Shown: positions 1 to 32,000 of the stretch, in pieces
How positions within the stretch are numbered: the stretch's first letter is position 1
How the letters are laid out: the number at the start of each line of letters is the position of its first letter
NCBI RefSeq assembly: GCF_024753565.1
Contig: NZ_JANTPT010000001.1
Coordinates: 870,513-902,512 of the forward strand
DNA length: 32,000 nucleotides
Reading direction: 5' to 3'
From: Mechercharimyces sp. CAU 1602
Lineage (GTDB): Bacteria > Bacillota > Bacilli > Thermoactinomycetales > JANTPT01
Program-made: the position numbers and the translations under genes
The notes under the pieces: model-generated
What the model was told of the DNA's origin: nothing
What the model saw: the letters and a program-made list of their open reading frames with translations, nothing else
The model's database searches: none

Positions 1-346
1 GATCTAGTTTTCCCAGTACATTGGAGCCATCGGTAAGCGAGTAATCTTGCCATGGCATCATCCCACTTACAATGTCCCCTTCTTTATATTCTGGATGCTT
101 GGATTGGATCACGCGTGCGACGATACCACCATTAAGAGGCTCATTTACGGCGAATGGTTCGATATACGATTTCGCATCTCTCATCCGCCCACGCATATAG
201 GGATCGACAGAAAGATAAAGAGTTTGCACGACAAAAGTACCTTCGGTTGCCTCAGGGATTGTGGATTCTTCCAAACGGAAAGTAGAATCGTTTGGCATAC
301 CTACTGGACGCTCAGCGAAAATAATTTGACGATTGGTTTTGCTCAT
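1..346 (-). CDS. NADP-dependent oxidoreductase, medium-chain dehydrogenase/reductase family (YfmJ/CurA-like); N-terminal part only, gene continues past the left edge
   Basis: Absent from the supplied ORF track because it runs off the edge. The reverse complement from ATG (complement of 344-346) reads MSKTNRQIIFAERPVGMPNDSTFRLEESTIPEATEGTFVVQTLYLSVDPYMRGRMRDAKSYIEPFAVNEPLNGGIVARV... The LYLSVDPYMRGRM motif is typical of this family. AGGAGG (complement of 355-360) lies 8 nt upstream. The + strand ORF 47..370 is its shadow. Confidence 0.8.
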   Translation of the reverse strand, partial: MSKTNRQIIFAERPVGMPNDSTFRLEESTIPEATEGTFVVQTLYLSVDPYMRGRMRDAKSYIEPFAVNEPLNGGIVARVIQSKHPEYKEGDIVSGMMPWQDYSLTDGSNVLGKLD

Positions 347-604
347 GTGAAATTCCTCCTCAAAAAGTAGTTCGTTATGTTAAGTATCTGTACGAAGGGA
401 TCGCTTTCGCTTGTATAAATTCCCTCCGTTGAAGAAAAGCAAACAATTGGTTGAAAGGATTAACCGTTTAAACTCATTGTATAATCTGCTTTCCGTCGAC
501 GTCAATGACAAATTTATAATTAGAAGCTGGTGCTTTAAAGTAGTAAGGGTATGCTAAGGGTGCTTCCTCAACTATAATTTAAGAGAATAATAAGTAAGAG
601 GAGA

Positions 605-1294
605 ATGGGTATGGCTACGATTTTATTGGTTGAAGATGATGAAACTTTGGCGATGGGTTTACAATTCGCCCTCCAGAACGAAGGCCAGGAAGTAAGAGTA
701 GCGACAAGAATGGAGGAAGGATGGCAACAAGTGCAATCTTGTTGTTACGATCTGATCTTACTAGACGTTACGTTGCCGGATGGAGATGGGTTTATGTTGT
801 GTAGAAAGATTAGGGAGATCAGTTCTGTCCCCATTCTATTTCTAACGGCACGGGAGGAAGAAGTGCATGTTGTGAGGGGATTAGATTTAGGGGGCGATGA
901 TTACATCACCAAACCATTTCGCTTGCGTGAATTGCTCTCGCGTATCCATGCAGCCCTACGGCGTAGTCAAACAGTGGAGCAGCAGGTACGCAGTGTCCAA
1001 TATGAAAGCGATGGTTTGGTATTGGACACTGAGCAACACCGGGTTATGAAGAACGGGATTACATTGGAACTGACGCCAATAGAATATAAGTTGCTCCTTT
1101 TTTTGTTTCAACACCGGGGGCAAGTGATTTCGCGCTCCGTTATGTTAGAAAAGATATGGGACGTAGAAGGGGATTTTATTGATAATAATACGCTGTCTGT
1201 TCATATTCGGCGCCTGCGCGAAAAAATTGAAGAGGATGTGAAGCAGCCTTCTTATATTCATACGGTTAGAGGTGTGGGGTATCGCTTTGTTTAG
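605..1294 (+). CDS. OmpR-family two-component response regulator
   Basis: Receiver domain (ILLVEDDETLA, phospho-acceptor context LILLDVTLPDGDG, ITKPF) plus a C-terminal winged helix (LTPIEYKLL..., TVRGVGYRF). SD AAGAGGAG lies at 596-603. The ATG at 611 has better spacing than the one at 605, so the true start may be 611. Confidence 0.9.
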   Translation: MGMATILLVEDDETLAMGLQFALQNEGQEVRVATRMEEGWQQVQSCCYDLILLDVTLPDGDGFMLCRKIREISSVPILFLTAREEEVHVVRGLDLGGDDYITKPFRLRELLSRIHAALRRSQTVEQQVRSVQYESDGLVLDTEQHRVMKNGITLELTPIEYKLLLFLFQHRGQVISRSVMLEKIWDVEGDFIDNNTLSVHIRRLREKIEEDVKQPSYIHTVRGVGYRFV

Positions 1295-1314
1295 TAAAGG
1301 GGGAAAAGATAGTA

Positions 1315-2580
1315 ATGGAATCTTTTTTACAAAATCCAGAGATTCGGCGCCTTACATGGAAAGTTTTGCTGATACAGACGCTCTGCATGCTGGTACTAGG
1401 TGGGTGGATGAATCATGAAGCAGATCAATTGAAGCAAGATTGGATCAAGCAGCAGACTGCGTTATTAGGAAAAGTACTATTAGAGTATCCTGAGCTGGAA
1501 AGGGATATGGTTCCTCTTATTACTGATGAAGTGACTACAGCAGAATGGAAGCAGGGAGAGCAAATTGCCCAGCGATATGGGCTAGAGATCGGGCTCGCGT
1601 TAGAAAAAGCTCCGTTTTTTAGGGAGTTGGAAATTGCAACAGTGGAGACGATTACGATTGGAATCTTAAGCACGTTCATCTTGCTCCTTTTCATCTATGA
1701 CGAGTTTCTCCGCGGCTTTAAGGAGATGAGGCTTATGACGACACGTGTAGAGCAGGCAGTGGAGGGGAAGTTCCCAAGCATGCGTAAGTGGCGAAGTATG
1801 GAAGAAGGGGAGCTGGCGCGTCTCACTTATCAATTGGATCATATGATGGAGCGCATGAAGCATATGGTTACTGCACTAGAGCAAGAGAAGCAGTTTTTGC
1901 AATCATTTCTTTCCGATATCTCTCATCAGTTGAAAACACCGCTGGCTTCTTTAACGCTCATGGTAGAGCTTTTACAGAAGCCTGAATTAAAAAGGGAACA
2001 GCAGGCTAATTTCCTCTCTAAGATGGATGGTCAACTCCAACGGATGGAATGGCTGATCGTTACTCTACTACATACCGCTAAGTTAGAGGCAGGTGCAATC
2101 AAGTTAGAACAGAAGCAGACAGATGTGGTGGCGACATTAATGGAATCACTTTCCTATGTAGCAGTAGAGTTGGAGCAAAAAGAGATAATAGTAGAAATCG
2201 AAAAGAAAGAAAAAGAAGTGTTACTGATTCACGATGCCTATTGGTTAGCGGAAGCATTTTCCAATGTACTGAAAAATGCGATAGAACACTCGTCATTTGC
2301 GCAACGTATTGTGATTACGATAACGGAGTCACCTATAGTTACGGAAATTGCGGTTGGTGATGAAGGAAGGGGAATTGCCAAACAAGATCTTCCCTATCTC
2401 TTCCGTCGATTTTACAAGGCGCAGCATGCACGAGCGGATAGTGTAGGGATCGGGCTATCGTTAGCGCAAGCGATTGTACAGCGGCATCAAGGTGAAATTC
2501 GAGTTGATAGTCAAGTAGGAGTGGGTACAACGGTTACCTTTGTTTTCTACAAGCATCTATCTAAGCTTACAAAATCGTAA
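1315..2580 (+). CDS. Sensor histidine kinase (two TM segments, ~77-aa external loop, HisKA + HATPase_c)
   Basis: H-box FLSDISHQLKTPLASL, N-box NVLKNAIEHS, G1 VGDEGRGI, G2 GIGLSLA. Hydrophobic segments lie near aa 16-33 and 111-128. SD AAGGGGGA is upstream. The gene sits directly after the response regulator. Confidence 0.9.
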   Translation: MESFLQNPEIRRLTWKVLLIQTLCMLVLGGWMNHEADQLKQDWIKQQTALLGKVLLEYPELERDMVPLITDEVTTAEWKQGEQIAQRYGLEIGLALEKAPFFRELEIATVETITIGILSTFILLLFIYDEFLRGFKEMRLMTTRVEQAVEGKFPSMRKWRSMEEGELARLTYQLDHMMERMKHMVTALEQEKQFLQSFLSDISHQLKTPLASLTLMVELLQKPELKREQQANFLSKMDGQLQRMEWLIVTLLHTAKLEAGAIKLEQKQTDVVATLMESLSYVAVELEQKEIIVEIEKKEKEVLLIHDAYWLAEAFSNVLKNAIEHSSFAQRIVITITESPIVTEIAVGDEGRGIAKQDLPYLFRRFYKAQHARADSVGIGLSLAQAIVQRHQGEIRVDSQVGVGTTVTFVFYKHLSKLTKS

Positions 2581-2641
2581 GAATGGGGTCACTAAGAAGT
2601 AAGGCTTGCTTTGTATTATAAAGAGAAAGGGGGAATGAGCG

Positions 2642-3325
2642 ATGGGGAAGATTGAAACGATCGGACTACATAAATCTTATGGGGAACGAGAGGCGAAGGT
2701 ATGCGCCTTAAGTGATGTCAATTTGAAAATCGAGCAAGGTGAATTTGTTGCGGTTGTGGGAGCTAGTGGTTCGGGAAAAAGCACACTTTTACATATGTTA
2801 GGCGGATTAGATCACCCAACATCAGGGCAAGTGCGTGTGAGTGGAACATTACTTAATCAATTGAATGAAGACGAGCTGGCGATTTTTCGTCGCCGTCAGG
2901 TAGGGTTTATATTTCAATTCTATAATTTGATTCCAATATTAGATGTGGAAGAAAATATCCGACTTCCATTACTTCTTGATCACAAGTGGAAAGATAAACC
3001 GTATATTGATGAATTGATGGAGTTGTTGGGGTTAATGGAACGAAAGCATCATCTCCCTTCACAGTTATCAGGAGGACAACAACAACGAGTCGCCATCGGG
3101 CGTGCTTTAGCATATAAACCAGCTATTCTCTTAGCTGACGAACCGACTGGGAACTTAGATACGAAAAGTACGGATGAAGTAATGGAATTATTACATCTGA
3201 CTTCACAGCGCTACAATCAGACTGTTATCTTGATCACTCATGATTTAGATATTGCCTCACAAACAGAACGCGTCCTTACGATGCAAGACGGAATGATTGT
3301 GCAAGATGAGGTGATGAGAGGATGA
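2642..3325 (+). CDS. ABC transporter ATP-binding protein (MacB/FtsE-like)
   Basis: Walker A GASGSGKST, Q-loop, signature LSGGQQQRV, Walker B ILLADEPTGNLD, H-loop ITHD. SD AAGGGGGA is upstream. Confidence 0.92.
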   Translation: MGKIETIGLHKSYGEREAKVCALSDVNLKIEQGEFVAVVGASGSGKSTLLHMLGGLDHPTSGQVRVSGTLLNQLNEDELAIFRRRQVGFIFQFYNLIPILDVEENIRLPLLLDHKWKDKPYIDELMELLGLMERKHHLPSQLSGGQQQRVAIGRALAYKPAILLADEPTGNLDTKSTDEVMELLHLTSQRYNQTVILITHDLDIASQTERVLTMQDGMIVQDEVMRG

Positions 3326-5856
3326 AAAGTTATCGTCAGATCACTTGGCGTTATATGAAGCAGGCGAAACGGCGTTCCATTCTTACCATACTAGGCATTG
3401 TGATGTCCGTGGCTATGATCAGTTCACTTAGTACAATGTTGTACAGTTTGTACCAGGAAGAGGTAGAACAAACAATCGCTGATTATGGAACGGCTCATTT
3501 TAGCTATACCAATACCGACGAAAAGTTATATACCACCTTAAAAGGACATGTGGAGGTAGGAGCACTAGGAATCGTCATTCCTGGAGAGGCGAAGCCGATA
3601 GCAGATAAAATAGATGTACAGATTGATGCGTACAATGAGGAAGCTTTGCAGTTGCTCCCGATTCACTTGGGCATGGGCCGCATGCCGCAGTCAGAACGTG
3701 AAATCGTATTGGAACAATGGGTGCTAGAGGGAATGGAAACTTCTCAACAGATAGGGGAAGAGATTCACTTGCCTGGGCAAGAAGGTGATGAGTCGTTTCA
3801 ACTGGTCGGCATATTGGAAAACAACATGTTGTCGCAATATGAGCGCAAAGGGATTGCTATTACGCGCTTAATCGAAGATGAGTATCGTGCAGGGATGCAA
3901 TTACATGTGCAACTAAAAGATGATGTGCCGAGCCGGGAACGTTTAGAAGCGTTTTATCAATTGCAAGAAGATGGATATAACGAAAACGGGAACTACTTGA
4001 GAGTTATCGGGGTTGATCCAGAGAACTACTTTGGAGTTATCATTGTTGGAGCCATTTTAACTTTGCTGGTCGTCGCCGCTACAATCATGGTGGTATACAA
4101 TTCATTCGCTATTTCTATATTGGAGAAAGTGCGTCACTTCGGGGTATTGCGTTCTTTGGGTGCCTCCCCTAAGCAGACCCGAAGGCTGGTATATGCAGAG
4201 GCAATGCTGTATAGTATCTTCGGAATTCCGTTAGGGATTATAGTTGGGATCGGTGCTCTCTATTCCCTGCTCTTTATTGTGGGAACCGAATGGATTAATG
4301 CAGATATGATTCATCTCTCTCCCTTATTATTAGGCATCAGTGCGCTGGTTGGACTGGGATCGATTTTTGCTTCCGCGTATCTACCGGCGCGACGGGCTGC
4401 CAAGATCTCTCCGCTCGATGCAATCTTAGCTCGCGGATCACTTCAGAAAGAAAAGGTGAAGCGGAAAAATGGATGGTTGTTGCGCCATTCAGGAATTGAA
4501 ATACAGATGGCATATAAAAACATGAGACGTAACCGTAAGCGATATTGGGTGACTGTCTCCTCGATTATGATTAGTGCAGTTATGTTTCTTGCGTTTAGTT
4601 CGTTTAGCAATATGTTTATAGGAGACGTGATAACCAATCTGAGCAATGAGGAGAGCAAGACTGCGTTTAGTATAAATAAATCGGTAGATCATTTGGAGAC
4701 AAGTGCCGATGACTCACGAATTTTACCTAAGGATACGGGACGTGAAATTGAACGATTGAAAGCGGAAGTGCTTCCAATCTATGAAGGTTTTTCTCTACAC
4801 ACCATAATCCCTAAAAGCTCAATAAATGTTTCTAAGAAGCAATATGAATCTACGAATATGTTCGCAACACCTTCGGGATTAGATGGCGAGAAGCAATTTG
4901 TTTATACCAGTATCAATATATATGATGAACGCCGTTTCTCCTTGGCAAAATCGTATATAAAATCTGGGGAAATAAATATGAAGCAGTTAGAGGGAGAGAA
5001 GGGCGTATGGCTTGTAATGAACAATCGTATTTATGATAAAGAGAGCAGGGTAACCTTTCTCGATATTGCTGATGTAAGGGTAGGAGATCAGCTTACGCTT
5101 AACTTAGATAATCCGGATGAAGAAGAGGTACAAGCTGGGAAGACAACAAAGGTGAAAGTATTGGGCATCCTAGACCGCTCTCCATTTGGGTCACCTGATG
5201 CATATGGATTTCAGTTGATTACAACTAAGAAGGTTGCTCAAGCGATTCTAAAGGAATGGAATCTGGCGCAGTATCAGAAGCAGGATACCTATATTCCACA
5301 AGTGTCGAATCCAGTGGGATATGATATTCAACTGCATGATGAAAAAGATTACGAAGAGATTAAAAATAAATTGCAGAAAATGGTGAAGGCAGATTCATCT
5401 CTCGATCTAGTTGATCAATATGCTGAGCGTAAAAGAAAACGCGCGGATCAGATTCAAATCCTCGTTTTCTTTTACGGTTTTATCACAGTGGTCGCGTTAA
5501 TTGGATGTGTTAATATCTTTAATACGATTACGACCAATCTGCTCTTACGCCGCCGTGAATTTGCGATGTTACAGACGATTGGGATGAGTAAAAAGCAAGT
5601 ACGAAAGATGGTACTGACTGAAGGTGTGTTGTATGGACTTACAGGGGCGTTTTATGGTTTGTTCTTTGGGCTACTCTTATGTTATCTCATCTATTGGGGC
5701 CTTCAACAAGACATTGGAGTTACTTGGACCATCCCGTGGTTAGATATGCTGATCGTGGTAGGAAGCTCGATTCTGATCGGCATCCTCTCAACGCTCCCTC
5801 CACTAAAGCGACTACGTCATACTGACGTGATACAAGATATTCGCATGGTAGATTAA
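3322..5856 (+). CDS. ABC transporter permease, FtsX-like family, 844 aa with two TM bundles separated by a large soluble region
   Basis: ATGA start/stop overlap with the ATPase gene suggests translational coupling. An N-terminal TM segment (ILTILGIVMSVAMISSL) is followed by hydrophobic clusters near aa 250-370 and aa 740-840, matching a duplicated FtsX permease topology. Confidence 0.85.
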   Translation: MKSYRQITWRYMKQAKRRSILTILGIVMSVAMISSLSTMLYSLYQEEVEQTIADYGTAHFSYTNTDEKLYTTLKGHVEVGALGIVIPGEAKPIADKIDVQIDAYNEEALQLLPIHLGMGRMPQSEREIVLEQWVLEGMETSQQIGEEIHLPGQEGDESFQLVGILENNMLSQYERKGIAITRLIEDEYRAGMQLHVQLKDDVPSRERLEAFYQLQEDGYNENGNYLRVIGVDPENYFGVIIVGAILTLLVVAATIMVVYNSFAISILEKVRHFGVLRSLGASPKQTRRLVYAEAMLYSIFGIPLGIIVGIGALYSLLFIVGTEWINADMIHLSPLLLGISALVGLGSIFASAYLPARRAAKISPLDAILARGSLQKEKVKRKNGWLLRHSGIEIQMAYKNMRRNRKRYWVTVSSIMISAVMFLAFSSFSNMFIGDVITNLSNEESKTAFSINKSVDHLETSADDSRILPKDTGREIERLKAEVLPIYEGFSLHTIIPKSSINVSKKQYESTNMFATPSGLDGEKQFVYTSINIYDERRFSLAKSYIKSGEINMKQLEGEKGVWLVMNNRIYDKESRVTFLDIADVRVGDQLTLNLDNPDEEEVQAGKTTKVKVLGILDRSPFGSPDAYGFQLITTKKVAQAILKEWNLAQYQKQDTYIPQVSNPVGYDIQLHDEKDYEEIKNKLQKMVKADSSLDLVDQYAERKRKRADQIQILVFFYGFITVVALIGCVNIFNTITTNLLLRRREFAMLQTIGMSKKQVRKMVLTEGVLYGLTGAFYGLFFGLLLCYLIYWGLQQDIGVTWTIPWLDMLIVVGSSILIGILSTLPPLKRLRHTDVIQDIRMVD

Positions 5857-5874
5857 TCGTTAGGTATAGTTAAA

Positions 5875-5902
5875 AGCACTCGCTCTAGCGGGTGCTTTTT
5901 TT
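5875..5902 (+). terminator. Rho-independent terminator after the ABC permease
   Basis: AGCACTCGC-tcta-GCGGGTGCT forms a 9-bp stem with one G.U pair, followed by a T-run. It lies 19 nt after the stop codon. Confidence 0.8.
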
Positions 5903-6049
5903 AGATCAGCTCGTCTTGCTCATAAGCGATGGTCTCCTGTTGCATGTTGGGGAAGATGTAGGAATAAGTATTCATTGACATCCTACTGTTAGCGTGATCC
6001 GATGGTCCGCAGTTATAGTTACATTTTCTTTGGAGGAGGGCGTATCCAA

Positions 6050-8155
6050 ATGAGGAGTGTAGAAGAGAGTACCCCGAGAAAAATCCTTTCTTTTGAAAAA
6101 AGCGAGACGACGGAAAATCGAAGAGTACGCTTTAAATTCCTGAAAGATGGAGTTTTATTTAAACTGAATCAATCATCCCAACTCATGCTTCAGTTTAAAA
6201 ATACATGTAAGGGAGCCTACCCTCGCGGTGTAGGACAAAGTAGGATGAGTGATGATTTACATTTCTGTTACGAAAAAGTTGTCTATAAGGGAGTATGGGC
6301 AGGAATAGATATTATCTTCTCATTTAGTGAGGGGGCCCTTAAATACGATATATATCTTGAACCTGGATCTAATGTGAGAGATATTAGATTATCATATGAT
6401 GGTGCACAAGCTCTTTTCTTGGATGAACAAGGGAATCTTCAAATTTATACACCCACTGGCGTCTTTTTGGAGAAAAAACCACTCAGCTTTCAATATACGA
6501 AGGGGAGAGAAGAAGGAATTGAAACGAGATTTATACTTCTTGGCGAATCTACTTTTGGCTTTAAAGTAGAGGGGTATTACGATGAGATGAGCCCTTTGGT
6601 GATTGATCCTGTTATTTTTTATTCAAGCTATGTAGGTGTAAATAATCTTAATCTTGGCATAACTGCAGATTCAGTGGGCAATGCTTATGTAACAGGATTT
6701 ACAGATTCTACTGCTTACCCTGTTACTTCTGGATCATTTCAATCTATGTTTGCTGGTGGGGATGCGTTTATAACGAAGCTAAATTCTGCAGGATCGTCGC
6801 TCATCTATTCGACTTATTTGGGTGGAACGTCTGTTGATGTAGGCTTTGATATCGCGTTAGATACGTTAAATAACGTATATGTGACGGGGTCTACTCAATC
6901 TACTAACTTCCCTGTTACTTCCAATGCATTTCAAACAATGTATAGAGGGGGAACAGACGCGTTTGTCACGAAAATCAATTCCTTGGGATCGTCACTTATT
7001 TATTCGACTTACTTAGGAGGAACCTCTTTCGATACGGGTAATGGAATTGCAGTGGATGCTACGGGTAGTGCTTATGTGACAGGATCAACGGATTCCACCA
7101 ACTTTCCCATTACCTCTGGGTCATTTCAAACTATGATAACAGGGGATAGGGAAGTATTTGTATTAAAGCTAAGTTCTACAGGGTCGTCCCTCATATACTC
7201 ATCGTATTTGGGCGGTGATTTAGTCGACAGTGGGAATGGAATTGCAGTGGACACTAGTGGAAGTGCCTATGTGACAGGATTTGCAGACTCGACAAACTTC
7301 CCTGTCACTTCCGGTGCTTTTCAAACCATGGCAACAGAGGGAATTTCGGCATTTGTGACTAAGATGAGTCCGTTGGGAATGTCATTGATTTATTCAACAT
7401 ATCTAGGCGGGAGCCAAAATGATTTCGGCAGAGGGATCGCGTTGGATGGAGCAAACCAAGCTTATATAGGTGGATTTACTAGTTCTTCGACAAATTTTCC
7501 TGTGACTGCGAATGCATTTCAAACACTCTACGGAGGGGGAAGCTTTGATGGATTTGTAGCGAGGTTAAATCCATCTGGTTCAAAATTGCAGTATTCTACC
7601 TATTTAGGAGGAAGTGATACTGATGTGATCGGACTTAGTACTTCTTTCCAGATCATGGGAAGTGGCGGAGTGGCCATTGATTCATTTGGATATGCATGGG
7701 TTACAGGTATTACTAGATCGACTAATTTTCCAGTAACCTCAGATGCTTTTCAGGATAGTAATGGGGGAGAATCAGATGCTTTCGTTACAAAAATCAGTTT
7801 TTCTGGCCAAGGCCTTTCCTTCTCTTCGTATCTTGGGGGAGGGAGTTCTGATGAAGGGGTTGATGTAGCTGTTGATAGTAGAGACAGCGCATTTATGACT
7901 GGTGATACAAACTCAACCAACTTCCCTGTCACTTTTCAAGCGTATCAGACTCAACTGTTAACTCCGCCGAATGGGTTTGTCACAAGAATAGATTCTTCAT
8001 TAGGAACCGGACAAACAGGAGCGACAGGTCCTACCGGACCTACGGGAGCCACTGGATCGCAAGGAACACAGGGATCGAGAGGTCCAAGGGGGCTTCGAGG
8101 ACGGCGTGGACCAAGAGGGCCGCGGGGAAGTAGCGGAGGAGAAACGGGGTTGTAA
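6050..8155 (+). CDS. SBBP-type beta-propeller repeat protein (7 repeats) with C-terminal collagen-like Gly-X-Y tail
   Basis: Seven ~60-aa repeats share the pattern YSTYLGG..xD.G.GIAVD..G.AYVTG.T.STNFPVTS.AFQ. The C-terminus reads GQT GAT GPT GPT GAT GSQ GTQ GSR GPR GLR GRR GPR GPR GSS GGE. The ATG at 6050 is preferred over 6002 because GGAGGAGGG (6032-6040) lies 9 nt upstream. No N-terminal signal peptide is evident. Confidence 0.8.
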   Translation: MRSVEESTPRKILSFEKSETTENRRVRFKFLKDGVLFKLNQSSQLMLQFKNTCKGAYPRGVGQSRMSDDLHFCYEKVVYKGVWAGIDIIFSFSEGALKYDIYLEPGSNVRDIRLSYDGAQALFLDEQGNLQIYTPTGVFLEKKPLSFQYTKGREEGIETRFILLGESTFGFKVEGYYDEMSPLVIDPVIFYSSYVGVNNLNLGITADSVGNAYVTGFTDSTAYPVTSGSFQSMFAGGDAFITKLNSAGSSLIYSTYLGGTSVDVGFDIALDTLNNVYVTGSTQSTNFPVTSNAFQTMYRGGTDAFVTKINSLGSSLIYSTYLGGTSFDTGNGIAVDATGSAYVTGSTDSTNFPITSGSFQTMITGDREVFVLKLSSTGSSLIYSSYLGGDLVDSGNGIAVDTSGSAYVTGFADSTNFPVTSGAFQTMATEGISAFVTKMSPLGMSLIYSTYLGGSQNDFGRGIALDGANQAYIGGFTSSSTNFPVTANAFQTLYGGGSFDGFVARLNPSGSKLQYSTYLGGSDTDVIGLSTSFQIMGSGGVAIDSFGYAWVTGITRSTNFPVTSDAFQDSNGGESDAFVTKISFSGQGLSFSSYLGGGSSDEGVDVAVDSRDSAFMTGDTNSTNFPVTFQAYQTQLLTPPNGFVTRIDSSLGTGQTGATGPTGPTGATGSQGTQGSRGPRGLRGRRGPRGPRGSSGGETGL

Positions 8156-8207
8156 ATCAGGAGTTAAAATGTCCTATGCTAGATTAAGAGATCTGGATAT
8201 GGCTTAT

Positions 8208-8235
8208 AGCACTCGCTCTGGCGGGTGCTTTTTTT
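8208..8235 (+). terminator. Rho-independent terminator after the SBBP/collagen gene, a near copy of the one at 5875-5902
   Basis: AGCACTCGC-tctg-GCGGGTGCT followed by a T-run. It differs from the 5875-5902 terminator by one loop base. Confidence 0.8.
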
Positions 8236-8418
8236 CTGTGACTATCTTGTGCCGATGCAGGTGTTGCCGCATGATTACATAGAGGGTTGTGGTAGAATAA
8301 ATAGCGATATCATAAGAGAAAAGTGATCGATCTTAACAATATATACGCATGGTGAACGCACGCGCGCCTTTAAAACGAGCGTGATGTTGAAGTGGGTTGG
8401 TGTGAGGAGGACATCTAT

Positions 8419-9369
8419 ATGCAGAAAGCATTAAAAGGATTTTCCGTATTTGCTGCCTTTAGTACTTATCTGATTCTCCTGATGGGGGCACTCGTGACAA
8501 AGACGGGATCGGGTGAAGGGTGTGGGCGAACATGGCCGTTTTGTCATGGAGAAATTTTTCCTAGCTATGCTACCGTGACTACGATGATCGAGTATAGCCA
8601 TCGTGCGGTATCCGGCTTTGTCGGTTTGGTGGTTGTTATCCTGGCGGTATGGGCATGGCGTACGTTTAGGAAGGATTTTACAGTTAAGTTGTTAGCTTTT
8701 ACAAGTGTTTTCTTTATCGTCCTACAAGGATTGTTGGGAGCGGCTACCGTGGTATGGGGACAAGAAGGTAGTGCGTGGCGTGAAGATATGACGATGGCTC
8801 TTCACTTCGGTTTCTCATTGATCTGTTTTGCTGCAGTCGCGCTCTTATCTGTTTATCTTTTTCAAAAGACGGCTGGACGAACGAAGACGACGGCGGAGAA
8901 GCGTGCCGGATTAAGCAATCGCTTACGTTACTTTATCTGGGGATATGCGTGTTATGTGTACCTAGTCGTTTATACAGGTGCTTATGTACGTCATGCGGGT
9001 GCAACGATGGGATGTTCCTCTTTTCCTCTATGCGGAGACCGTTATTTACCTGACTTGGTTACGCCAGCAGGTGTACAAATAACGCACCGCTTATTTGCGA
9101 TTACTGCCTGGGTATTGGCGATTGTGCTCTTGGTTTGGATTGTACGTCATTATCGCCAGCGGCGGGACTTGTACTGGGGCAGTATTGCGTCAGTGATTTT
9201 TGTTACATTGCAAGCGGCCAGCGGCATTGCTGTTGTACTGACTCCTTTTTACTTGGTGATGGCTCTCACCCATACGACTATCGTCTCACTCTTTTTTGCT
9301 GCCCTTTGCTATCTCTGTTTACAAGTAGGGTGGCCGTTTAGGAAAAATGCGTCGAGCAAGAATGAATAG
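8419..9369 (+). CDS. ctaA: Heme A synthase (COX15/CtaA family)
   Basis: MQKALKGF...GALVTKTGSGEGCGRTWPFCHG...IEYSHR matches the CtaA N-terminal signature, including the Cys pair and His ligands. The protein is polytopic, with a second half carrying HR/H motifs (ITHRLFAI, LTHTT). GAGGAGG at 8405-8411 favours ATG 8419 over 8392. Confidence 0.88.
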   Translation: MQKALKGFSVFAAFSTYLILLMGALVTKTGSGEGCGRTWPFCHGEIFPSYATVTTMIEYSHRAVSGFVGLVVVILAVWAWRTFRKDFTVKLLAFTSVFFIVLQGLLGAATVVWGQEGSAWREDMTMALHFGFSLICFAAVALLSVYLFQKTAGRTKTTAEKRAGLSNRLRYFIWGYACYVYLVVYTGAYVRHAGATMGCSSFPLCGDRYLPDLVTPAGVQITHRLFAITAWVLAIVLLVWIVRHYRQRRDLYWGSIASVIFVTLQAASGIAVVLTPFYLVMALTHTTIVSLFFAALCYLCLQVGWPFRKNASSKNE

Positions 9370-9395
9370 ACATTCAATCTGCAATCCAGTATACT
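9367..9395 (+). promoter_or_regulatory. Putative sigma-A promoter of the rib leader (-35 TAGACA, 17-nt spacer, -10 TATACT)
   Basis: TAGACA lies at 9367-9372 and TATACT at 9390-9395, about 40 nt upstream of the riboswitch aptamer. This is a motif match only. Confidence 0.45.
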
Positions 9396-9432
9396 TTACG
9401 TTAGATGTACACAAGTGAATAGCAGTACTGTA

Positions 9433-9577
9433 CATCCTTCGGGGCTGGGTGAAAATCCCGACCGGCGGTGATGGTAGCATCTGTTACCTCAGTCCGTGAC
9501 CCGTTATGCCTTTGTGTATGCGGTGGACCTGGTGAAAATCCGGGACCGACAGTGATAGTCTGGATGGGAGAAGGGTG
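9433..9577 (+). promoter_or_regulatory. FMN riboswitch (RFN element) aptamer
   Basis: CTTCGGGGCTGGGTGAAAATCCCGACCGGCGGTGAT...AGTCCGTGACCCG...GCGGTGGACCTGGTGAAAATCCGGGACCGACAGTGATAGTCTGGATGGGAGAAGG closely follows the conserved RFN core as remembered from the B. subtilis ribD leader. It sits directly upstream of ribD. Confidence 0.92.
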
Positions 9578-9737
9578 AACAGGAGCGGTCGCTAATAATA
9601 TTGCTGTAGGGCTTGAGGGAGACTACGGGTAGTTTTCTTTCGTGCGCTTTTACTAGTGATAATGATGCGAATAGATACGTTTGGCATGAAGGCTTCTTTG
9701 TGTTGGCGTAAAACATGACCCTCCTGATTCCCTCATG

Positions 9738-9768
9738 AAAGCCCTGATTTGAATATAGGGCTTTTTTT
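9738..9768 (+). terminator. Riboswitch expression-platform terminator (attenuator) upstream of ribD
   Basis: AAAGCCCT-gatttgaatat-AGGGCTTT followed by a T-run. It lies 20 nt before the ribD start. Confidence 0.75.
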
Positions 9769-9788
9769 GATGTATGGGGAGGCTATAT

Positions 9789-10913
9789 ATGAATCGACAG
9801 GAAGAATGGATGCGACTAGCGCTTACGTTAGCGCAGAGTGCAGAAGGATATACGTCCCCCAACCCGATGGTGGGTGCTGTCATCGTAAAAGAGGGTCGGT
9901 TAGTGGGTAGTGGTGCTCATCTGCGAGCAGGAACTGCCCATGCTGAAGTCCACGCATTAGCGATGGCAGGTGCCGAGGCGGAGGGGAGTACTTTATATGT
10001 AACGTTAGAACCGTGTAGTCACCATGGGCGTACGCCTCCATGTACCGATGCCGTTATCAAGGCCAAAGTGGCTAAAGTGGTGATTGCAGTACAAGATAAT
10101 GATGAACGCGTGTCCGGTAGTGGGATTGAACGGTTGCGACAAGCTGGAATCGAAGTGGAAGTAGGATTGTTAGCCACAGAGAGTCGTCAGCTAAACGAAG
10201 CTTATTTTCATCACCGCCGTACAGGTCGTCCCTTGGTTACCTTGAAAACGGCCATGACGCTGGATGGTAAAATTGCAACATCAAGTGGGGATAGTAAGTG
10301 GATTTCTAATGAAGAGTCGCGCGCGGCCGTTCATCTTATGCGGCATCGTATGGATGCGATCATGGTAGGGATTGGAACTGTGTTGACAGATCGTCCGCAG
10401 TTGACTGCGCGCCTACCCCAAGGGGGAAAAAACCCGGTGCGTATAATCGTAGATTCTAAACTGCAAATACCACTCGATACCCCTGTAGCAGATACCAGCG
10501 TAGCAGAAACGTGGGTATACTGTACAGCAACAGCGGATCCTCGCAAACGAACACAATTACAAGAGCGAGGAGTAAAAGTGTTTACTTGCGGAGAGGGTGT
10601 ACAAGTTGATCTGCCAAAATTAATGGAGCACCTAGGCGAGCACAATATCTTATCCGTGCTGGTTGAAGGCGGAGGAACCTTAAACGGGTCTTTACTGATG
10701 GAAGATGTCATCGATCGCGTGGTTACCTTTATTGCCCCGAAATTGGTCGGAGGTGCAAACAGCCTTTCTCCAATTGGTGGAGAAGGCATTTCCAATATGG
10801 ATGATGCTGTTACCATCAGCAATATTCGTGTTCAATCTTTAGCTGATGATGTGATGATCAGTGGTGAGGTGTGCAAAAGGAAGGGGAGTGATTCCCGATG
10901 TTTACAGGATTGA
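9789..10913 (+). CDS. ribD: Bifunctional diaminohydroxyphosphoribosylaminopyrimidine deaminase / 5-amino-6-(5-phosphoribosylamino)uracil reductase
   Basis: The CMP/dCMP deaminase zinc motifs HAEVHAL and PCSHHGRTPPC are present, followed by a reductase half (TLDGKIA..., VEGGGTLN). GGGGAGG at 9776-9782 favours ATG 9789. Confidence 0.93.
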   Translation: MNRQEEWMRLALTLAQSAEGYTSPNPMVGAVIVKEGRLVGSGAHLRAGTAHAEVHALAMAGAEAEGSTLYVTLEPCSHHGRTPPCTDAVIKAKVAKVVIAVQDNDERVSGSGIERLRQAGIEVEVGLLATESRQLNEAYFHHRRTGRPLVTLKTAMTLDGKIATSSGDSKWISNEESRAAVHLMRHRMDAIMVGIGTVLTDRPQLTARLPQGGKNPVRIIVDSKLQIPLDTPVADTSVAETWVYCTATADPRKRTQLQERGVKVFTCGEGVQVDLPKLMEHLGEHNILSVLVEGGGTLNGSLLMEDVIDRVVTFIAPKLVGGANSLSPIGGEGISNMDDAVTISNIRVQSLADDVMISGEVCKRKGSDSRCLQD

Positions 10914-11548
10914 TTGAAGAAGTGGGAACGGTACAGCACTTAGTGCAACAAGGGCAGACGATGAAATTGACGATTGCGTGTAAAGAGGTGTTAGATGGAG
11001 TAGCTCTTGGAGATAGCATCGCGATTAATGGTGTTTGTCTCACTGTGGTTCACTTCGATCATCGCTCGTTTACAGCGGACGTGATGCCAGAAACGATGAA
11101 ACATACACAGCTACATTCTTTACAGCGCGGTTCCTTCGTTAATTTGGAACGAGCGATGGCAGCTGGTGGACGTTTTGGTGGTCATTTCGTTCAAGGGCAT
11201 GTGGATGGCGTTGGTACCATCTTGGAACGTAAGCCTGTGGAAAATGCGGTTCTTTTCCGTCTTCAAGTACCGAGGGAATTAACCTCTTATATGATTGAAC
11301 GAGGCTCGATAGCCTTAAATGGGATTAGTTTAACATTATTTGAAGTTCGTGAGGATCAGATTGTGGTCTCCATCATTCCTCATACGCTAGCACAGACGCA
11401 ATTACAAACGGCGCGTGTAGGGGATCCGATTAATGTGGAGTGTGACATGATGGGGAAATATGTGCGCAAACAATTACAAATGTTGGTATCTGAATCTAGC
11501 GGTGAAGGGTTGACCAAGGAGAAATTGATCAACCTCGGATTCGCTTAA
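10898..11548 (+). CDS. ribE: Riboflavin synthase alpha subunit
   Basis: [10 protein letters not shown] is the hallmark N-terminus. The internal duplication ([11 protein letters not shown] / [10 protein letters not shown]) is present. The gene overlaps the ribD end by 16 nt. Confidence 0.93.
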
Positions 11549-11562
11549 AGGAGGGGTCGTTC

Positions 11563-12762
11563 ATGGGAGCTTTTCACCCGATAGAAGATGCGATCTACGA
11601 TCTAATGCAAGGGAAGATCGTGATTGTTGTCGATGATGAAGATCGTGAAAACGAAGGCGATTTTGTTGTCCTCGCAGAGAAGGCTACGCCAGAAGTGATC
11701 AACTTTATGATTACACATGGGCGTGGATTGGTCTGTACACCACTTACGGCTGAGCGAGCAGAAGAATTGGATTTGTCGTTAATGGTGAACCACAATACCG
11801 ATACACATGGTACCGCCTTTACCGTATCTGTTGATCACTATGATAGTACCACCGGAATATCTGCGTATGAGCGCTCAGCTACCATTCGTGCGCTGATAGA
11901 TCCGCAGGCACAACCGCGAGATTTCCGTCGTCCTGGACATGTGTTTCCTCTGATCGCCAAAGAAGGAGGCGTGTTACGGCGTGCAGGTCACACGGAAGCA
12001 TCGGTAGATTTGGCTCGGATGTGCGGGTCATATCCGGCTGCTGTGATATGCGAAGTGGTTAAAGAAGATGGTACGATGGCACGTGTGCCCGACCTGATGG
12101 AAATTGCAGATGAGCACGATCTTAAAATCATCACCATCCAGGACCTGATTCAGTATCGCAATAAAAAAGAGAAGTTGGTAGAGCGTGTCGCTTCCGTGCG
12201 GATGCCTACTCCTTTCGGTGAGTTTCAAGCGATCGGATATAAGAATGAATTGGATCAAAAAGAGCATGTGGCATTGGTAAAAGGAGAGATCGATCCGACG
12301 AAACCAGTGATGGTACGTGTTCATTCTGAGTGTTTGACCGGGGATGTGTTGGGTTCATATCGTTGCGATTGTGGACCCCAACTTCATACGGCGTTAGCGC
12401 AGATTAACGAAGAAGGTTCTGGCGTGCTCCTGTATATGAGGCAAGAGGGGCGCGGGATTGGACTGTTAAATAAATTACGTGCTTATGAGCTTCAAGAACA
12501 AGGTTATGATACGGTAGAAGCAAATGAGAAGTTGGGTTTTAAGGCTGACTTGCGTGAGTACGGTATCGGGGCCCAGATTTTGCGGGATCTTGGTGTGTGT
12601 CAGATGAGGCTACTAACCAATAACCCCCGCAAAATCACCGGTCTAAAGGGATATGGCTTAGAGGTGACGGAGGTATTACCGATTCAGTTGCCGGCCAATG
12701 TAGATAATGAACAGTACTTATATACGAAAAAAAGTAAACTGGGACATCTCTTACACTTTTAA
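11563..12762 (+). CDS. ribBA: Bifunctional 3,4-dihydroxy-2-butanone-4-phosphate synthase / GTP cyclohydrolase II
   Basis: The DHBP synthase half carries [11 protein letters not shown] and RAGHTEA. The GCHII half carries [15 protein letters not shown] and EGRGIGL. SD AAGGAGGGG is upstream. Confidence 0.93.
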
Positions 12763-12798
12763 AAGAAATAAAGAACATGACAAAAGGACGTGACAGTG

Positions 12799-13269
12799 AT
12801 GGGGAAAATTTATGAAGGTCATTTAGTTGGTAAAGGACTTCGCATTGGGATTGTAGTTGGACGGTTTAATGAATTTATCACGGGCAAATTGTTGGGTGGC
12901 GCTCAAGATGCACTTCGTCGTCATGGAGTAGATGAAGCAGATGTAGATATTGCATGGGTACCGGGGGCATTTGAAGTTCCTTTGATTGCGGATCAGATGG
13001 CATCTTCTGCGCGCTATGATGCCGTGATCACCTTAGGTGCTGTAATTCGTGGCTCTACGCCTCACTTCGATTATGTATGTAACGAAGCGGCAAAAGGGGT
13101 ATCTGCGGCCAACTTAAAACATGGTCTGCCTATCATCTTTGGTGTTCTTACAGTAGATACAATCGAACAAGCAATAGAGCGTGCAGGTACGAAAGCGGGT
13201 AACAAAGGTTGGGAAGCAGCGACTTCTGCTATAGAAATGGCCAACTTGACACGGGAATTGAACAACTAA
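12799..13269 (+). CDS. ribH: 6,7-dimethyl-8-ribityllumazine synthase
   Basis: [25 protein letters not shown] and [10 protein letters not shown] are lumazine synthase motifs. ATG 12799 aligns with known N-termini better than GTG 12790. Confidence 0.92.
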
Positions 13270-13299
13270 AGAGGGAGAATCAGTGGAAGTGGAGCGGAG

Positions 13300-13329
13300 A
13301 AGAAGGGAGAGTAGTCTTCCTTCTTTTTT
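13300..13329 (+). terminator. Rho-independent terminator of the rib operon
   Basis: AAGAAGGGAGA-gtag-TCTTCCTTCTT forms an 11-bp stem with one G.U pair, followed by TTTTTG. Confidence 0.7.
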
Positions 13330-13358
13330 GTGGTACGTCTAAGGAGGAGGGCAGAATC

Positions 13359-14123
13359 ATGGATATTAAGATTAAGCTGGAAACATTTGAAGGTCCGCTC
13401 GACTTACTTTTACAATTGATCGAACGCTCAGAATTAGATATATATGATGTCCCGATCGCCCGTATAACGGATCAGTATTTGGCGGTGTTGGACCAGATGC
13501 AGGAGCGGCAATGGGATGTGGCCAGTGAATTCCTGGTGATGGCAGCGACGCTATTAGCAATAAAAAGTCGCATGTTGTTACCACGTCAAGACCCATTGCT
13601 CGAGGATAGTATAATGGACGACGGTTTGGCGATGGATCCGCGAGAAGAGTTGGTTCAACGACTGTTGGAGTATAAAAAATATAAACGACTAGCACAAGAG
13701 CTCCGAGAAAAAGAGGGAGAGTGGCAGCAAGTATATACACGCGACCCGATGGACTTGACCCCTTATATGGAAGAGCCTAATCCAGTACAAGGGATACGCT
13801 CTGATGATTTATTGGAGCTGTTTATTGGCGCGTTGCGACAGCAGCAAGAGCGGATGGAGGCTGAAGAGCCGATGACCAATATGACACGAGAGGAGATATC
13901 CGTCAGTGATCGGATGGATGAAATCTTGCGTACCGTACAGTCCATAGGGGAACAAACCTTTACACAGCTGTTATCGTATGAAGTATGGACACGCGAGCGC
14001 GTGATTACGACATTTTTAGCTGTGCTGGAACTGATGAAAACGAAGCAGATTTATTGCTATCAGCGAAGCGTCTTTGCCGACGTTGTGATTACGGCGACCA
14101 GGGAAGGGGAGAGCCAAAGTTGA
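13359..14123 (+). CDS. scpA: Segregation and condensation protein A
   Basis: FEGPLDLLLQLIERSELDIYDVPIARITDQY is the ScpA signature. AAGGAGGAGG at 13341-13350 sets the start at ATG 13359. The upstream part of track ORF 13209.. overlaps ribH and the terminator. Confidence 0.9.
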   Translation: MDIKIKLETFEGPLDLLLQLIERSELDIYDVPIARITDQYLAVLDQMQERQWDVASEFLVMAATLLAIKSRMLLPRQDPLLEDSIMDDGLAMDPREELVQRLLEYKKYKRLAQELREKEGEWQQVYTRDPMDLTPYMEEPNPVQGIRSDDLLELFIGALRQQQERMEAEEPMTNMTREEISVSDRMDEILRTVQSIGEQTFTQLLSYEVWTRERVITTFLAVLELMKTKQIYCYQRSVFADVVITATREGESQS

Positions 14124-14134
14124 GTGAGAGTGGA

Positions 14135-14752
14135 ATGGAAAAAAAGCCAATCATCGAAGGGATGCTGTTGGCAGCTGGTGAAGAGGGGTTAACGGCGCGG
14201 GAACTTGGGGAAGTATTGGAGTTGAGTACGAAAGAAGTACGTACGTTGATTGAGGACTTACAAATGGAGTGGAAAGCAAGCGGTCGTGGAATGCAGATTG
14301 TGCGGGTAGCAGATGCATATCAGCTAACCACCTTGGCTGAGCACGCTCCCTACTTGAGTAAAATGGCATCTAGTTCGCAACGTGCACAAATGTCGCGTGC
14401 TGCATTGGAAACGCTAGCGATCATTGCTTACCGTCAACCGATCACCCGGATGGAGATTGAAGAGGTTCGCGGTGTAAAGTGTGATAAAACGATTCAATCA
14501 TTAGTGCGGAAAGGGTTGATTAGAGATGTTGGGCGAGCAGAAGGGTTAGGTCGTCCGATTTTATATGGTACTTCTAAGTCATTCTTAGAGTATTTCGGCT
14601 TAAGTCATTTGCAGGAATTACCTGAACCAGATTCTTTGTTTGAATGGGCCGAATGGGAGCATGAACGCGAAGCACTCTACCAACGTCTGGGTGTGGGAAG
14701 AGAGCAAGAAGTTCTCCTTGATACTACGCATACTCCGGATGAAGAGGCGTAG
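14135..14752 (+). CDS. scpB: Segregation and condensation protein B
   Basis: IIEGMLLAAGEEGLT..., LETLAIIAYRQPITR.EIE..RGV and GRPILYGTS are ScpB motifs. An alternative start is TTG 14120, which overlaps the scpA stop (GTTGA coupling). Confidence 0.88.
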   Translation: MEKKPIIEGMLLAAGEEGLTARELGEVLELSTKEVRTLIEDLQMEWKASGRGMQIVRVADAYQLTTLAEHAPYLSKMASSSQRAQMSRAALETLAIIAYRQPITRMEIEEVRGVKCDKTIQSLVRKGLIRDVGRAEGLGRPILYGTSKSFLEYFGLSHLQELPEPDSLFEWAEWEHEREALYQRLGVGREQEVLLDTTHTPDEEA

Positions 14753-14777
14753 TTGGTTTTGAGAAAGGAGGTATAGC

Positions 14778-15530
14778 ATGGAAGAAATATCATTTTATAA
14801 TAGGATCGGACAACGTTTAGTGGGAACGTACTATCCAAAGCAGACAAAGAAAATGATCATATTGGTTCATGGCTTTGTTTCTGACAAATCCTCCGATGGG
14901 CGTTTTGAGCAAATAGCGGAGTGTTTCGCGCAAGATTTCGCGGTGTTAAGATTTGATGCTAGTGGATGTGGGGAGAGTGGTGAAGGTATCGTAACAGTAG
15001 CTTCTCGTGTGCGAGATCTTAATGCTGCTCTATCATGGGCTTTAAGCCATGGTTACGATCAACTAGCACTATATGGGCACAGCTTGGGAAGCCGCATCTG
15101 TTTGGAAGCGGTTATTCCCCAGGTCAAAGCGATGGTATTAACGGGTGCTCTCACCGGTCCTATGTTGTACGATTGGGATACGGTTTTAGATGTATCAGAA
15201 TTGGAACAGCTACAACGGGAGGGGTATACTTCGCTCCGTCGAGAATCGTTACGTTGGCGCAAAGAAATGTTCATTGAATGGCAAAGTTTATATGATTTTG
15301 CTCAAATAGAACAAGAACAGTTGTTAACTCCCATCCAATGCCCTGTACTCATCATTCATGGAAATGGCGATGAAGAAGAAAGGGCGCTTACCCACCTTTC
15401 ACAATCTGCTCTTCATTTTCTCCCGGCTTCTGCACAACTACATATTATTGAGGGGGCAAAGCATCATTTTTACGGATTTATCCAGCCAATAGCTCAGCAA
15501 GCCCTTGCTTGGTATCGACGGTGGATGTGA
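14778..15530 (+). CDS. Alpha/beta-fold hydrolase (serine hydrolase)
   Basis: Oxyanion region ILVHGF, nucleophile elbow GHSLGS, and late Asp/His (HGNGDEE, GAKHHF). SD AAAGGAGG is upstream. Confidence 0.75.
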   Translation: MEEISFYNRIGQRLVGTYYPKQTKKMIILVHGFVSDKSSDGRFEQIAECFAQDFAVLRFDASGCGESGEGIVTVASRVRDLNAALSWALSHGYDQLALYGHSLGSRICLEAVIPQVKAMVLTGALTGPMLYDWDTVLDVSELEQLQREGYTSLRRESLRWRKEMFIEWQSLYDFAQIEQEQLLTPIQCPVLIIHGNGDEEERALTHLSQSALHFLPASAQLHIIEGAKHHFYGFIQPIAQQALAWYRRWM

Positions 15531-15543
15531 GGGTTATTACTAC

Positions 15544-15572
15544 GCATAAAATTTCCTTTTTTGCCCATGCTA
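15544..15572 (+). promoter_or_regulatory. Putative forespore-type (sigma-G/sigma-F class) promoter: GCATA-N17-CATGCTA
   Basis: GCATA lies at 15544-15548 and CATGCTA at 15566-15572. This fits the remembered sigma-G consensus GHATR-N17/18-CATnnTA. The downstream genes are sporulation-associated (ytfI/ytfJ-like). Motif match only. Confidence 0.4.
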
Positions 15573-15595
15573 TTAAAGAATAGGTGGGTGGGTGT

Positions 15596-16264
15596 ATGAA
15601 AATCATTCTCCTTATTGGAGGGGTATTGTTCTTATTGTTAATACTCTTGCTGTTTACATCGGTTCGCCTGCACCTCATATACCGGCGGGTGGGTGAAGAT
15701 GACCGTGCTGATCTGACGATTTTATTATTGTGGGGATTGATTCGCTTTCGGTATGATCTACCTTCGCTCAATCTTTCATCACAAGGGAATATTGAAGTGC
15801 GTACGGAGAAAACAAACGCCTCAGCAACAAAAAAGGAAGAAACATGGAAGGATCGCATCACAGCAGGGACAGTGGTACGCCTTCGAGGTCAATTTAAGCG
15901 CATGCAAGAAGATGTGGTTGGCTTATCCGATATTATTAAACGCTTTTTGAATCACATGTACTGTGAGCGATTGATGTGGCATACGCGTATCGGGACAGGG
16001 GATGCAGCTGAAACGGGTGTTTTGACGGGAATGGGATGGGGAATCAAAACAACGCTCATCAGCGTAATTCGCTTATACATAGAATGGGATTGCGAGCCAG
16101 ATCTGCAGCTTGTTCCACACTTTAATGAAGCGATATTAGAAACGGATCTGGAGTGTATGATCCGTTTTCGTGTCGGGCAAGCTATCCTCATGGGAATTCG
16201 TCTCGTACGATATTCACGCAAAGGGGGAAATCTGGAATGGCCGAGCACCCCATACAAGGTTTAA
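15596..16264 (+). CDS. DUF2953-like (YtfI-like) sporulation-associated membrane protein
   Basis: An N-terminal TM segment (MKIILLIGGVLFLLLILLLF) is followed by a soluble domain. The gene sits immediately upstream of, and overlaps, the ytfJ-like gene, as in the Bacillus ytfI-ytfJ pair. The family assignment is from memory of that synteny and is moderate. Confidence 0.6.
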   Translation: MKIILLIGGVLFLLLILLLFTSVRLHLIYRRVGEDDRADLTILLLWGLIRFRYDLPSLNLSSQGNIEVRTEKTNASATKKEETWKDRITAGTVVRLRGQFKRMQEDVVGLSDIIKRFLNHMYCERLMWHTRIGTGDAAETGVLTGMGWGIKTTLISVIRLYIEWDCEPDLQLVPHFNEAILETDLECMIRFRVGQAILMGIRLVRYSRKGGNLEWPSTPYKV

Positions 16265-16710
16265 TGACAACTGCGATGGAAAATATTAAGCAGATGGTTG
16301 ATGTAAATACAATTATCGGGGATCCAGTGGAAACACCAGAAGGAAGTGTTATCATCCCTGTATCCAGGGTTGGCTTTGGTTTTGCCGCAGGCGGAAGTGA
16401 GTTTAAAGGCGGCGGAGGCGGTTCTTCCAAAGAAGAAGATGGTGGAGATGGAGGAGGTTCCTCCGAAAAGGGAGGATCTTCTTCGGAACAACTTCCTTTT
16501 GGCGGAGGGAGTGGGGGTGGCATGTCTATCTCCCCTGTTGCTTTTCTGGTTGTTAATAATAAAGGGGTTCGCATTCTTAATATGGATAGCTCCACCCACC
16601 TCTACGATCGCCTGCTCGATGCAGCCCCCGGATTGATGGATCGTCTGCAGGGCATGGTAAAGTCGAGTAAAAAAGATGATAAGTGTCAGGAGCCGAAAAA
16701 CGATATTTAA
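16237..16710 (+). CDS. ytfJ: GerW/YtfJ-family sporulation protein
   Basis: IQGLMTTAMENIKQMVDVNTIIGDPVETPEGSVIIPVSRVGFGFAAGGSEF...GGGSGGGMSISPVAFLVVNNKGVRIL is the YtfJ/GerW pattern. AAGGGGGA at 16221-16228 sets ATG 16237. Confidence 0.85.
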   Translation: MAEHPIQGLMTTAMENIKQMVDVNTIIGDPVETPEGSVIIPVSRVGFGFAAGGSEFKGGGGGSSKEEDGGDGGGSSEKGGSSSEQLPFGGGSGGGMSISPVAFLVVNNKGVRILNMDSSTHLYDRLLDAAPGLMDRLQGMVKSSKKDDKCQEPKNDI

Positions 16711-16730
16711 GAGAGCATGTCATTGCTTTA

Positions 16731-16759
16731 AACCCGTATACGTACGGGTTTTTATTTTT
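16731..16759 (+). terminator. Rho-independent terminator after ytfJ
   Basis: AACCCGTA-tacg-TACGGGTT is followed by TTTATTTTT. Confidence 0.8.
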
Positions 16760-17001
16760 GTCGATATTTCCCAAGAAGAGGAGGGAGGCGTGCTGGGAAA
16801 AGGAAGGTTTGAATTGTATGAAGCACAACTATTATTGGATCCCGATTGTATGGAAAAATTTTCGTTTAAAATTAATAAACATCTTTTTGAATAGAAAGAT
16901 AGCTATTCTCACCCTATACATTACTAGGTTTCTCTCTTGAGAAAATAAGATCCGTCGATTGATTTTAAAGGGGAAAGACACAAAACAAGGAATATTTATC
17001 A

Positions 17002-17029
17002 TTGATTATTTCCCTTCTTCTATTAAACT
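17002..17029 (+). promoter_or_regulatory. Candidate sigma-A promoter of the RHS toxin gene (-35 TTGATT, 16-nt spacer, -10 TAAACT)
   Basis: Weak motif match in the AT-rich 360-nt intergenic region, about 45 nt upstream of ATG 17075. Speculative. Confidence 0.25.
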
Positions 17030-17074
17030 AGTCTAGTGCGACTATTTTATGAATAGAAGAGAGAGGAAACATCA

Positions 17075-20000
17075 ATGTCTAATAAGAGAAAACGACGATG
17101 GATACATAAAAGTTTCATGATCTTATTTGTATGTATATTCCTATTTACGAGTGTGGCCCCTGCTCCCGCAGCCTTAGCGGCAGGAAGCGCACCAACATCT
17201 ACAAACGATGCCTTATTCGGAGGGTCTTGGGCTCACGTATTTAGCTCGGTGTGGCTTCAGACCCGTGCGACTGGCGAAAAGGTGTTGGCGCAAGTAAAAG
17301 AAGTTTTTACAACGGAAGAGGAAGAGGATAAGGAGGGTGAAGAACCCACCGATCCGGAGGAGGGAAAGGAGGAAAGCGATGACCCACCTGAGATTGTAAA
17401 AGAACGGGAAGAAGAACGCGATGCCCATACGAAAGTGTTTGAGCTCGAGGATGGGCGCATGCAAAAAGAAGTGAGCGCCACCCCGGTTCACTATGAAAAT
17501 GAGAAAGGGGAGTGGGAAGAGATTCAACTGGGAGTAGAAGCTTCGGATGAGTCCAAGTTTGTCCTCTCGAATGAATCCAATACGTTCCAAACCCACTTTG
17601 GCAAAACAGCGGATCAATTGGTGCGTTTTGAACAAGGGGATCATCGGATTGAGATGAAAGCCCTGGAAGCGAGCGATGTGGTTCCAGAAGGAAAAGAGCA
17701 TCAGGTAGTGTTTAAACAGCTGTGGCAGCAGACCGATCTTTTGTATGACATTGGTCCAGATTCGCTCAAAGAGACGATTCGTATGAATAGTGTCCCGACG
17801 AACCCGGTCTATACCTTTGAGTTCACCTTGACAGGACTGTATGCAGAACAAAAAGAAGATGGTGCCATCGCCTTCTTTAGTAAGAAAGATGACACATTGG
17901 TCTACATGATACCGAAACCGTTTATGATGGACAGCAAGGAAGATCCAGAGTCTCCCTATGGGTTTTCATACAGTGAAAACGTGACGCAGACGATGGAAGC
18001 CGACGGCGATACATTAACGGTGACGTTGGCGGCAGATGAGGAATGGTTACAAGCGGAGGAACGGGTCTATCCGGTCTTGTTGGACCCCACCATTGTCCTT
18101 TCACCACCGGAAAAAGAGAGTCAAGATACGTATATTAATAGTGGAAACCCTGATCAGAACTATGATAACACTTGGCAAATGAAGGTGGGAACCAGTAGTG
18201 GCGGTTCCAAATACCGGGGACTGGTCCGCTTTAACCTAGACACCATCCCGGAAGGGGAGCGCTTAGATCAAGCGACCCTATCCCTGTATTATGATCAGGA
18301 TATCTATCTCCCTGAAGGGGGAGATACGTATAGCGTCCCAATCACGGTTCATAAAGTAAAAGAAGCGTGGGATCCCGATTCGGTGACGTGGAAGTACGCA
18401 GGCGAAGGAGATAACTGGAAGGATGGCGGGGCTTATGACGCGACGGCCCTCGATCAGGAAACGAAACAGGTTGGGCACACCAATCGCTGGCACCGCTTTA
18501 ATGTCACCTCCACCGTTCAGTCGTGGTTAAACAAAAGCAGTAAAAACTATGGGTTTTTGCTCAAAGCGAAAACGGAGTCCAACAATCATGGGGGCACGGT
18601 TTACGTCACAAGTGAACTCTATGATCCGACGATCCCCGTGCGACCGAAACTGACCCTGATCTATGGTCAACCCAGTGTCACAGTGAAAGAACCACAAAAG
18701 ATTCATAGCACAGGGGCAGAACTGGAGTGGTCCAAGTTTGCTGATGGGGAGGAGTTTGTGGAGTACCAGGTGCACCGCAGTACCGATCAGCAGTTTGTTC
18801 CCGATGCGTCTACGCTCGTCACTCCGATTGATGACCGCTTCGATATTCGCTTTACGGATACTACCGTGGAGCCCACCCCCATCGAAGATGAGAACCGTGT
18901 CGGTCAAATCTACTACTATATGGTGGCCGTGAAGACGAAAGATGGAAAATTGCATCCTTCCAGCACCGTAATGGCACAACTACCGAAAGCGGGACTTACA
19001 CGCGTCTTGGTGCGGGGTGCGGAAGATACAACCCTATCGAGTAAAAAGTCGAGTACGAACTTGAACGATATTGAGCGCTACCCTTGGCTTCAAGTGGGCA
19101 TTAAGGGGAACGAATATGGAACGACCCGCTCCGTGTTTGATTTTGACCTTAGTATGATCCCAGAAGATGCGCAAGTGTTTGATGCCCAGTTTCAGGTATG
19201 GGCATGGTACATGTGGCGTCCTCAAGGGGTGACGGGAAAAGCCAAATATCGACTGCATGAGTTGACTCACCGTTTTGATGAGTCCAGTGCGACCTGGAAA
19301 ATAGCGGCCAATGGAGATAACTGGACTGATGGTGGACAATATGACTCTACCGTCCTGGACGAAATCTCGGAAATATCGAATGACTCGCGCTGGCGAACGT
19401 TTGATGTGACCGGAGTTGTAGGGGATTGGGTTACAGGCAAAAAGAAAGAGTATGGTTTTATACTCAAGCAAGCCGATGAGGGCAGTGAGAAGAATAGTGA
19501 ACGAACCTTGTTCCTCAATAGCGAGGCACAAGAAACGTCCCTCCGTCCAACCCTTGAAGTGATCTACACTACACCGACGACGGAAAGCACCTATCATACG
19601 ACGGATACCCCACAGGTGATGGAGGGCGGGGAAACATATGACATCGATATCACCCTCACCAACACGACAGATCGTATCTGGAAACAAGGGGAGCAATCGG
19701 TGGCCTATCGCTGGGCCGACCTACAGACGCCGCAAGGAACCGATCGCGTCAATCTCCCTAAAGACGTGAAGCCGGGAGAGACGATTCGCTTGAAAGCGGA
19801 AGTGCATGCGCCGCAGTTGAAAGGAAAGGGCGCGTACCGCGAATCCCGGATGATCGAGTGGGACCTGATCGACCACAACGGGAAGTGGCTGTCCGAGCAT
19901 GCCCAAGGCATCCCTGCTCTGCAACAGGCGATTGTTGTGGAATCGAAGCCCGACGCCAAAAAGCTGGGTTTTGAACCGGATCGCGGCCTGATCACCGAGC

Positions 20001-26000: not shown

Positions 26001-28693
26001 GCGGCCAGAAGGTCGTCTTGACCGACAAAGCCGATGGCGTCGTCATCGCCGATAGCATCAAGCTAGTGGAGAAGGCGCCGATGAAGACGGATAAGAAAAC
26101 CTTCACCTACGATTACGACCTGAACGGCAACCTGACGGAGCTGGAAAGTCAGACGCCAGAAGCGGCAGAAGCCTACCGAATCGACTATAACGACCTCGGT
26201 CAAGTGGAAGCCCTGCAAAAAGTGGTGGGCGATCAGGTGCAGCAGACGGTCGGGTATGCCTATGATGTCAACGGTAACTTAACCAAGCGCGCGTATGGAG
26301 GCACCACGCAGACATACACCTATACCGAGCGCAACATGCTACAAGCGATCCAGGAACAAGGCAACGAGAGCGCCGACCCTCGCACGTGGTCGTATGCCTA
26401 CACCAAGCGGGGGCAAGTGAAGCAGACGAACGAGCCCAACGGCAACGTCACGCGCTTTGAGCACTACGCCGACGGCCTACTCAAAGCGAAGACCACGACC
26501 AAGGGCGATGGCACCGTGCTCAACCAGCACGAGCTCACCTACAACGAGAACGGTCACCGCATCGAAGAAGCCTTACAACTGCTGGACGCCGACGGGAACA
26601 AGGTGGAGAGCAACACGAAGTACGAATACGATCCCCGTGATCGCGTCACCTCGATGGTAAAAACGGGCGACAACCCGCTCACCGAGTCGGTGGTGTTAGA
26701 TGCCAACAGCAACATCGTTTCCCACACGCAAGATGGGAAAACGAAAACCTACACCTATGACCGCAATCGTATGATGACGCAGACCGCGGAGGGGAAGACC
26801 CAGCAGTACGACTACGACACCACCGGTCGCCTGCACACGGTTACCCAAGGGAAGCAGGTGGAAGAAAGCTACGCCTATGATGGCTTTGACCGCCTGAAGG
26901 AACACACCAAGCTTCAAGAAGATGGTACGCTGAACACATCTCAGTATACGTACGATGCGTTTGACCGGACAATGAGTAAAACCGGCAATGCAGGGACGGC
27001 AGAGGAGACAACCACCGACTTCCACTACCTGGGCTTGTCGGAGGAGATACTAAGCGAAGAAGTGGCCGGCAAGATTACGCGCTCCTACACGTACGCTCCC
27101 TGGGGACAGCGTCTCTCCATGACGCATCATGAAAAAGGAGAAACCTCCTACTACGGCACCAACACCCGCGGCGACGTGGAGATGTTGTATGATGAGAAGG
27201 GGAACGTCCGCGGCACCTACGGCTACACGATGTACGGCGAAGACCAACAAAGCGCCTTCACCGGAGTAGACCAACCGGGGAATGCCCTGTACAACCCGTA
27301 TCGTTACACCCAAAAACGCTGGGACGCAGATACCAACAGCTACGACCAGGGTTTCCGGAATTACAACCCAAGTCTAGGCCGCTTCCACACACGGGATATG
27401 TATAGCGACGCGGCACAGGATATGGGACTGGCGATGGGTTTAGCGACAAACAGTCGCTACGCATTCGCAGGAGGTAATCCGGTATCGTATAGCGAATTGG
27501 ATGGTCATATTCCGGTAAAAGAAGATACCAGGACGGCGATGAAGGATATCCAGGATGCAGGGTTTGACTATTCTCCAAGCAAGGGATTAACGCCAAAGCC
27601 AAATCCAAAGCCTAGGACAAAGCCGAAACCGAAACCATCTCCATCAACGAGCAGCAAATCGAGCAAACCATGTTATCAGAGTAAAACTAACTATGGTTGT
27701 GGTAGCACTAAGCCAAATGCAGCTGACAAAGTCATTATTGGAATGGGTACGCAGTTTGCCGATGGAGTGACCGGATTATGGGCTTGTGGTAGTGACGTGG
27801 CAGGTTGCTATAGTAGCACGGCTGATTTTTACAAGTTGGCATGGAATGATCCTACAGCAGCAGTAAGTCAGACTTGGAATGGTTCTGGGATTGTAGAAGA
27901 CTGGCGAGATGGCAATTATGGAGGTTCTATTGGAAGAACGATAACTTCAGCATTACCATTAGTAGCAGCCCGCAAGGCATTGAAAACACCTGAAATGTGT
28001 TTTGTTGCTGGGACATTGATTCTTACCTCAGATGGTGAAAAGCCCATCGAAGAAATCGAAGTCGGGGATAAAGTTCTCTCCAAAAACGAGAAAACAGGAG
28101 AGATGGAATACAAAGAAGTCACCCAACTCTTCCAGCGTGAAGTGGACGAGATTTACGAAGTTCATGTTGATGGAGAAATGATTGAAACCACGGATGAACA
28201 TCCTTTCTGGGTGAAAGGTCAAGGCTGGATGAGTGCACAAGATCTCCAGACAGGAGATGAGCTGGAAACCAGTGAAGGTGATTTCCTTTCAGTGGAGAAA
28301 GTAATCCGTAAGAAGCAGGAAAACCCCGTCAAGGTGTACAACTTTGAGGTAGCGGATTTCCACACGTATTTTGTTTCGGATCTGCATGTATTTGTGCATA
28401 ACAAGTGTGTAGTAGGTGATAAAGATGCATTTGTTCCGGAAGAACATTGGGAGAAAAAAGCTGAGCACTTTGGGACACCAGGAACCCAGTATGACCACTA
28501 CAGGTATTACAAAGGTAAGTGGGAAGAATCTAGAGTCATTTATGACTTTGCAGGTAGACAACAATATAGAGTAGATCTTGCCGATCACAGCATGCCTGAA
28601 TCACATTCTATTCCTCATTTACATGAATACAAGTATGATGATCCGGGATATGGAATAAAAGGAAAAGAGTTCGTTTATAATTTCTGGGAATAA
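17075..28693 (+). CDS. Secreted RHS/YD-repeat polymorphic toxin, 3872 aa. Order: signal peptide, 2x DNRLRE-like domain, FN3, Ig-like domain, YD repeats interrupted by 5 golvesin-C-like domains, RHS core, linker, Hint, C-terminal toxin
   Basis: A single uninterrupted ORF with SD GAGAGGAAA 8 nt upstream. The Sec-type signal is KRKRRW plus a hydrophobic core plus ALA|AG. There are many YD repeats (YTYD..GN, YEYD..GN, Y.YD..GR). The RHS core end reads YYGTNTRGDVEMLYDEKGNVRGTYGYTMYGE...NPYRYTQKRWDADTNSYDQGFRNYNPSLGRFHTRDMY...GGNPVSYSELDGH. Then follow the Hint domain and a variable tip. Confidence 0.95.
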   Translation: MSNKRKRRWIHKSFMILFVCIFLFTSVAPAPAALAAGSAPTSTNDALFGGSWAHVFSSVWLQTRATGEKVLAQVKEVFTTEEEEDKEGEEPTDPEEGKEESDDPPEIVKEREEERDAHTKVFELEDGRMQKEVSATPVHYENEKGEWEEIQLGVEASDESKFVLSNESNTFQTHFGKTADQLVRFEQGDHRIEMKALEASDVVPEGKEHQVVFKQLWQQTDLLYDIGPDSLKETIRMNSVPTNPVYTFEFTLTGLYAEQKEDGAIAFFSKKDDTLVYMIPKPFMMDSKEDPESPYGFSYSENVTQTMEADGDTLTVTLAADEEWLQAEERVYPVLLDPTIVLSPPEKESQDTYINSGNPDQNYDNTWQMKVGTSSGGSKYRGLVRFNLDTIPEGERLDQATLSLYYDQDIYLPEGGDTYSVPITVHKVKEAWDPDSVTWKYAGEGDNWKDGGAYDATALDQETKQVGHTNRWHRFNVTSTVQSWLNKSSKNYGFLLKAKTESNNHGGTVYVTSELYDPTIPVRPKLTLIYGQPSVTVKEPQKIHSTGAELEWSKFADGEEFVEYQVHRSTDQQFVPDASTLVTPIDDRFDIRFTDTTVEPTPIEDENRVGQIYYYMVAVKTKDGKLHPSSTVMAQLPKAGLTRVLVRGAEDTTLSSKKSSTNLNDIERYPWLQVGIKGNEYGTTRSVFDFDLSMIPEDAQVFDAQFQVWAWYMWRPQGVTGKAKYRLHELTHRFDESSATWKIAANGDNWTDGGQYDSTVLDEISEISNDSRWRTFDVTGVVGDWVTGKKKEYGFILKQADEGSEKNSERTLFLNSEAQETSLRPTLEVIYTTPTTESTYHTTDTPQVMEGGETYDIDITLTNTTDRIWKQGEQSVAYRWADLQTPQGTDRVNLPKDVKPGETIRLKAEVHAPQLKGKGAYRESRMIEWDLIDHNGKWLSEHAQGIPALQQAIVVESKPDAKKLGFEPDRGLITEPTGAGTALTANLFEGNTMFDYTPFANPSRGFATAPQMTYNSRDFSDSLVGPGWSFALTNMMRLGTPSNSKGVKMVNGKIESGKVFMIDGDGTQYSFTYDKGKKKFVGPKGIHLSLKLHSTKDKARMWKITAKDGSKYYFDDKGYVSETTDRNGIKMTYTYESRRIGNHNVKLLRYLTDTEGRRTIKVEYYSSKETSNLKIQQQVKRLTDISGYKVEFAYDHEGRLTQITEGAGSKEERKYQLSYEFNLLRTITDPKGNTTKAYYDDGGHLTKIIDRQGEETTIHYRTTLDDKEQPVTLVTDPMGRQMATTFNDQGKPIEVVNANNEKTRYEWDDELNLVKQIAPNDATATWTYDDNGNVLTYKSPLYHQQQQAQQQAAEEANVLEKLWDKVTGAVEKAPLVGTAGTTGKGYTQYAYDYREEGQVADLVQSVSPEGRVTTYEYNDEGHLLKVHAPQGNTLSSYDDAKKRYRVETSGNYTTTYTYHKGGLGLLESVKDAKGRVSRYTDYDANGQPQTITDPAGNVTRLHYGKRGEVLQVTDALGNTSTYTYDTFLRPLTSKVPKDASAGEYITIPAPVYDENDNIVKAVSPNGAHVTYTYNKNDWVTSATLPKDSEKGPIRKITYQYDKMGNLIRETQPKGNHQEGVITLDNRDDAHIASGIWGTSTNMPGYRGEDYQYNRVGGGDTFTWNFQLPEDGEYRVSVNYAQARDRAIDAPYTLKTKDGDVTKRVDQTTNGGTWVDLGIHPFASGANQIVQSDDASEGTYVIADAIRIEKVNEGEEKKETADGSTQYIYDRLNRVQAVVNSQGHRVTYEYDQVGNVTQVTEPKGVASDDPDDYRTTYEYDVNGRAIKETDALGNSIAFAYSPDGLLTRVTDEEGNVTTASYDQNGNLIEMRTPHDDGENVTQYVYDQVGNLTETITPRGVATSAKGDYTHKTIYDELDRVKEVIYPRDPNSQDPREREEQKLSYEYDPLSRITDIIAPASEGQALRNQTKLTYFDNGWIKETTDPHQIKTRYQYNDLGQTTQRTLLGEDGTKTREMTWDYFPDGKVKKEVDIGENRDIVVVESTDSKVEVDGIWNKSGVCTWDVSSFQDGTTNDDAEIYLTSTDPVRQSSVTFYQKEGGEWKEIGEDPAFVEKSRVVPARGEVKAVIKGPARGQVTYEMHEYDPDNPDEYIGKCTVDTSLRNVAGDGNQSFTWNVTPPQDGEYDVYAQYVSGSDRATDAPYTIHFEGGTDVKKVNQQESGSQWVWLGTYPFRAGSGGKVTLTDRANGTVSADSVRLVRRGEKEARFVDEDEDEGEAVDATTQLEKLTTTCTWKDAGAYADGPKEDPVHMAELYLKKDQADGKESHAVFYRGDKGKWTKLGEDTFTEQSAIVSFPETGELKVEITQPVGGESTFHLQEYDPDDNGENPDEYVGVCYADTKEPEQKWTFSDEITSVWIVDDADAFKDGTNGQAEFFLKKSRYDGKKTKAVFYEGRDGNWKKIGEDDGFTLKSSSVNYTPGGKLKIVVTQPLGGVSSLNLYEDDTEGLEDVHVASHALPTVLGDGFRWKGRGTGEGTFTWKLKTEESGEYTVYAHAAGGPTSATNAPYTIHHADGKTEKRVNQQAYAGEWVKLGTYRFDAGTSYPLVLSDEANGKVSADGIKMVWAGPTGAVIDNTDDAHVKAEGDWTERDDVTTECTWDGIDAYHDGTAPPLKAELYLEKDQADGQSTSVTFYDRSGDEWKKIGEDPDFLEKSAVASSEGKEAKAEITHAVDSTSTYHLMEYDPDDPVENEDEHIGSCDAQRPEGENYAQVEKGDGSSTFTWNLDLKQNGAYAIYVKGLKHSAYATDAPYTIHHESGTDTVNVNQRERGDEWTLLGTYPFQKGENPRVVLSNKANGTVVADSLKIVKAEPRELVFDNAEASANAGGSGWTTSSNVPGYYGKDYLWNEEGSGADTITWNLDIPKTMEYTVYARYLSYKDRASDAPYTIYHADGKKTVDVNQQERGSEWVELGTYSFDKGSGQKVVLTDKADGVVIADSIKLVEKAPMKTDKKTFTYDYDLNGNLTELESQTPEAAEAYRIDYNDLGQVEALQKVVGDQVQQTVGYAYDVNGNLTKRAYGGTTQTYTYTERNMLQAIQEQGNESADPRTWSYAYTKRGQVKQTNEPNGNVTRFEHYADGLLKAKTTTKGDGTVLNQHELTYNENGHRIEEALQLLDADGNKVESNTKYEYDPRDRVTSMVKTGDNPLTESVVLDANSNIVSHTQDGKTKTYTYDRNRMMTQTAEGKTQQYDYDTTGRLHTVTQGKQVEESYAYDGFDRLKEHTKLQEDGTLNTSQYTYDAFDRTMSKTGNAGTAEETTTDFHYLGLSEEILSEEVAGKITRSYTYAPWGQRLSMTHHEKGETSYYGTNTRGDVEMLYDEKGNVRGTYGYTMYGEDQQSAFTGVDQPGNALYNPYRYTQKRWDADTNSYDQGFRNYNPSLGRFHTRDMYSDAAQDMGLAMGLATNSRYAFAGGNPVSYSELDGHIPVKEDTRTAMKDIQDAGFDYSPSKGLTPKPNPKPRTKPKPKPSPSTSSKSSKPCYQSKTNYGCGSTKPNAADKVIIGMGTQFADGVTGLWACGSDVAGCYSSTADFYKLAWNDPTAAVSQTWNGSGIVEDWRDGNYGGSIGRTITSALPLVAARKALKTPEMCFVAGTLILTSDGEKPIEEIEVGDKVLSKNEKTGEMEYKEVTQLFQREVDEIYEVHVDGEMIETTDEHPFWVKGQGWMSAQDLQTGDELETSEGDFLSVEKVIRKKQENPVKVYNFEVADFHTYFVSDLHVFVHNKCVVGDKDAFVPEEHWEKKAEHFGTPGTQYDHYRYYKGKWEESRVIYDFAGRQQYRVDLADHSMPESHSIPHLHEYKYDDPGYGIKGKEFVYNFWE
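27958..28411 (+). repeat. Hint-coding repeat, copy 1 (in the expressed RHS gene)
   Basis: 454 nt, collinear with 29721..30175 (455 nt, the extra A) and, from 28034 on, with 31433..31810 (378 nt each). Confidence 0.9.
27998..28402 (+). other. Hint (pretoxin-HINT / bacterial intein-like) domain inside the RHS protein
   Basis: The domain starts at Cys (CFVAGTLILTSDGEKPIEEIEVGDKV), has a TxxH-type block (IETTDEHPFW) and ends ...HVFVHN. It spans about 135 aa with no endonuclease insert. Confidence 0.85.
28403..28693 (+). other. Variable C-terminal toxin tip (CT1), family not recognised
   Basis: KCVVGDKDAFVPEEHWEKKAEHFGTPGTQYDHYRYYKGKWEESRVIYDFAGRQQYRVDLADHSMPESHSIPHLHEYKYDDPGYGIKGKEFVYNFWE. It lies immediately after the Hint HN. 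Sequence diverges completely from the two downstream cassettes at this point. Confidence 0.7.
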
Positions 28694-28766
28694 TCATTGC
28701 AAGCAACCTGTCATAAAACACACATGACAGGTTGCTAATCAAATCGTAATAGGAGTCGTTATAACA

Positions 28767-29360
28767 ATGGAAAATTTTTTGGATGTTAAACCCCTCGATT
28801 GCTTTGTAGATGTAGACTCACAAGAAAAACTTGATGACTTCTTTAAATTAACACATAATCTTCATGATGGCTTAATTAAAGAGATGCATATCATAAATGA
28901 AGCCTATGTAGATAGTGATCTGTCAATGTCGGCTGATTTCCAATATAACCTCAGGATTCTCATTCAAAAGCAATGGAAAAATCCATCTGCGATAGAGATA
29001 TTACTTGGGAACGTTAGCAAATTAGATTTGGTGGAGTCCAACTATTTGTCTAATGCATTTGGTGAATACAAGGAAAATAAGATGAATGGGAAAAAAACTA
29101 TTAAACTCGATTTTGATTGTAATAGAATAACTTGTTCAAGGATGCTATATCGTGATGCTTCCAATTGGATGGGTAGAGAGAGTCGCTTTGGAGAAGAAAT
29201 TGTTCTATCCTCTCTAATGCCTGTAGAAGATTTAGGAGAGGGATGGTACATGTGTACAAATTGCACACATACTTGGAAGCCAAATAATCGATTAATCAAA
29301 CGTTGCCCAAATTGTGGGGGTAAGAACAGTGGATATGGATGGATAAGTAGCCCGAGTTAG
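28767..29360 (+). CDS. Putative cognate immunity protein for CT1, with C-terminal CxxC...CxxC zinc ribbon
   Basis: It is the first gene after the toxin stop, on the same strand, AT-rich, with no signal peptide. The C-terminal motif is CTNCTHTWKPNNRLIKRCPNCGG. The role is inferred from position only. Confidence 0.6.
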   Translation: MENFLDVKPLDCFVDVDSQEKLDDFFKLTHNLHDGLIKEMHIINEAYVDSDLSMSADFQYNLRILIQKQWKNPSAIEILLGNVSKLDLVESNYLSNAFGEYKENKMNGKKTIKLDFDCNRITCSRMLYRDASNWMGRESRFGEEIVLSSLMPVEDLGEGWYMCTNCTHTWKPNNRLIKRCPNCGGKNSGYGWISSPS

Positions 29361-29638
29361 ATATATATCTAAATAATGTGGACGTTTTGGCTTAAGTCTG
29401 ACTATAAACTCTAATTATTTGACCGCTTTTGACCGCTATACCAGAAAAACAGTGCTATCATGGTTGTGAGGTAGTTCATGGAGCTGAAACAGGACAATAC
29501 TTATAAGGAATATTCCAGTTGAACCGACCGACATGTTGTCAGTCAGTTAGCTGTTCACAGGCACCCGAAAGGGTGTTTTTGTTTGGAATAAAAAGGGGAG
29601 GGTCAACCGTCCACAATGAATAAAGAGGGTGTCCACCT

Positions 29639-29725
29639 GTGAAGAAACCACTACCGTTCTACAATAGCAAGGAGTGGAAGAAGGCACGTGAGTCGGTTCT
29701 GATACGTGGCAACTACCTGTATTAG
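29639..29725 (+). pseudogene. 5' fragment (28 codons) of an HNH-endonuclease-like gene, cut off at the orphan-cassette junction
   Basis: GTG-initiated VKKPLPFYNSKEWKKARESVLIRGNYLY* resembles the N-terminal FY.S..W...R..VL.RD.Y.C..C region of small phage-type HNH endonucleases. The reading frame ends where the Hint repeat begins (29721). Confidence 0.45.
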
Positions 29726-30175
29726 TAGCAGCCCGGAAGTTATTGAAAACACCTGAAATGTGTTTTGTTGCTGGGACATTGATTCTTACCTCTGAAGGCG
29801 AAAAGCCCTTCGGAGAAATCGAAATTGGGGATAAAATTCTCTCCAAAAATGAGAAAGTAGGAGAGATGGAATACAAAGAAGTCACCCAACTCTTCCAGCG
29901 TGAAGTGGATGAGATATACGAAGTTCATGTAGATGGAGAGGCCATTGAAACCACGGAAGAGCATCCTTTCTGGGTAAAAGGTCAAGGCTGGGTGAGTGCA
30001 CATGACCTTCAGTCAGGAGATGAGCTGGCAACTAGTGAAGGTGAATTTCTTTCAGTAGAGAAAGTAATCCGTAAGAAGCAGGAAAAACCCCGTCAAGGTG
30101 TACAACTTTGAGGTAGTGGATTTCCATACGTATTTTGTTTCGAATCTGCATGTATTTGTGCATAATCAGTGTGTA
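29721..30175 (+). repeat. Hint-coding repeat, copy 2 (orphan cassette 1)
   Basis: Starts at ATTAGTAGCAGCCCG and ends at ...GTGCATAATCAGTGTGTA. Differences from copy 1 are scattered and mostly synonymous or conservative. Confidence 0.9.
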
Positions 30176-30481
30176 TTAGATAAAGGGGCTCCAACTCATG
30201 TATACTTGGGTTTGAAAAATGGAGAAATTACTTATGTGGGAATTGCTAAAGATCCAGCCAAACGTGCTCAACAGCATGGAGATAGATTTGATTTGTTAAC
30301 ATCAATTACTACTGAACCATTGAGTAGAAGGAGGGCTCGAGCAATTGAACAGTCATTCATCAATGATAATCCTCACTTCTCGATTAAAATTAATAGCACC
30401 AGCCTGAGAAGATCATGGTATGATGATGCAGTTGAATGGGGAGATAATTGGAGAAGGAAAAATGGGTATAAGACAGATTAA
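29743..30481 (+). pseudogene. Orphan cassette 1: Hint domain plus GIY-YIG-like nuclease toxin (CT2), split by a +1 frameshift
   Basis: Track ORFs 29743..30111 and 30098..30481 are the two halves. Together they parallel residues LKTPEMCFVAG...VFVHN of the main gene. The A5 run at 30083-30087 replaces the A4 run of the main gene (28320-28323) and shifts the frame. There is no SD or promoter, and the frame has no ATG upstream of the Hint Cys other than the one immediately preceding it. Confidence 0.8.
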
Positions 30482-30569
30482 GAGTTACAACGTAGTTATG
30501 TAATAAAAGGTTAGGGGATGACATATTTATCCCCTACTTCCTGTTAATAATGAAAAGGGGTTATAACTC

Positions 30570-31058
30570 ATGGATCATTTGGTTAAGATGATTCCCTCAA
30601 GAAAAAGACCAAAGAGAGGGGACGTGTTTGTTATTCAGCCGAAAGAAGGCATCTATGCTTTTGGGCTTGTTGTTCGTATTAAGATTCCAAGTGAAAATTT
30701 GATGATTAATGGTATGAGCCTTGTATATGTATACAAGTTTCTTTCATTAAAAAAGGAAGTTCCAAAGGATCTGATGTCGCAAGATCTCCTTTTTCCACCC
30801 CAAATTATTAACAACCAAGGATGGTTAAAGGGTTACTTTCAAACAATAGGGTTCTTGGATATAACTGAATTTATGAAAAGAGATTATGGTTTTTGGGATA
30901 TTACTATAAAGAAAATAGTCGATGAAGAAGGAAATCCAATAAATCATAAACCTAAATATATCGGTGATTATGGAGTCGGAAGCTATGGATCGATTTCATA
31001 TGATGTGAAGCGTGCTTTAGATGAATTTCCTGAGTTGTTAGAGGGAATTAAGGGATAA
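30570..31058 (+). CDS. Putative immunity protein for the GIY-YIG-like orphan toxin
   Basis: A 162-aa ORF directly downstream of CT2 on the same strand, AT-rich, with SD AAAGGGG 9 nt upstream and no signal peptide. The role is inferred from position. Confidence 0.55.
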   Translation: MDHLVKMIPSRKRPKRGDVFVIQPKEGIYAFGLVVRIKIPSENLMINGMSLVYVYKFLSLKKEVPKDLMSQDLLFPPQIINNQGWLKGYFQTIGFLDITEFMKRDYGFWDITIKKIVDEEGNPINHKPKYIGDYGVGSYGSISYDVKRALDEFPELLEGIKG

Positions 31059-31249
31059 TTTTCGCATTGTTACTCAAATATATGTGGATCGGCTATAGTA
31101 GATTGGACCGGAAAATTAAGGTCGAGTTTGACCGGGAACAATGAAGGGAGTAAACTGTACAGGCTTATGAGTGTAGTCCAGAAGAGTAGAGTGAGGGGAA
31201 TTAAATCCTTGCTCTACTCTTCGTTTATTCAATTCAGCGCTATGACGCC

Positions 31250-31326
31250 TACGGGCCGTACCCTGAGCAAAACGGGCAACGCAGGCATGGAAACGGAAGA
31301 GACAACCGCCTTCGCTTACTTGAGTC
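31250..31326 (+). pseudogene. Diverged relic of RHS-core coding sequence
   Basis: GRTLSKTGNAGMETEETTAFAYLS parallels DRTMSKTGNAGTAEETTTDFHYLGLS of the main gene (about 26960-27032). It is embedded in the otherwise meaningless track ORF 31128..31355. Confidence 0.6.
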
Positions 31327-31414
31327 GTAAGCGTAAAATAACCCCCACCTGTTAGTCCGATGGGGGTTGAAGTATGCTTTAATTATCCTTCTTGATACGT
31401 AGGATGTCGGGTAG

Positions 31415-32000
31415 GGCAGGCGACTTGCAGAGGGCGAAAAACCCATTGAAGAGGTCGAAGTGGGGGACAAAGTTTTCTCCAAAAACGAGAAAACAGGAGA
31501 GATGGAATACAAAGAAGTCACCCAACTCTTCCAGCGTGAAGTGGACGAGATTTACGAAGTTCATGTCGATGGAGAAATGATTGAAACCACGGATGAACAT
31601 CCTTTCTGGGTGAAGAGTAGAGGATGGACGAAAGCGAAGAATCTCCAGTCAGGAGATGAGCTAGAAACCAGTGAGGGAGAAATTCTTCCGGTTGAGCAGG
31701 TGGTTCGCAAGAAGAAGGAAAACCCCGTCACAGTGTATAACTTTGAGGTAGCGGATTTCCACACGTATTTTGTTTTGGATATGCACATCTTTGTGCATAA
31801 CAAGTGTGTAGACGAAGCGAAAATGAGTGGTCAATTACGTGAAGCAGCGGCAGATAAGGGGAATTTTGGAATTGGTGAAGGCAGTTCTAATGAAGCTGAT
31901 TTGATGGGTAAAGCATGGGTTGGCCCTGGATATAAAATAGCTAGTGATGGTAAAACTCATGTGAGTTTGGATGGTATGAGGCAGTATCGTCCACCAAGTT
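31415..32000 (+). CDS. Orphan cassette 2: 5'-truncated Hint domain (lacks Cys1) plus third toxin tip (CT3), continuing past the right edge
   Basis: Absent from the ORF track because there is no ATG start and it runs off the edge. The frame is open from 31415: GRRLAEGEKPIEEVEVGDKVFSKNEKTGEMEYKEVTQLFQREVDEIYEVHVDGEMIETTDEHPFWVKSRGW...IFVHNKCVDEAKMSGQLREAAADKGNFGIGEGSSNEADLMGKAWVGPGYKIASDGKTHVSLDGMRQYRPPS... It is probably silent as it stands. Confidence 0.7.
31433..31810 (+). repeat. Hint-coding repeat, copy 3 (orphan cassette 2, 5'-truncated)
   Basis: Contains a 139-nt tract (31476..31614) that differs from copy 1 (28077..28215) at a single position. Ends at ...GTGCATAACAAGTGTGTA, exactly as copy 1 does. 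Confidence 0.9.

What the first reader, a model, noticed from the sequence alone, without database searches (positions are those of the whole stretch)
17075..28693. 3872-aa secreted RHS toxin with an elaborate N-terminal adhesion/recognition region
A single ORF encodes the following parts in order:
- Sec signal peptide.
- Acidic stretch (EEEEDKEGEEPTDPEEGKEESDD, about 17310-17400).
- Two DNRLRE-like domains (about 18115-18665 and 19000-19570) separated by an FN3-like module (about 18670-18985).
- An Ig-like module (about 19580-19945).
- The YD-repeat shell, then the RHS core, the Hint domain and the toxin tip.
The protein is roughly two to three times the length of classical Rhs/WapA proteins. 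The extra mass is all putative surface- or ligand-binding domains, which suggests an unusually elaborate targeting apparatus for contact-dependent or secreted interbacterial toxin delivery.
Basis: partly seen in the sequence, partly recalled or inferred. Interest (0 to 1): 0.7.

Follow-up and report, generated by a model that had tools for sequence, protein, structure and literature searches.

The report
Giant RHS toxin with decorated shell
This is a real, intact 3872-residue secreted RHS (WapA-type) toxin gene of a Mechercharimyces bacterium; it exceeds its own 2,800-3,100-residue relatives mainly because sugar-binding-type domains, some carrying a further rare domain nested inside them, are inserted into the toxin-holding shell, not only at the N-terminus.

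Summary
Confirmed: signal peptide, acidic stretch, two DNRLRE domains, YD repeats, Rhs core, PT-HINT and a 96-aa toxin tip. The FN3-like and Ig-like calls fall below Pfam thresholds.

These are five Golvesin_C domains (517 bits), which match the terminal module of a xanthan lyase (PDB 6F2P). There are also four copies of an unannotated ~100-aa beta-sandwich that I call the X module.

- One Golvesin_C is a lineage-specific insertion in a shell turn.
- The other four occupy a hot spot that holds one copy in Salinithrix and Nocardioides relatives and three in Marininema.
- The X modules lie inside Golvesin_C loops, giving three levels of nesting.
- Among 1.84 billion representative proteins, X is found only in Mechercharimyces and Marininema.

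Downstream lie a candidate immunity gene and two orphan PT-HINT/toxin cassettes.

Verdict: a WapA-class polymorphic toxin of a database-visible but apparently undescribed family, with an unusually expanded shell decoration. It is a new variant of a known kind. Toxin activity and ligand specificity remain unknown.

The parts
17075..28693 (+). Whole ORF, 3872 aa, RHS/WapA-class polymorphic toxin precursor
17075..17179 (+). Sec-type signal peptide (aa 1-35, predicted cleavage after A-L-A)
   Evidence: By inspection; conserved n/h/c regions in orthologues. No signal-peptide predictor was available.
17312..17380 (+). Acidic stretch EEEEDKEGEEPTDPEEGKEESDD (aa 80-102)
   Evidence: poorly conserved in orthologues
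17402..18109 (+). Conserved N-terminal domain of unknown family (aa 110-345)
   Evidence: 50-54% identical to Salinithrix and Marininema orthologues; collinear with the Nocardioides protein from aa 108; no Pfam hit and no PDB hit
18122..18622 (+). DNRLRE domain 1 (also matches CBM96 and Disaggr_repeat), aa 350-516
   Evidence: NF033679; CBM96 60.2 bits vs cut-off 26. The orthologues carry a Golvesin_C nested in this domain at the point corresponding to window aa ~459-470.
18668..18985 (+). FN3-like module (aa 532-637), sub-threshold
   Evidence: PF00041 E 0.08, 13.6 bits vs cut-off 25; no PDB hit with a 3-sequence profile; FN3-like sequence pattern by eye only
19022..19579 (+). DNRLRE domain 2 (aa 650-835)
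   Evidence: Disaggr_repeat 39.6 bits vs cut-off 33.9; CBM96 24.4 bits vs 26
19580..19945 (+). Ig-like module (aa 836-957), sub-threshold
   Evidence: N_BRCA1_IG E 0.008, 17.1 bits vs cut-off 28; no meaningful PDB hit
20030..20287 (+). DUF6531-like region preceding the shell (aa 986-1071), just under the cut-off
   Evidence: 23.6 bits vs cut-off 24.1
20288..21919 (+). YD-repeat shell, segment 1 (aa 1072-1615)
21938..22339 (+). Golvesin_C copy G1 (aa 1622-1755), a lineage-specific insertion in a shell turn
   Evidence: Salinithrix, Marininema and Nocardioides orthologues have only a ~7-residue loop at this point.
22355..23164 (+). YD-repeat shell, segment 2 (aa 1761-2030)
23165..26089 (+). Hot-spot array (aa 2031-3005): four Golvesin_C domains (G2-G5), three of them carrying nested X modules
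   Evidence: The same site holds 1 Golvesin_C in Salinithrix and Nocardioides and 3 in Marininema.
23246..23542 (+). X module 1 (aa 2058-2156), nested in G2
23936..24262 (+). X module 2 (aa 2288-2396), nested in G3
   Evidence: (AF2 pLDDT 85, pTM 0.80)
24305..24616 (+). X module 3 (aa 2411-2514; lacks the two flanking Cys), nested in G3
25028..25348 (+). X module 4 (aa 2652-2758), nested in G4
25685..26089 (+). Golvesin_C copy G5 (aa 2871-3005), uninterrupted; best match to the C-terminal module of xanthan lyase 6F2P
26090..27223 (+). YD-repeat shell, segment 3 (aa 3006-3383)
27224..27508 (+). Rhs-associated core (aa 3384-3478), ending ...GGNPVSYSELDGH
   Evidence: TIGR03696 43.2 bits vs cut-off 32.5; alignment with orthologues
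27509..27997 (+). Pro/Lys-rich linker followed by a Cys-containing pre-toxin region (aa 3479-3641)
   Evidence: aa 3553-3778 are 46% identical to Salinithrix; no Pfam hit
27998..28402 (+). PT-HINT self-processing domain (aa 3642-3776): starts CFVAGT, has a TxxH block, ends VHN
   Evidence: DNA homology among the three cassettes ends just after VHN(K/Q)CV
28403..28693 (+). Toxin tip (aa 3777-3872) of unknown activity
   Evidence: No Pfam hit. One homologue among 5.8 billion clusters, inside a Lysinibacillus PT-TG toxin locus. The AF2 model is unusable, pLDDT 54.
28767..29360 (+). Candidate immunity gene, 197 aa, with a C-terminal zinc ribbon
   Evidence: Assigned by position; only zinc-ribbon Pfam hints; annotated as hypothetical protein MCS1350867; unrelated to the gene next to the Lysinibacillus homologue
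29743..30481 (+). Orphan cassette 1: complete PT-HINT plus a different toxin tip (weak GIY-YIG-like hit), broken by a +1 A frameshift near 30076-30091
30570..31058 (+). Imm26-family immunity gene paired with orphan cassette 1
   Evidence: PF15428 53.2 bits vs cut-off 23.3
31428..32000 (+). Orphan cassette 2: 5'-truncated PT-HINT plus a third toxin tip that runs off the window

Best explanation
The gene encodes a Sec-exported, WapA-class RHS polymorphic toxin of Mechercharimyces sp. CAU 1602 (Thermoactinomycetaceae).

Shown here:
- The protein follows an architecture shared with 2,800-3,100-aa proteins of Salinithrix, Marininema and Nocardioides. In order: signal peptide, conserved N-domain, DNRLRE (CBM96-like), FN3-like, DNRLRE, Ig-like, DUF6531-like region, a single ~1,200-aa YD shell, Rhs core, linker, PT-HINT, variable toxin.
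- The shell sequence of the family is interrupted about two thirds of the way along by a Golvesin_C domain. This domain type is homologous to the terminal module of xanthan lyase PXL; PXL's binding modules are reported to bind xanthan.
- In this protein that hot spot has grown to four Golvesin_C domains, and a fifth has been inserted in an upstream shell turn.
- Three of the hot-spot copies carry one or two nested copies of a ~100-aa beta-sandwich, the X module. X occurs otherwise only in a few secreted proteins of Mechercharimyces and Marininema. Its closest copies are in a DUF3238 protein of the same genome.
- The nested unit runs from Cys to Cys. It is circularly shifted relative to the domain register seen in those other proteins.

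Inferred:
- The nine inserted domains project from the outside of the cocoon.
- Together with the two DNRLRE domains they give multivalent binding to envelope polysaccharides or other surface ligands of neighbouring cells, or of the producer's own wall.
- The Rhs core aspartyl protease and the PT-HINT domain (Cys1 ... TxxH ... His-Asn) free the ~96-aa tip from the ~390-aa C-terminal cargo held in the shell.
- The 197-aa downstream protein protects the producer.
- The downstream orphan PT-HINT/toxin/immunity cassettes can replace the tip by recombination within the conserved ~390-nt PT-HINT coding sequence.

Single shell with insertions:
- The YD segments at aa 1072-1615, 1761-2030 and 3006-3383 sum to ~1,190 aa, the size of one solved Rhs shell. 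This comparison rests on chain lengths of ~1,065-1,426 aa listed.
- These segments are collinear with orthologues whose shell is interrupted by only one Golvesin_C.
- G1 replaces a 7-residue loop present in all three orthologues.

Hot-spot copy number:
- The site holds 1 copy in Salinithrix and Nocardioides, 3 in Marininema and 4 in this window.

Nesting of X in Golvesin_C:
- When X is removed, G2 and G4 align end to end with intact Golvesin_C copies.

Nature and distribution of X:
- AF2 predicts a beta-sandwich with pLDDT 85 and pTM 0.80.
- No Pfam hit and no PDB fold match at E<=1e-3.
- Only 43 hits at E<=1e-3 among 1.84e9 representatives. The genuine ones come from Mechercharimyces sp. CAU 1602, Marininema halotolerans and M. 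mesophilum.
- The register shift is shown by profile coordinates.

Golvesin_C:
- It matches 6F2P residues 890-1038 at E 1e-18.
- PXL's terminal modules are reported to bind xanthan (PMC10881899, PMC11002231).
- RHS_repeat and Golvesin_C co-occur in ~25 further proteins from Streptomyces, Nocardioides and metagenomes.

Polymorphic-toxin behaviour:
- The orthologues carry different tips, including Tox-HNH-EHHH in Salinithrix.
- The window holds three PT-HINT DNA copies at 87-94% identity, and the homology stops at the toxin boundary.
- An Imm26 gene is present.
- The relatives also have orphan PT-HINT copies downstream.

Precedents:
- A CBM and a lectin domain are inserted in the YD shell of mosquito SGS1 (PMC9935623).
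- S. suis WapA-CT1 is Sec-dependent and carries a DNRLRE domain (PMC12704120).
Against: - No binding, secretion, processing or toxicity was tested, so domain functions rest on family names.
That the inserts project outward is inferred from collinearity and from SGS1.
- The Rhs core motif is diverged: TRDMYSD ... SELDGH, about 34 residues apart, rather than DPxG-x18-DPxG. Autoproteolysis there is therefore not assured.
- The +1 residue after the Hint His-Asn is Lys rather than a nucleophile, so only cleavage is expected, not splicing.
- The toxin tip has no recognisable fold or family.
- The 197-aa protein is called immunity by position only. It is unrelated to the gene beside the tip's only homologue.
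- No wall-anchoring motif (LPXTG, SLH or LysM) was detected. Whether the protein stays on the producer's surface or is released is unknown.
Confidence: 0.7

Rival explanations
1. One reading: the protein is exceptional because of an elaborate N-terminal adhesion region (DNRLRE, FN3, DNRLRE, Ig), and this region accounts for all the extra mass.
For: The N-terminal ~1,070 aa do contain two DNRLRE domains that pass threshold. They also contain two plausible beta-sandwich modules with weak hits.
Against: The same N-terminal region is present, 47-61% identical, in the 2,999- and 3,126-aa orthologues. Those orthologues even carry an extra Golvesin_C in it. The ~750-1,060 extra residues of this protein map to aa 1622-1755 and to the expanded array at 2031-3005, inside the YD region.
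Confidence: 0.1
2. The inserted Golvesin_C/X array and the DNRLRE domains serve mainly to hold the toxin on the producer's own cell wall or extracellular matrix, replacing the missing LysM, SLH or sortase anchors. On this reading they do not recognise target cells.
For: No anchoring motif was detected. In S. suis WapA the DNRLRE/LysM N-terminal fragment is assigned to cell-wall association (PMC12704120). CBM-type domains bind polysaccharides whatever their source.
Against: Copy number at the hot spot varies widely between close relatives (1, 3 and 4 copies). In Actinomycetota, Golvesin_C travels with the exchangeable C-terminal cassette. Both features look more like diversifying, target-facing behaviour than a housekeeping anchor. 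None of this is decisive.
Confidence: 0.25
3. The protein is aimed at eukaryotes (amoebae, nematodes or other grazers) in the manner of Tc toxins or SGS proteins, rather than at bacteria.
For: Shell-inserted carbohydrate-binding domains have so far been described for mosquito SGS1 (PMC9935623). X modules occur in a Marininema protein whose C-terminal region looks like an aerolysin-type pore former, by eye only. X and its relatives give weak C2-like hints.
Against: A small gene follows immediately downstream. Orphan PT-HINT/toxin cassettes are present, one paired with an Imm26 gene, and PT-HINT itself is typical of interbacterial polymorphic toxin loci. Orthologues carry HNH-type nuclease tips. 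The C2 hints fail thresholds.
Confidence: 0.08
4. The giant ORF is an artefact (assembly collapse or expansion of repeats) or a decaying pseudogene.
For: It contains internal repeats, and its GC content (50-56%) differs from the flanks. The exact 3872-aa sequence was not found in the protein collection.
Against: There is no stop or frameshift in 11.6 kb. The repeats are old and diverged, with DNA repeats of at most 68 nt at 65-84% identity. Every module keeps its family's conserved residues. Collinear intact orthologues exist in three genera. The protein collection returned no hit longer than ~1,064 aa, which probably explains the miss.
Confidence: 0.03

Closest known systems
WapA-type RHS toxins of Gram-positive bacteria (Bacillus subtilis WapA; Streptococcus suis WapA-CT1, 3,158 aa, PMC12704120)
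   Same: Sec signal peptide, N-terminal surface-association region with a DNRLRE domain, DUF6531, a YD shell annotated as two Rhs fragments in S. suis, Rhs core, a variable C-terminal toxin, a downstream immunity gene and truncated orphan copies.
   Different: The window protein has no LysM or other recognised wall-binding repeats. It has two DNRLRE domains, a PT-HINT before the toxin, and five Golvesin_C plus four X modules inside the shell sequence. The S. suis paper does not describe shell-inserted domains in the passages I read.
Unpublished orthologues: Salinithrix halophila (L001, 2,999 aa), Marininema halotolerans (L002, 3,126 aa), Nocardioides sp. (L017, 2,808 aa)
   Same: Collinear over almost the whole length (31-64% identity). 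Same N-terminal architecture, a Golvesin_C at the same shell hot spot, PT-HINT in Salinithrix, and orphan cassettes downstream.
   Different: They hold 1-3 Golvesin_C at the hot spot, not 4. They have no insertion at the G1 site and no X modules. Salinithrix and Marininema instead have a Golvesin_C nested in DNRLRE domain 1. In Nocardioides the orphan cassettes begin at the Golvesin_C and include the last third of the shell.
Mosquito salivary protein SGS1 (cryo-EM structure, PMC9935623)
   Same: A YD cocoon whose outer surface is decorated by Ig-like beta-sandwich carbohydrate-binding domains (a CBM and a lectin-CRD). [quoted passage not shown]
   Different: SGS1 has single, unrelated inserted domains, beta-propellers and a helical cargo, and is a eukaryotic protein of bacterial ancestry. 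Here the insert is a tandem array of a different family (Golvesin_C) carrying a further nested domain, in a bacterial toxin with immunity genes.
Tc toxin TcB/TcC cocoons, T6SS Rhs effectors and teneurins (PDB hits 7Q97, 8QJA, 8H8A, 8CP6, 9IFO)
   Same: YD-repeat shell, Rhs core and an encapsulated C-terminal toxin.
   Different: Their accessory domains (beta-propeller, PAAR/VgrG adaptors, NHL, FN-plug) differ, and their delivery depends on TcA, the T6SS or a membrane anchor. None is reported with CBM-type arrays inside the shell sequence.
Terminal xanthan-binding module of Paenibacillus nanensis xanthan lyase PXL (PDB 6F2P; CBM84 or the adjoining unclassified module, PMC10881899)
   Same: Golvesin_C copy G5 aligns with 6F2P residues 890-1038 at E 1e-18. 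This gives the domain family a solved beta-sandwich representative from a polysaccharide-binding context.
   Different: The setting is a polysaccharide lyase, not a toxin. Ligand specificity cannot be transferred, and I could not determine which of PXL's two binding modules residues 890-1038 correspond to.

Membership tests
RHS/YD-repeat polymorphic toxin | Multiple YD/RHS repeats forming a shell-length region | tested here: met
   PF05593 267 bits in 9 stretches; TIGR01643 167 bits; matches to solved Rhs shells 7Q97, 8QJA and 8H8A. The YD segments total ~1,190 aa.
RHS/YD-repeat polymorphic toxin | Rhs-associated core domain closing the shell | tested here: met
   TIGR03696 43.2 bits vs cut-off 32.5, aa 3384-3478, full model length
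RHS/YD-repeat polymorphic toxin | Aspartyl-protease motif DPxG-x18-DPxG for C-terminal self-cleavage | tested here: inconclusive
   The sequence reads ...RFHTRDMYSD...(~34 residues apart)...NPVSYSELDGH. Asp residues are present at both positions, but the Pro/Gly context and the spacing differ. The same variant is conserved in Salinithrix and Marininema.
RHS/YD-repeat polymorphic toxin | Variable C-terminal toxin differing between orthologues, followed by a small immunity gene | tested here: met
   The tips differ: unknown family here, Tox-HNH-EHHH in Salinithrix, and another sequence in Marininema. A 197-aa ORF starts 74 nt downstream. Immunity function itself is not testable here.
WapA class (Sec-dependent Gram-positive RHS) | N-terminal Sec signal peptide; no T6SS or T7SS adaptor domains | tested here: met
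   Signal peptide by inspection. No PAAR, VgrG, LXG or WXG hits in Pfam or NCBIfam. No dedicated predictor was run.
WapA class (Sec-dependent Gram-positive RHS) | Recognised cell-wall binding repeats or anchor | tested here: not met
   No LysM, SLH, CWB or LPXTG hit
PT-HINT (pretoxin Hint, PF07591) | Domain match plus catalytic residues (N-terminal Cys, TxxH block, C-terminal His-Asn) | tested here: met
   112.5 bits vs cut-off 27.7; E 2e-31 to BIL domain 2LWY. The sequence shows C3642 (CFVAGT), TTDEHPF and VHN3776. Cleavage activity is not testable.
DNRLRE domain (NF033679) / CBM96 | Model score above the curated cut-off | tested here: met
   NF033679 205.6 bits vs cut-off 34, two stretches. 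CBM96 Pfam: copy 1 scores 60.2 bits vs 26; copy 2 scores 24.4 vs 26, just under. Carbohydrate binding is not testable.
Golvesin_C (PF25275) | Model score above the cut-off; complete domain | tested here: met
   516.9 bits vs cut-off 31.6, 5 stretches. G1 and G5 are uninterrupted. G2-G4 are complete only when the nested X modules are removed.
Fibronectin type III (PF00041) | Model score above the cut-off | tested here: not met
   13.6 bits vs cut-off 25, E 0.08, partial match; nothing in the PDB with a profile
Ig-like (N_BRCA1_IG, PF16158) | Model score above the cut-off | tested here: not met
   17.1 bits vs cut-off 28, E 0.008; no relevant PDB hit
C2 domain (PF00168), considered for the X module | Model score above the cut-off, or a clear fold match | tested here: not met
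   Window X modules have no C2 hit. Relatives score 21.1-21.8 bits vs cut-off 22. Only 1 of 9 modules hits at E<1. Foldseek's best hits are C2 domains, but at E 5e-3 and TM ~0.2.
YD shells decorated by inserted binding domains (as in SGS1) | Non-YD globular domains encoded within the YD-repeat sequence of one shell | tested here: met
   Collinearity with orthologues shows clean insertions at two points of a continuous shell sequence.
YD shells decorated by inserted binding domains (as in SGS1) | The inserted domains sit on the outer surface of the cocoon | not tested

The most novel reading that the evidence does not exclude
In this family the RHS shell may act as an evolvable display scaffold. 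On this reading:
- A conserved hot spot, which in Actinomycetota is also the boundary of the exchangeable C-terminal cassette, accepts Golvesin_C modules in variable number.
- In Mechercharimyces those modules have in turn captured a clade-restricted domain from another secreted protein of the same genome. The captured unit is circularly permuted and runs from Cys to Cys.
- The result is three levels of nesting: X inside Golvesin_C inside the YD shell.
- The array, rather than the N-terminal region, sets which cells the toxin binds.
Probability: 0.3. Interest if true: 0.6.

Novelty: new variant of a known kind. Interest (0 to 1): 0.42.

Why it matters
How Sec-exported Gram-positive RHS/WapA toxins recognise and enter target cells is poorly understood, and attention has gone to their N-terminal regions.

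- This locus, with its relatives, shows that a whole family places carbohydrate-binding-type domains inside the shell sequence at one conserved point. The family spans Thermoactinomycetaceae, Streptomyces, Nocardioides and some Proteobacteria.
- The copy number at that point changes between close relatives.
- I found no paper in the held library linking Golvesin_C to RHS proteins.
- If the array determines target range, it gives a tractable handle for specificity studies through domain swaps between 1-, 3- and 4-copy orthologues.
- It is also a natural example of domain display on a YD cocoon.
- The X module is a clean case of a clade-restricted domain being recruited, by permutation, into a nested position.
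- The toxin tip belongs to a family with only two known members and no predicted activity.

These are incremental rather than field-changing points.

Tried and rejected
1. The search for homologous proteins with the whole 3872-aa protein timed out.
2. The same tool with X1+G2 (aa 2030-2270) returned nothing. A later search returned no hit longer than ~1,064 aa. The index therefore seems not to return giant proteins, so 'no hit' there is not evidence of rarity.
4. The toxin tip yielded nothing:
   - No Pfam hit.
   - The only PDB sequence hints are aprataxin/HIT at E 0.2-0.3, which is not significant.
   - AF2 with a 2-sequence alignment gave pLDDT 54.
   - Foldseek on that model gave nothing below E 2.7.
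   Activity is left unknown.
5. I tried to place the N- and C-terminal shell segments on solved Rhs shells by phmmer. The repeats align out of register, with both segments hitting 7Q97 residues ~435-808. That test was uninformative, and I relied on collinearity with orthologues instead.
6. Profiles of the FN3-like, Ig-like and N-terminal domains against PDB sequences gave nothing useful.
7. The C2-domain reading of the X module is a recurrent but sub-threshold hint. It was rejected as a membership claim.
8. The flanking genes show no synteny with the relatives' loci, so context gives no extra information.
9. The candidate immunity protein shows no similarity to the gene next to the Lysinibacillus homologue of the tip.

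Full report

The window contains one uninterrupted ORF at 17075-28693 on the + strand, encoding 3872 aa.

Confirmed features:
- The N-terminus (MSNKRKRRWIHKSFMILFVCIFLFTSVAPAPAALA|AG) has the n-, h- and c-regions of a Sec signal peptide. I judged this by inspection. The same pattern is conserved in two orthologues.
- The acidic stretch lies at aa 80-102.
- Two DNRLRE domains: NF033679 scores 205.6 bits against a cut-off of 34, at aa ~350-516 and ~650-835. Copy 1 also scores 60 bits on CBM96.
- RHS/YD repeats: PF05593 267 bits, TIGR01643 167 bits.
- Rhs-associated core at aa 3384-3478: 43.2 bits against 32.5.
- PT-HINT: 112.5 bits.

Below threshold:
- The FN3-like call (13.6 bits against a cut-off of 25).
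- The Ig-like call (17.1 bits against 28).
Profiles built from three orthologues found nothing relevant among PDB sequences. These modules remain plausible but unproven.

**2.

The strongest Pfam hit on the whole protein is Golvesin_C (PF25275), at 516.9 bits in five stretches. Tiled self-BLAST and HMMs built from the copies place them at aa 1622-1755 (G1), 2142-2263 (G2), 2500-2627 (G3), 2744-2870 (G4) and 2871-3005 (G5).

Interleaved with G2-G4 are four copies of a ~100-aa unit that has no Pfam hit. They lie at aa 2058-2156, 2288-2396, 2411-2514 and 2652-2758 and are 45-51% identical to X2, the reference copy. I call this unit the X module.

All of this lies between YD-repeat segments at aa 1072-1615, 1761-2030 and 3006-3383. 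The claim that the extra mass is N-terminal is wrong.

**3. One shell with insertions, not several genes or shells**

A scan of one genome per species found close relatives:
- Salinithrix halophila: L001, ORF of 2,999 aa.
- Marininema halotolerans: L002, ORF of 3,126 aa.
A look-up of a database hit added a Nocardioides protein of 2,808 aa (L017).

All three are collinear with the window protein from about aa 108 to the Rhs core.

The insertion sites are clean:
- At the G1 site the three relatives have a 7-residue loop between '...EPKGN' and 'D(Y/F)xTxYxYD...'. G1 is therefore a clean, lineage-specific insertion in a shell turn.
- At the second site, after '...W-Y-PDGK', Salinithrix and Nocardioides have one Golvesin_C, Marininema has three, and the window has four plus the X modules.

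The three YD segments of the window sum to ~1,190 aa. That is about the size of a single solved Rhs shell, judging from the chain lengths.

Assembly collapse is unlikely. The longest DNA repeats within the gene are 43-68 nt at 65-84% identity.

**4. Nesting**

When the X modules are removed, G2 and G4 align end to end with uninterrupted Golvesin_C copies from this protein and from the relatives. The N-terminal strand ((V/I)xDNxD...GxWxxS) precedes X. The domain resumes after X at GxxY...G.GxxTFTW.

G3 carries two X modules, one on each side of the Trp strand.

The architecture therefore has three levels: X inside Golvesin_C inside the YD shell.

The family seems prone to nesting. In Salinithrix and Marininema a Golvesin_C lies inside DNRLRE domain 1, at a point where the window has only a short loop.

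**5. What the inserted domains are**

*Golvesin_C.* Copy G5 aligns with residues 890-1038 of the Paenibacillus nanensis xanthan lyase PXL (6F2P) at E 1e-18. Reviews state that PXL carries a CBM84 xanthan-binding module and a further terminal, unclassified xanthan-binding module (PMC10881899; also PMC11002231). I could not tell which of the two this region corresponds to. Golvesin_C is thus homologous to a module from a polysaccharide-binding context. Specificity cannot be transferred.

*DNRLRE.* This domain overlaps CBM96, an alginate-binding family (the title and abstract of PMC9971899, listed).

*The X module.*
- AF2 on the four-copy alignment predicts a compact eight-strand beta-sandwich, with pLDDT 85 and pTM 0.80.
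- Foldseek against the PDB found nothing at E<=1e-3. The top hits are C2 domains at TM ~0.2.
- An exhaustive HMMER search of 1.84 billion representative proteins found 43 hits at E<=1e-3 and 4 at E<=1e-10.
- The five genuine hits come from Mechercharimyces sp. CAU 1602, Marininema halotolerans and M. mesophilum. Three are DUF3238 proteins with C-terminal tandem arrays.
- No X module occurs in the Salinithrix, Marininema or Nocardioides RHS proteins, nor in 55 other RHS hits.
- The best-matching outside copies (39-44% identity) are in the DUF3238 protein of the same genome. This suggests the domain was captured from within the genome.
- In all the non-RHS proteins the arrays begin at profile position 41 and end at about 37-39. 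Their natural domain register is therefore circularly shifted relative to the Cys-to-Cys unit in the RHS protein. This is what one expects if a unit was copied from the middle of a tandem array. It also places the termini next to each other, as a nested domain requires.
- Sub-threshold C2 hits recur in the relatives (21-22 bits against a cut-off of 22). Only 1 of 9 modules hits at E<1. I treat C2-likeness as a lead only.

**6. The C-terminal end and the locus**

After the core (...GGNPVSYSELDGH) comes a Pro/Lys-rich linker, then a Cys-containing region that is conserved with Salinithrix.

PT-HINT follows at aa 3642-3776. It matches the bacterial intein-like domain 2LWY at E 2e-31. It has Cys1, a TxxH block and a terminal His-Asn.

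The 96-aa tip follows PT-HINT.
- It has no Pfam hit.
- It has one homologue among 5.8 billion clusters: a 140-aa Lysinibacillus protein, 66% identical, inside a PT-TG polymorphic toxin locus.
- No usable structure model could be made (pLDDT 54).
- Its activity is unknown.

The Rhs core motif is diverged in this clade, so self-cleavage at the core is plausible but not assured.

Downstream features:
- A 197-aa ORF with a C-terminal zinc ribbon, which is a candidate immunity gene by position only.
- A second PT-HINT copy with a different tip that gives a weak GIY-YIG-like hit. It is broken by one extra A.
- An Imm26 gene.
- A third PT-HINT copy, truncated at its 5' end, with a third tip that runs off the window.

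The three PT-HINT coding copies are 87-94% identical. The homology stops just after VHN(K/Q)CV. This is the classic arrangement for toxin replacement by recombination. The relatives also have orphan PT-HINT copies downstream.

In Nocardioides, and in many Actinomycetota hits, the orphan cassettes are ~800-1,040 aa long. They begin at or just before the Golvesin_C ('MxWxYxPDGKL...'). There the hot spot doubles as the cassette boundary.

**7. Source and context**

Exact matches of four neighbouring proteins identify the genome as Mechercharimyces sp. CAU 1602, on a 2.15-Mb contig. This organism belongs to the Thermoactinomycetaceae.

Upstream are housekeeping genes: the rib operon with an FMN riboswitch, scpA, scpB, and the sporulation genes ytfI and ytfJ. 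A terminator-like hairpin follows ytfJ, and a weak promoter-like site precedes the RHS gene.

The flanks are not syntenic with the relatives' loci.

**8. Mechanism**

*Shown:* architecture, insertion sites, nesting, domain families, cassette structure and distribution.

*Inferred:*
- Sec export.
- The DNRLRE and shell-borne Golvesin_C/X domains give multivalent binding to surface polysaccharides or other ligands.
- The ~390-aa C-terminal cargo is held in the cocoon and freed by the core protease and the Hint domain.
- The 197-aa protein confers immunity.
- Toxins are switched by recombination in the PT-HINT sequence.

The precedent for binding domains on the outside of a YD shell is mosquito SGS1. 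Its CBM and lectin-CRD are formed by segments inserted in the YD sequence (PMC9935623).

The main rival is that the array anchors the toxin to the producer's own wall, since no LysM, SLH or LPXTG was found. An anti-eukaryote role is less likely, given the immunity genes and orphan cassettes.

**9. Comparison and novelty**

This is a member of the WapA-type RHS class, with one defining feature (the DPxG motif) inconclusive and no recognised wall anchor.

The sub-family with Golvesin_C in the shell is visible in databases: about 25 proteins combine PF05593 and PF25275. I found no paper in the held library linking golvesin and Rhs.

The window protein is an extreme variant of that sub-family. It has an expanded hot spot, a second insertion site and nested, clade-restricted X modules.

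Rating: new variant of a known kind, of moderate interest. The size is 1.2-1.4 times that of its own relatives. From my own knowledge it is about 1.7 times B. subtilis WapA and about 2.8 times E. coli Rhs.

Noticed in passing
window 29743-30481, 30570-31058, 31428-32000: There are two orphan PT-HINT/toxin cassettes downstream of the main gene. The first is complete but broken by a +1 A frameshift, and is followed by an Imm26 gene. The second lacks the 5' end of its PT-HINT and carries a third toxin tip that runs off the window.
   Followed up: yes
window 17000-28000 versus flanks: The RHS gene body is 50-56% GC. The flanks, the toxin tip and the orphan cassettes are 36-49% GC. The family is abundant in high-GC Actinomycetota, so horizontal origin is possible, but an amino-acid composition bias was not excluded.
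   Followed up: no
window 21467-24361 (-): A 964-aa antisense ORF lies inside the RHS gene. It is probably a by-product of codon bias in the repeat region. It was not scanned against any library.
   Followed up: no
window 9431-9579 (+): An FMN riboswitch (RF00050, 111.7 bits) lies upstream of the ribD-ribE-ribBA-ribH operon at 9774-13269.
   Followed up: yes
window 605-5856 (+): A response regulator, a histidine kinase, an ABC ATPase and an 844-aa FtsX-type permease lie together. The arrangement resembles peptide-antibiotic sensing/detoxification modules of the Bce type, a resemblance drawn from memory.
   Followed up: no
window 6002-8155 (+): A 717-aa protein carries DUF7948, five SBBP beta-propeller repeats and a C-terminal collagen-like triple-helix repeat. 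It is probably a surface or spore-associated protein.
   Followed up: no
P0005 (Marininema halotolerans, 358 aa); P0001/P0169 and P0004/P0170 (Mechercharimyces sp. CAU 1602): Outside the RHS protein, the X module occurs only in small secreted proteins of this clade. In P0005 it precedes a Ser/Thr-rich amphipathic region that, by eye, resembles the insertion hairpin of aerolysin-type pore formers, though there is no Pfam hit. In the DUF3238 proteins it forms C-terminal tandem arrays in a circularly shifted register.
   Followed up: partly
L001 aa ~459-592 and L002 aa ~466-600 of the orthologous proteins (equivalent to window aa 459-470): The Salinithrix and Marininema orthologues carry a Golvesin_C nested inside DNRLRE domain 1. 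The window protein has only a short loop at that point.
   Followed up: yes
L017 10001-12655 and 13407-16103; proteins P0045-P0062: In Nocardioides and many other Actinomycetota the orphan RHS cassettes are ~800-1,040 aa long. They start at 'MxWxYxPDGKL' followed by Golvesin_C. The shell hot spot therefore coincides with the exchangeable-cassette boundary there, whereas in the window the boundary is the PT-HINT.
   Followed up: partly
window ~21010-21170 (aa ~1313-1365): A Gln-rich, probably helical stretch (YHQQQQAQQQAAEEANVLEKLWDKV...) interrupts the first YD segment. It was not compared with the relatives.
   Followed up: no

Follow-up and report, generated by a model that had tools for sequence, protein, structure and literature searches.

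Organization of the locus

The analyzed window, a 32,000-nucleotide stretch from Mechercharimyces sp. CAU 1602, includes an open reading frame (17075-28693) encoding a Sec-exported RHS/WapA-type protein of 3872 aa. We read its C-terminus as the part of a giant Gram-positive RHS/WapA-type polymorphic toxin that serves delivery and release: the Rhs core extends to H3478 and is followed by a 163-aa spacer, a HINT domain (C3642-N3776), and a 96-aa toxin (Table 1). The Rhs core end and the HINT domain are both genuine and complete modules, and their occurrence by chance is ruled out. The coordinates and motifs given for this region by a sequence-only reading, including a spacer of about 160 aa, all agreed with the window translation.

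Table 1. Features of the toxin C-terminal region and the downstream cassettes (positions within the window).
Feature	Position	Strand	Evidence
Rhs repeat-associated core, residues 3384-3478, ends ELDGH	27224..27508	+	TIGR03696; phmmer alignments to RhsA 7Q97, SGS1/SGS4
Arg3428, equivalent of BiTLP R2103, 13 residues before first catalytic Asp	27356..27358	+	sequence reading
Asp3441 (GRFHTRD), candidate catalytic Asp1	27395..27397	+	alignment with first DPxG Asp of P. protegens RhsA (GRFTTPDPI)
Glu3474, at catalytic Asp2 position of DPxG[L/W/H]	27494..27496	+	alignments, seldgh vs. idpdgq
Predicted Rhs scissile bond His3478/Ile3479	27506..27511	+	homology to S. suis WapA-CT1 and RhsA
Spacer, 163 aa, 17.3 kDa, pI 9.3	27509..27997	+	translation; profile searches; AF2
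PT-HINT / A-type bacterial intein-like domain, C3642-N3776, 135 aa, 15.6 kDa	27998..28402	+	PF07591, AF2, Foldseek, phmmer
Block B T-x-x-H (T3706-H3709), for N-S acyl shift at Cys1	28190..28201	+	sequence; aligns with 2LWY TFDH
Blocks F and G (D3761-F-H-T-Y ... V-H3775-N3776), predicted cyclizing Asn3776, predicted scissile bond N3776/K3777	28355..28402	+	sequence
C-terminal toxin tip, 96 aa, 11.6 kDa, and stop codon	28403..28693	+	translation
Cys3778, +2 after Asn, sole Cys of toxin tip	28406..28408	+	Cys inventory
Candidate immunity gene, 197 aa, C-terminal zinc ribbon	28767..29360	+	position directly after toxin; weak Zn-ribbon matches only
Orphan cassette 1, second Hint copy, frameshifted	29721..30185	+	blastn, Pfam, translation
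Orphan cassette 2, 5'-truncated Hint copy, then third, unrelated tip	31428..31811	+	blastn; PF07591 E 2.6e-27

The Rhs core end and the spacer

All positions of the NCBIfam Rhs core model (TIGR03696) were matched (76/76; 46.2 bits, cut-off 32.5), and the match ends exactly at H3478. ELDGH (27494-27508, residues 3474-3478) is thus the end of the Rhs core, at the site where Rhs/WapA proteins cut themselves, as had been proposed. Judged by sequence, residues 3384-3478 are the plug and aspartyl-autoprotease region of the RHS shell. It has been shown that the catalytic residues of RhsA are D1324 and D1346, that the cut lies four residues downstream of D1346, and that mutation of either Asp blocks release (PMC8765631). 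Edman sequencing mapped cleavage of Streptococcus suis WapA-CT1 to the bond following the TDPSGH His (PMC12704120). The Arg-to-Asp1 spacing of 13 residues in the Mechercharimyces protein equals that between R2103 and D2116 of BiTLP (PMC13018210). The canonical second Asp is replaced by Glu, the adjacent Pro by Leu, and Asp1 and Glu are 33 residues apart, vs. 22 in RhsA and 24 in BiTLP; all three features count against cleavage at the Rhs core. The Asp of ELDGH had been suggested as a target for mutation; the alignments put Glu3474, not Asp3476, at the catalytic Asp2 position.

The change from the canonical DPxG[L/H] Asp to Glu and Pro to Leu would also fit a model in which HINT is the sole cutter, the Rhs core is a non-cleaving, teneurin-like plug, and the tail threads out of the shell. 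Teneurin cores are indeed uncleaved plugs (PMC8765631), and the 44-kDa tail seems large for the shell cavity. However, E[LIMV]DGH was found in 120/120 relatives (DNRLRE/golvesin-type RHS proteins of two phyla), 103 of which have neither HINT nor another recognized releasing peptidase. The motif is therefore conserved independently of HINT and selected for in its own right, and its distribution marks it as a conserved family variant rather than decay. R3428 and D3441, which match the conserved Arg and Asp1 of solved Rhs proteins in the alignments, are kept, with canonical spacing. A perfect DPxGH is retained in most other Rhs-HINT proteins, which argues that HINT is not a general replacement for the Rhs cut. 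We regard HINT as sole cutter as improbable.

The spacer consists of a short N-terminal helix and hairpin followed by a K/P-rich linker (27593-27646), and it includes a segment with four Cys residues (C3533, C3542, C3571, and C3578) and the sequence GVTGLW (27764-27781). A PT-TG-like pretoxin region had been suggested here; the suggestion was not supported, as no PF14449 match was obtained even at E<=10, the hhalign probability was 0.1%, and AF2 pLDDT was about 30-40 (range 29-46 for fragment residues 33-158). Pfam and NCBIfam searches with the spacer at E<=10 or E<=1 returned no match.

The HINT domain and the toxin tip

The Pfam PT-HINT model (PF07591) was matched over positions 1-136 of 137 (E 3.6e-33; 115 bits, cut-off 27.7), and AF2 pLDDT for the domain was 89-98. 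The best Foldseek match of the model was 2LWY (TMt 0.95, rmsd 1.0, 48% identity), with a phmmer E-value of 6.4e-34. The domain is complete, in agreement with the earlier description: Cys1 (27998-28000), block B T-x-x-H within TTDEHPFW (28187-28210), block F DFHTY, and VFVHN, whose Asn (28400-28402) is followed by K-C, were all found. Fragment residues H231 and P232 (block B) are invariant in alignment A1, and H285, H297, and N298 (blocks F and G) are conserved at 90% or more. Residue 1 of related domains is nearly always Cys (221/228), and only 2 of the domains examined lack HN. The position following HN is variable in the family (Thr, Ser, or Cys in 48%), indicating no selection for a nucleophile there and fitting cleavage rather than splicing. 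Cleavage had previously been favored because the three copies in the window end in HN-K-C, HN-Q-C, and HN-K-C; translation reproduced these ends, and both the membership of the domain in the A-type BIL/PT-HINT class and the variable residue after Asn add to that argument. Both ends of type A BILs are cleaved, and cleavage products predominate (PMC4031507). Even without a +1 nucleophile, these domains can also join their flanking sequences at low yield, which counts against release.

No Pfam, NCBIfam, or fold match was found for the toxin tip (AF2 pLDDT 57), and its five homologs, the only ones found, carry an invariant set of H/D/E-rich motifs. The conserved part begins with FVPEEHW, nine residues past the Asn. 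In single-HINT relatives the tail after HN has a median length of ~104 aa.

A Cys residue at +1 to +6 after HN was present in 184/193 single-HINT toxin proteins (95%), most commonly at +2, and one at -1 to -6 before residue 1 in 144/193; Cys makes up 0.27% of the rest of the tail. Simple release does not account for this strongly conserved Cys after HN, and we count it against dual cleavage. The Cys may instead gate HINT processing by redox state or tether the toxin by a disulfide until reduction in the target cell; the bond would form extracellularly and, in most relatives, involve the Cys at -2 before residue 1. Both flanking Cys residues are retained by Ser1 variants, the toxin and the HINT domain each have a single Cys (Cys3778 and Cys3642, respectively), and cleaved BiTLP fragments have been seen disulfide-linked. 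Nevertheless, the Mechercharimyces protein has no upstream flanking Cys (P-E-M-C), and the variable Cys spacing could have another cause. Such a role of the Cys seems to us possible, if rather unlikely.

Orphan Hint cassettes

Three orphan cassettes carry Hint DNA 81-91% identical to that of the toxin gene, the identity stopping 10-29 nt past the Asn codon (blastn). In cassette 1 the Hint DNA is 90.6% identical to 27958-28424 (blastn), the shared segment running from 40 nt upstream of Cys1 to 22 nt past the Asn codon; its Hint end is HN-Q-C (30068-30200, shifted frame), and a GIY-YIG-like tip and an Imm26 gene (30570-31058) follow. In cassette 2 (87.8% identical to 28029-28412, blastn) the Hint end is HN-K-C (31415-31840). 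A fourth Hint copy lies just past the window end. Cassettes 2 and 3 are 5'-truncated and start within the Hint domain. The Hint-coding segment could serve as a homology handle at the DNA level, through which the downstream Hint-toxin-immunity cassettes could replace the tip.

Such an arrangement is also expected if Hint is mainly genetic, either a handle for recombination or a semi-selfish, intein-like insert excising itself with ligation of spacer to toxin, and is not a toxin-releasing protease. Tails of proteins of this RHS family have a median of 400 aa with HINT and 257 aa without, a difference of almost exactly one HINT domain, as in clean insertion; low-yield splicing by type A BILs would permit the ligation, and a handle role has likewise been proposed for MafB. 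A mere DNA handle, however, does not need Cys/Ser1, TxxH, and HN, which are almost invariant over hundreds of diverged copies. At +1 a nucleophile is not conserved; in vitro, BILs give mainly cleavage products; and protease and handle roles are compatible. We consider a mainly genetic function highly improbable.

Proposed two-step release

The explanation that we find probable is that the Rhs core is cut after His3478 and HINT self-processing then frees the toxin, with Hint DNA acting as the recombination handle. Dual cleavage is plausible; we infer the cutting of both bonds, its order, and its sites. Upon folding of the YD shell, the Rhs core would work as an acid protease on its own chain (R3428, D3441, E3474), and the cut would leave a tail of 394 aa (44 kDa) that stays within the shell or attached to it. 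The A-type BIL/PT-HINT domain would then process itself: Cys3642, the only Cys in the domain, would form a thioester at the N-terminal junction, and Asn3776 would cyclize with the help of His3775 and block F, breaking the N3776/K3777 bond. The predicted product is a free 96-aa toxin starting K-C-V. Lys after the Asn rules out classical splicing, and cleavage should dominate. YD shells of ~44,000 cubic angstroms are reported to hold cargos of roughly 15 kDa (PMC13018210); the 44-kDa tail is larger, which makes HINT folding inside the shell uncertain and counts against the two-step explanation.

Comparison with known systems

S. suis WapA-CT1 and other Sec-dependent Gram-positive Rhs/WapA toxins share with the Mechercharimyces protein a length of more than 3000 aa, a Sec signal, a DNRLRE-type N-terminal region, DUF6531, and a split RHS region (PMC12704120). 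WapA-CT1 likewise has an x-x-x-G-H core end, with the cut mapped after His, and a large pre-toxin plus toxin fragment (~50 kDa; PMC12704120). It differs in having TDPSGH (Asp), a PT-TG pre-toxin, and no reported HINT, whereas here ELDGH (Glu), a spacer without family match, and HINT were found. Unlike in WapA-CT1, a scan of the upstream genes at 605-14120 revealed no SrtB or SecF-like genes.

Bacterial teneurin-like proteins (BiTLP), T6SS RhsA, and Tc TcC aspartyl autoproteases have the same core fold, with Arg, Asp1, and an acidic residue four positions ahead of the cut, and their shells retain the cargo (PMC13018210, PMC8765631). They use an Asp-Asp pair spaced by 22-24 residues and carry cargo of about 15 kDa, in contrast to Asp-Glu, 33 residues, and 44 kDa here. 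Some TLP C-terminal domains are annotated as 'HINT toxin' (PMC13018210, PMC8765631).

The C. thermocellum A-type BIL (2LWY) resembles our domain over 135 residues, with the same Cys1, TxxH, DFHTY, and terminal HN and no +1 nucleophile, and it, too, lies in the hypervariable portion of a secreted protein, immediately ahead of a polymorphic tip. The host here is a giant RHS shell, and the flanks are P-E-M/C and HN/K-C. In Neisseria class 1 MafB, a type A Hint of ~140 aa separates the conserved region from a toxin of 80-100 aa, and the Hint-coding DNA of silent mafB-CT cassettes is the shared sequence for recombination (PMC4287609, PMC4524018). MafB differs in its DUF1020 carrier, in place of an RHS shell, its Gram-negative host, and the lack of the first (Rhs) cutter.

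The Rhs-HINT-toxin layout has been described (Zhang, Iyer, Aravind, 2011; Zhang et al., 2012), with RHS repeats, pre-toxin region, HINT, toxin, immunity gene, and orphan cassettes in identical order, and HINT was predicted to be the toxin-releasing peptidase. These papers are older than the discovery of Rhs core autoproteolysis and do not make 'two cutters' explicit; the point follows when their layout is combined with the Rhs autoproteolysis literature. An Rhs core, a 53-282-aa spacer, and HINT were found in 58 of the best 150 representative matches. The proposal of two devices in series before the toxin thus holds as to the presence of both modules, but the architecture is widespread and not peculiar to this protein. 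Rhs core, spacer, PT-HINT, and a ~100-aa toxin form a common, catalogued design, of which the Mechercharimyces protein is a clean example rather than a new system.

Locus and protein layout

The main gene is a single 11.6-kb open reading frame (17075-28693, + strand) which, on translation of the window, encodes an RHS/WapA-type protein of 3872 aa. The genome is 2.93 Mb in size, and the window has a G+C content of 47%. Those upstream genes that were scanned (605-14120) were housekeeping genes, including a two-component system, an ABC transporter, the rib operon and scpA. Pfam searches with the main protein identified N-terminal DNRLRE/disaggregatase-like domains, DUF6531, RHS repeats (nine stretches matching RHS_repeat), five Golvesin_C inserts and one C-terminal PT-HINT domain. 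Among the matches listed, the nearest homologues of the Rhs core were found in Marininema halotolerans and Salinithrix halophila (78% identity). The tail behind the core is 394 aa long (44 kDa) and consists of a spacer of 163 aa, a Hint domain of 135 aa and a tip of 96 aa, the putative toxin. The next gene, a candidate for the immunity gene, starts at 28767. All landmarks of this region that had been placed by the sequence-only reading were found at the same positions on translation, and they are listed below together with the cassettes beyond the window.

Features of the C-terminal region of the main gene and cassettes downstream of the window (window-relative positions)
Feature	Position	Strand	Source
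ELDGH	27494-27508	+	window translation
K/P linker	27593-27646	+	window translation
GVTGLW	27764-27781	+	window translation
Hint Cys1	27998-28000	+	window translation
TTDEHPFW	28187-28210	+	window translation
Hint terminal Asn, then K-C	28400-28402	+	window translation
Cassettes beyond the window (third Hint-sharing orphan and three Rhs-core orphans)	32889-33346, 37233-37526, 40918-41212, 45303-45589		

End of the Rhs core

The proposed boundary of the Rhs core at ELDGH was borne out: the TIGR03696 profile matched over its full length (model positions 1-76 of 76; 46.2 bits, cut-off 32.5), and the match ended at H3478. Pseudomonas protegens RhsA uses D1324 and D1346 for catalysis and is cut four residues past D1346 (PMC8765631). 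In the Gram-positive Streptococcus suis WapA-CT1, cleavage after the His of TDPSGH has been demonstrated by Edman sequencing (PMC12704120). The catalytic set of the teneurin-like protein (TLP) of Bacillus inaquosorum comprises R2103, D2116 and D2140 (PMC13018210). In the main protein, D3441 (within GRFHTRD) was aligned by phmmer with the Asp of the first DPxG in RhsA, and R3428 precedes it by 13 residues, the same spacing as between R2103 and D2116. The second catalytic Asp, that of DPxG[L/W/H], is absent, and Glu3474 of ELDGH takes its place. Both the phmmer alignment with SGS1 (seldgh opposite idpdgq) and a count of four residues from the conserved NP put E3474, not D3476, at this position. 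The Asp of ELDGH, which had been proposed for mutation, is thus not the residue that the alignments place at the catalytic position.

Using the 95-aa core as the query, we found that all 120 proteins among the matches listed, giant proteins like this one, end their core with E[LIMV]DGH (ELDGH in 112). They are DNRLRE/golvesin-type RHS proteins from Streptomyces, Micromonospora, Actinoplanes, Marininema and Salinithrix (relatives P0235-P0352), that is, giant RHS toxins of Actinomycetota and Thermoactinomycetaceae. Since Glu is present in every one of these relatives, we regard the motif as a conserved acidic, family-specific form and not as a product of loss or decay. Its conservation fits a working acid protease in which Glu would replace Asp. 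A HINT domain was present in only 17 of the 120 proteins, so the Glu form is uncoupled from HINT. We rejected the idea that HINT makes up for an inactive Rhs protease, since the 103 relatives lacking HINT have the same Glu motif. No prior description of E[LIMV]DGH as a Glu-containing Rhs autoprotease motif was found in the literature.

Hint domain

The presence of a complete Hint domain was confirmed. Pfam PT-HINT (PF07591) matched with an E-value of 3.6e-33 (115.2 bits, gathering threshold 27.7) over positions 1-136 of 137. The AlphaFold2 model, based on an alignment of 112 sequences (A1), had a pLDDT of 89-98 throughout the domain. [quoted passage not shown] The catalytic blocks are complete (C3642, T3706-x-x-H3709, D3761-F-H-T-Y and H3775-N3776), and the catalytic columns (Cys/Ser1, TxxH and His-Asn) are at least 90% conserved in A1. 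The placement of the domain between the stalk and the 96-aa tail, with the immunity candidate next, is that of PT-HINT and A-type BIL domains.

A-type BIL domains form an N-terminal thioester and undergo Asn cyclisation, with cleavage products outweighing ligation (PMC4031507; PMC7765530). [quoted passage not shown] Each of the four genomic Hint copies has either Lys or Gln after the terminal Asn, at +1 (Lys in the main gene, Gln in the first orphan cassette). Translation confirmed HN-K-C, HN-Q-C and HN-K-C for the three copies from which cleavage rather than splicing had been proposed. We also inspected 182 related single-HINT toxin proteins, in which residue 1 is Cys in 175 and the closing His-Asn is retained nearly everywhere; the +1 residue is Thr, Ser or Cys in 48% and anything otherwise. 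A variable +1 residue beside invariant catalytic residues is as predicted for a cleaving, not a splicing, domain, and this variability across the family supports the earlier proposal. A classical splicing intein, with Cys, Ser or Thr at +1 and inserted at a conserved site of a housekeeping protein, is ruled out by Lys/Gln at +1, by the polymorphic-toxin host and by the absence of an endonuclease domain.

In some proteins (P0015, P0023, P0031, P0083 and P0126) three or four Hint domains stand in tandem; the junctions read HN-K-G-G-C, which places Cys1 of the next domain 3-4 residues behind the preceding Asn.

Overall, the identity of the two modules, the end of an Rhs core and a BIL/PT-HINT domain of type A, is almost certain. 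Cleavage by both in the main protein, with release of the tip at the N3776/K3777 bond, is probable.

Spacer and toxin tip

The spacer (3479-3641) had no Pfam or NCBIfam match even at permissive thresholds, and its AlphaFold2 model had a pLDDT of 29-46 except for a short N-terminal helix and hairpin. It contains four Cys residues (C3533, C3542, C3571 and C3578). A PT-TG-like pretoxin region had been tentatively suggested here. No match to PT-TG (PF14449), a domain marked by P-x-x-G ... TG ... TG, was found at E<=10 with either the whole spacer or its Cys-rich part. Comparison by hhalign with PT-TG segments from three relatives that carry HINT (P0091, P0158 and P0169, chosen by PT-TG motif pattern and each with a precomputed PF14449 match) gave a probability of 0.1%. 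With these results and the low-confidence model, the PT-TG identity was rejected. No match was obtained by hhalign against 121 spacers of the family either, because the region directly past E.DGH is polymorphic.

Actinobacterial relatives with HINT (Micromonospora proteins, including P0238 and P0099), which use Ser1 (SFVPGT), have a common Gly-rich, hydrophobic pre-HINT module in the spacer past ELDGH, LFGMSW...GHAALDV.G..P..GE.AD..N..WY. In a MAFFT alignment GVTGLW was placed opposite the GHAALDV.G..P..GE.AD..N..WY part of the module in the Micromonospora relatives; significance was not reached. In databases the module found no echo beyond the T domain of diphtheria toxin, which it matched below threshold (E 0.021), and it might be a membrane-active element.

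The 96-aa tip had no Pfam or NCBIfam match, its AlphaFold2 model had a pLDDT of 57, and a Foldseek search of the PDB returned nothing below E 0.6. Only five homologues were detected, some with HINT and some without. Invariant in this family (28430-28690) are F-V-P-x-E-x-W, E-S-x-V-x-Y-D, Y-R-V-D, D-H and H-x-x-P-H-L-H-E. Its members follow HINT, follow an Rhs core (DPDGQ) with nothing in between, or occur as short stand-alone proteins in Lysinibacillus.

Flanking cysteines and tail length

A Cys lies within +1 to +6 past the His-Asn in 95% of 193 single-HINT toxins (most commonly at +2) and within -1 to -6 of residue 1 in 75% (most commonly at -2, as C-N-C), giving the consensus C-N-C ... H-N-x-x-C, whereas the remainder of the tail has 0.27% Cys. 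The actinobacterial Ser1 variants retain both. This retention alongside Ser1, in a tail otherwise poor in Cys, points to a flank-to-flank disulfide and not to a nucleophile. The pair (about -2 and +2/+3) is suggestive of a disulfide bridge that would span the excised Hint domain and could tether the toxin or gate its release by redox state. The main protein has the downstream Cys only (C3778 in K-C-V, 28403-28411, the sole Cys of the toxin); the upstream flank reads P-E-M (27989-27997). No paper discussing conserved Cys flanking PT-HINT was found. The clade-wide Glu-variant Rhs autoprotease (E-[LIMV]-D-G-H) and the flanking-Cys pair could conceivably both be undescribed features, a joint claim that we consider doubtful. 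The Glu-for-Asp motif and the flanking Cys are small leads on the timing of release.

The length of the tail past E.DGH is bimodal in a sample that is dominated by Streptomyces, phylogenetically clumped and not independent. Tails lacking HINT measure 230-284 aa (5th-95th percentile; n=103, median 257) and those carrying it 389-411 aa (n=16, median 400); the main protein has 394 aa. The two classes differ by the length of one HINT domain. In such a sample, the gap gives no more than a hint that HINT may have been inserted cleanly into a tail of constrained size, with a non-HINT cargo of about 257 aa.

Orphan cassettes

Three Hint-sharing cassettes (81-91% identity) were identified downstream by blastn with the main gene. 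The two in the window account for the HN-Q-C and HN-K-C copies, and the fourth Hint copy follows shortly beyond the end of the window. The shared segment starts 40 nt before Cys1 in the first cassette and is 5'-truncated within the domain in the other two; in all three, identity stops 10-29 nt past the Asn codon. Three further cassettes share Rhs-core DNA instead, one reading DLDGH at the core end and two breaking off within the core. The array extends at least 14 kb beyond the window. The Hint segment also provides a putative handle for recombination, like that of Maf islands.

Comparison with known systems

The sequence-only reading had proposed two self-cleaving devices in series. Both modules are present and intact, but the design is widespread: an Rhs core, a spacer of 53-282 aa and PT-HINT were found in one chain in 58 of the 150 best representatives from a search of 1.8 billion proteins. 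Its observation is confirmed, and its interpretation is partly supported. A majority of the 58 proteins have a perfect DPxGH, and the tail past the His-Asn has a median length of about 104 aa in single-HINT relatives.

The Rhs-HINT-toxin architecture is already known. The NCBI name "polymorphic toxin-type HINT domain-containing protein" is in use, and such proteins are abundant in Paenibacillus and Brevibacillus. Zhang et al. placed HINT just before the toxin, named RHS as one of the stalk types and predicted that release would be autoproteolytic; a paper of mid-2026 still called PT-HINT no more than "predicted to facilitate toxin release". We found no experiment in the literature that shows cleavage by both the Rhs core and HINT in one protein, or its timing. 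A search for a solved Rhs-HINT structure returned none; 8W20 is Streptomyces UmbC1, which carries HINT and toxin at its tip, and both are unresolved there. A report of 2026 describes teneurin-like proteins that form YD shells and end in "HINT toxin" domains. The cargos reported for YD shells have about 15 kDa and occupy a cavity of about 44,000 cubic angstroms (PMC13018210); the tail of the main protein is 44 kDa.

The current picture of polymorphic toxins is unchanged by these findings. The locus is a well-preserved, complete Rhs-HINT-toxin example, in which the main gene is accompanied by a candidate immunity gene and a number of orphan cassettes, and offers a convenient model. Its main gene resembles Neisseria MafB, in which a type A Hint domain is likewise followed by a toxin of 80-100 aa and silent cassettes share common Hint DNA.

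Follow-up and report, generated by a model that had tools for sequence, protein, structure and literature searches.

Layout of the locus

The window, by which we mean the whole 32,000-nt stretch of DNA analysed, contains the 3' end of an RHS polymorphic-toxin locus with a Sec signal and with orphan Hint-toxin-immunity cassettes, on the chromosome of a spore-forming Bacillales bacterium that most resembles Thermoactinomycetaceae (Table 1). The main gene encodes a 3872-aa protein, which starts with an N-terminal Sec-type signal, Disaggregatase-like repeats and RHS repeats with five interspersed Golvesin_C domains, and ends with the RHS core end, a linker, PT-HINT and the tip CT1 (Pfam: Golvesin_C 2e-157, RHS_repeat 3e-81, PT-HINT 2e-32). 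The putative signal, MSNKRKRRWIHKSFMILFVCIFLFTSVAPAPAALA, was read from the sequence by eye without a predictor. The RHS core end matches the NNPxxYxDPxGH motif of relatives, and the GC content drops there from about 55% to about 45%. The nearest homologue of the scaffold is a 3020-aa protein of Salinithrix halophila, with 50-63% identity as far as HNKC, after which that protein has a Tox-HNH-EHHH tip, followed by two Imm50 and two PT-HINT orphans.

Table 1. Positions of the features in the window
Feature	Position	Strand	Evidence
Polymorphic toxin gene, 3872 aa	17075..28693	+	ORF list, Pfam
RHS core end (…NSRYAFAGGNPVSYSELDGH)	27359..27508	+	tblastn vs 77 loci; GC profile
Handle copy 1, DNA common to orphan cassettes	27958..28411	+	repeat search, MAFFT, in-register count
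PT-HINT domain proper, Cys1 (27998-28000) to His-Asn (28397-28402)	27998..28402	+	Pfam PF07591, residues 3648-3776
CT1 unique tip	28412..28693	+	no Pfam match; family search
Candidate immunity gene for CT1, 197 aa, zinc ribbon at C-terminus	28767..29360	+	position, composition
Terminator-like hairpin 5' of cassette 2	29559..29578	+	consensus scan only
28-codon fragment like phage-type HNH endonuclease N-terminus	29640..29723	+	translation; PHROG
Handle copy 2, full-length Hint coding, +1 frameshift	29723..30175	+	repeat search, MAFFT, in-register count, translation
CT2 tip, GIY-YIG/URI-like nuclease (probable)	30176..30481	+	Pfam GIY-YIG subthreshold; Imm26 partner
Terminator-like hairpin between CT2 and Imm26	30512..30536	+	consensus scan
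Imm26-family immunity gene, 162 aa	30570..31058	+	Pfam PF15428
Terminator-like hairpin, 17 pairs, 3' of Imm26	31181..31222	+	consensus scan
Frameshifted RHS-repeat relic (…YDAYG/RTLSKTGNAG…TAFAYL)	~31229..31340	+	tblastn; frames read
Handle copy 3, 5'-truncated Hint coding	31427..31810	+	repeat search, MAFFT, in-register count, tblastn, translation
Gene-conversion patch	31476..31614	+	138/139 identical to 28077-28215
CT3 tip, partial, continues past window edge	31811..32000	+	no Pfam match; one homologue

The ORF and Pfam analysis supports the preliminary description of an orphan toxin cassette array, here of toxin and immunity cassettes behind an RHS delivery gene, in which CT1 and CT2 are each followed by a small AT-rich gene (GC 35.9% for the 197-aa gene and 34.6% for Imm26, against 44.6% in flanking genes and 53.5% in the scaffold), while CT3 runs past the right edge of the window. 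CT1, without a match in the Pfam search, belongs to a putative toxin domain family without annotation, which is C-terminal in all of its 153 cluster representatives and is carried by RHS, PT-HINT, LXG, PT-TG and TcdB-type proteins; its AlphaFold2 model is all-beta (pLDDT 92), and no PDB match was found. The 197-aa gene gives zinc-ribbon matches only, all weak, and in comparison is unrelated to the gene 3' of the closest CT1 homologue, that of Lysinibacillus; its position and composition suggest an immunity role. CT2 reaches 18.6 bits against Pfam GIY-YIG, under the cut-off of 22.6, and is probably Tox-URI1; the 162-aa gene matches PF15428 (E 4e-14; 53.2 bits, cut-off 23.3), and PMC3482391 lists Tox-URI1 and Imm26 as a pair. 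The visible part of CT3 has no match in the Pfam search, and a single homologue, the 93-aa metagenomic protein P0122 (71% identity). The HNH-like fragment, with weak matches to PHROG HNH endonuclease families (E 1e-4 to 3e-2), ends exactly at the start of handle copy 2.

Three Hint copies and a conversion patch

As previously described, the Hint-coding segment of the expressed gene is repeated twice downstream, the last copy being 5'-truncated. The three copies are co-oriented direct repeats, the first within the 3872-aa ORF; copy 2 is identical to copy 1 at 414 of 454 positions (91%), and copy 3 at 336 of 384 (87.5%). Pfam PT-HINT (PF07591, cut-off 27.7 bits) is called in all of them, with 112.5, 72.6 and 103.7 bits for copies 1, 2 and 3 respectively. 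Copy 2 is one A longer, with A5 at 30083-30087 where copy 1 has A4 at 28320-28323, and is split by the frameshift into two ORFs, 29743-30111 and 30098-30481, in differing frames. Copy 3 is without the first ~23 Hint residues, Cys1 among them, and has in-frame stops just 5' of it; it keeps the reading frame of copy 1 (offset 3399 = 3 x 1133). The coding parts of CT2 and CT3 are open across their entire visible length.

The copies cease to be alignable directly after HN(K/Q)CV (HNKCV/VGDK, HNQCV/LDKG and HNKCV/DEAK), from where three unrelated tips follow, so the common boundary of the preliminary description holds. Across the PT-HINT family alignment C1, TxxH and HN are kept, and similarity stops at HNxC. 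By analogy with A-type BIL and Hint domains, the scissile bond is predicted to lie after the terminal Asn of Hint, and the constant/variable junction would therefore be three codons past it. Only the Hint-coding segment, and not the RHS core end, is now common to the expressed gene and the orphan cassettes; comparison within the window found no homology among cassettes 3' of the tips. The claim that Hint rather than the RHS core end is the handle thus stands for the DNA shared at present, but the relic 5' of copy 3, which matches main-protein residues ~3293-3325 (tblastn E 4e-4), shows that cassette 3 was formerly longer and once had RHS sequence.

The reported 139-nt tract between copies 1 and 3, with its sole mismatch at 28168, is exact and non-random, since a tract that long occurs in none of 200,000 permutations with the 47 mismatches shuffled over 383 sites (p < 5e-6). 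Copies 2 and 3 differ by 9.4% within the tract and 23.8% outside, while the difference between copies 1 and 2 is unchanged (9.4% within and 9.8% outside). This shows that the tract is a gene conversion, with a copy-1-like donor and copy 3 as recipient. Compared with the resident copy, the orphan Hints have dS of 0.23 and 0.78 and dN/dS of 0.15-0.27, and given such divergence the orphan cassettes are gene ends, either former or imported ones, that did not arise by recent duplication.

The same layout in related loci

On the whole, 27 of 75 related Bacillales loci, surveyed as species representatives, have 2-6 co-oriented Hint copies. In these 27 loci the first copy lies in an ORF of 1300-2800 codons, while the later copies are variably 5'-truncated, with the 3' end fixed at Hint residues 148-151, and each carries a tip of 85-170 aa. 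Among 51 adjacent Hint pairs, 27 are at least 80% identical across the last 150 nt of Hint, and 25 of these 27 have almost no alignment past the boundary. Across species, the same tip is found in main and orphan position in at least eight pairs (84-99% identical). Among the relatives, tip exchange was found in the sister Thermoactinomyces genomes L004 and L006, which are colinear (90%) as far as Hint and switch within it: the L004 tip and immunity gene match the fifth Hint copy, or fourth orphan, of L006 (92% over 1220 nt), the expressed tip of one thus being an orphan in the other. For the present locus, exact-match searches with the two immunity proteins were empty and yielded no conspecific genome, and the best Hint homologues are only 61-66% identical. 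No junction of the main gene with CT2 or CT3 was seen for this organism.

The layout is therefore real, but it has been described before and is frequent among Bacillus-like bacteria, and the implied novelty of a Hint handle does not survive. The PF07591 family is itself named 'Pretoxin HINT', and Hint directly before the toxin, with a cassette recombination model, appears in PMC3113570 and PMC3482391. Neisseria MafB (2015; PMC4287609, PMC4524018) has BIL/Hint-led orphan mafB-CT cassettes, like those here, with proposed recombination with the full gene, and about one third of the 75 Bacillales loci share the layout.

Tip switching and its alternatives

Our full reading, to which we give a probability of about 0.8, is a Sec-RHS toxin locus with orphan gene ends and with Hint as the shared recombination site. 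The 3872-aa protein would be Sec-exported, and the predicted Hint autoprotease would cut after His-Asn, freeing CT1. Downstream of the main gene lie two promoter-less 3'-gene fragments, Hint-CT2 (URI nuclease)-Imm26 and RHS relic-truncated Hint-CT3-…, and homologous recombination acts at Hint, the DNA they have in common with the expressed gene; Hint has this role as the final constant module ahead of the tip, rather than as a dedicated replacement of the core.

Less probable, though still a possibility to be taken seriously, is that the cassettes are decaying relics of past tip displacements, with selection on the orphan immunity genes (against neighbours' toxins) and with Hint no ongoing handle. 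The frameshifts of copy 2 and of the RHS relic, the lost Cys1 of copy 3, the in-frame stops and terminator-like hairpins 5' of each orphan, where a scan found no promoter enrichment, and the high synonymous divergence (dS 0.23-0.78) all suit decay, as do immunity ORFs that are intact, each behind a purine-rich candidate ribosome-binding site (by eye, unscored). However, the conversion patch shows handles still pairing and exchanging, the CT2 and CT3 frames are open, and relatives hold the same tips at expressed and orphan positions with junctions within Hint. Decay and switching are compatible, and cassette 2 suits the former well.

It is unlikely that the orphan Hint-CT units are made as stand-alone proteins from internal starts and cleave themselves intracellularly, like the TTG-initiated Neisseria BIL-mafB-CT, a possibility raised for MafB in PMC4287609. 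The copy 2 ORF does open at TTG 29743, six codons 5' of Cys1, and in other genomes many homologues of 200-450 aa carry an annotation as complete 'polymorphic toxin-type HINT domain-containing proteins', with a Met that lies a few residues N-terminal to Cys1. But this TTG is a conserved Leu codon shared with the main gene and has no correctly spaced ribosome-binding site before it (by eye), the copy 2 frameshift precedes the Hint C-terminus, copy 3 has neither start codon nor Cys1, and the units have hairpins 5' and no signal peptide, hence no export route. Inteins, or mobile intein/homing-endonuclease elements copied about the locus, are effectively refuted: against weak Intein_splicing and intein_Nterm matches and the HNH-like fragment adjoining copy 2, PT-HINT scores 112 bits while intein models reach at most 30, no conserved host extein is interrupted, K or Q rather than a C/S/T nucleophile follows Asn, no endonuclease is nested in Hint, and each copy leads into a different tip with its own immunity gene. 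The least credible is the earlier concern that one Hint region was mis-assembled as three, for although repeats exist and a homopolymer sequencing error could account for the A5/A4 difference, the copies diverge from one another at 9-19% of positions, their flanks and tips are unique, and dozens of independent genomes, complete chromosomes included, have the same multi-copy layout.

Exchange within the Hint handle is real, as seen in the conversion patch in the window and the L004/L006 tip switch. For the switching we favour, a RecA-type crossover between copies 1 and 3 would remove 3399 bp and join CT3 in frame to the scaffold. Because homology 3' of the tips is missing, such a crossover would be a deletion that takes the CT1 immunity gene as well, at the cost of CT1, its immunity gene, CT2 and Imm26, barring prior duplication as in Salmonella. 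Owing to the +1 frameshift of copy 2, an in-frame CT2 fusion would come only from a crossover in its last 88 nt, where the longest perfect match is 33 nt. The proposal that a single crossover swaps CT1 therefore keeps its force for CT3, but is confined to those 88 nt for CT2 and overlooks the deleted immunity gene; L004 and L006 show instead a replacement of tip plus immunity gene, where a single crossover predicts simple deletion. The handle identity here (87-91%) is also below that of the Salmonella orphan rhs, which recombines via a 522-bp handle of 95% (PMC3967940). The frameshift makes cassette 2 degenerate, and this cassette is probably kept mainly for the Imm26 immunity gene. With the copy 2 frameshift, the copy 3 truncation and the decayed RHS relic, the cassettes may be in decay instead of serving as a reserve.

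Three Hint copies and their common boundary

We read this locus, with a probability of about 0.8, as a PT-HINT-type RHS polymorphic-toxin locus having two orphans, of which CT3 is recombination-competent and CT2/Imm26 degenerate. The ORF map shows one long ORF of 3872 aa on the plus strand, the main gene, which encodes an RHS scaffold, a linker, a PT-HINT domain and the toxin tip CT1, and small plus-strand ORFs come after it. By repeat finding, MAFFT alignment and an in-register count, a segment of ~450 nt, the Hint-coding DNA called the handle here, is present as three direct copies: copy 1 in the main gene, copy 2 in an orphan cassette of Hint, tip CT2 and Imm26, and copy 3 in an orphan cassette of an RHS relic, Hint and tip CT3. 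Alignability is lost directly after HN(K/Q)CV in all three, and the sequence continues as VGDKDAF… (CT1), LDKGAPTH… (CT2) and DEAKMSGQ… (CT3). The preliminary description had reported three Hint copies with this boundary and unrelated tips, and had proposed a pairwise alignment as the check; repeats and alignment both bear it out, and its structural description and its idea of the handle are right. A duplication made by the assembly is rejected, because the copies differ pairwise at 9-19% of sites and the flanks are unique to each.

Features of the locus, in window positions
Feature	Position	Strand	Remark
Response regulator, histidine kinase, ABC ATPase, 844-aa FtsX-type permease	605-5856		in a row
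717-aa SBBP beta-propeller/DUF7948 protein	6002-8155
Main gene	17075-28693	+	3872 aa
964-codon open frame	21467-24361	-	antisense to RHS gene
RHS core-end motif	27473-27508		NPVSYSELDGH
Handle copy 1	27958-28411	+	reference copy
Cys1, copy 1	27998-28000
Near-identical tract, copy 1	28077-28215		139 nt
A4 run, copy 1	28320-28323
Terminal His-Asn, copy 1	28397-28402
Inverted repeat	28706-28736		perfect, 12 bp
197-aa gene	28767-29360		putative CT1 immunity gene
Spacer	29361-29722
Terminator-like hairpins	29559, 30512, 31181
HNH-like fragment	29640-29723		28 codons, GTG start
Handle copy 2	29723-30175	+	414/454 positions as copy 1 (91%)
ORFs of broken copy 2 frame	29743-30111, 30098-30481		different frames
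A5 run, copy 2	30083-30087
Spacer	31059-31426
RHS-repeat relic	~31229-31340		frameshifted
Handle copy 3	31427-31810	+	336/384 positions as copy 1 (87.5%); 5'-truncated
Near-identical tract, copy 3	31476-31614		139 nt

All three copies belong to PT-HINT, the 'Pretoxin HINT domain' of Pfam (PF07591; 112.5, 72.6 and 103.7 bits for copies 1-3, curated Pfam cut-off 27.7), placed directly N-terminal to the toxin tip. Cys1, the TxxH block and the C-terminal His-Asn are present in copies 1 and 2, while copy 3 is without Cys1. Across the family alignment TxxH and HN are invariant, Cys1 is found in every member retaining its N-terminus, and similarity stops at HNxC. A-type BIL domains, auto-cleaving domains found where secreted bacterial proteins are variable, are likewise marked by Cys1, TxxH and a C-terminal His-Asn; the name denotes a type of domain and not an organisation of the locus. 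A true intein or homing element was considered and rejected, since the +1 residue is K or Q instead of a C, S or T nucleophile, and a variable toxin lies downstream.

Scaffold, tips and immunity genes

In the main protein, Pfam finds five Golvesin_C domains (2e-157), nine stretches of RHS repeats (2.6e-81), Disaggregatase-like repeats and PT-HINT, and the N-terminus, read directly from the sequence, reads as a Sec signal (MSNKRKRRWIHKSFMILFVCIFLFTSVAPAPAALA). Between residues ~350 and 3000, the five Golvesin_C domains, the Disaggregatase-like repeats and TGF-beta-propeptide-like matches are interleaved with RHS blocks; the scaffold is unusually long and decorated, and among the homologues inspected this decoration is common only to the Salinithrix protein. 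At the RHS core end the sequence can be aligned to NNPxxYxDPxGH, the motif of relatives, with Glu-Leu in place of Asp-Pro, where relatives read DPxGH, DLDGH or DPDGH; the Salinithrix homologue has the same variant. Judging from this motif, RHS aspartyl self-cleavage may be altered, and Hint would then be the sole release site. The G+C content falls from ~55% to ~45% within 27400-27600; this step coincides exactly with the RHS core end and not with the Hint/tip junction, and after Hint the value drops again, to ~36%. By composition, linker, Hint and tip form an extension beyond the RHS core; this is the classical Rhs core/extension discontinuity, and Hint belongs to the extension. The small downstream genes, described before as AT-rich, have G+C contents of 35.9% and 34.6% against 53.5% for the scaffold (17075-27957) and 44.6% for neighbouring chromosomal genes.

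Several other observations belong to this stretch. The antisense open frame is most likely no gene but a consequence of the repetitive, GC-rich coding strand opposite it. The row from response regulator to FtsX-type permease looks like a Bce-type peptide-antibiotic sensing and resistance module, as far as its gene order and families tell, and is followed by the SBBP protein. Because the rib operon, scpA/scpB, a DUF2953 gene and ytfJ are found upstream, the locus is assigned to the chromosome of a spore-forming member of the Bacillales.

Neither Pfam nor NCBIfam has a match for CT1 (28412-28693), and lax thresholds in both libraries give nothing but zinc-ribbon noise for CT1, CT3 and the 197-aa gene. 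A word-indexed homology search finds one homologue each for CT1 and CT3, and the CT1 family needed an exhaustive HMMER search, which yields 153 cluster representatives, always C-terminal, in proteins of 55-4132 aa. Among 38 members scanned, RHS repeats are found in 12, PT-HINT in 3, TcdB/SpvB in 3, LXG in 1 and PT-TG in 1. The core D..GRQ.YR.D..DH..P..HS.PHLH is strongly conserved, with D, G, R, D, two H and P invariant, and AlphaFold2 gives a confident five-stranded all-beta model (pLDDT 92) for which neither sequence profiles nor Foldseek find a PDB relative. The closest homologue (66% identical) is an orphan behind a PT-TG toxin in Lysinibacillus (locus L078), with similarity from just after the TG motif; a CT1-type tip is used there with a different pre-toxin handle. 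The array holding it (L078 1828-6247) also contains an HNH fragment. As CT1 homologues are C-terminal on diverse scaffolds, including this PT-TG orphan, CT1 appears to be a genuine mobile toxin tip. By position and composition the 197-aa gene is its putative immunity gene; it has no relation to the gene that follows the Lysinibacillus homologue, despite 66% identity of the two toxins. Between the stop codon of the toxin and this gene lies an inverted repeat (GCAACCTGTCAT…ATGACAGGTTGC) with no T-tract after it, which might modulate read-through into the immunity gene.

CT2 scores 18.6 bits for GIY-YIG, below the Pfam cut-off of 22.6, with the residues Y…YVG…R…RAIE…N visible, and the gene after it is Imm26 (Pfam, E 4e-14, 53.2 bits against a cut-off of 23.3). 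Since Tox-URI1 is listed with Imm26 under 'Proteases: HINT; Repeats: RHS' in the part of Zhang et al. 2012 considered here (PMC3482391), the Imm26 partner fits a documented toxin/immunity pairing, and CT2 is a candidate Tox-URI1. The one homologue of CT3 is a 93-aa metagenomic protein (71% identity). CT1, CT2 and CT3 are absent from 77 loci fetched from relatives, where the sole find is an Imm26 relative in one of them (L034), and exact look-ups of both immunity proteins for conspecific strains return nothing on record.

Conversion between handles and the state of the cassettes

The 139-nt tract of copies 1 and 3, reported previously with one mismatch, is exact (the mismatch is at 28168), and a tract this long appears in 0/200,000 permutations of the 47 mismatches over 383 shared sites. 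In mismatch lists, copies 1 and 2 diverge by 9.4% inside the tract and 9.8% outside, and copies 2 and 3 by 9.4% inside and 23.8% outside. Because the divergence of copies 2 and 3 drops inside the tract with that of copies 1 and 2 unchanged, copy 3 was evidently overwritten by a copy-1-like donor. The patch is a gene-conversion tract, which shows that the handles of main gene and orphan pair and exchange DNA. Between copies 1 and 2 dS is 0.23, and between copies 1 and 3 outside the tract it is 0.78; dN/dS among the Hint copies is 0.15-0.27. By these values the copies are old and have diverged under purifying selection as working Hint domains, so each cassette is an earlier or imported gene end that brought its Hint along; recent local duplication is rejected.

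It is a tentative and rather doubtful extension of this that Hint DNA in Bacillales RHS toxins is kept recombination-competent by main-to-orphan gene conversion, and is not merely a handle by position. Such concerted evolution of the protease-coding segment is favoured by the directional 139-nt patch together with high within-locus Hint identity (85-97% in many relatives) against low protein identity between species (55-66%). A single stretch of ~400 nt would in that case determine where the toxin is released as well as where cassettes are switched, and to our knowledge such a coupling has not yet been analysed for RHS/PT-HINT loci.

The two cassettes are in different states. In copy 2, one extra A (A5 against A4 in copy 1) breaks the Hint frame into two ORFs; the run is a homopolymer, and it may be a sequencing error. 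The last 88 nt of the copy 2 handle match copy 1 perfectly over at most 33 nt in a row. Just before copy 2, and ending exactly where it begins, lies a fragment (VKKPLPFYNSKEWKKARESVLIRGNYLY) that looks like the N-terminal part of a phage-type HNH endonuclease (PHROG E 1e-4 to 3e-2) and may mark an insertion or deletion junction. Copy 3 is without the first ~23 Hint residues, including the predicted catalytic Cys1, and has in-frame stops just upstream and no start codon. An RHS-repeat relic lies ~100 nt 5' of copy 3 and matches main-protein residues ~3293-3325 (E 4e-4), so cassette 3 was once a longer rhs 3' fragment that then suffered an internal deletion. Stand-alone expression of the orphan Hint-CT units was considered as a further reading and rejected. 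A promoter scan finds fewer sites than in shuffled sequence, with no signal above expectation, and Rfam finds no RNA family in 28600-32000 at E up to 1; three terminator-like hairpins are listed in the table.

The preliminary description held that a single crossover would exchange CT1 for CT2 or CT3 on the scaffold. This stands for CT3: copies 1 and 3 lie in one reading phase (offset 3399 = 3 x 1133), and for this reason a crossover between them would restore a complete Hint fused to CT3. For CT2 it fails over most of the handle, where a crossover in the first ~360 nt would leave the protein truncated, and an in-frame fusion would come only from the last 88 nt. The immunity gene would be deleted as well. 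There is no homology 3' of the tips among the cassettes, and neither spacer resembles the other, any further part of the window or another locus; hence homology for a double crossover is missing, and recombination within the locus would be limited to deletion between direct repeats or unequal sister-chromosome exchange. If it operates in the source organism today, it would remove CT1 with its immunity gene, and for CT3 also CT2 with Imm26.

Relatives and known systems

The best protein matches to linker, Hint and CT1 reach only 61-63% identity and are mostly proteins of 200-550 aa named 'polymorphic toxin-type HINT domain-containing protein' by NCBI, from Thermoactinomycetaceae, Paenibacillus, Brevibacillus and Cohnella. 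Exact protein look-up gave two contexts of like design. The closest homologue of the scaffold, in Salinithrix halophila, is 3020 aa long and 50-63% identical up to HNKC, and ends in a different tip, Tox-HNH-EHHH; behind it are two Imm50 genes and two PT-HINT orphans. In Paenibacillus dendritiformis, an RHS-PT-HINT gene is followed by two Hint orphans, one of which keeps an RHS fragment too, and the handles are 96-99% identical. A survey of 75 loci, one genome per species, shows 2-6 co-oriented Hint copies in 27. Typically the first copy ends an ORF of 1300-2800 codons, and later copies have a variable 5' truncation, extend to Hint residue 148-151 and continue into a tip of 85-170 aa. Of 51 adjacent pairs, 27 have an identity of 80% or more over the last 150 nt of Hint, and almost nothing is alignable past the boundary in 25 of these 27. 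An all-against-all comparison of tips finds at least eight pairs, 84-99% identical, expressed in one species and orphan in another.

A comparison of strains for tip exchange at the Hint boundary, suggested earlier, is positive in the nearest relatives available, Thermoactinomyces sp. DSM 45891 (L004) and DSM 45892 (L006). The two loci are colinear with 90% DNA identity up to the Hint end, where the tip and immunity gene of L004 correspond to the fifth Hint copy (fourth orphan) of L006 (92% over 1220 nt); over Hint itself, the two L006 copies are equally similar to L004. After the L004 tip and immunity gene, homology to the first spacer of L006 resumes (L004 11368-11843, L006 11508-11983). The difference (L004 10049-11843) looks like replacement of a tip plus immunity gene, and not the simple deletion of a single crossover. 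L004 is without the rest of the six-copy array of L006. For the source organism no main-orphan fusion was observed; the recombinant configuration is the one between L004 and L006.

In the portions considered here of the polymorphic-toxin model (Zhang, Iyer and Aravind 2011/2012; PMC3113570, PMC3482391), a constant 5' body ends in a variable 3' toxin, the tip can be changed by recombination with toxin-immunity cassettes, and the releasing peptidase just before the toxin is Hint. Within the same portions, the window agrees with the RHS/Sec class in its Sec signal, RHS repeats, Hint before a variable toxin and immunity gene directly 3', with nothing essential different, and Hint DNA as the shared homology of cassettes is not described there. 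The window differs from this class in its decorated scaffold (five Golvesin_C, Disaggregatase-like repeats) and in CT1 and CT3, which are not in Pfam.

The locus works like the enterobacterial Rhs/CDI orphan system (Poole 2011; Koskiniemi 2013, 2014, PMC3967940) but is not of the same subtype. Both have a main gene, an immunity gene and 5'-truncated orphan CT/immunity pairs, and Rhs/CDI recombination joins the main gene to an orphan tip and deletes the main immunity gene. In Salmonella Rhs (PMC3967940), main/orphan recombination is proven by experiment and follows duplication, with rhsI-main lost; the handle there has 522 bp at 95%, those of the window 454 bp (91%) and 384 bp (87.5%). The Rhs/CDI handle is the Rhs core up to DPxGL or VENN, whereas here, as the preliminary description held, it is Hint, the only DNA that the orphans share. 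The core end of the window (…SELDGH, 27508) lies ~450 nt 5' of the handle and is absent from the orphans, bar the RHS-repeat relic before cassette 3; 27359-27508 has no downstream copy, and Pfam gives no PT-VENN match. Export is by T6SS or T5SS in Rhs/CDI, against the Sec signal read here, and to release by the Rhs aspartyl autoprotease the window adds a Hint domain, with predicted release.

The implied novelty of a Hint handle does not hold, for it is already in the literature and common in Bacillales. In Neisseria MafB class 1 (PMC4287609, PMC4524018), orphan cassettes start with a Hint/BIL region common to the full gene and proposed as the recombination region; according to Jamet et al. 2015 (PMC4287609), the 5' end of mafB-CT encodes a BIL domain without its first 7 residues. 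As in the window, the cassette BILs are slightly 5'-truncated and the shared region is proposed to mediate tip replacement; a tip expressed in one Neisseria strain is found as an orphan in another. The MafB scaffold is DUF1020 and Gram-negative, that of the window RHS and Gram-positive; in Neisseria, BIL cassettes often start at a TTG of their own, and Hint is optional in MafB but a constant part of the scaffold family here. A Pfam scan finds no DUF1020 in the main protein, and the likeness is in cassette design only.

No concept is changed by this locus: the design was predicted in the 2011-2012 surveys, in the portions considered, and described for MafB in 2015, and about one third of related loci have the layout. 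It is a clean, well-resolved case of warhead diversification in Gram-positive RHS toxins, to which the window adds a CT1 tip family not covered by curated libraries or solved structures, a cassette in decay (frameshift, RHS relic) illustrating the life cycle of orphans, and a directional conversion patch, which shows handle and orphan to be still interacting. Because the swap junction lies three codons after the predicted Hint cut site, imported tips would all be released with the same short scar.
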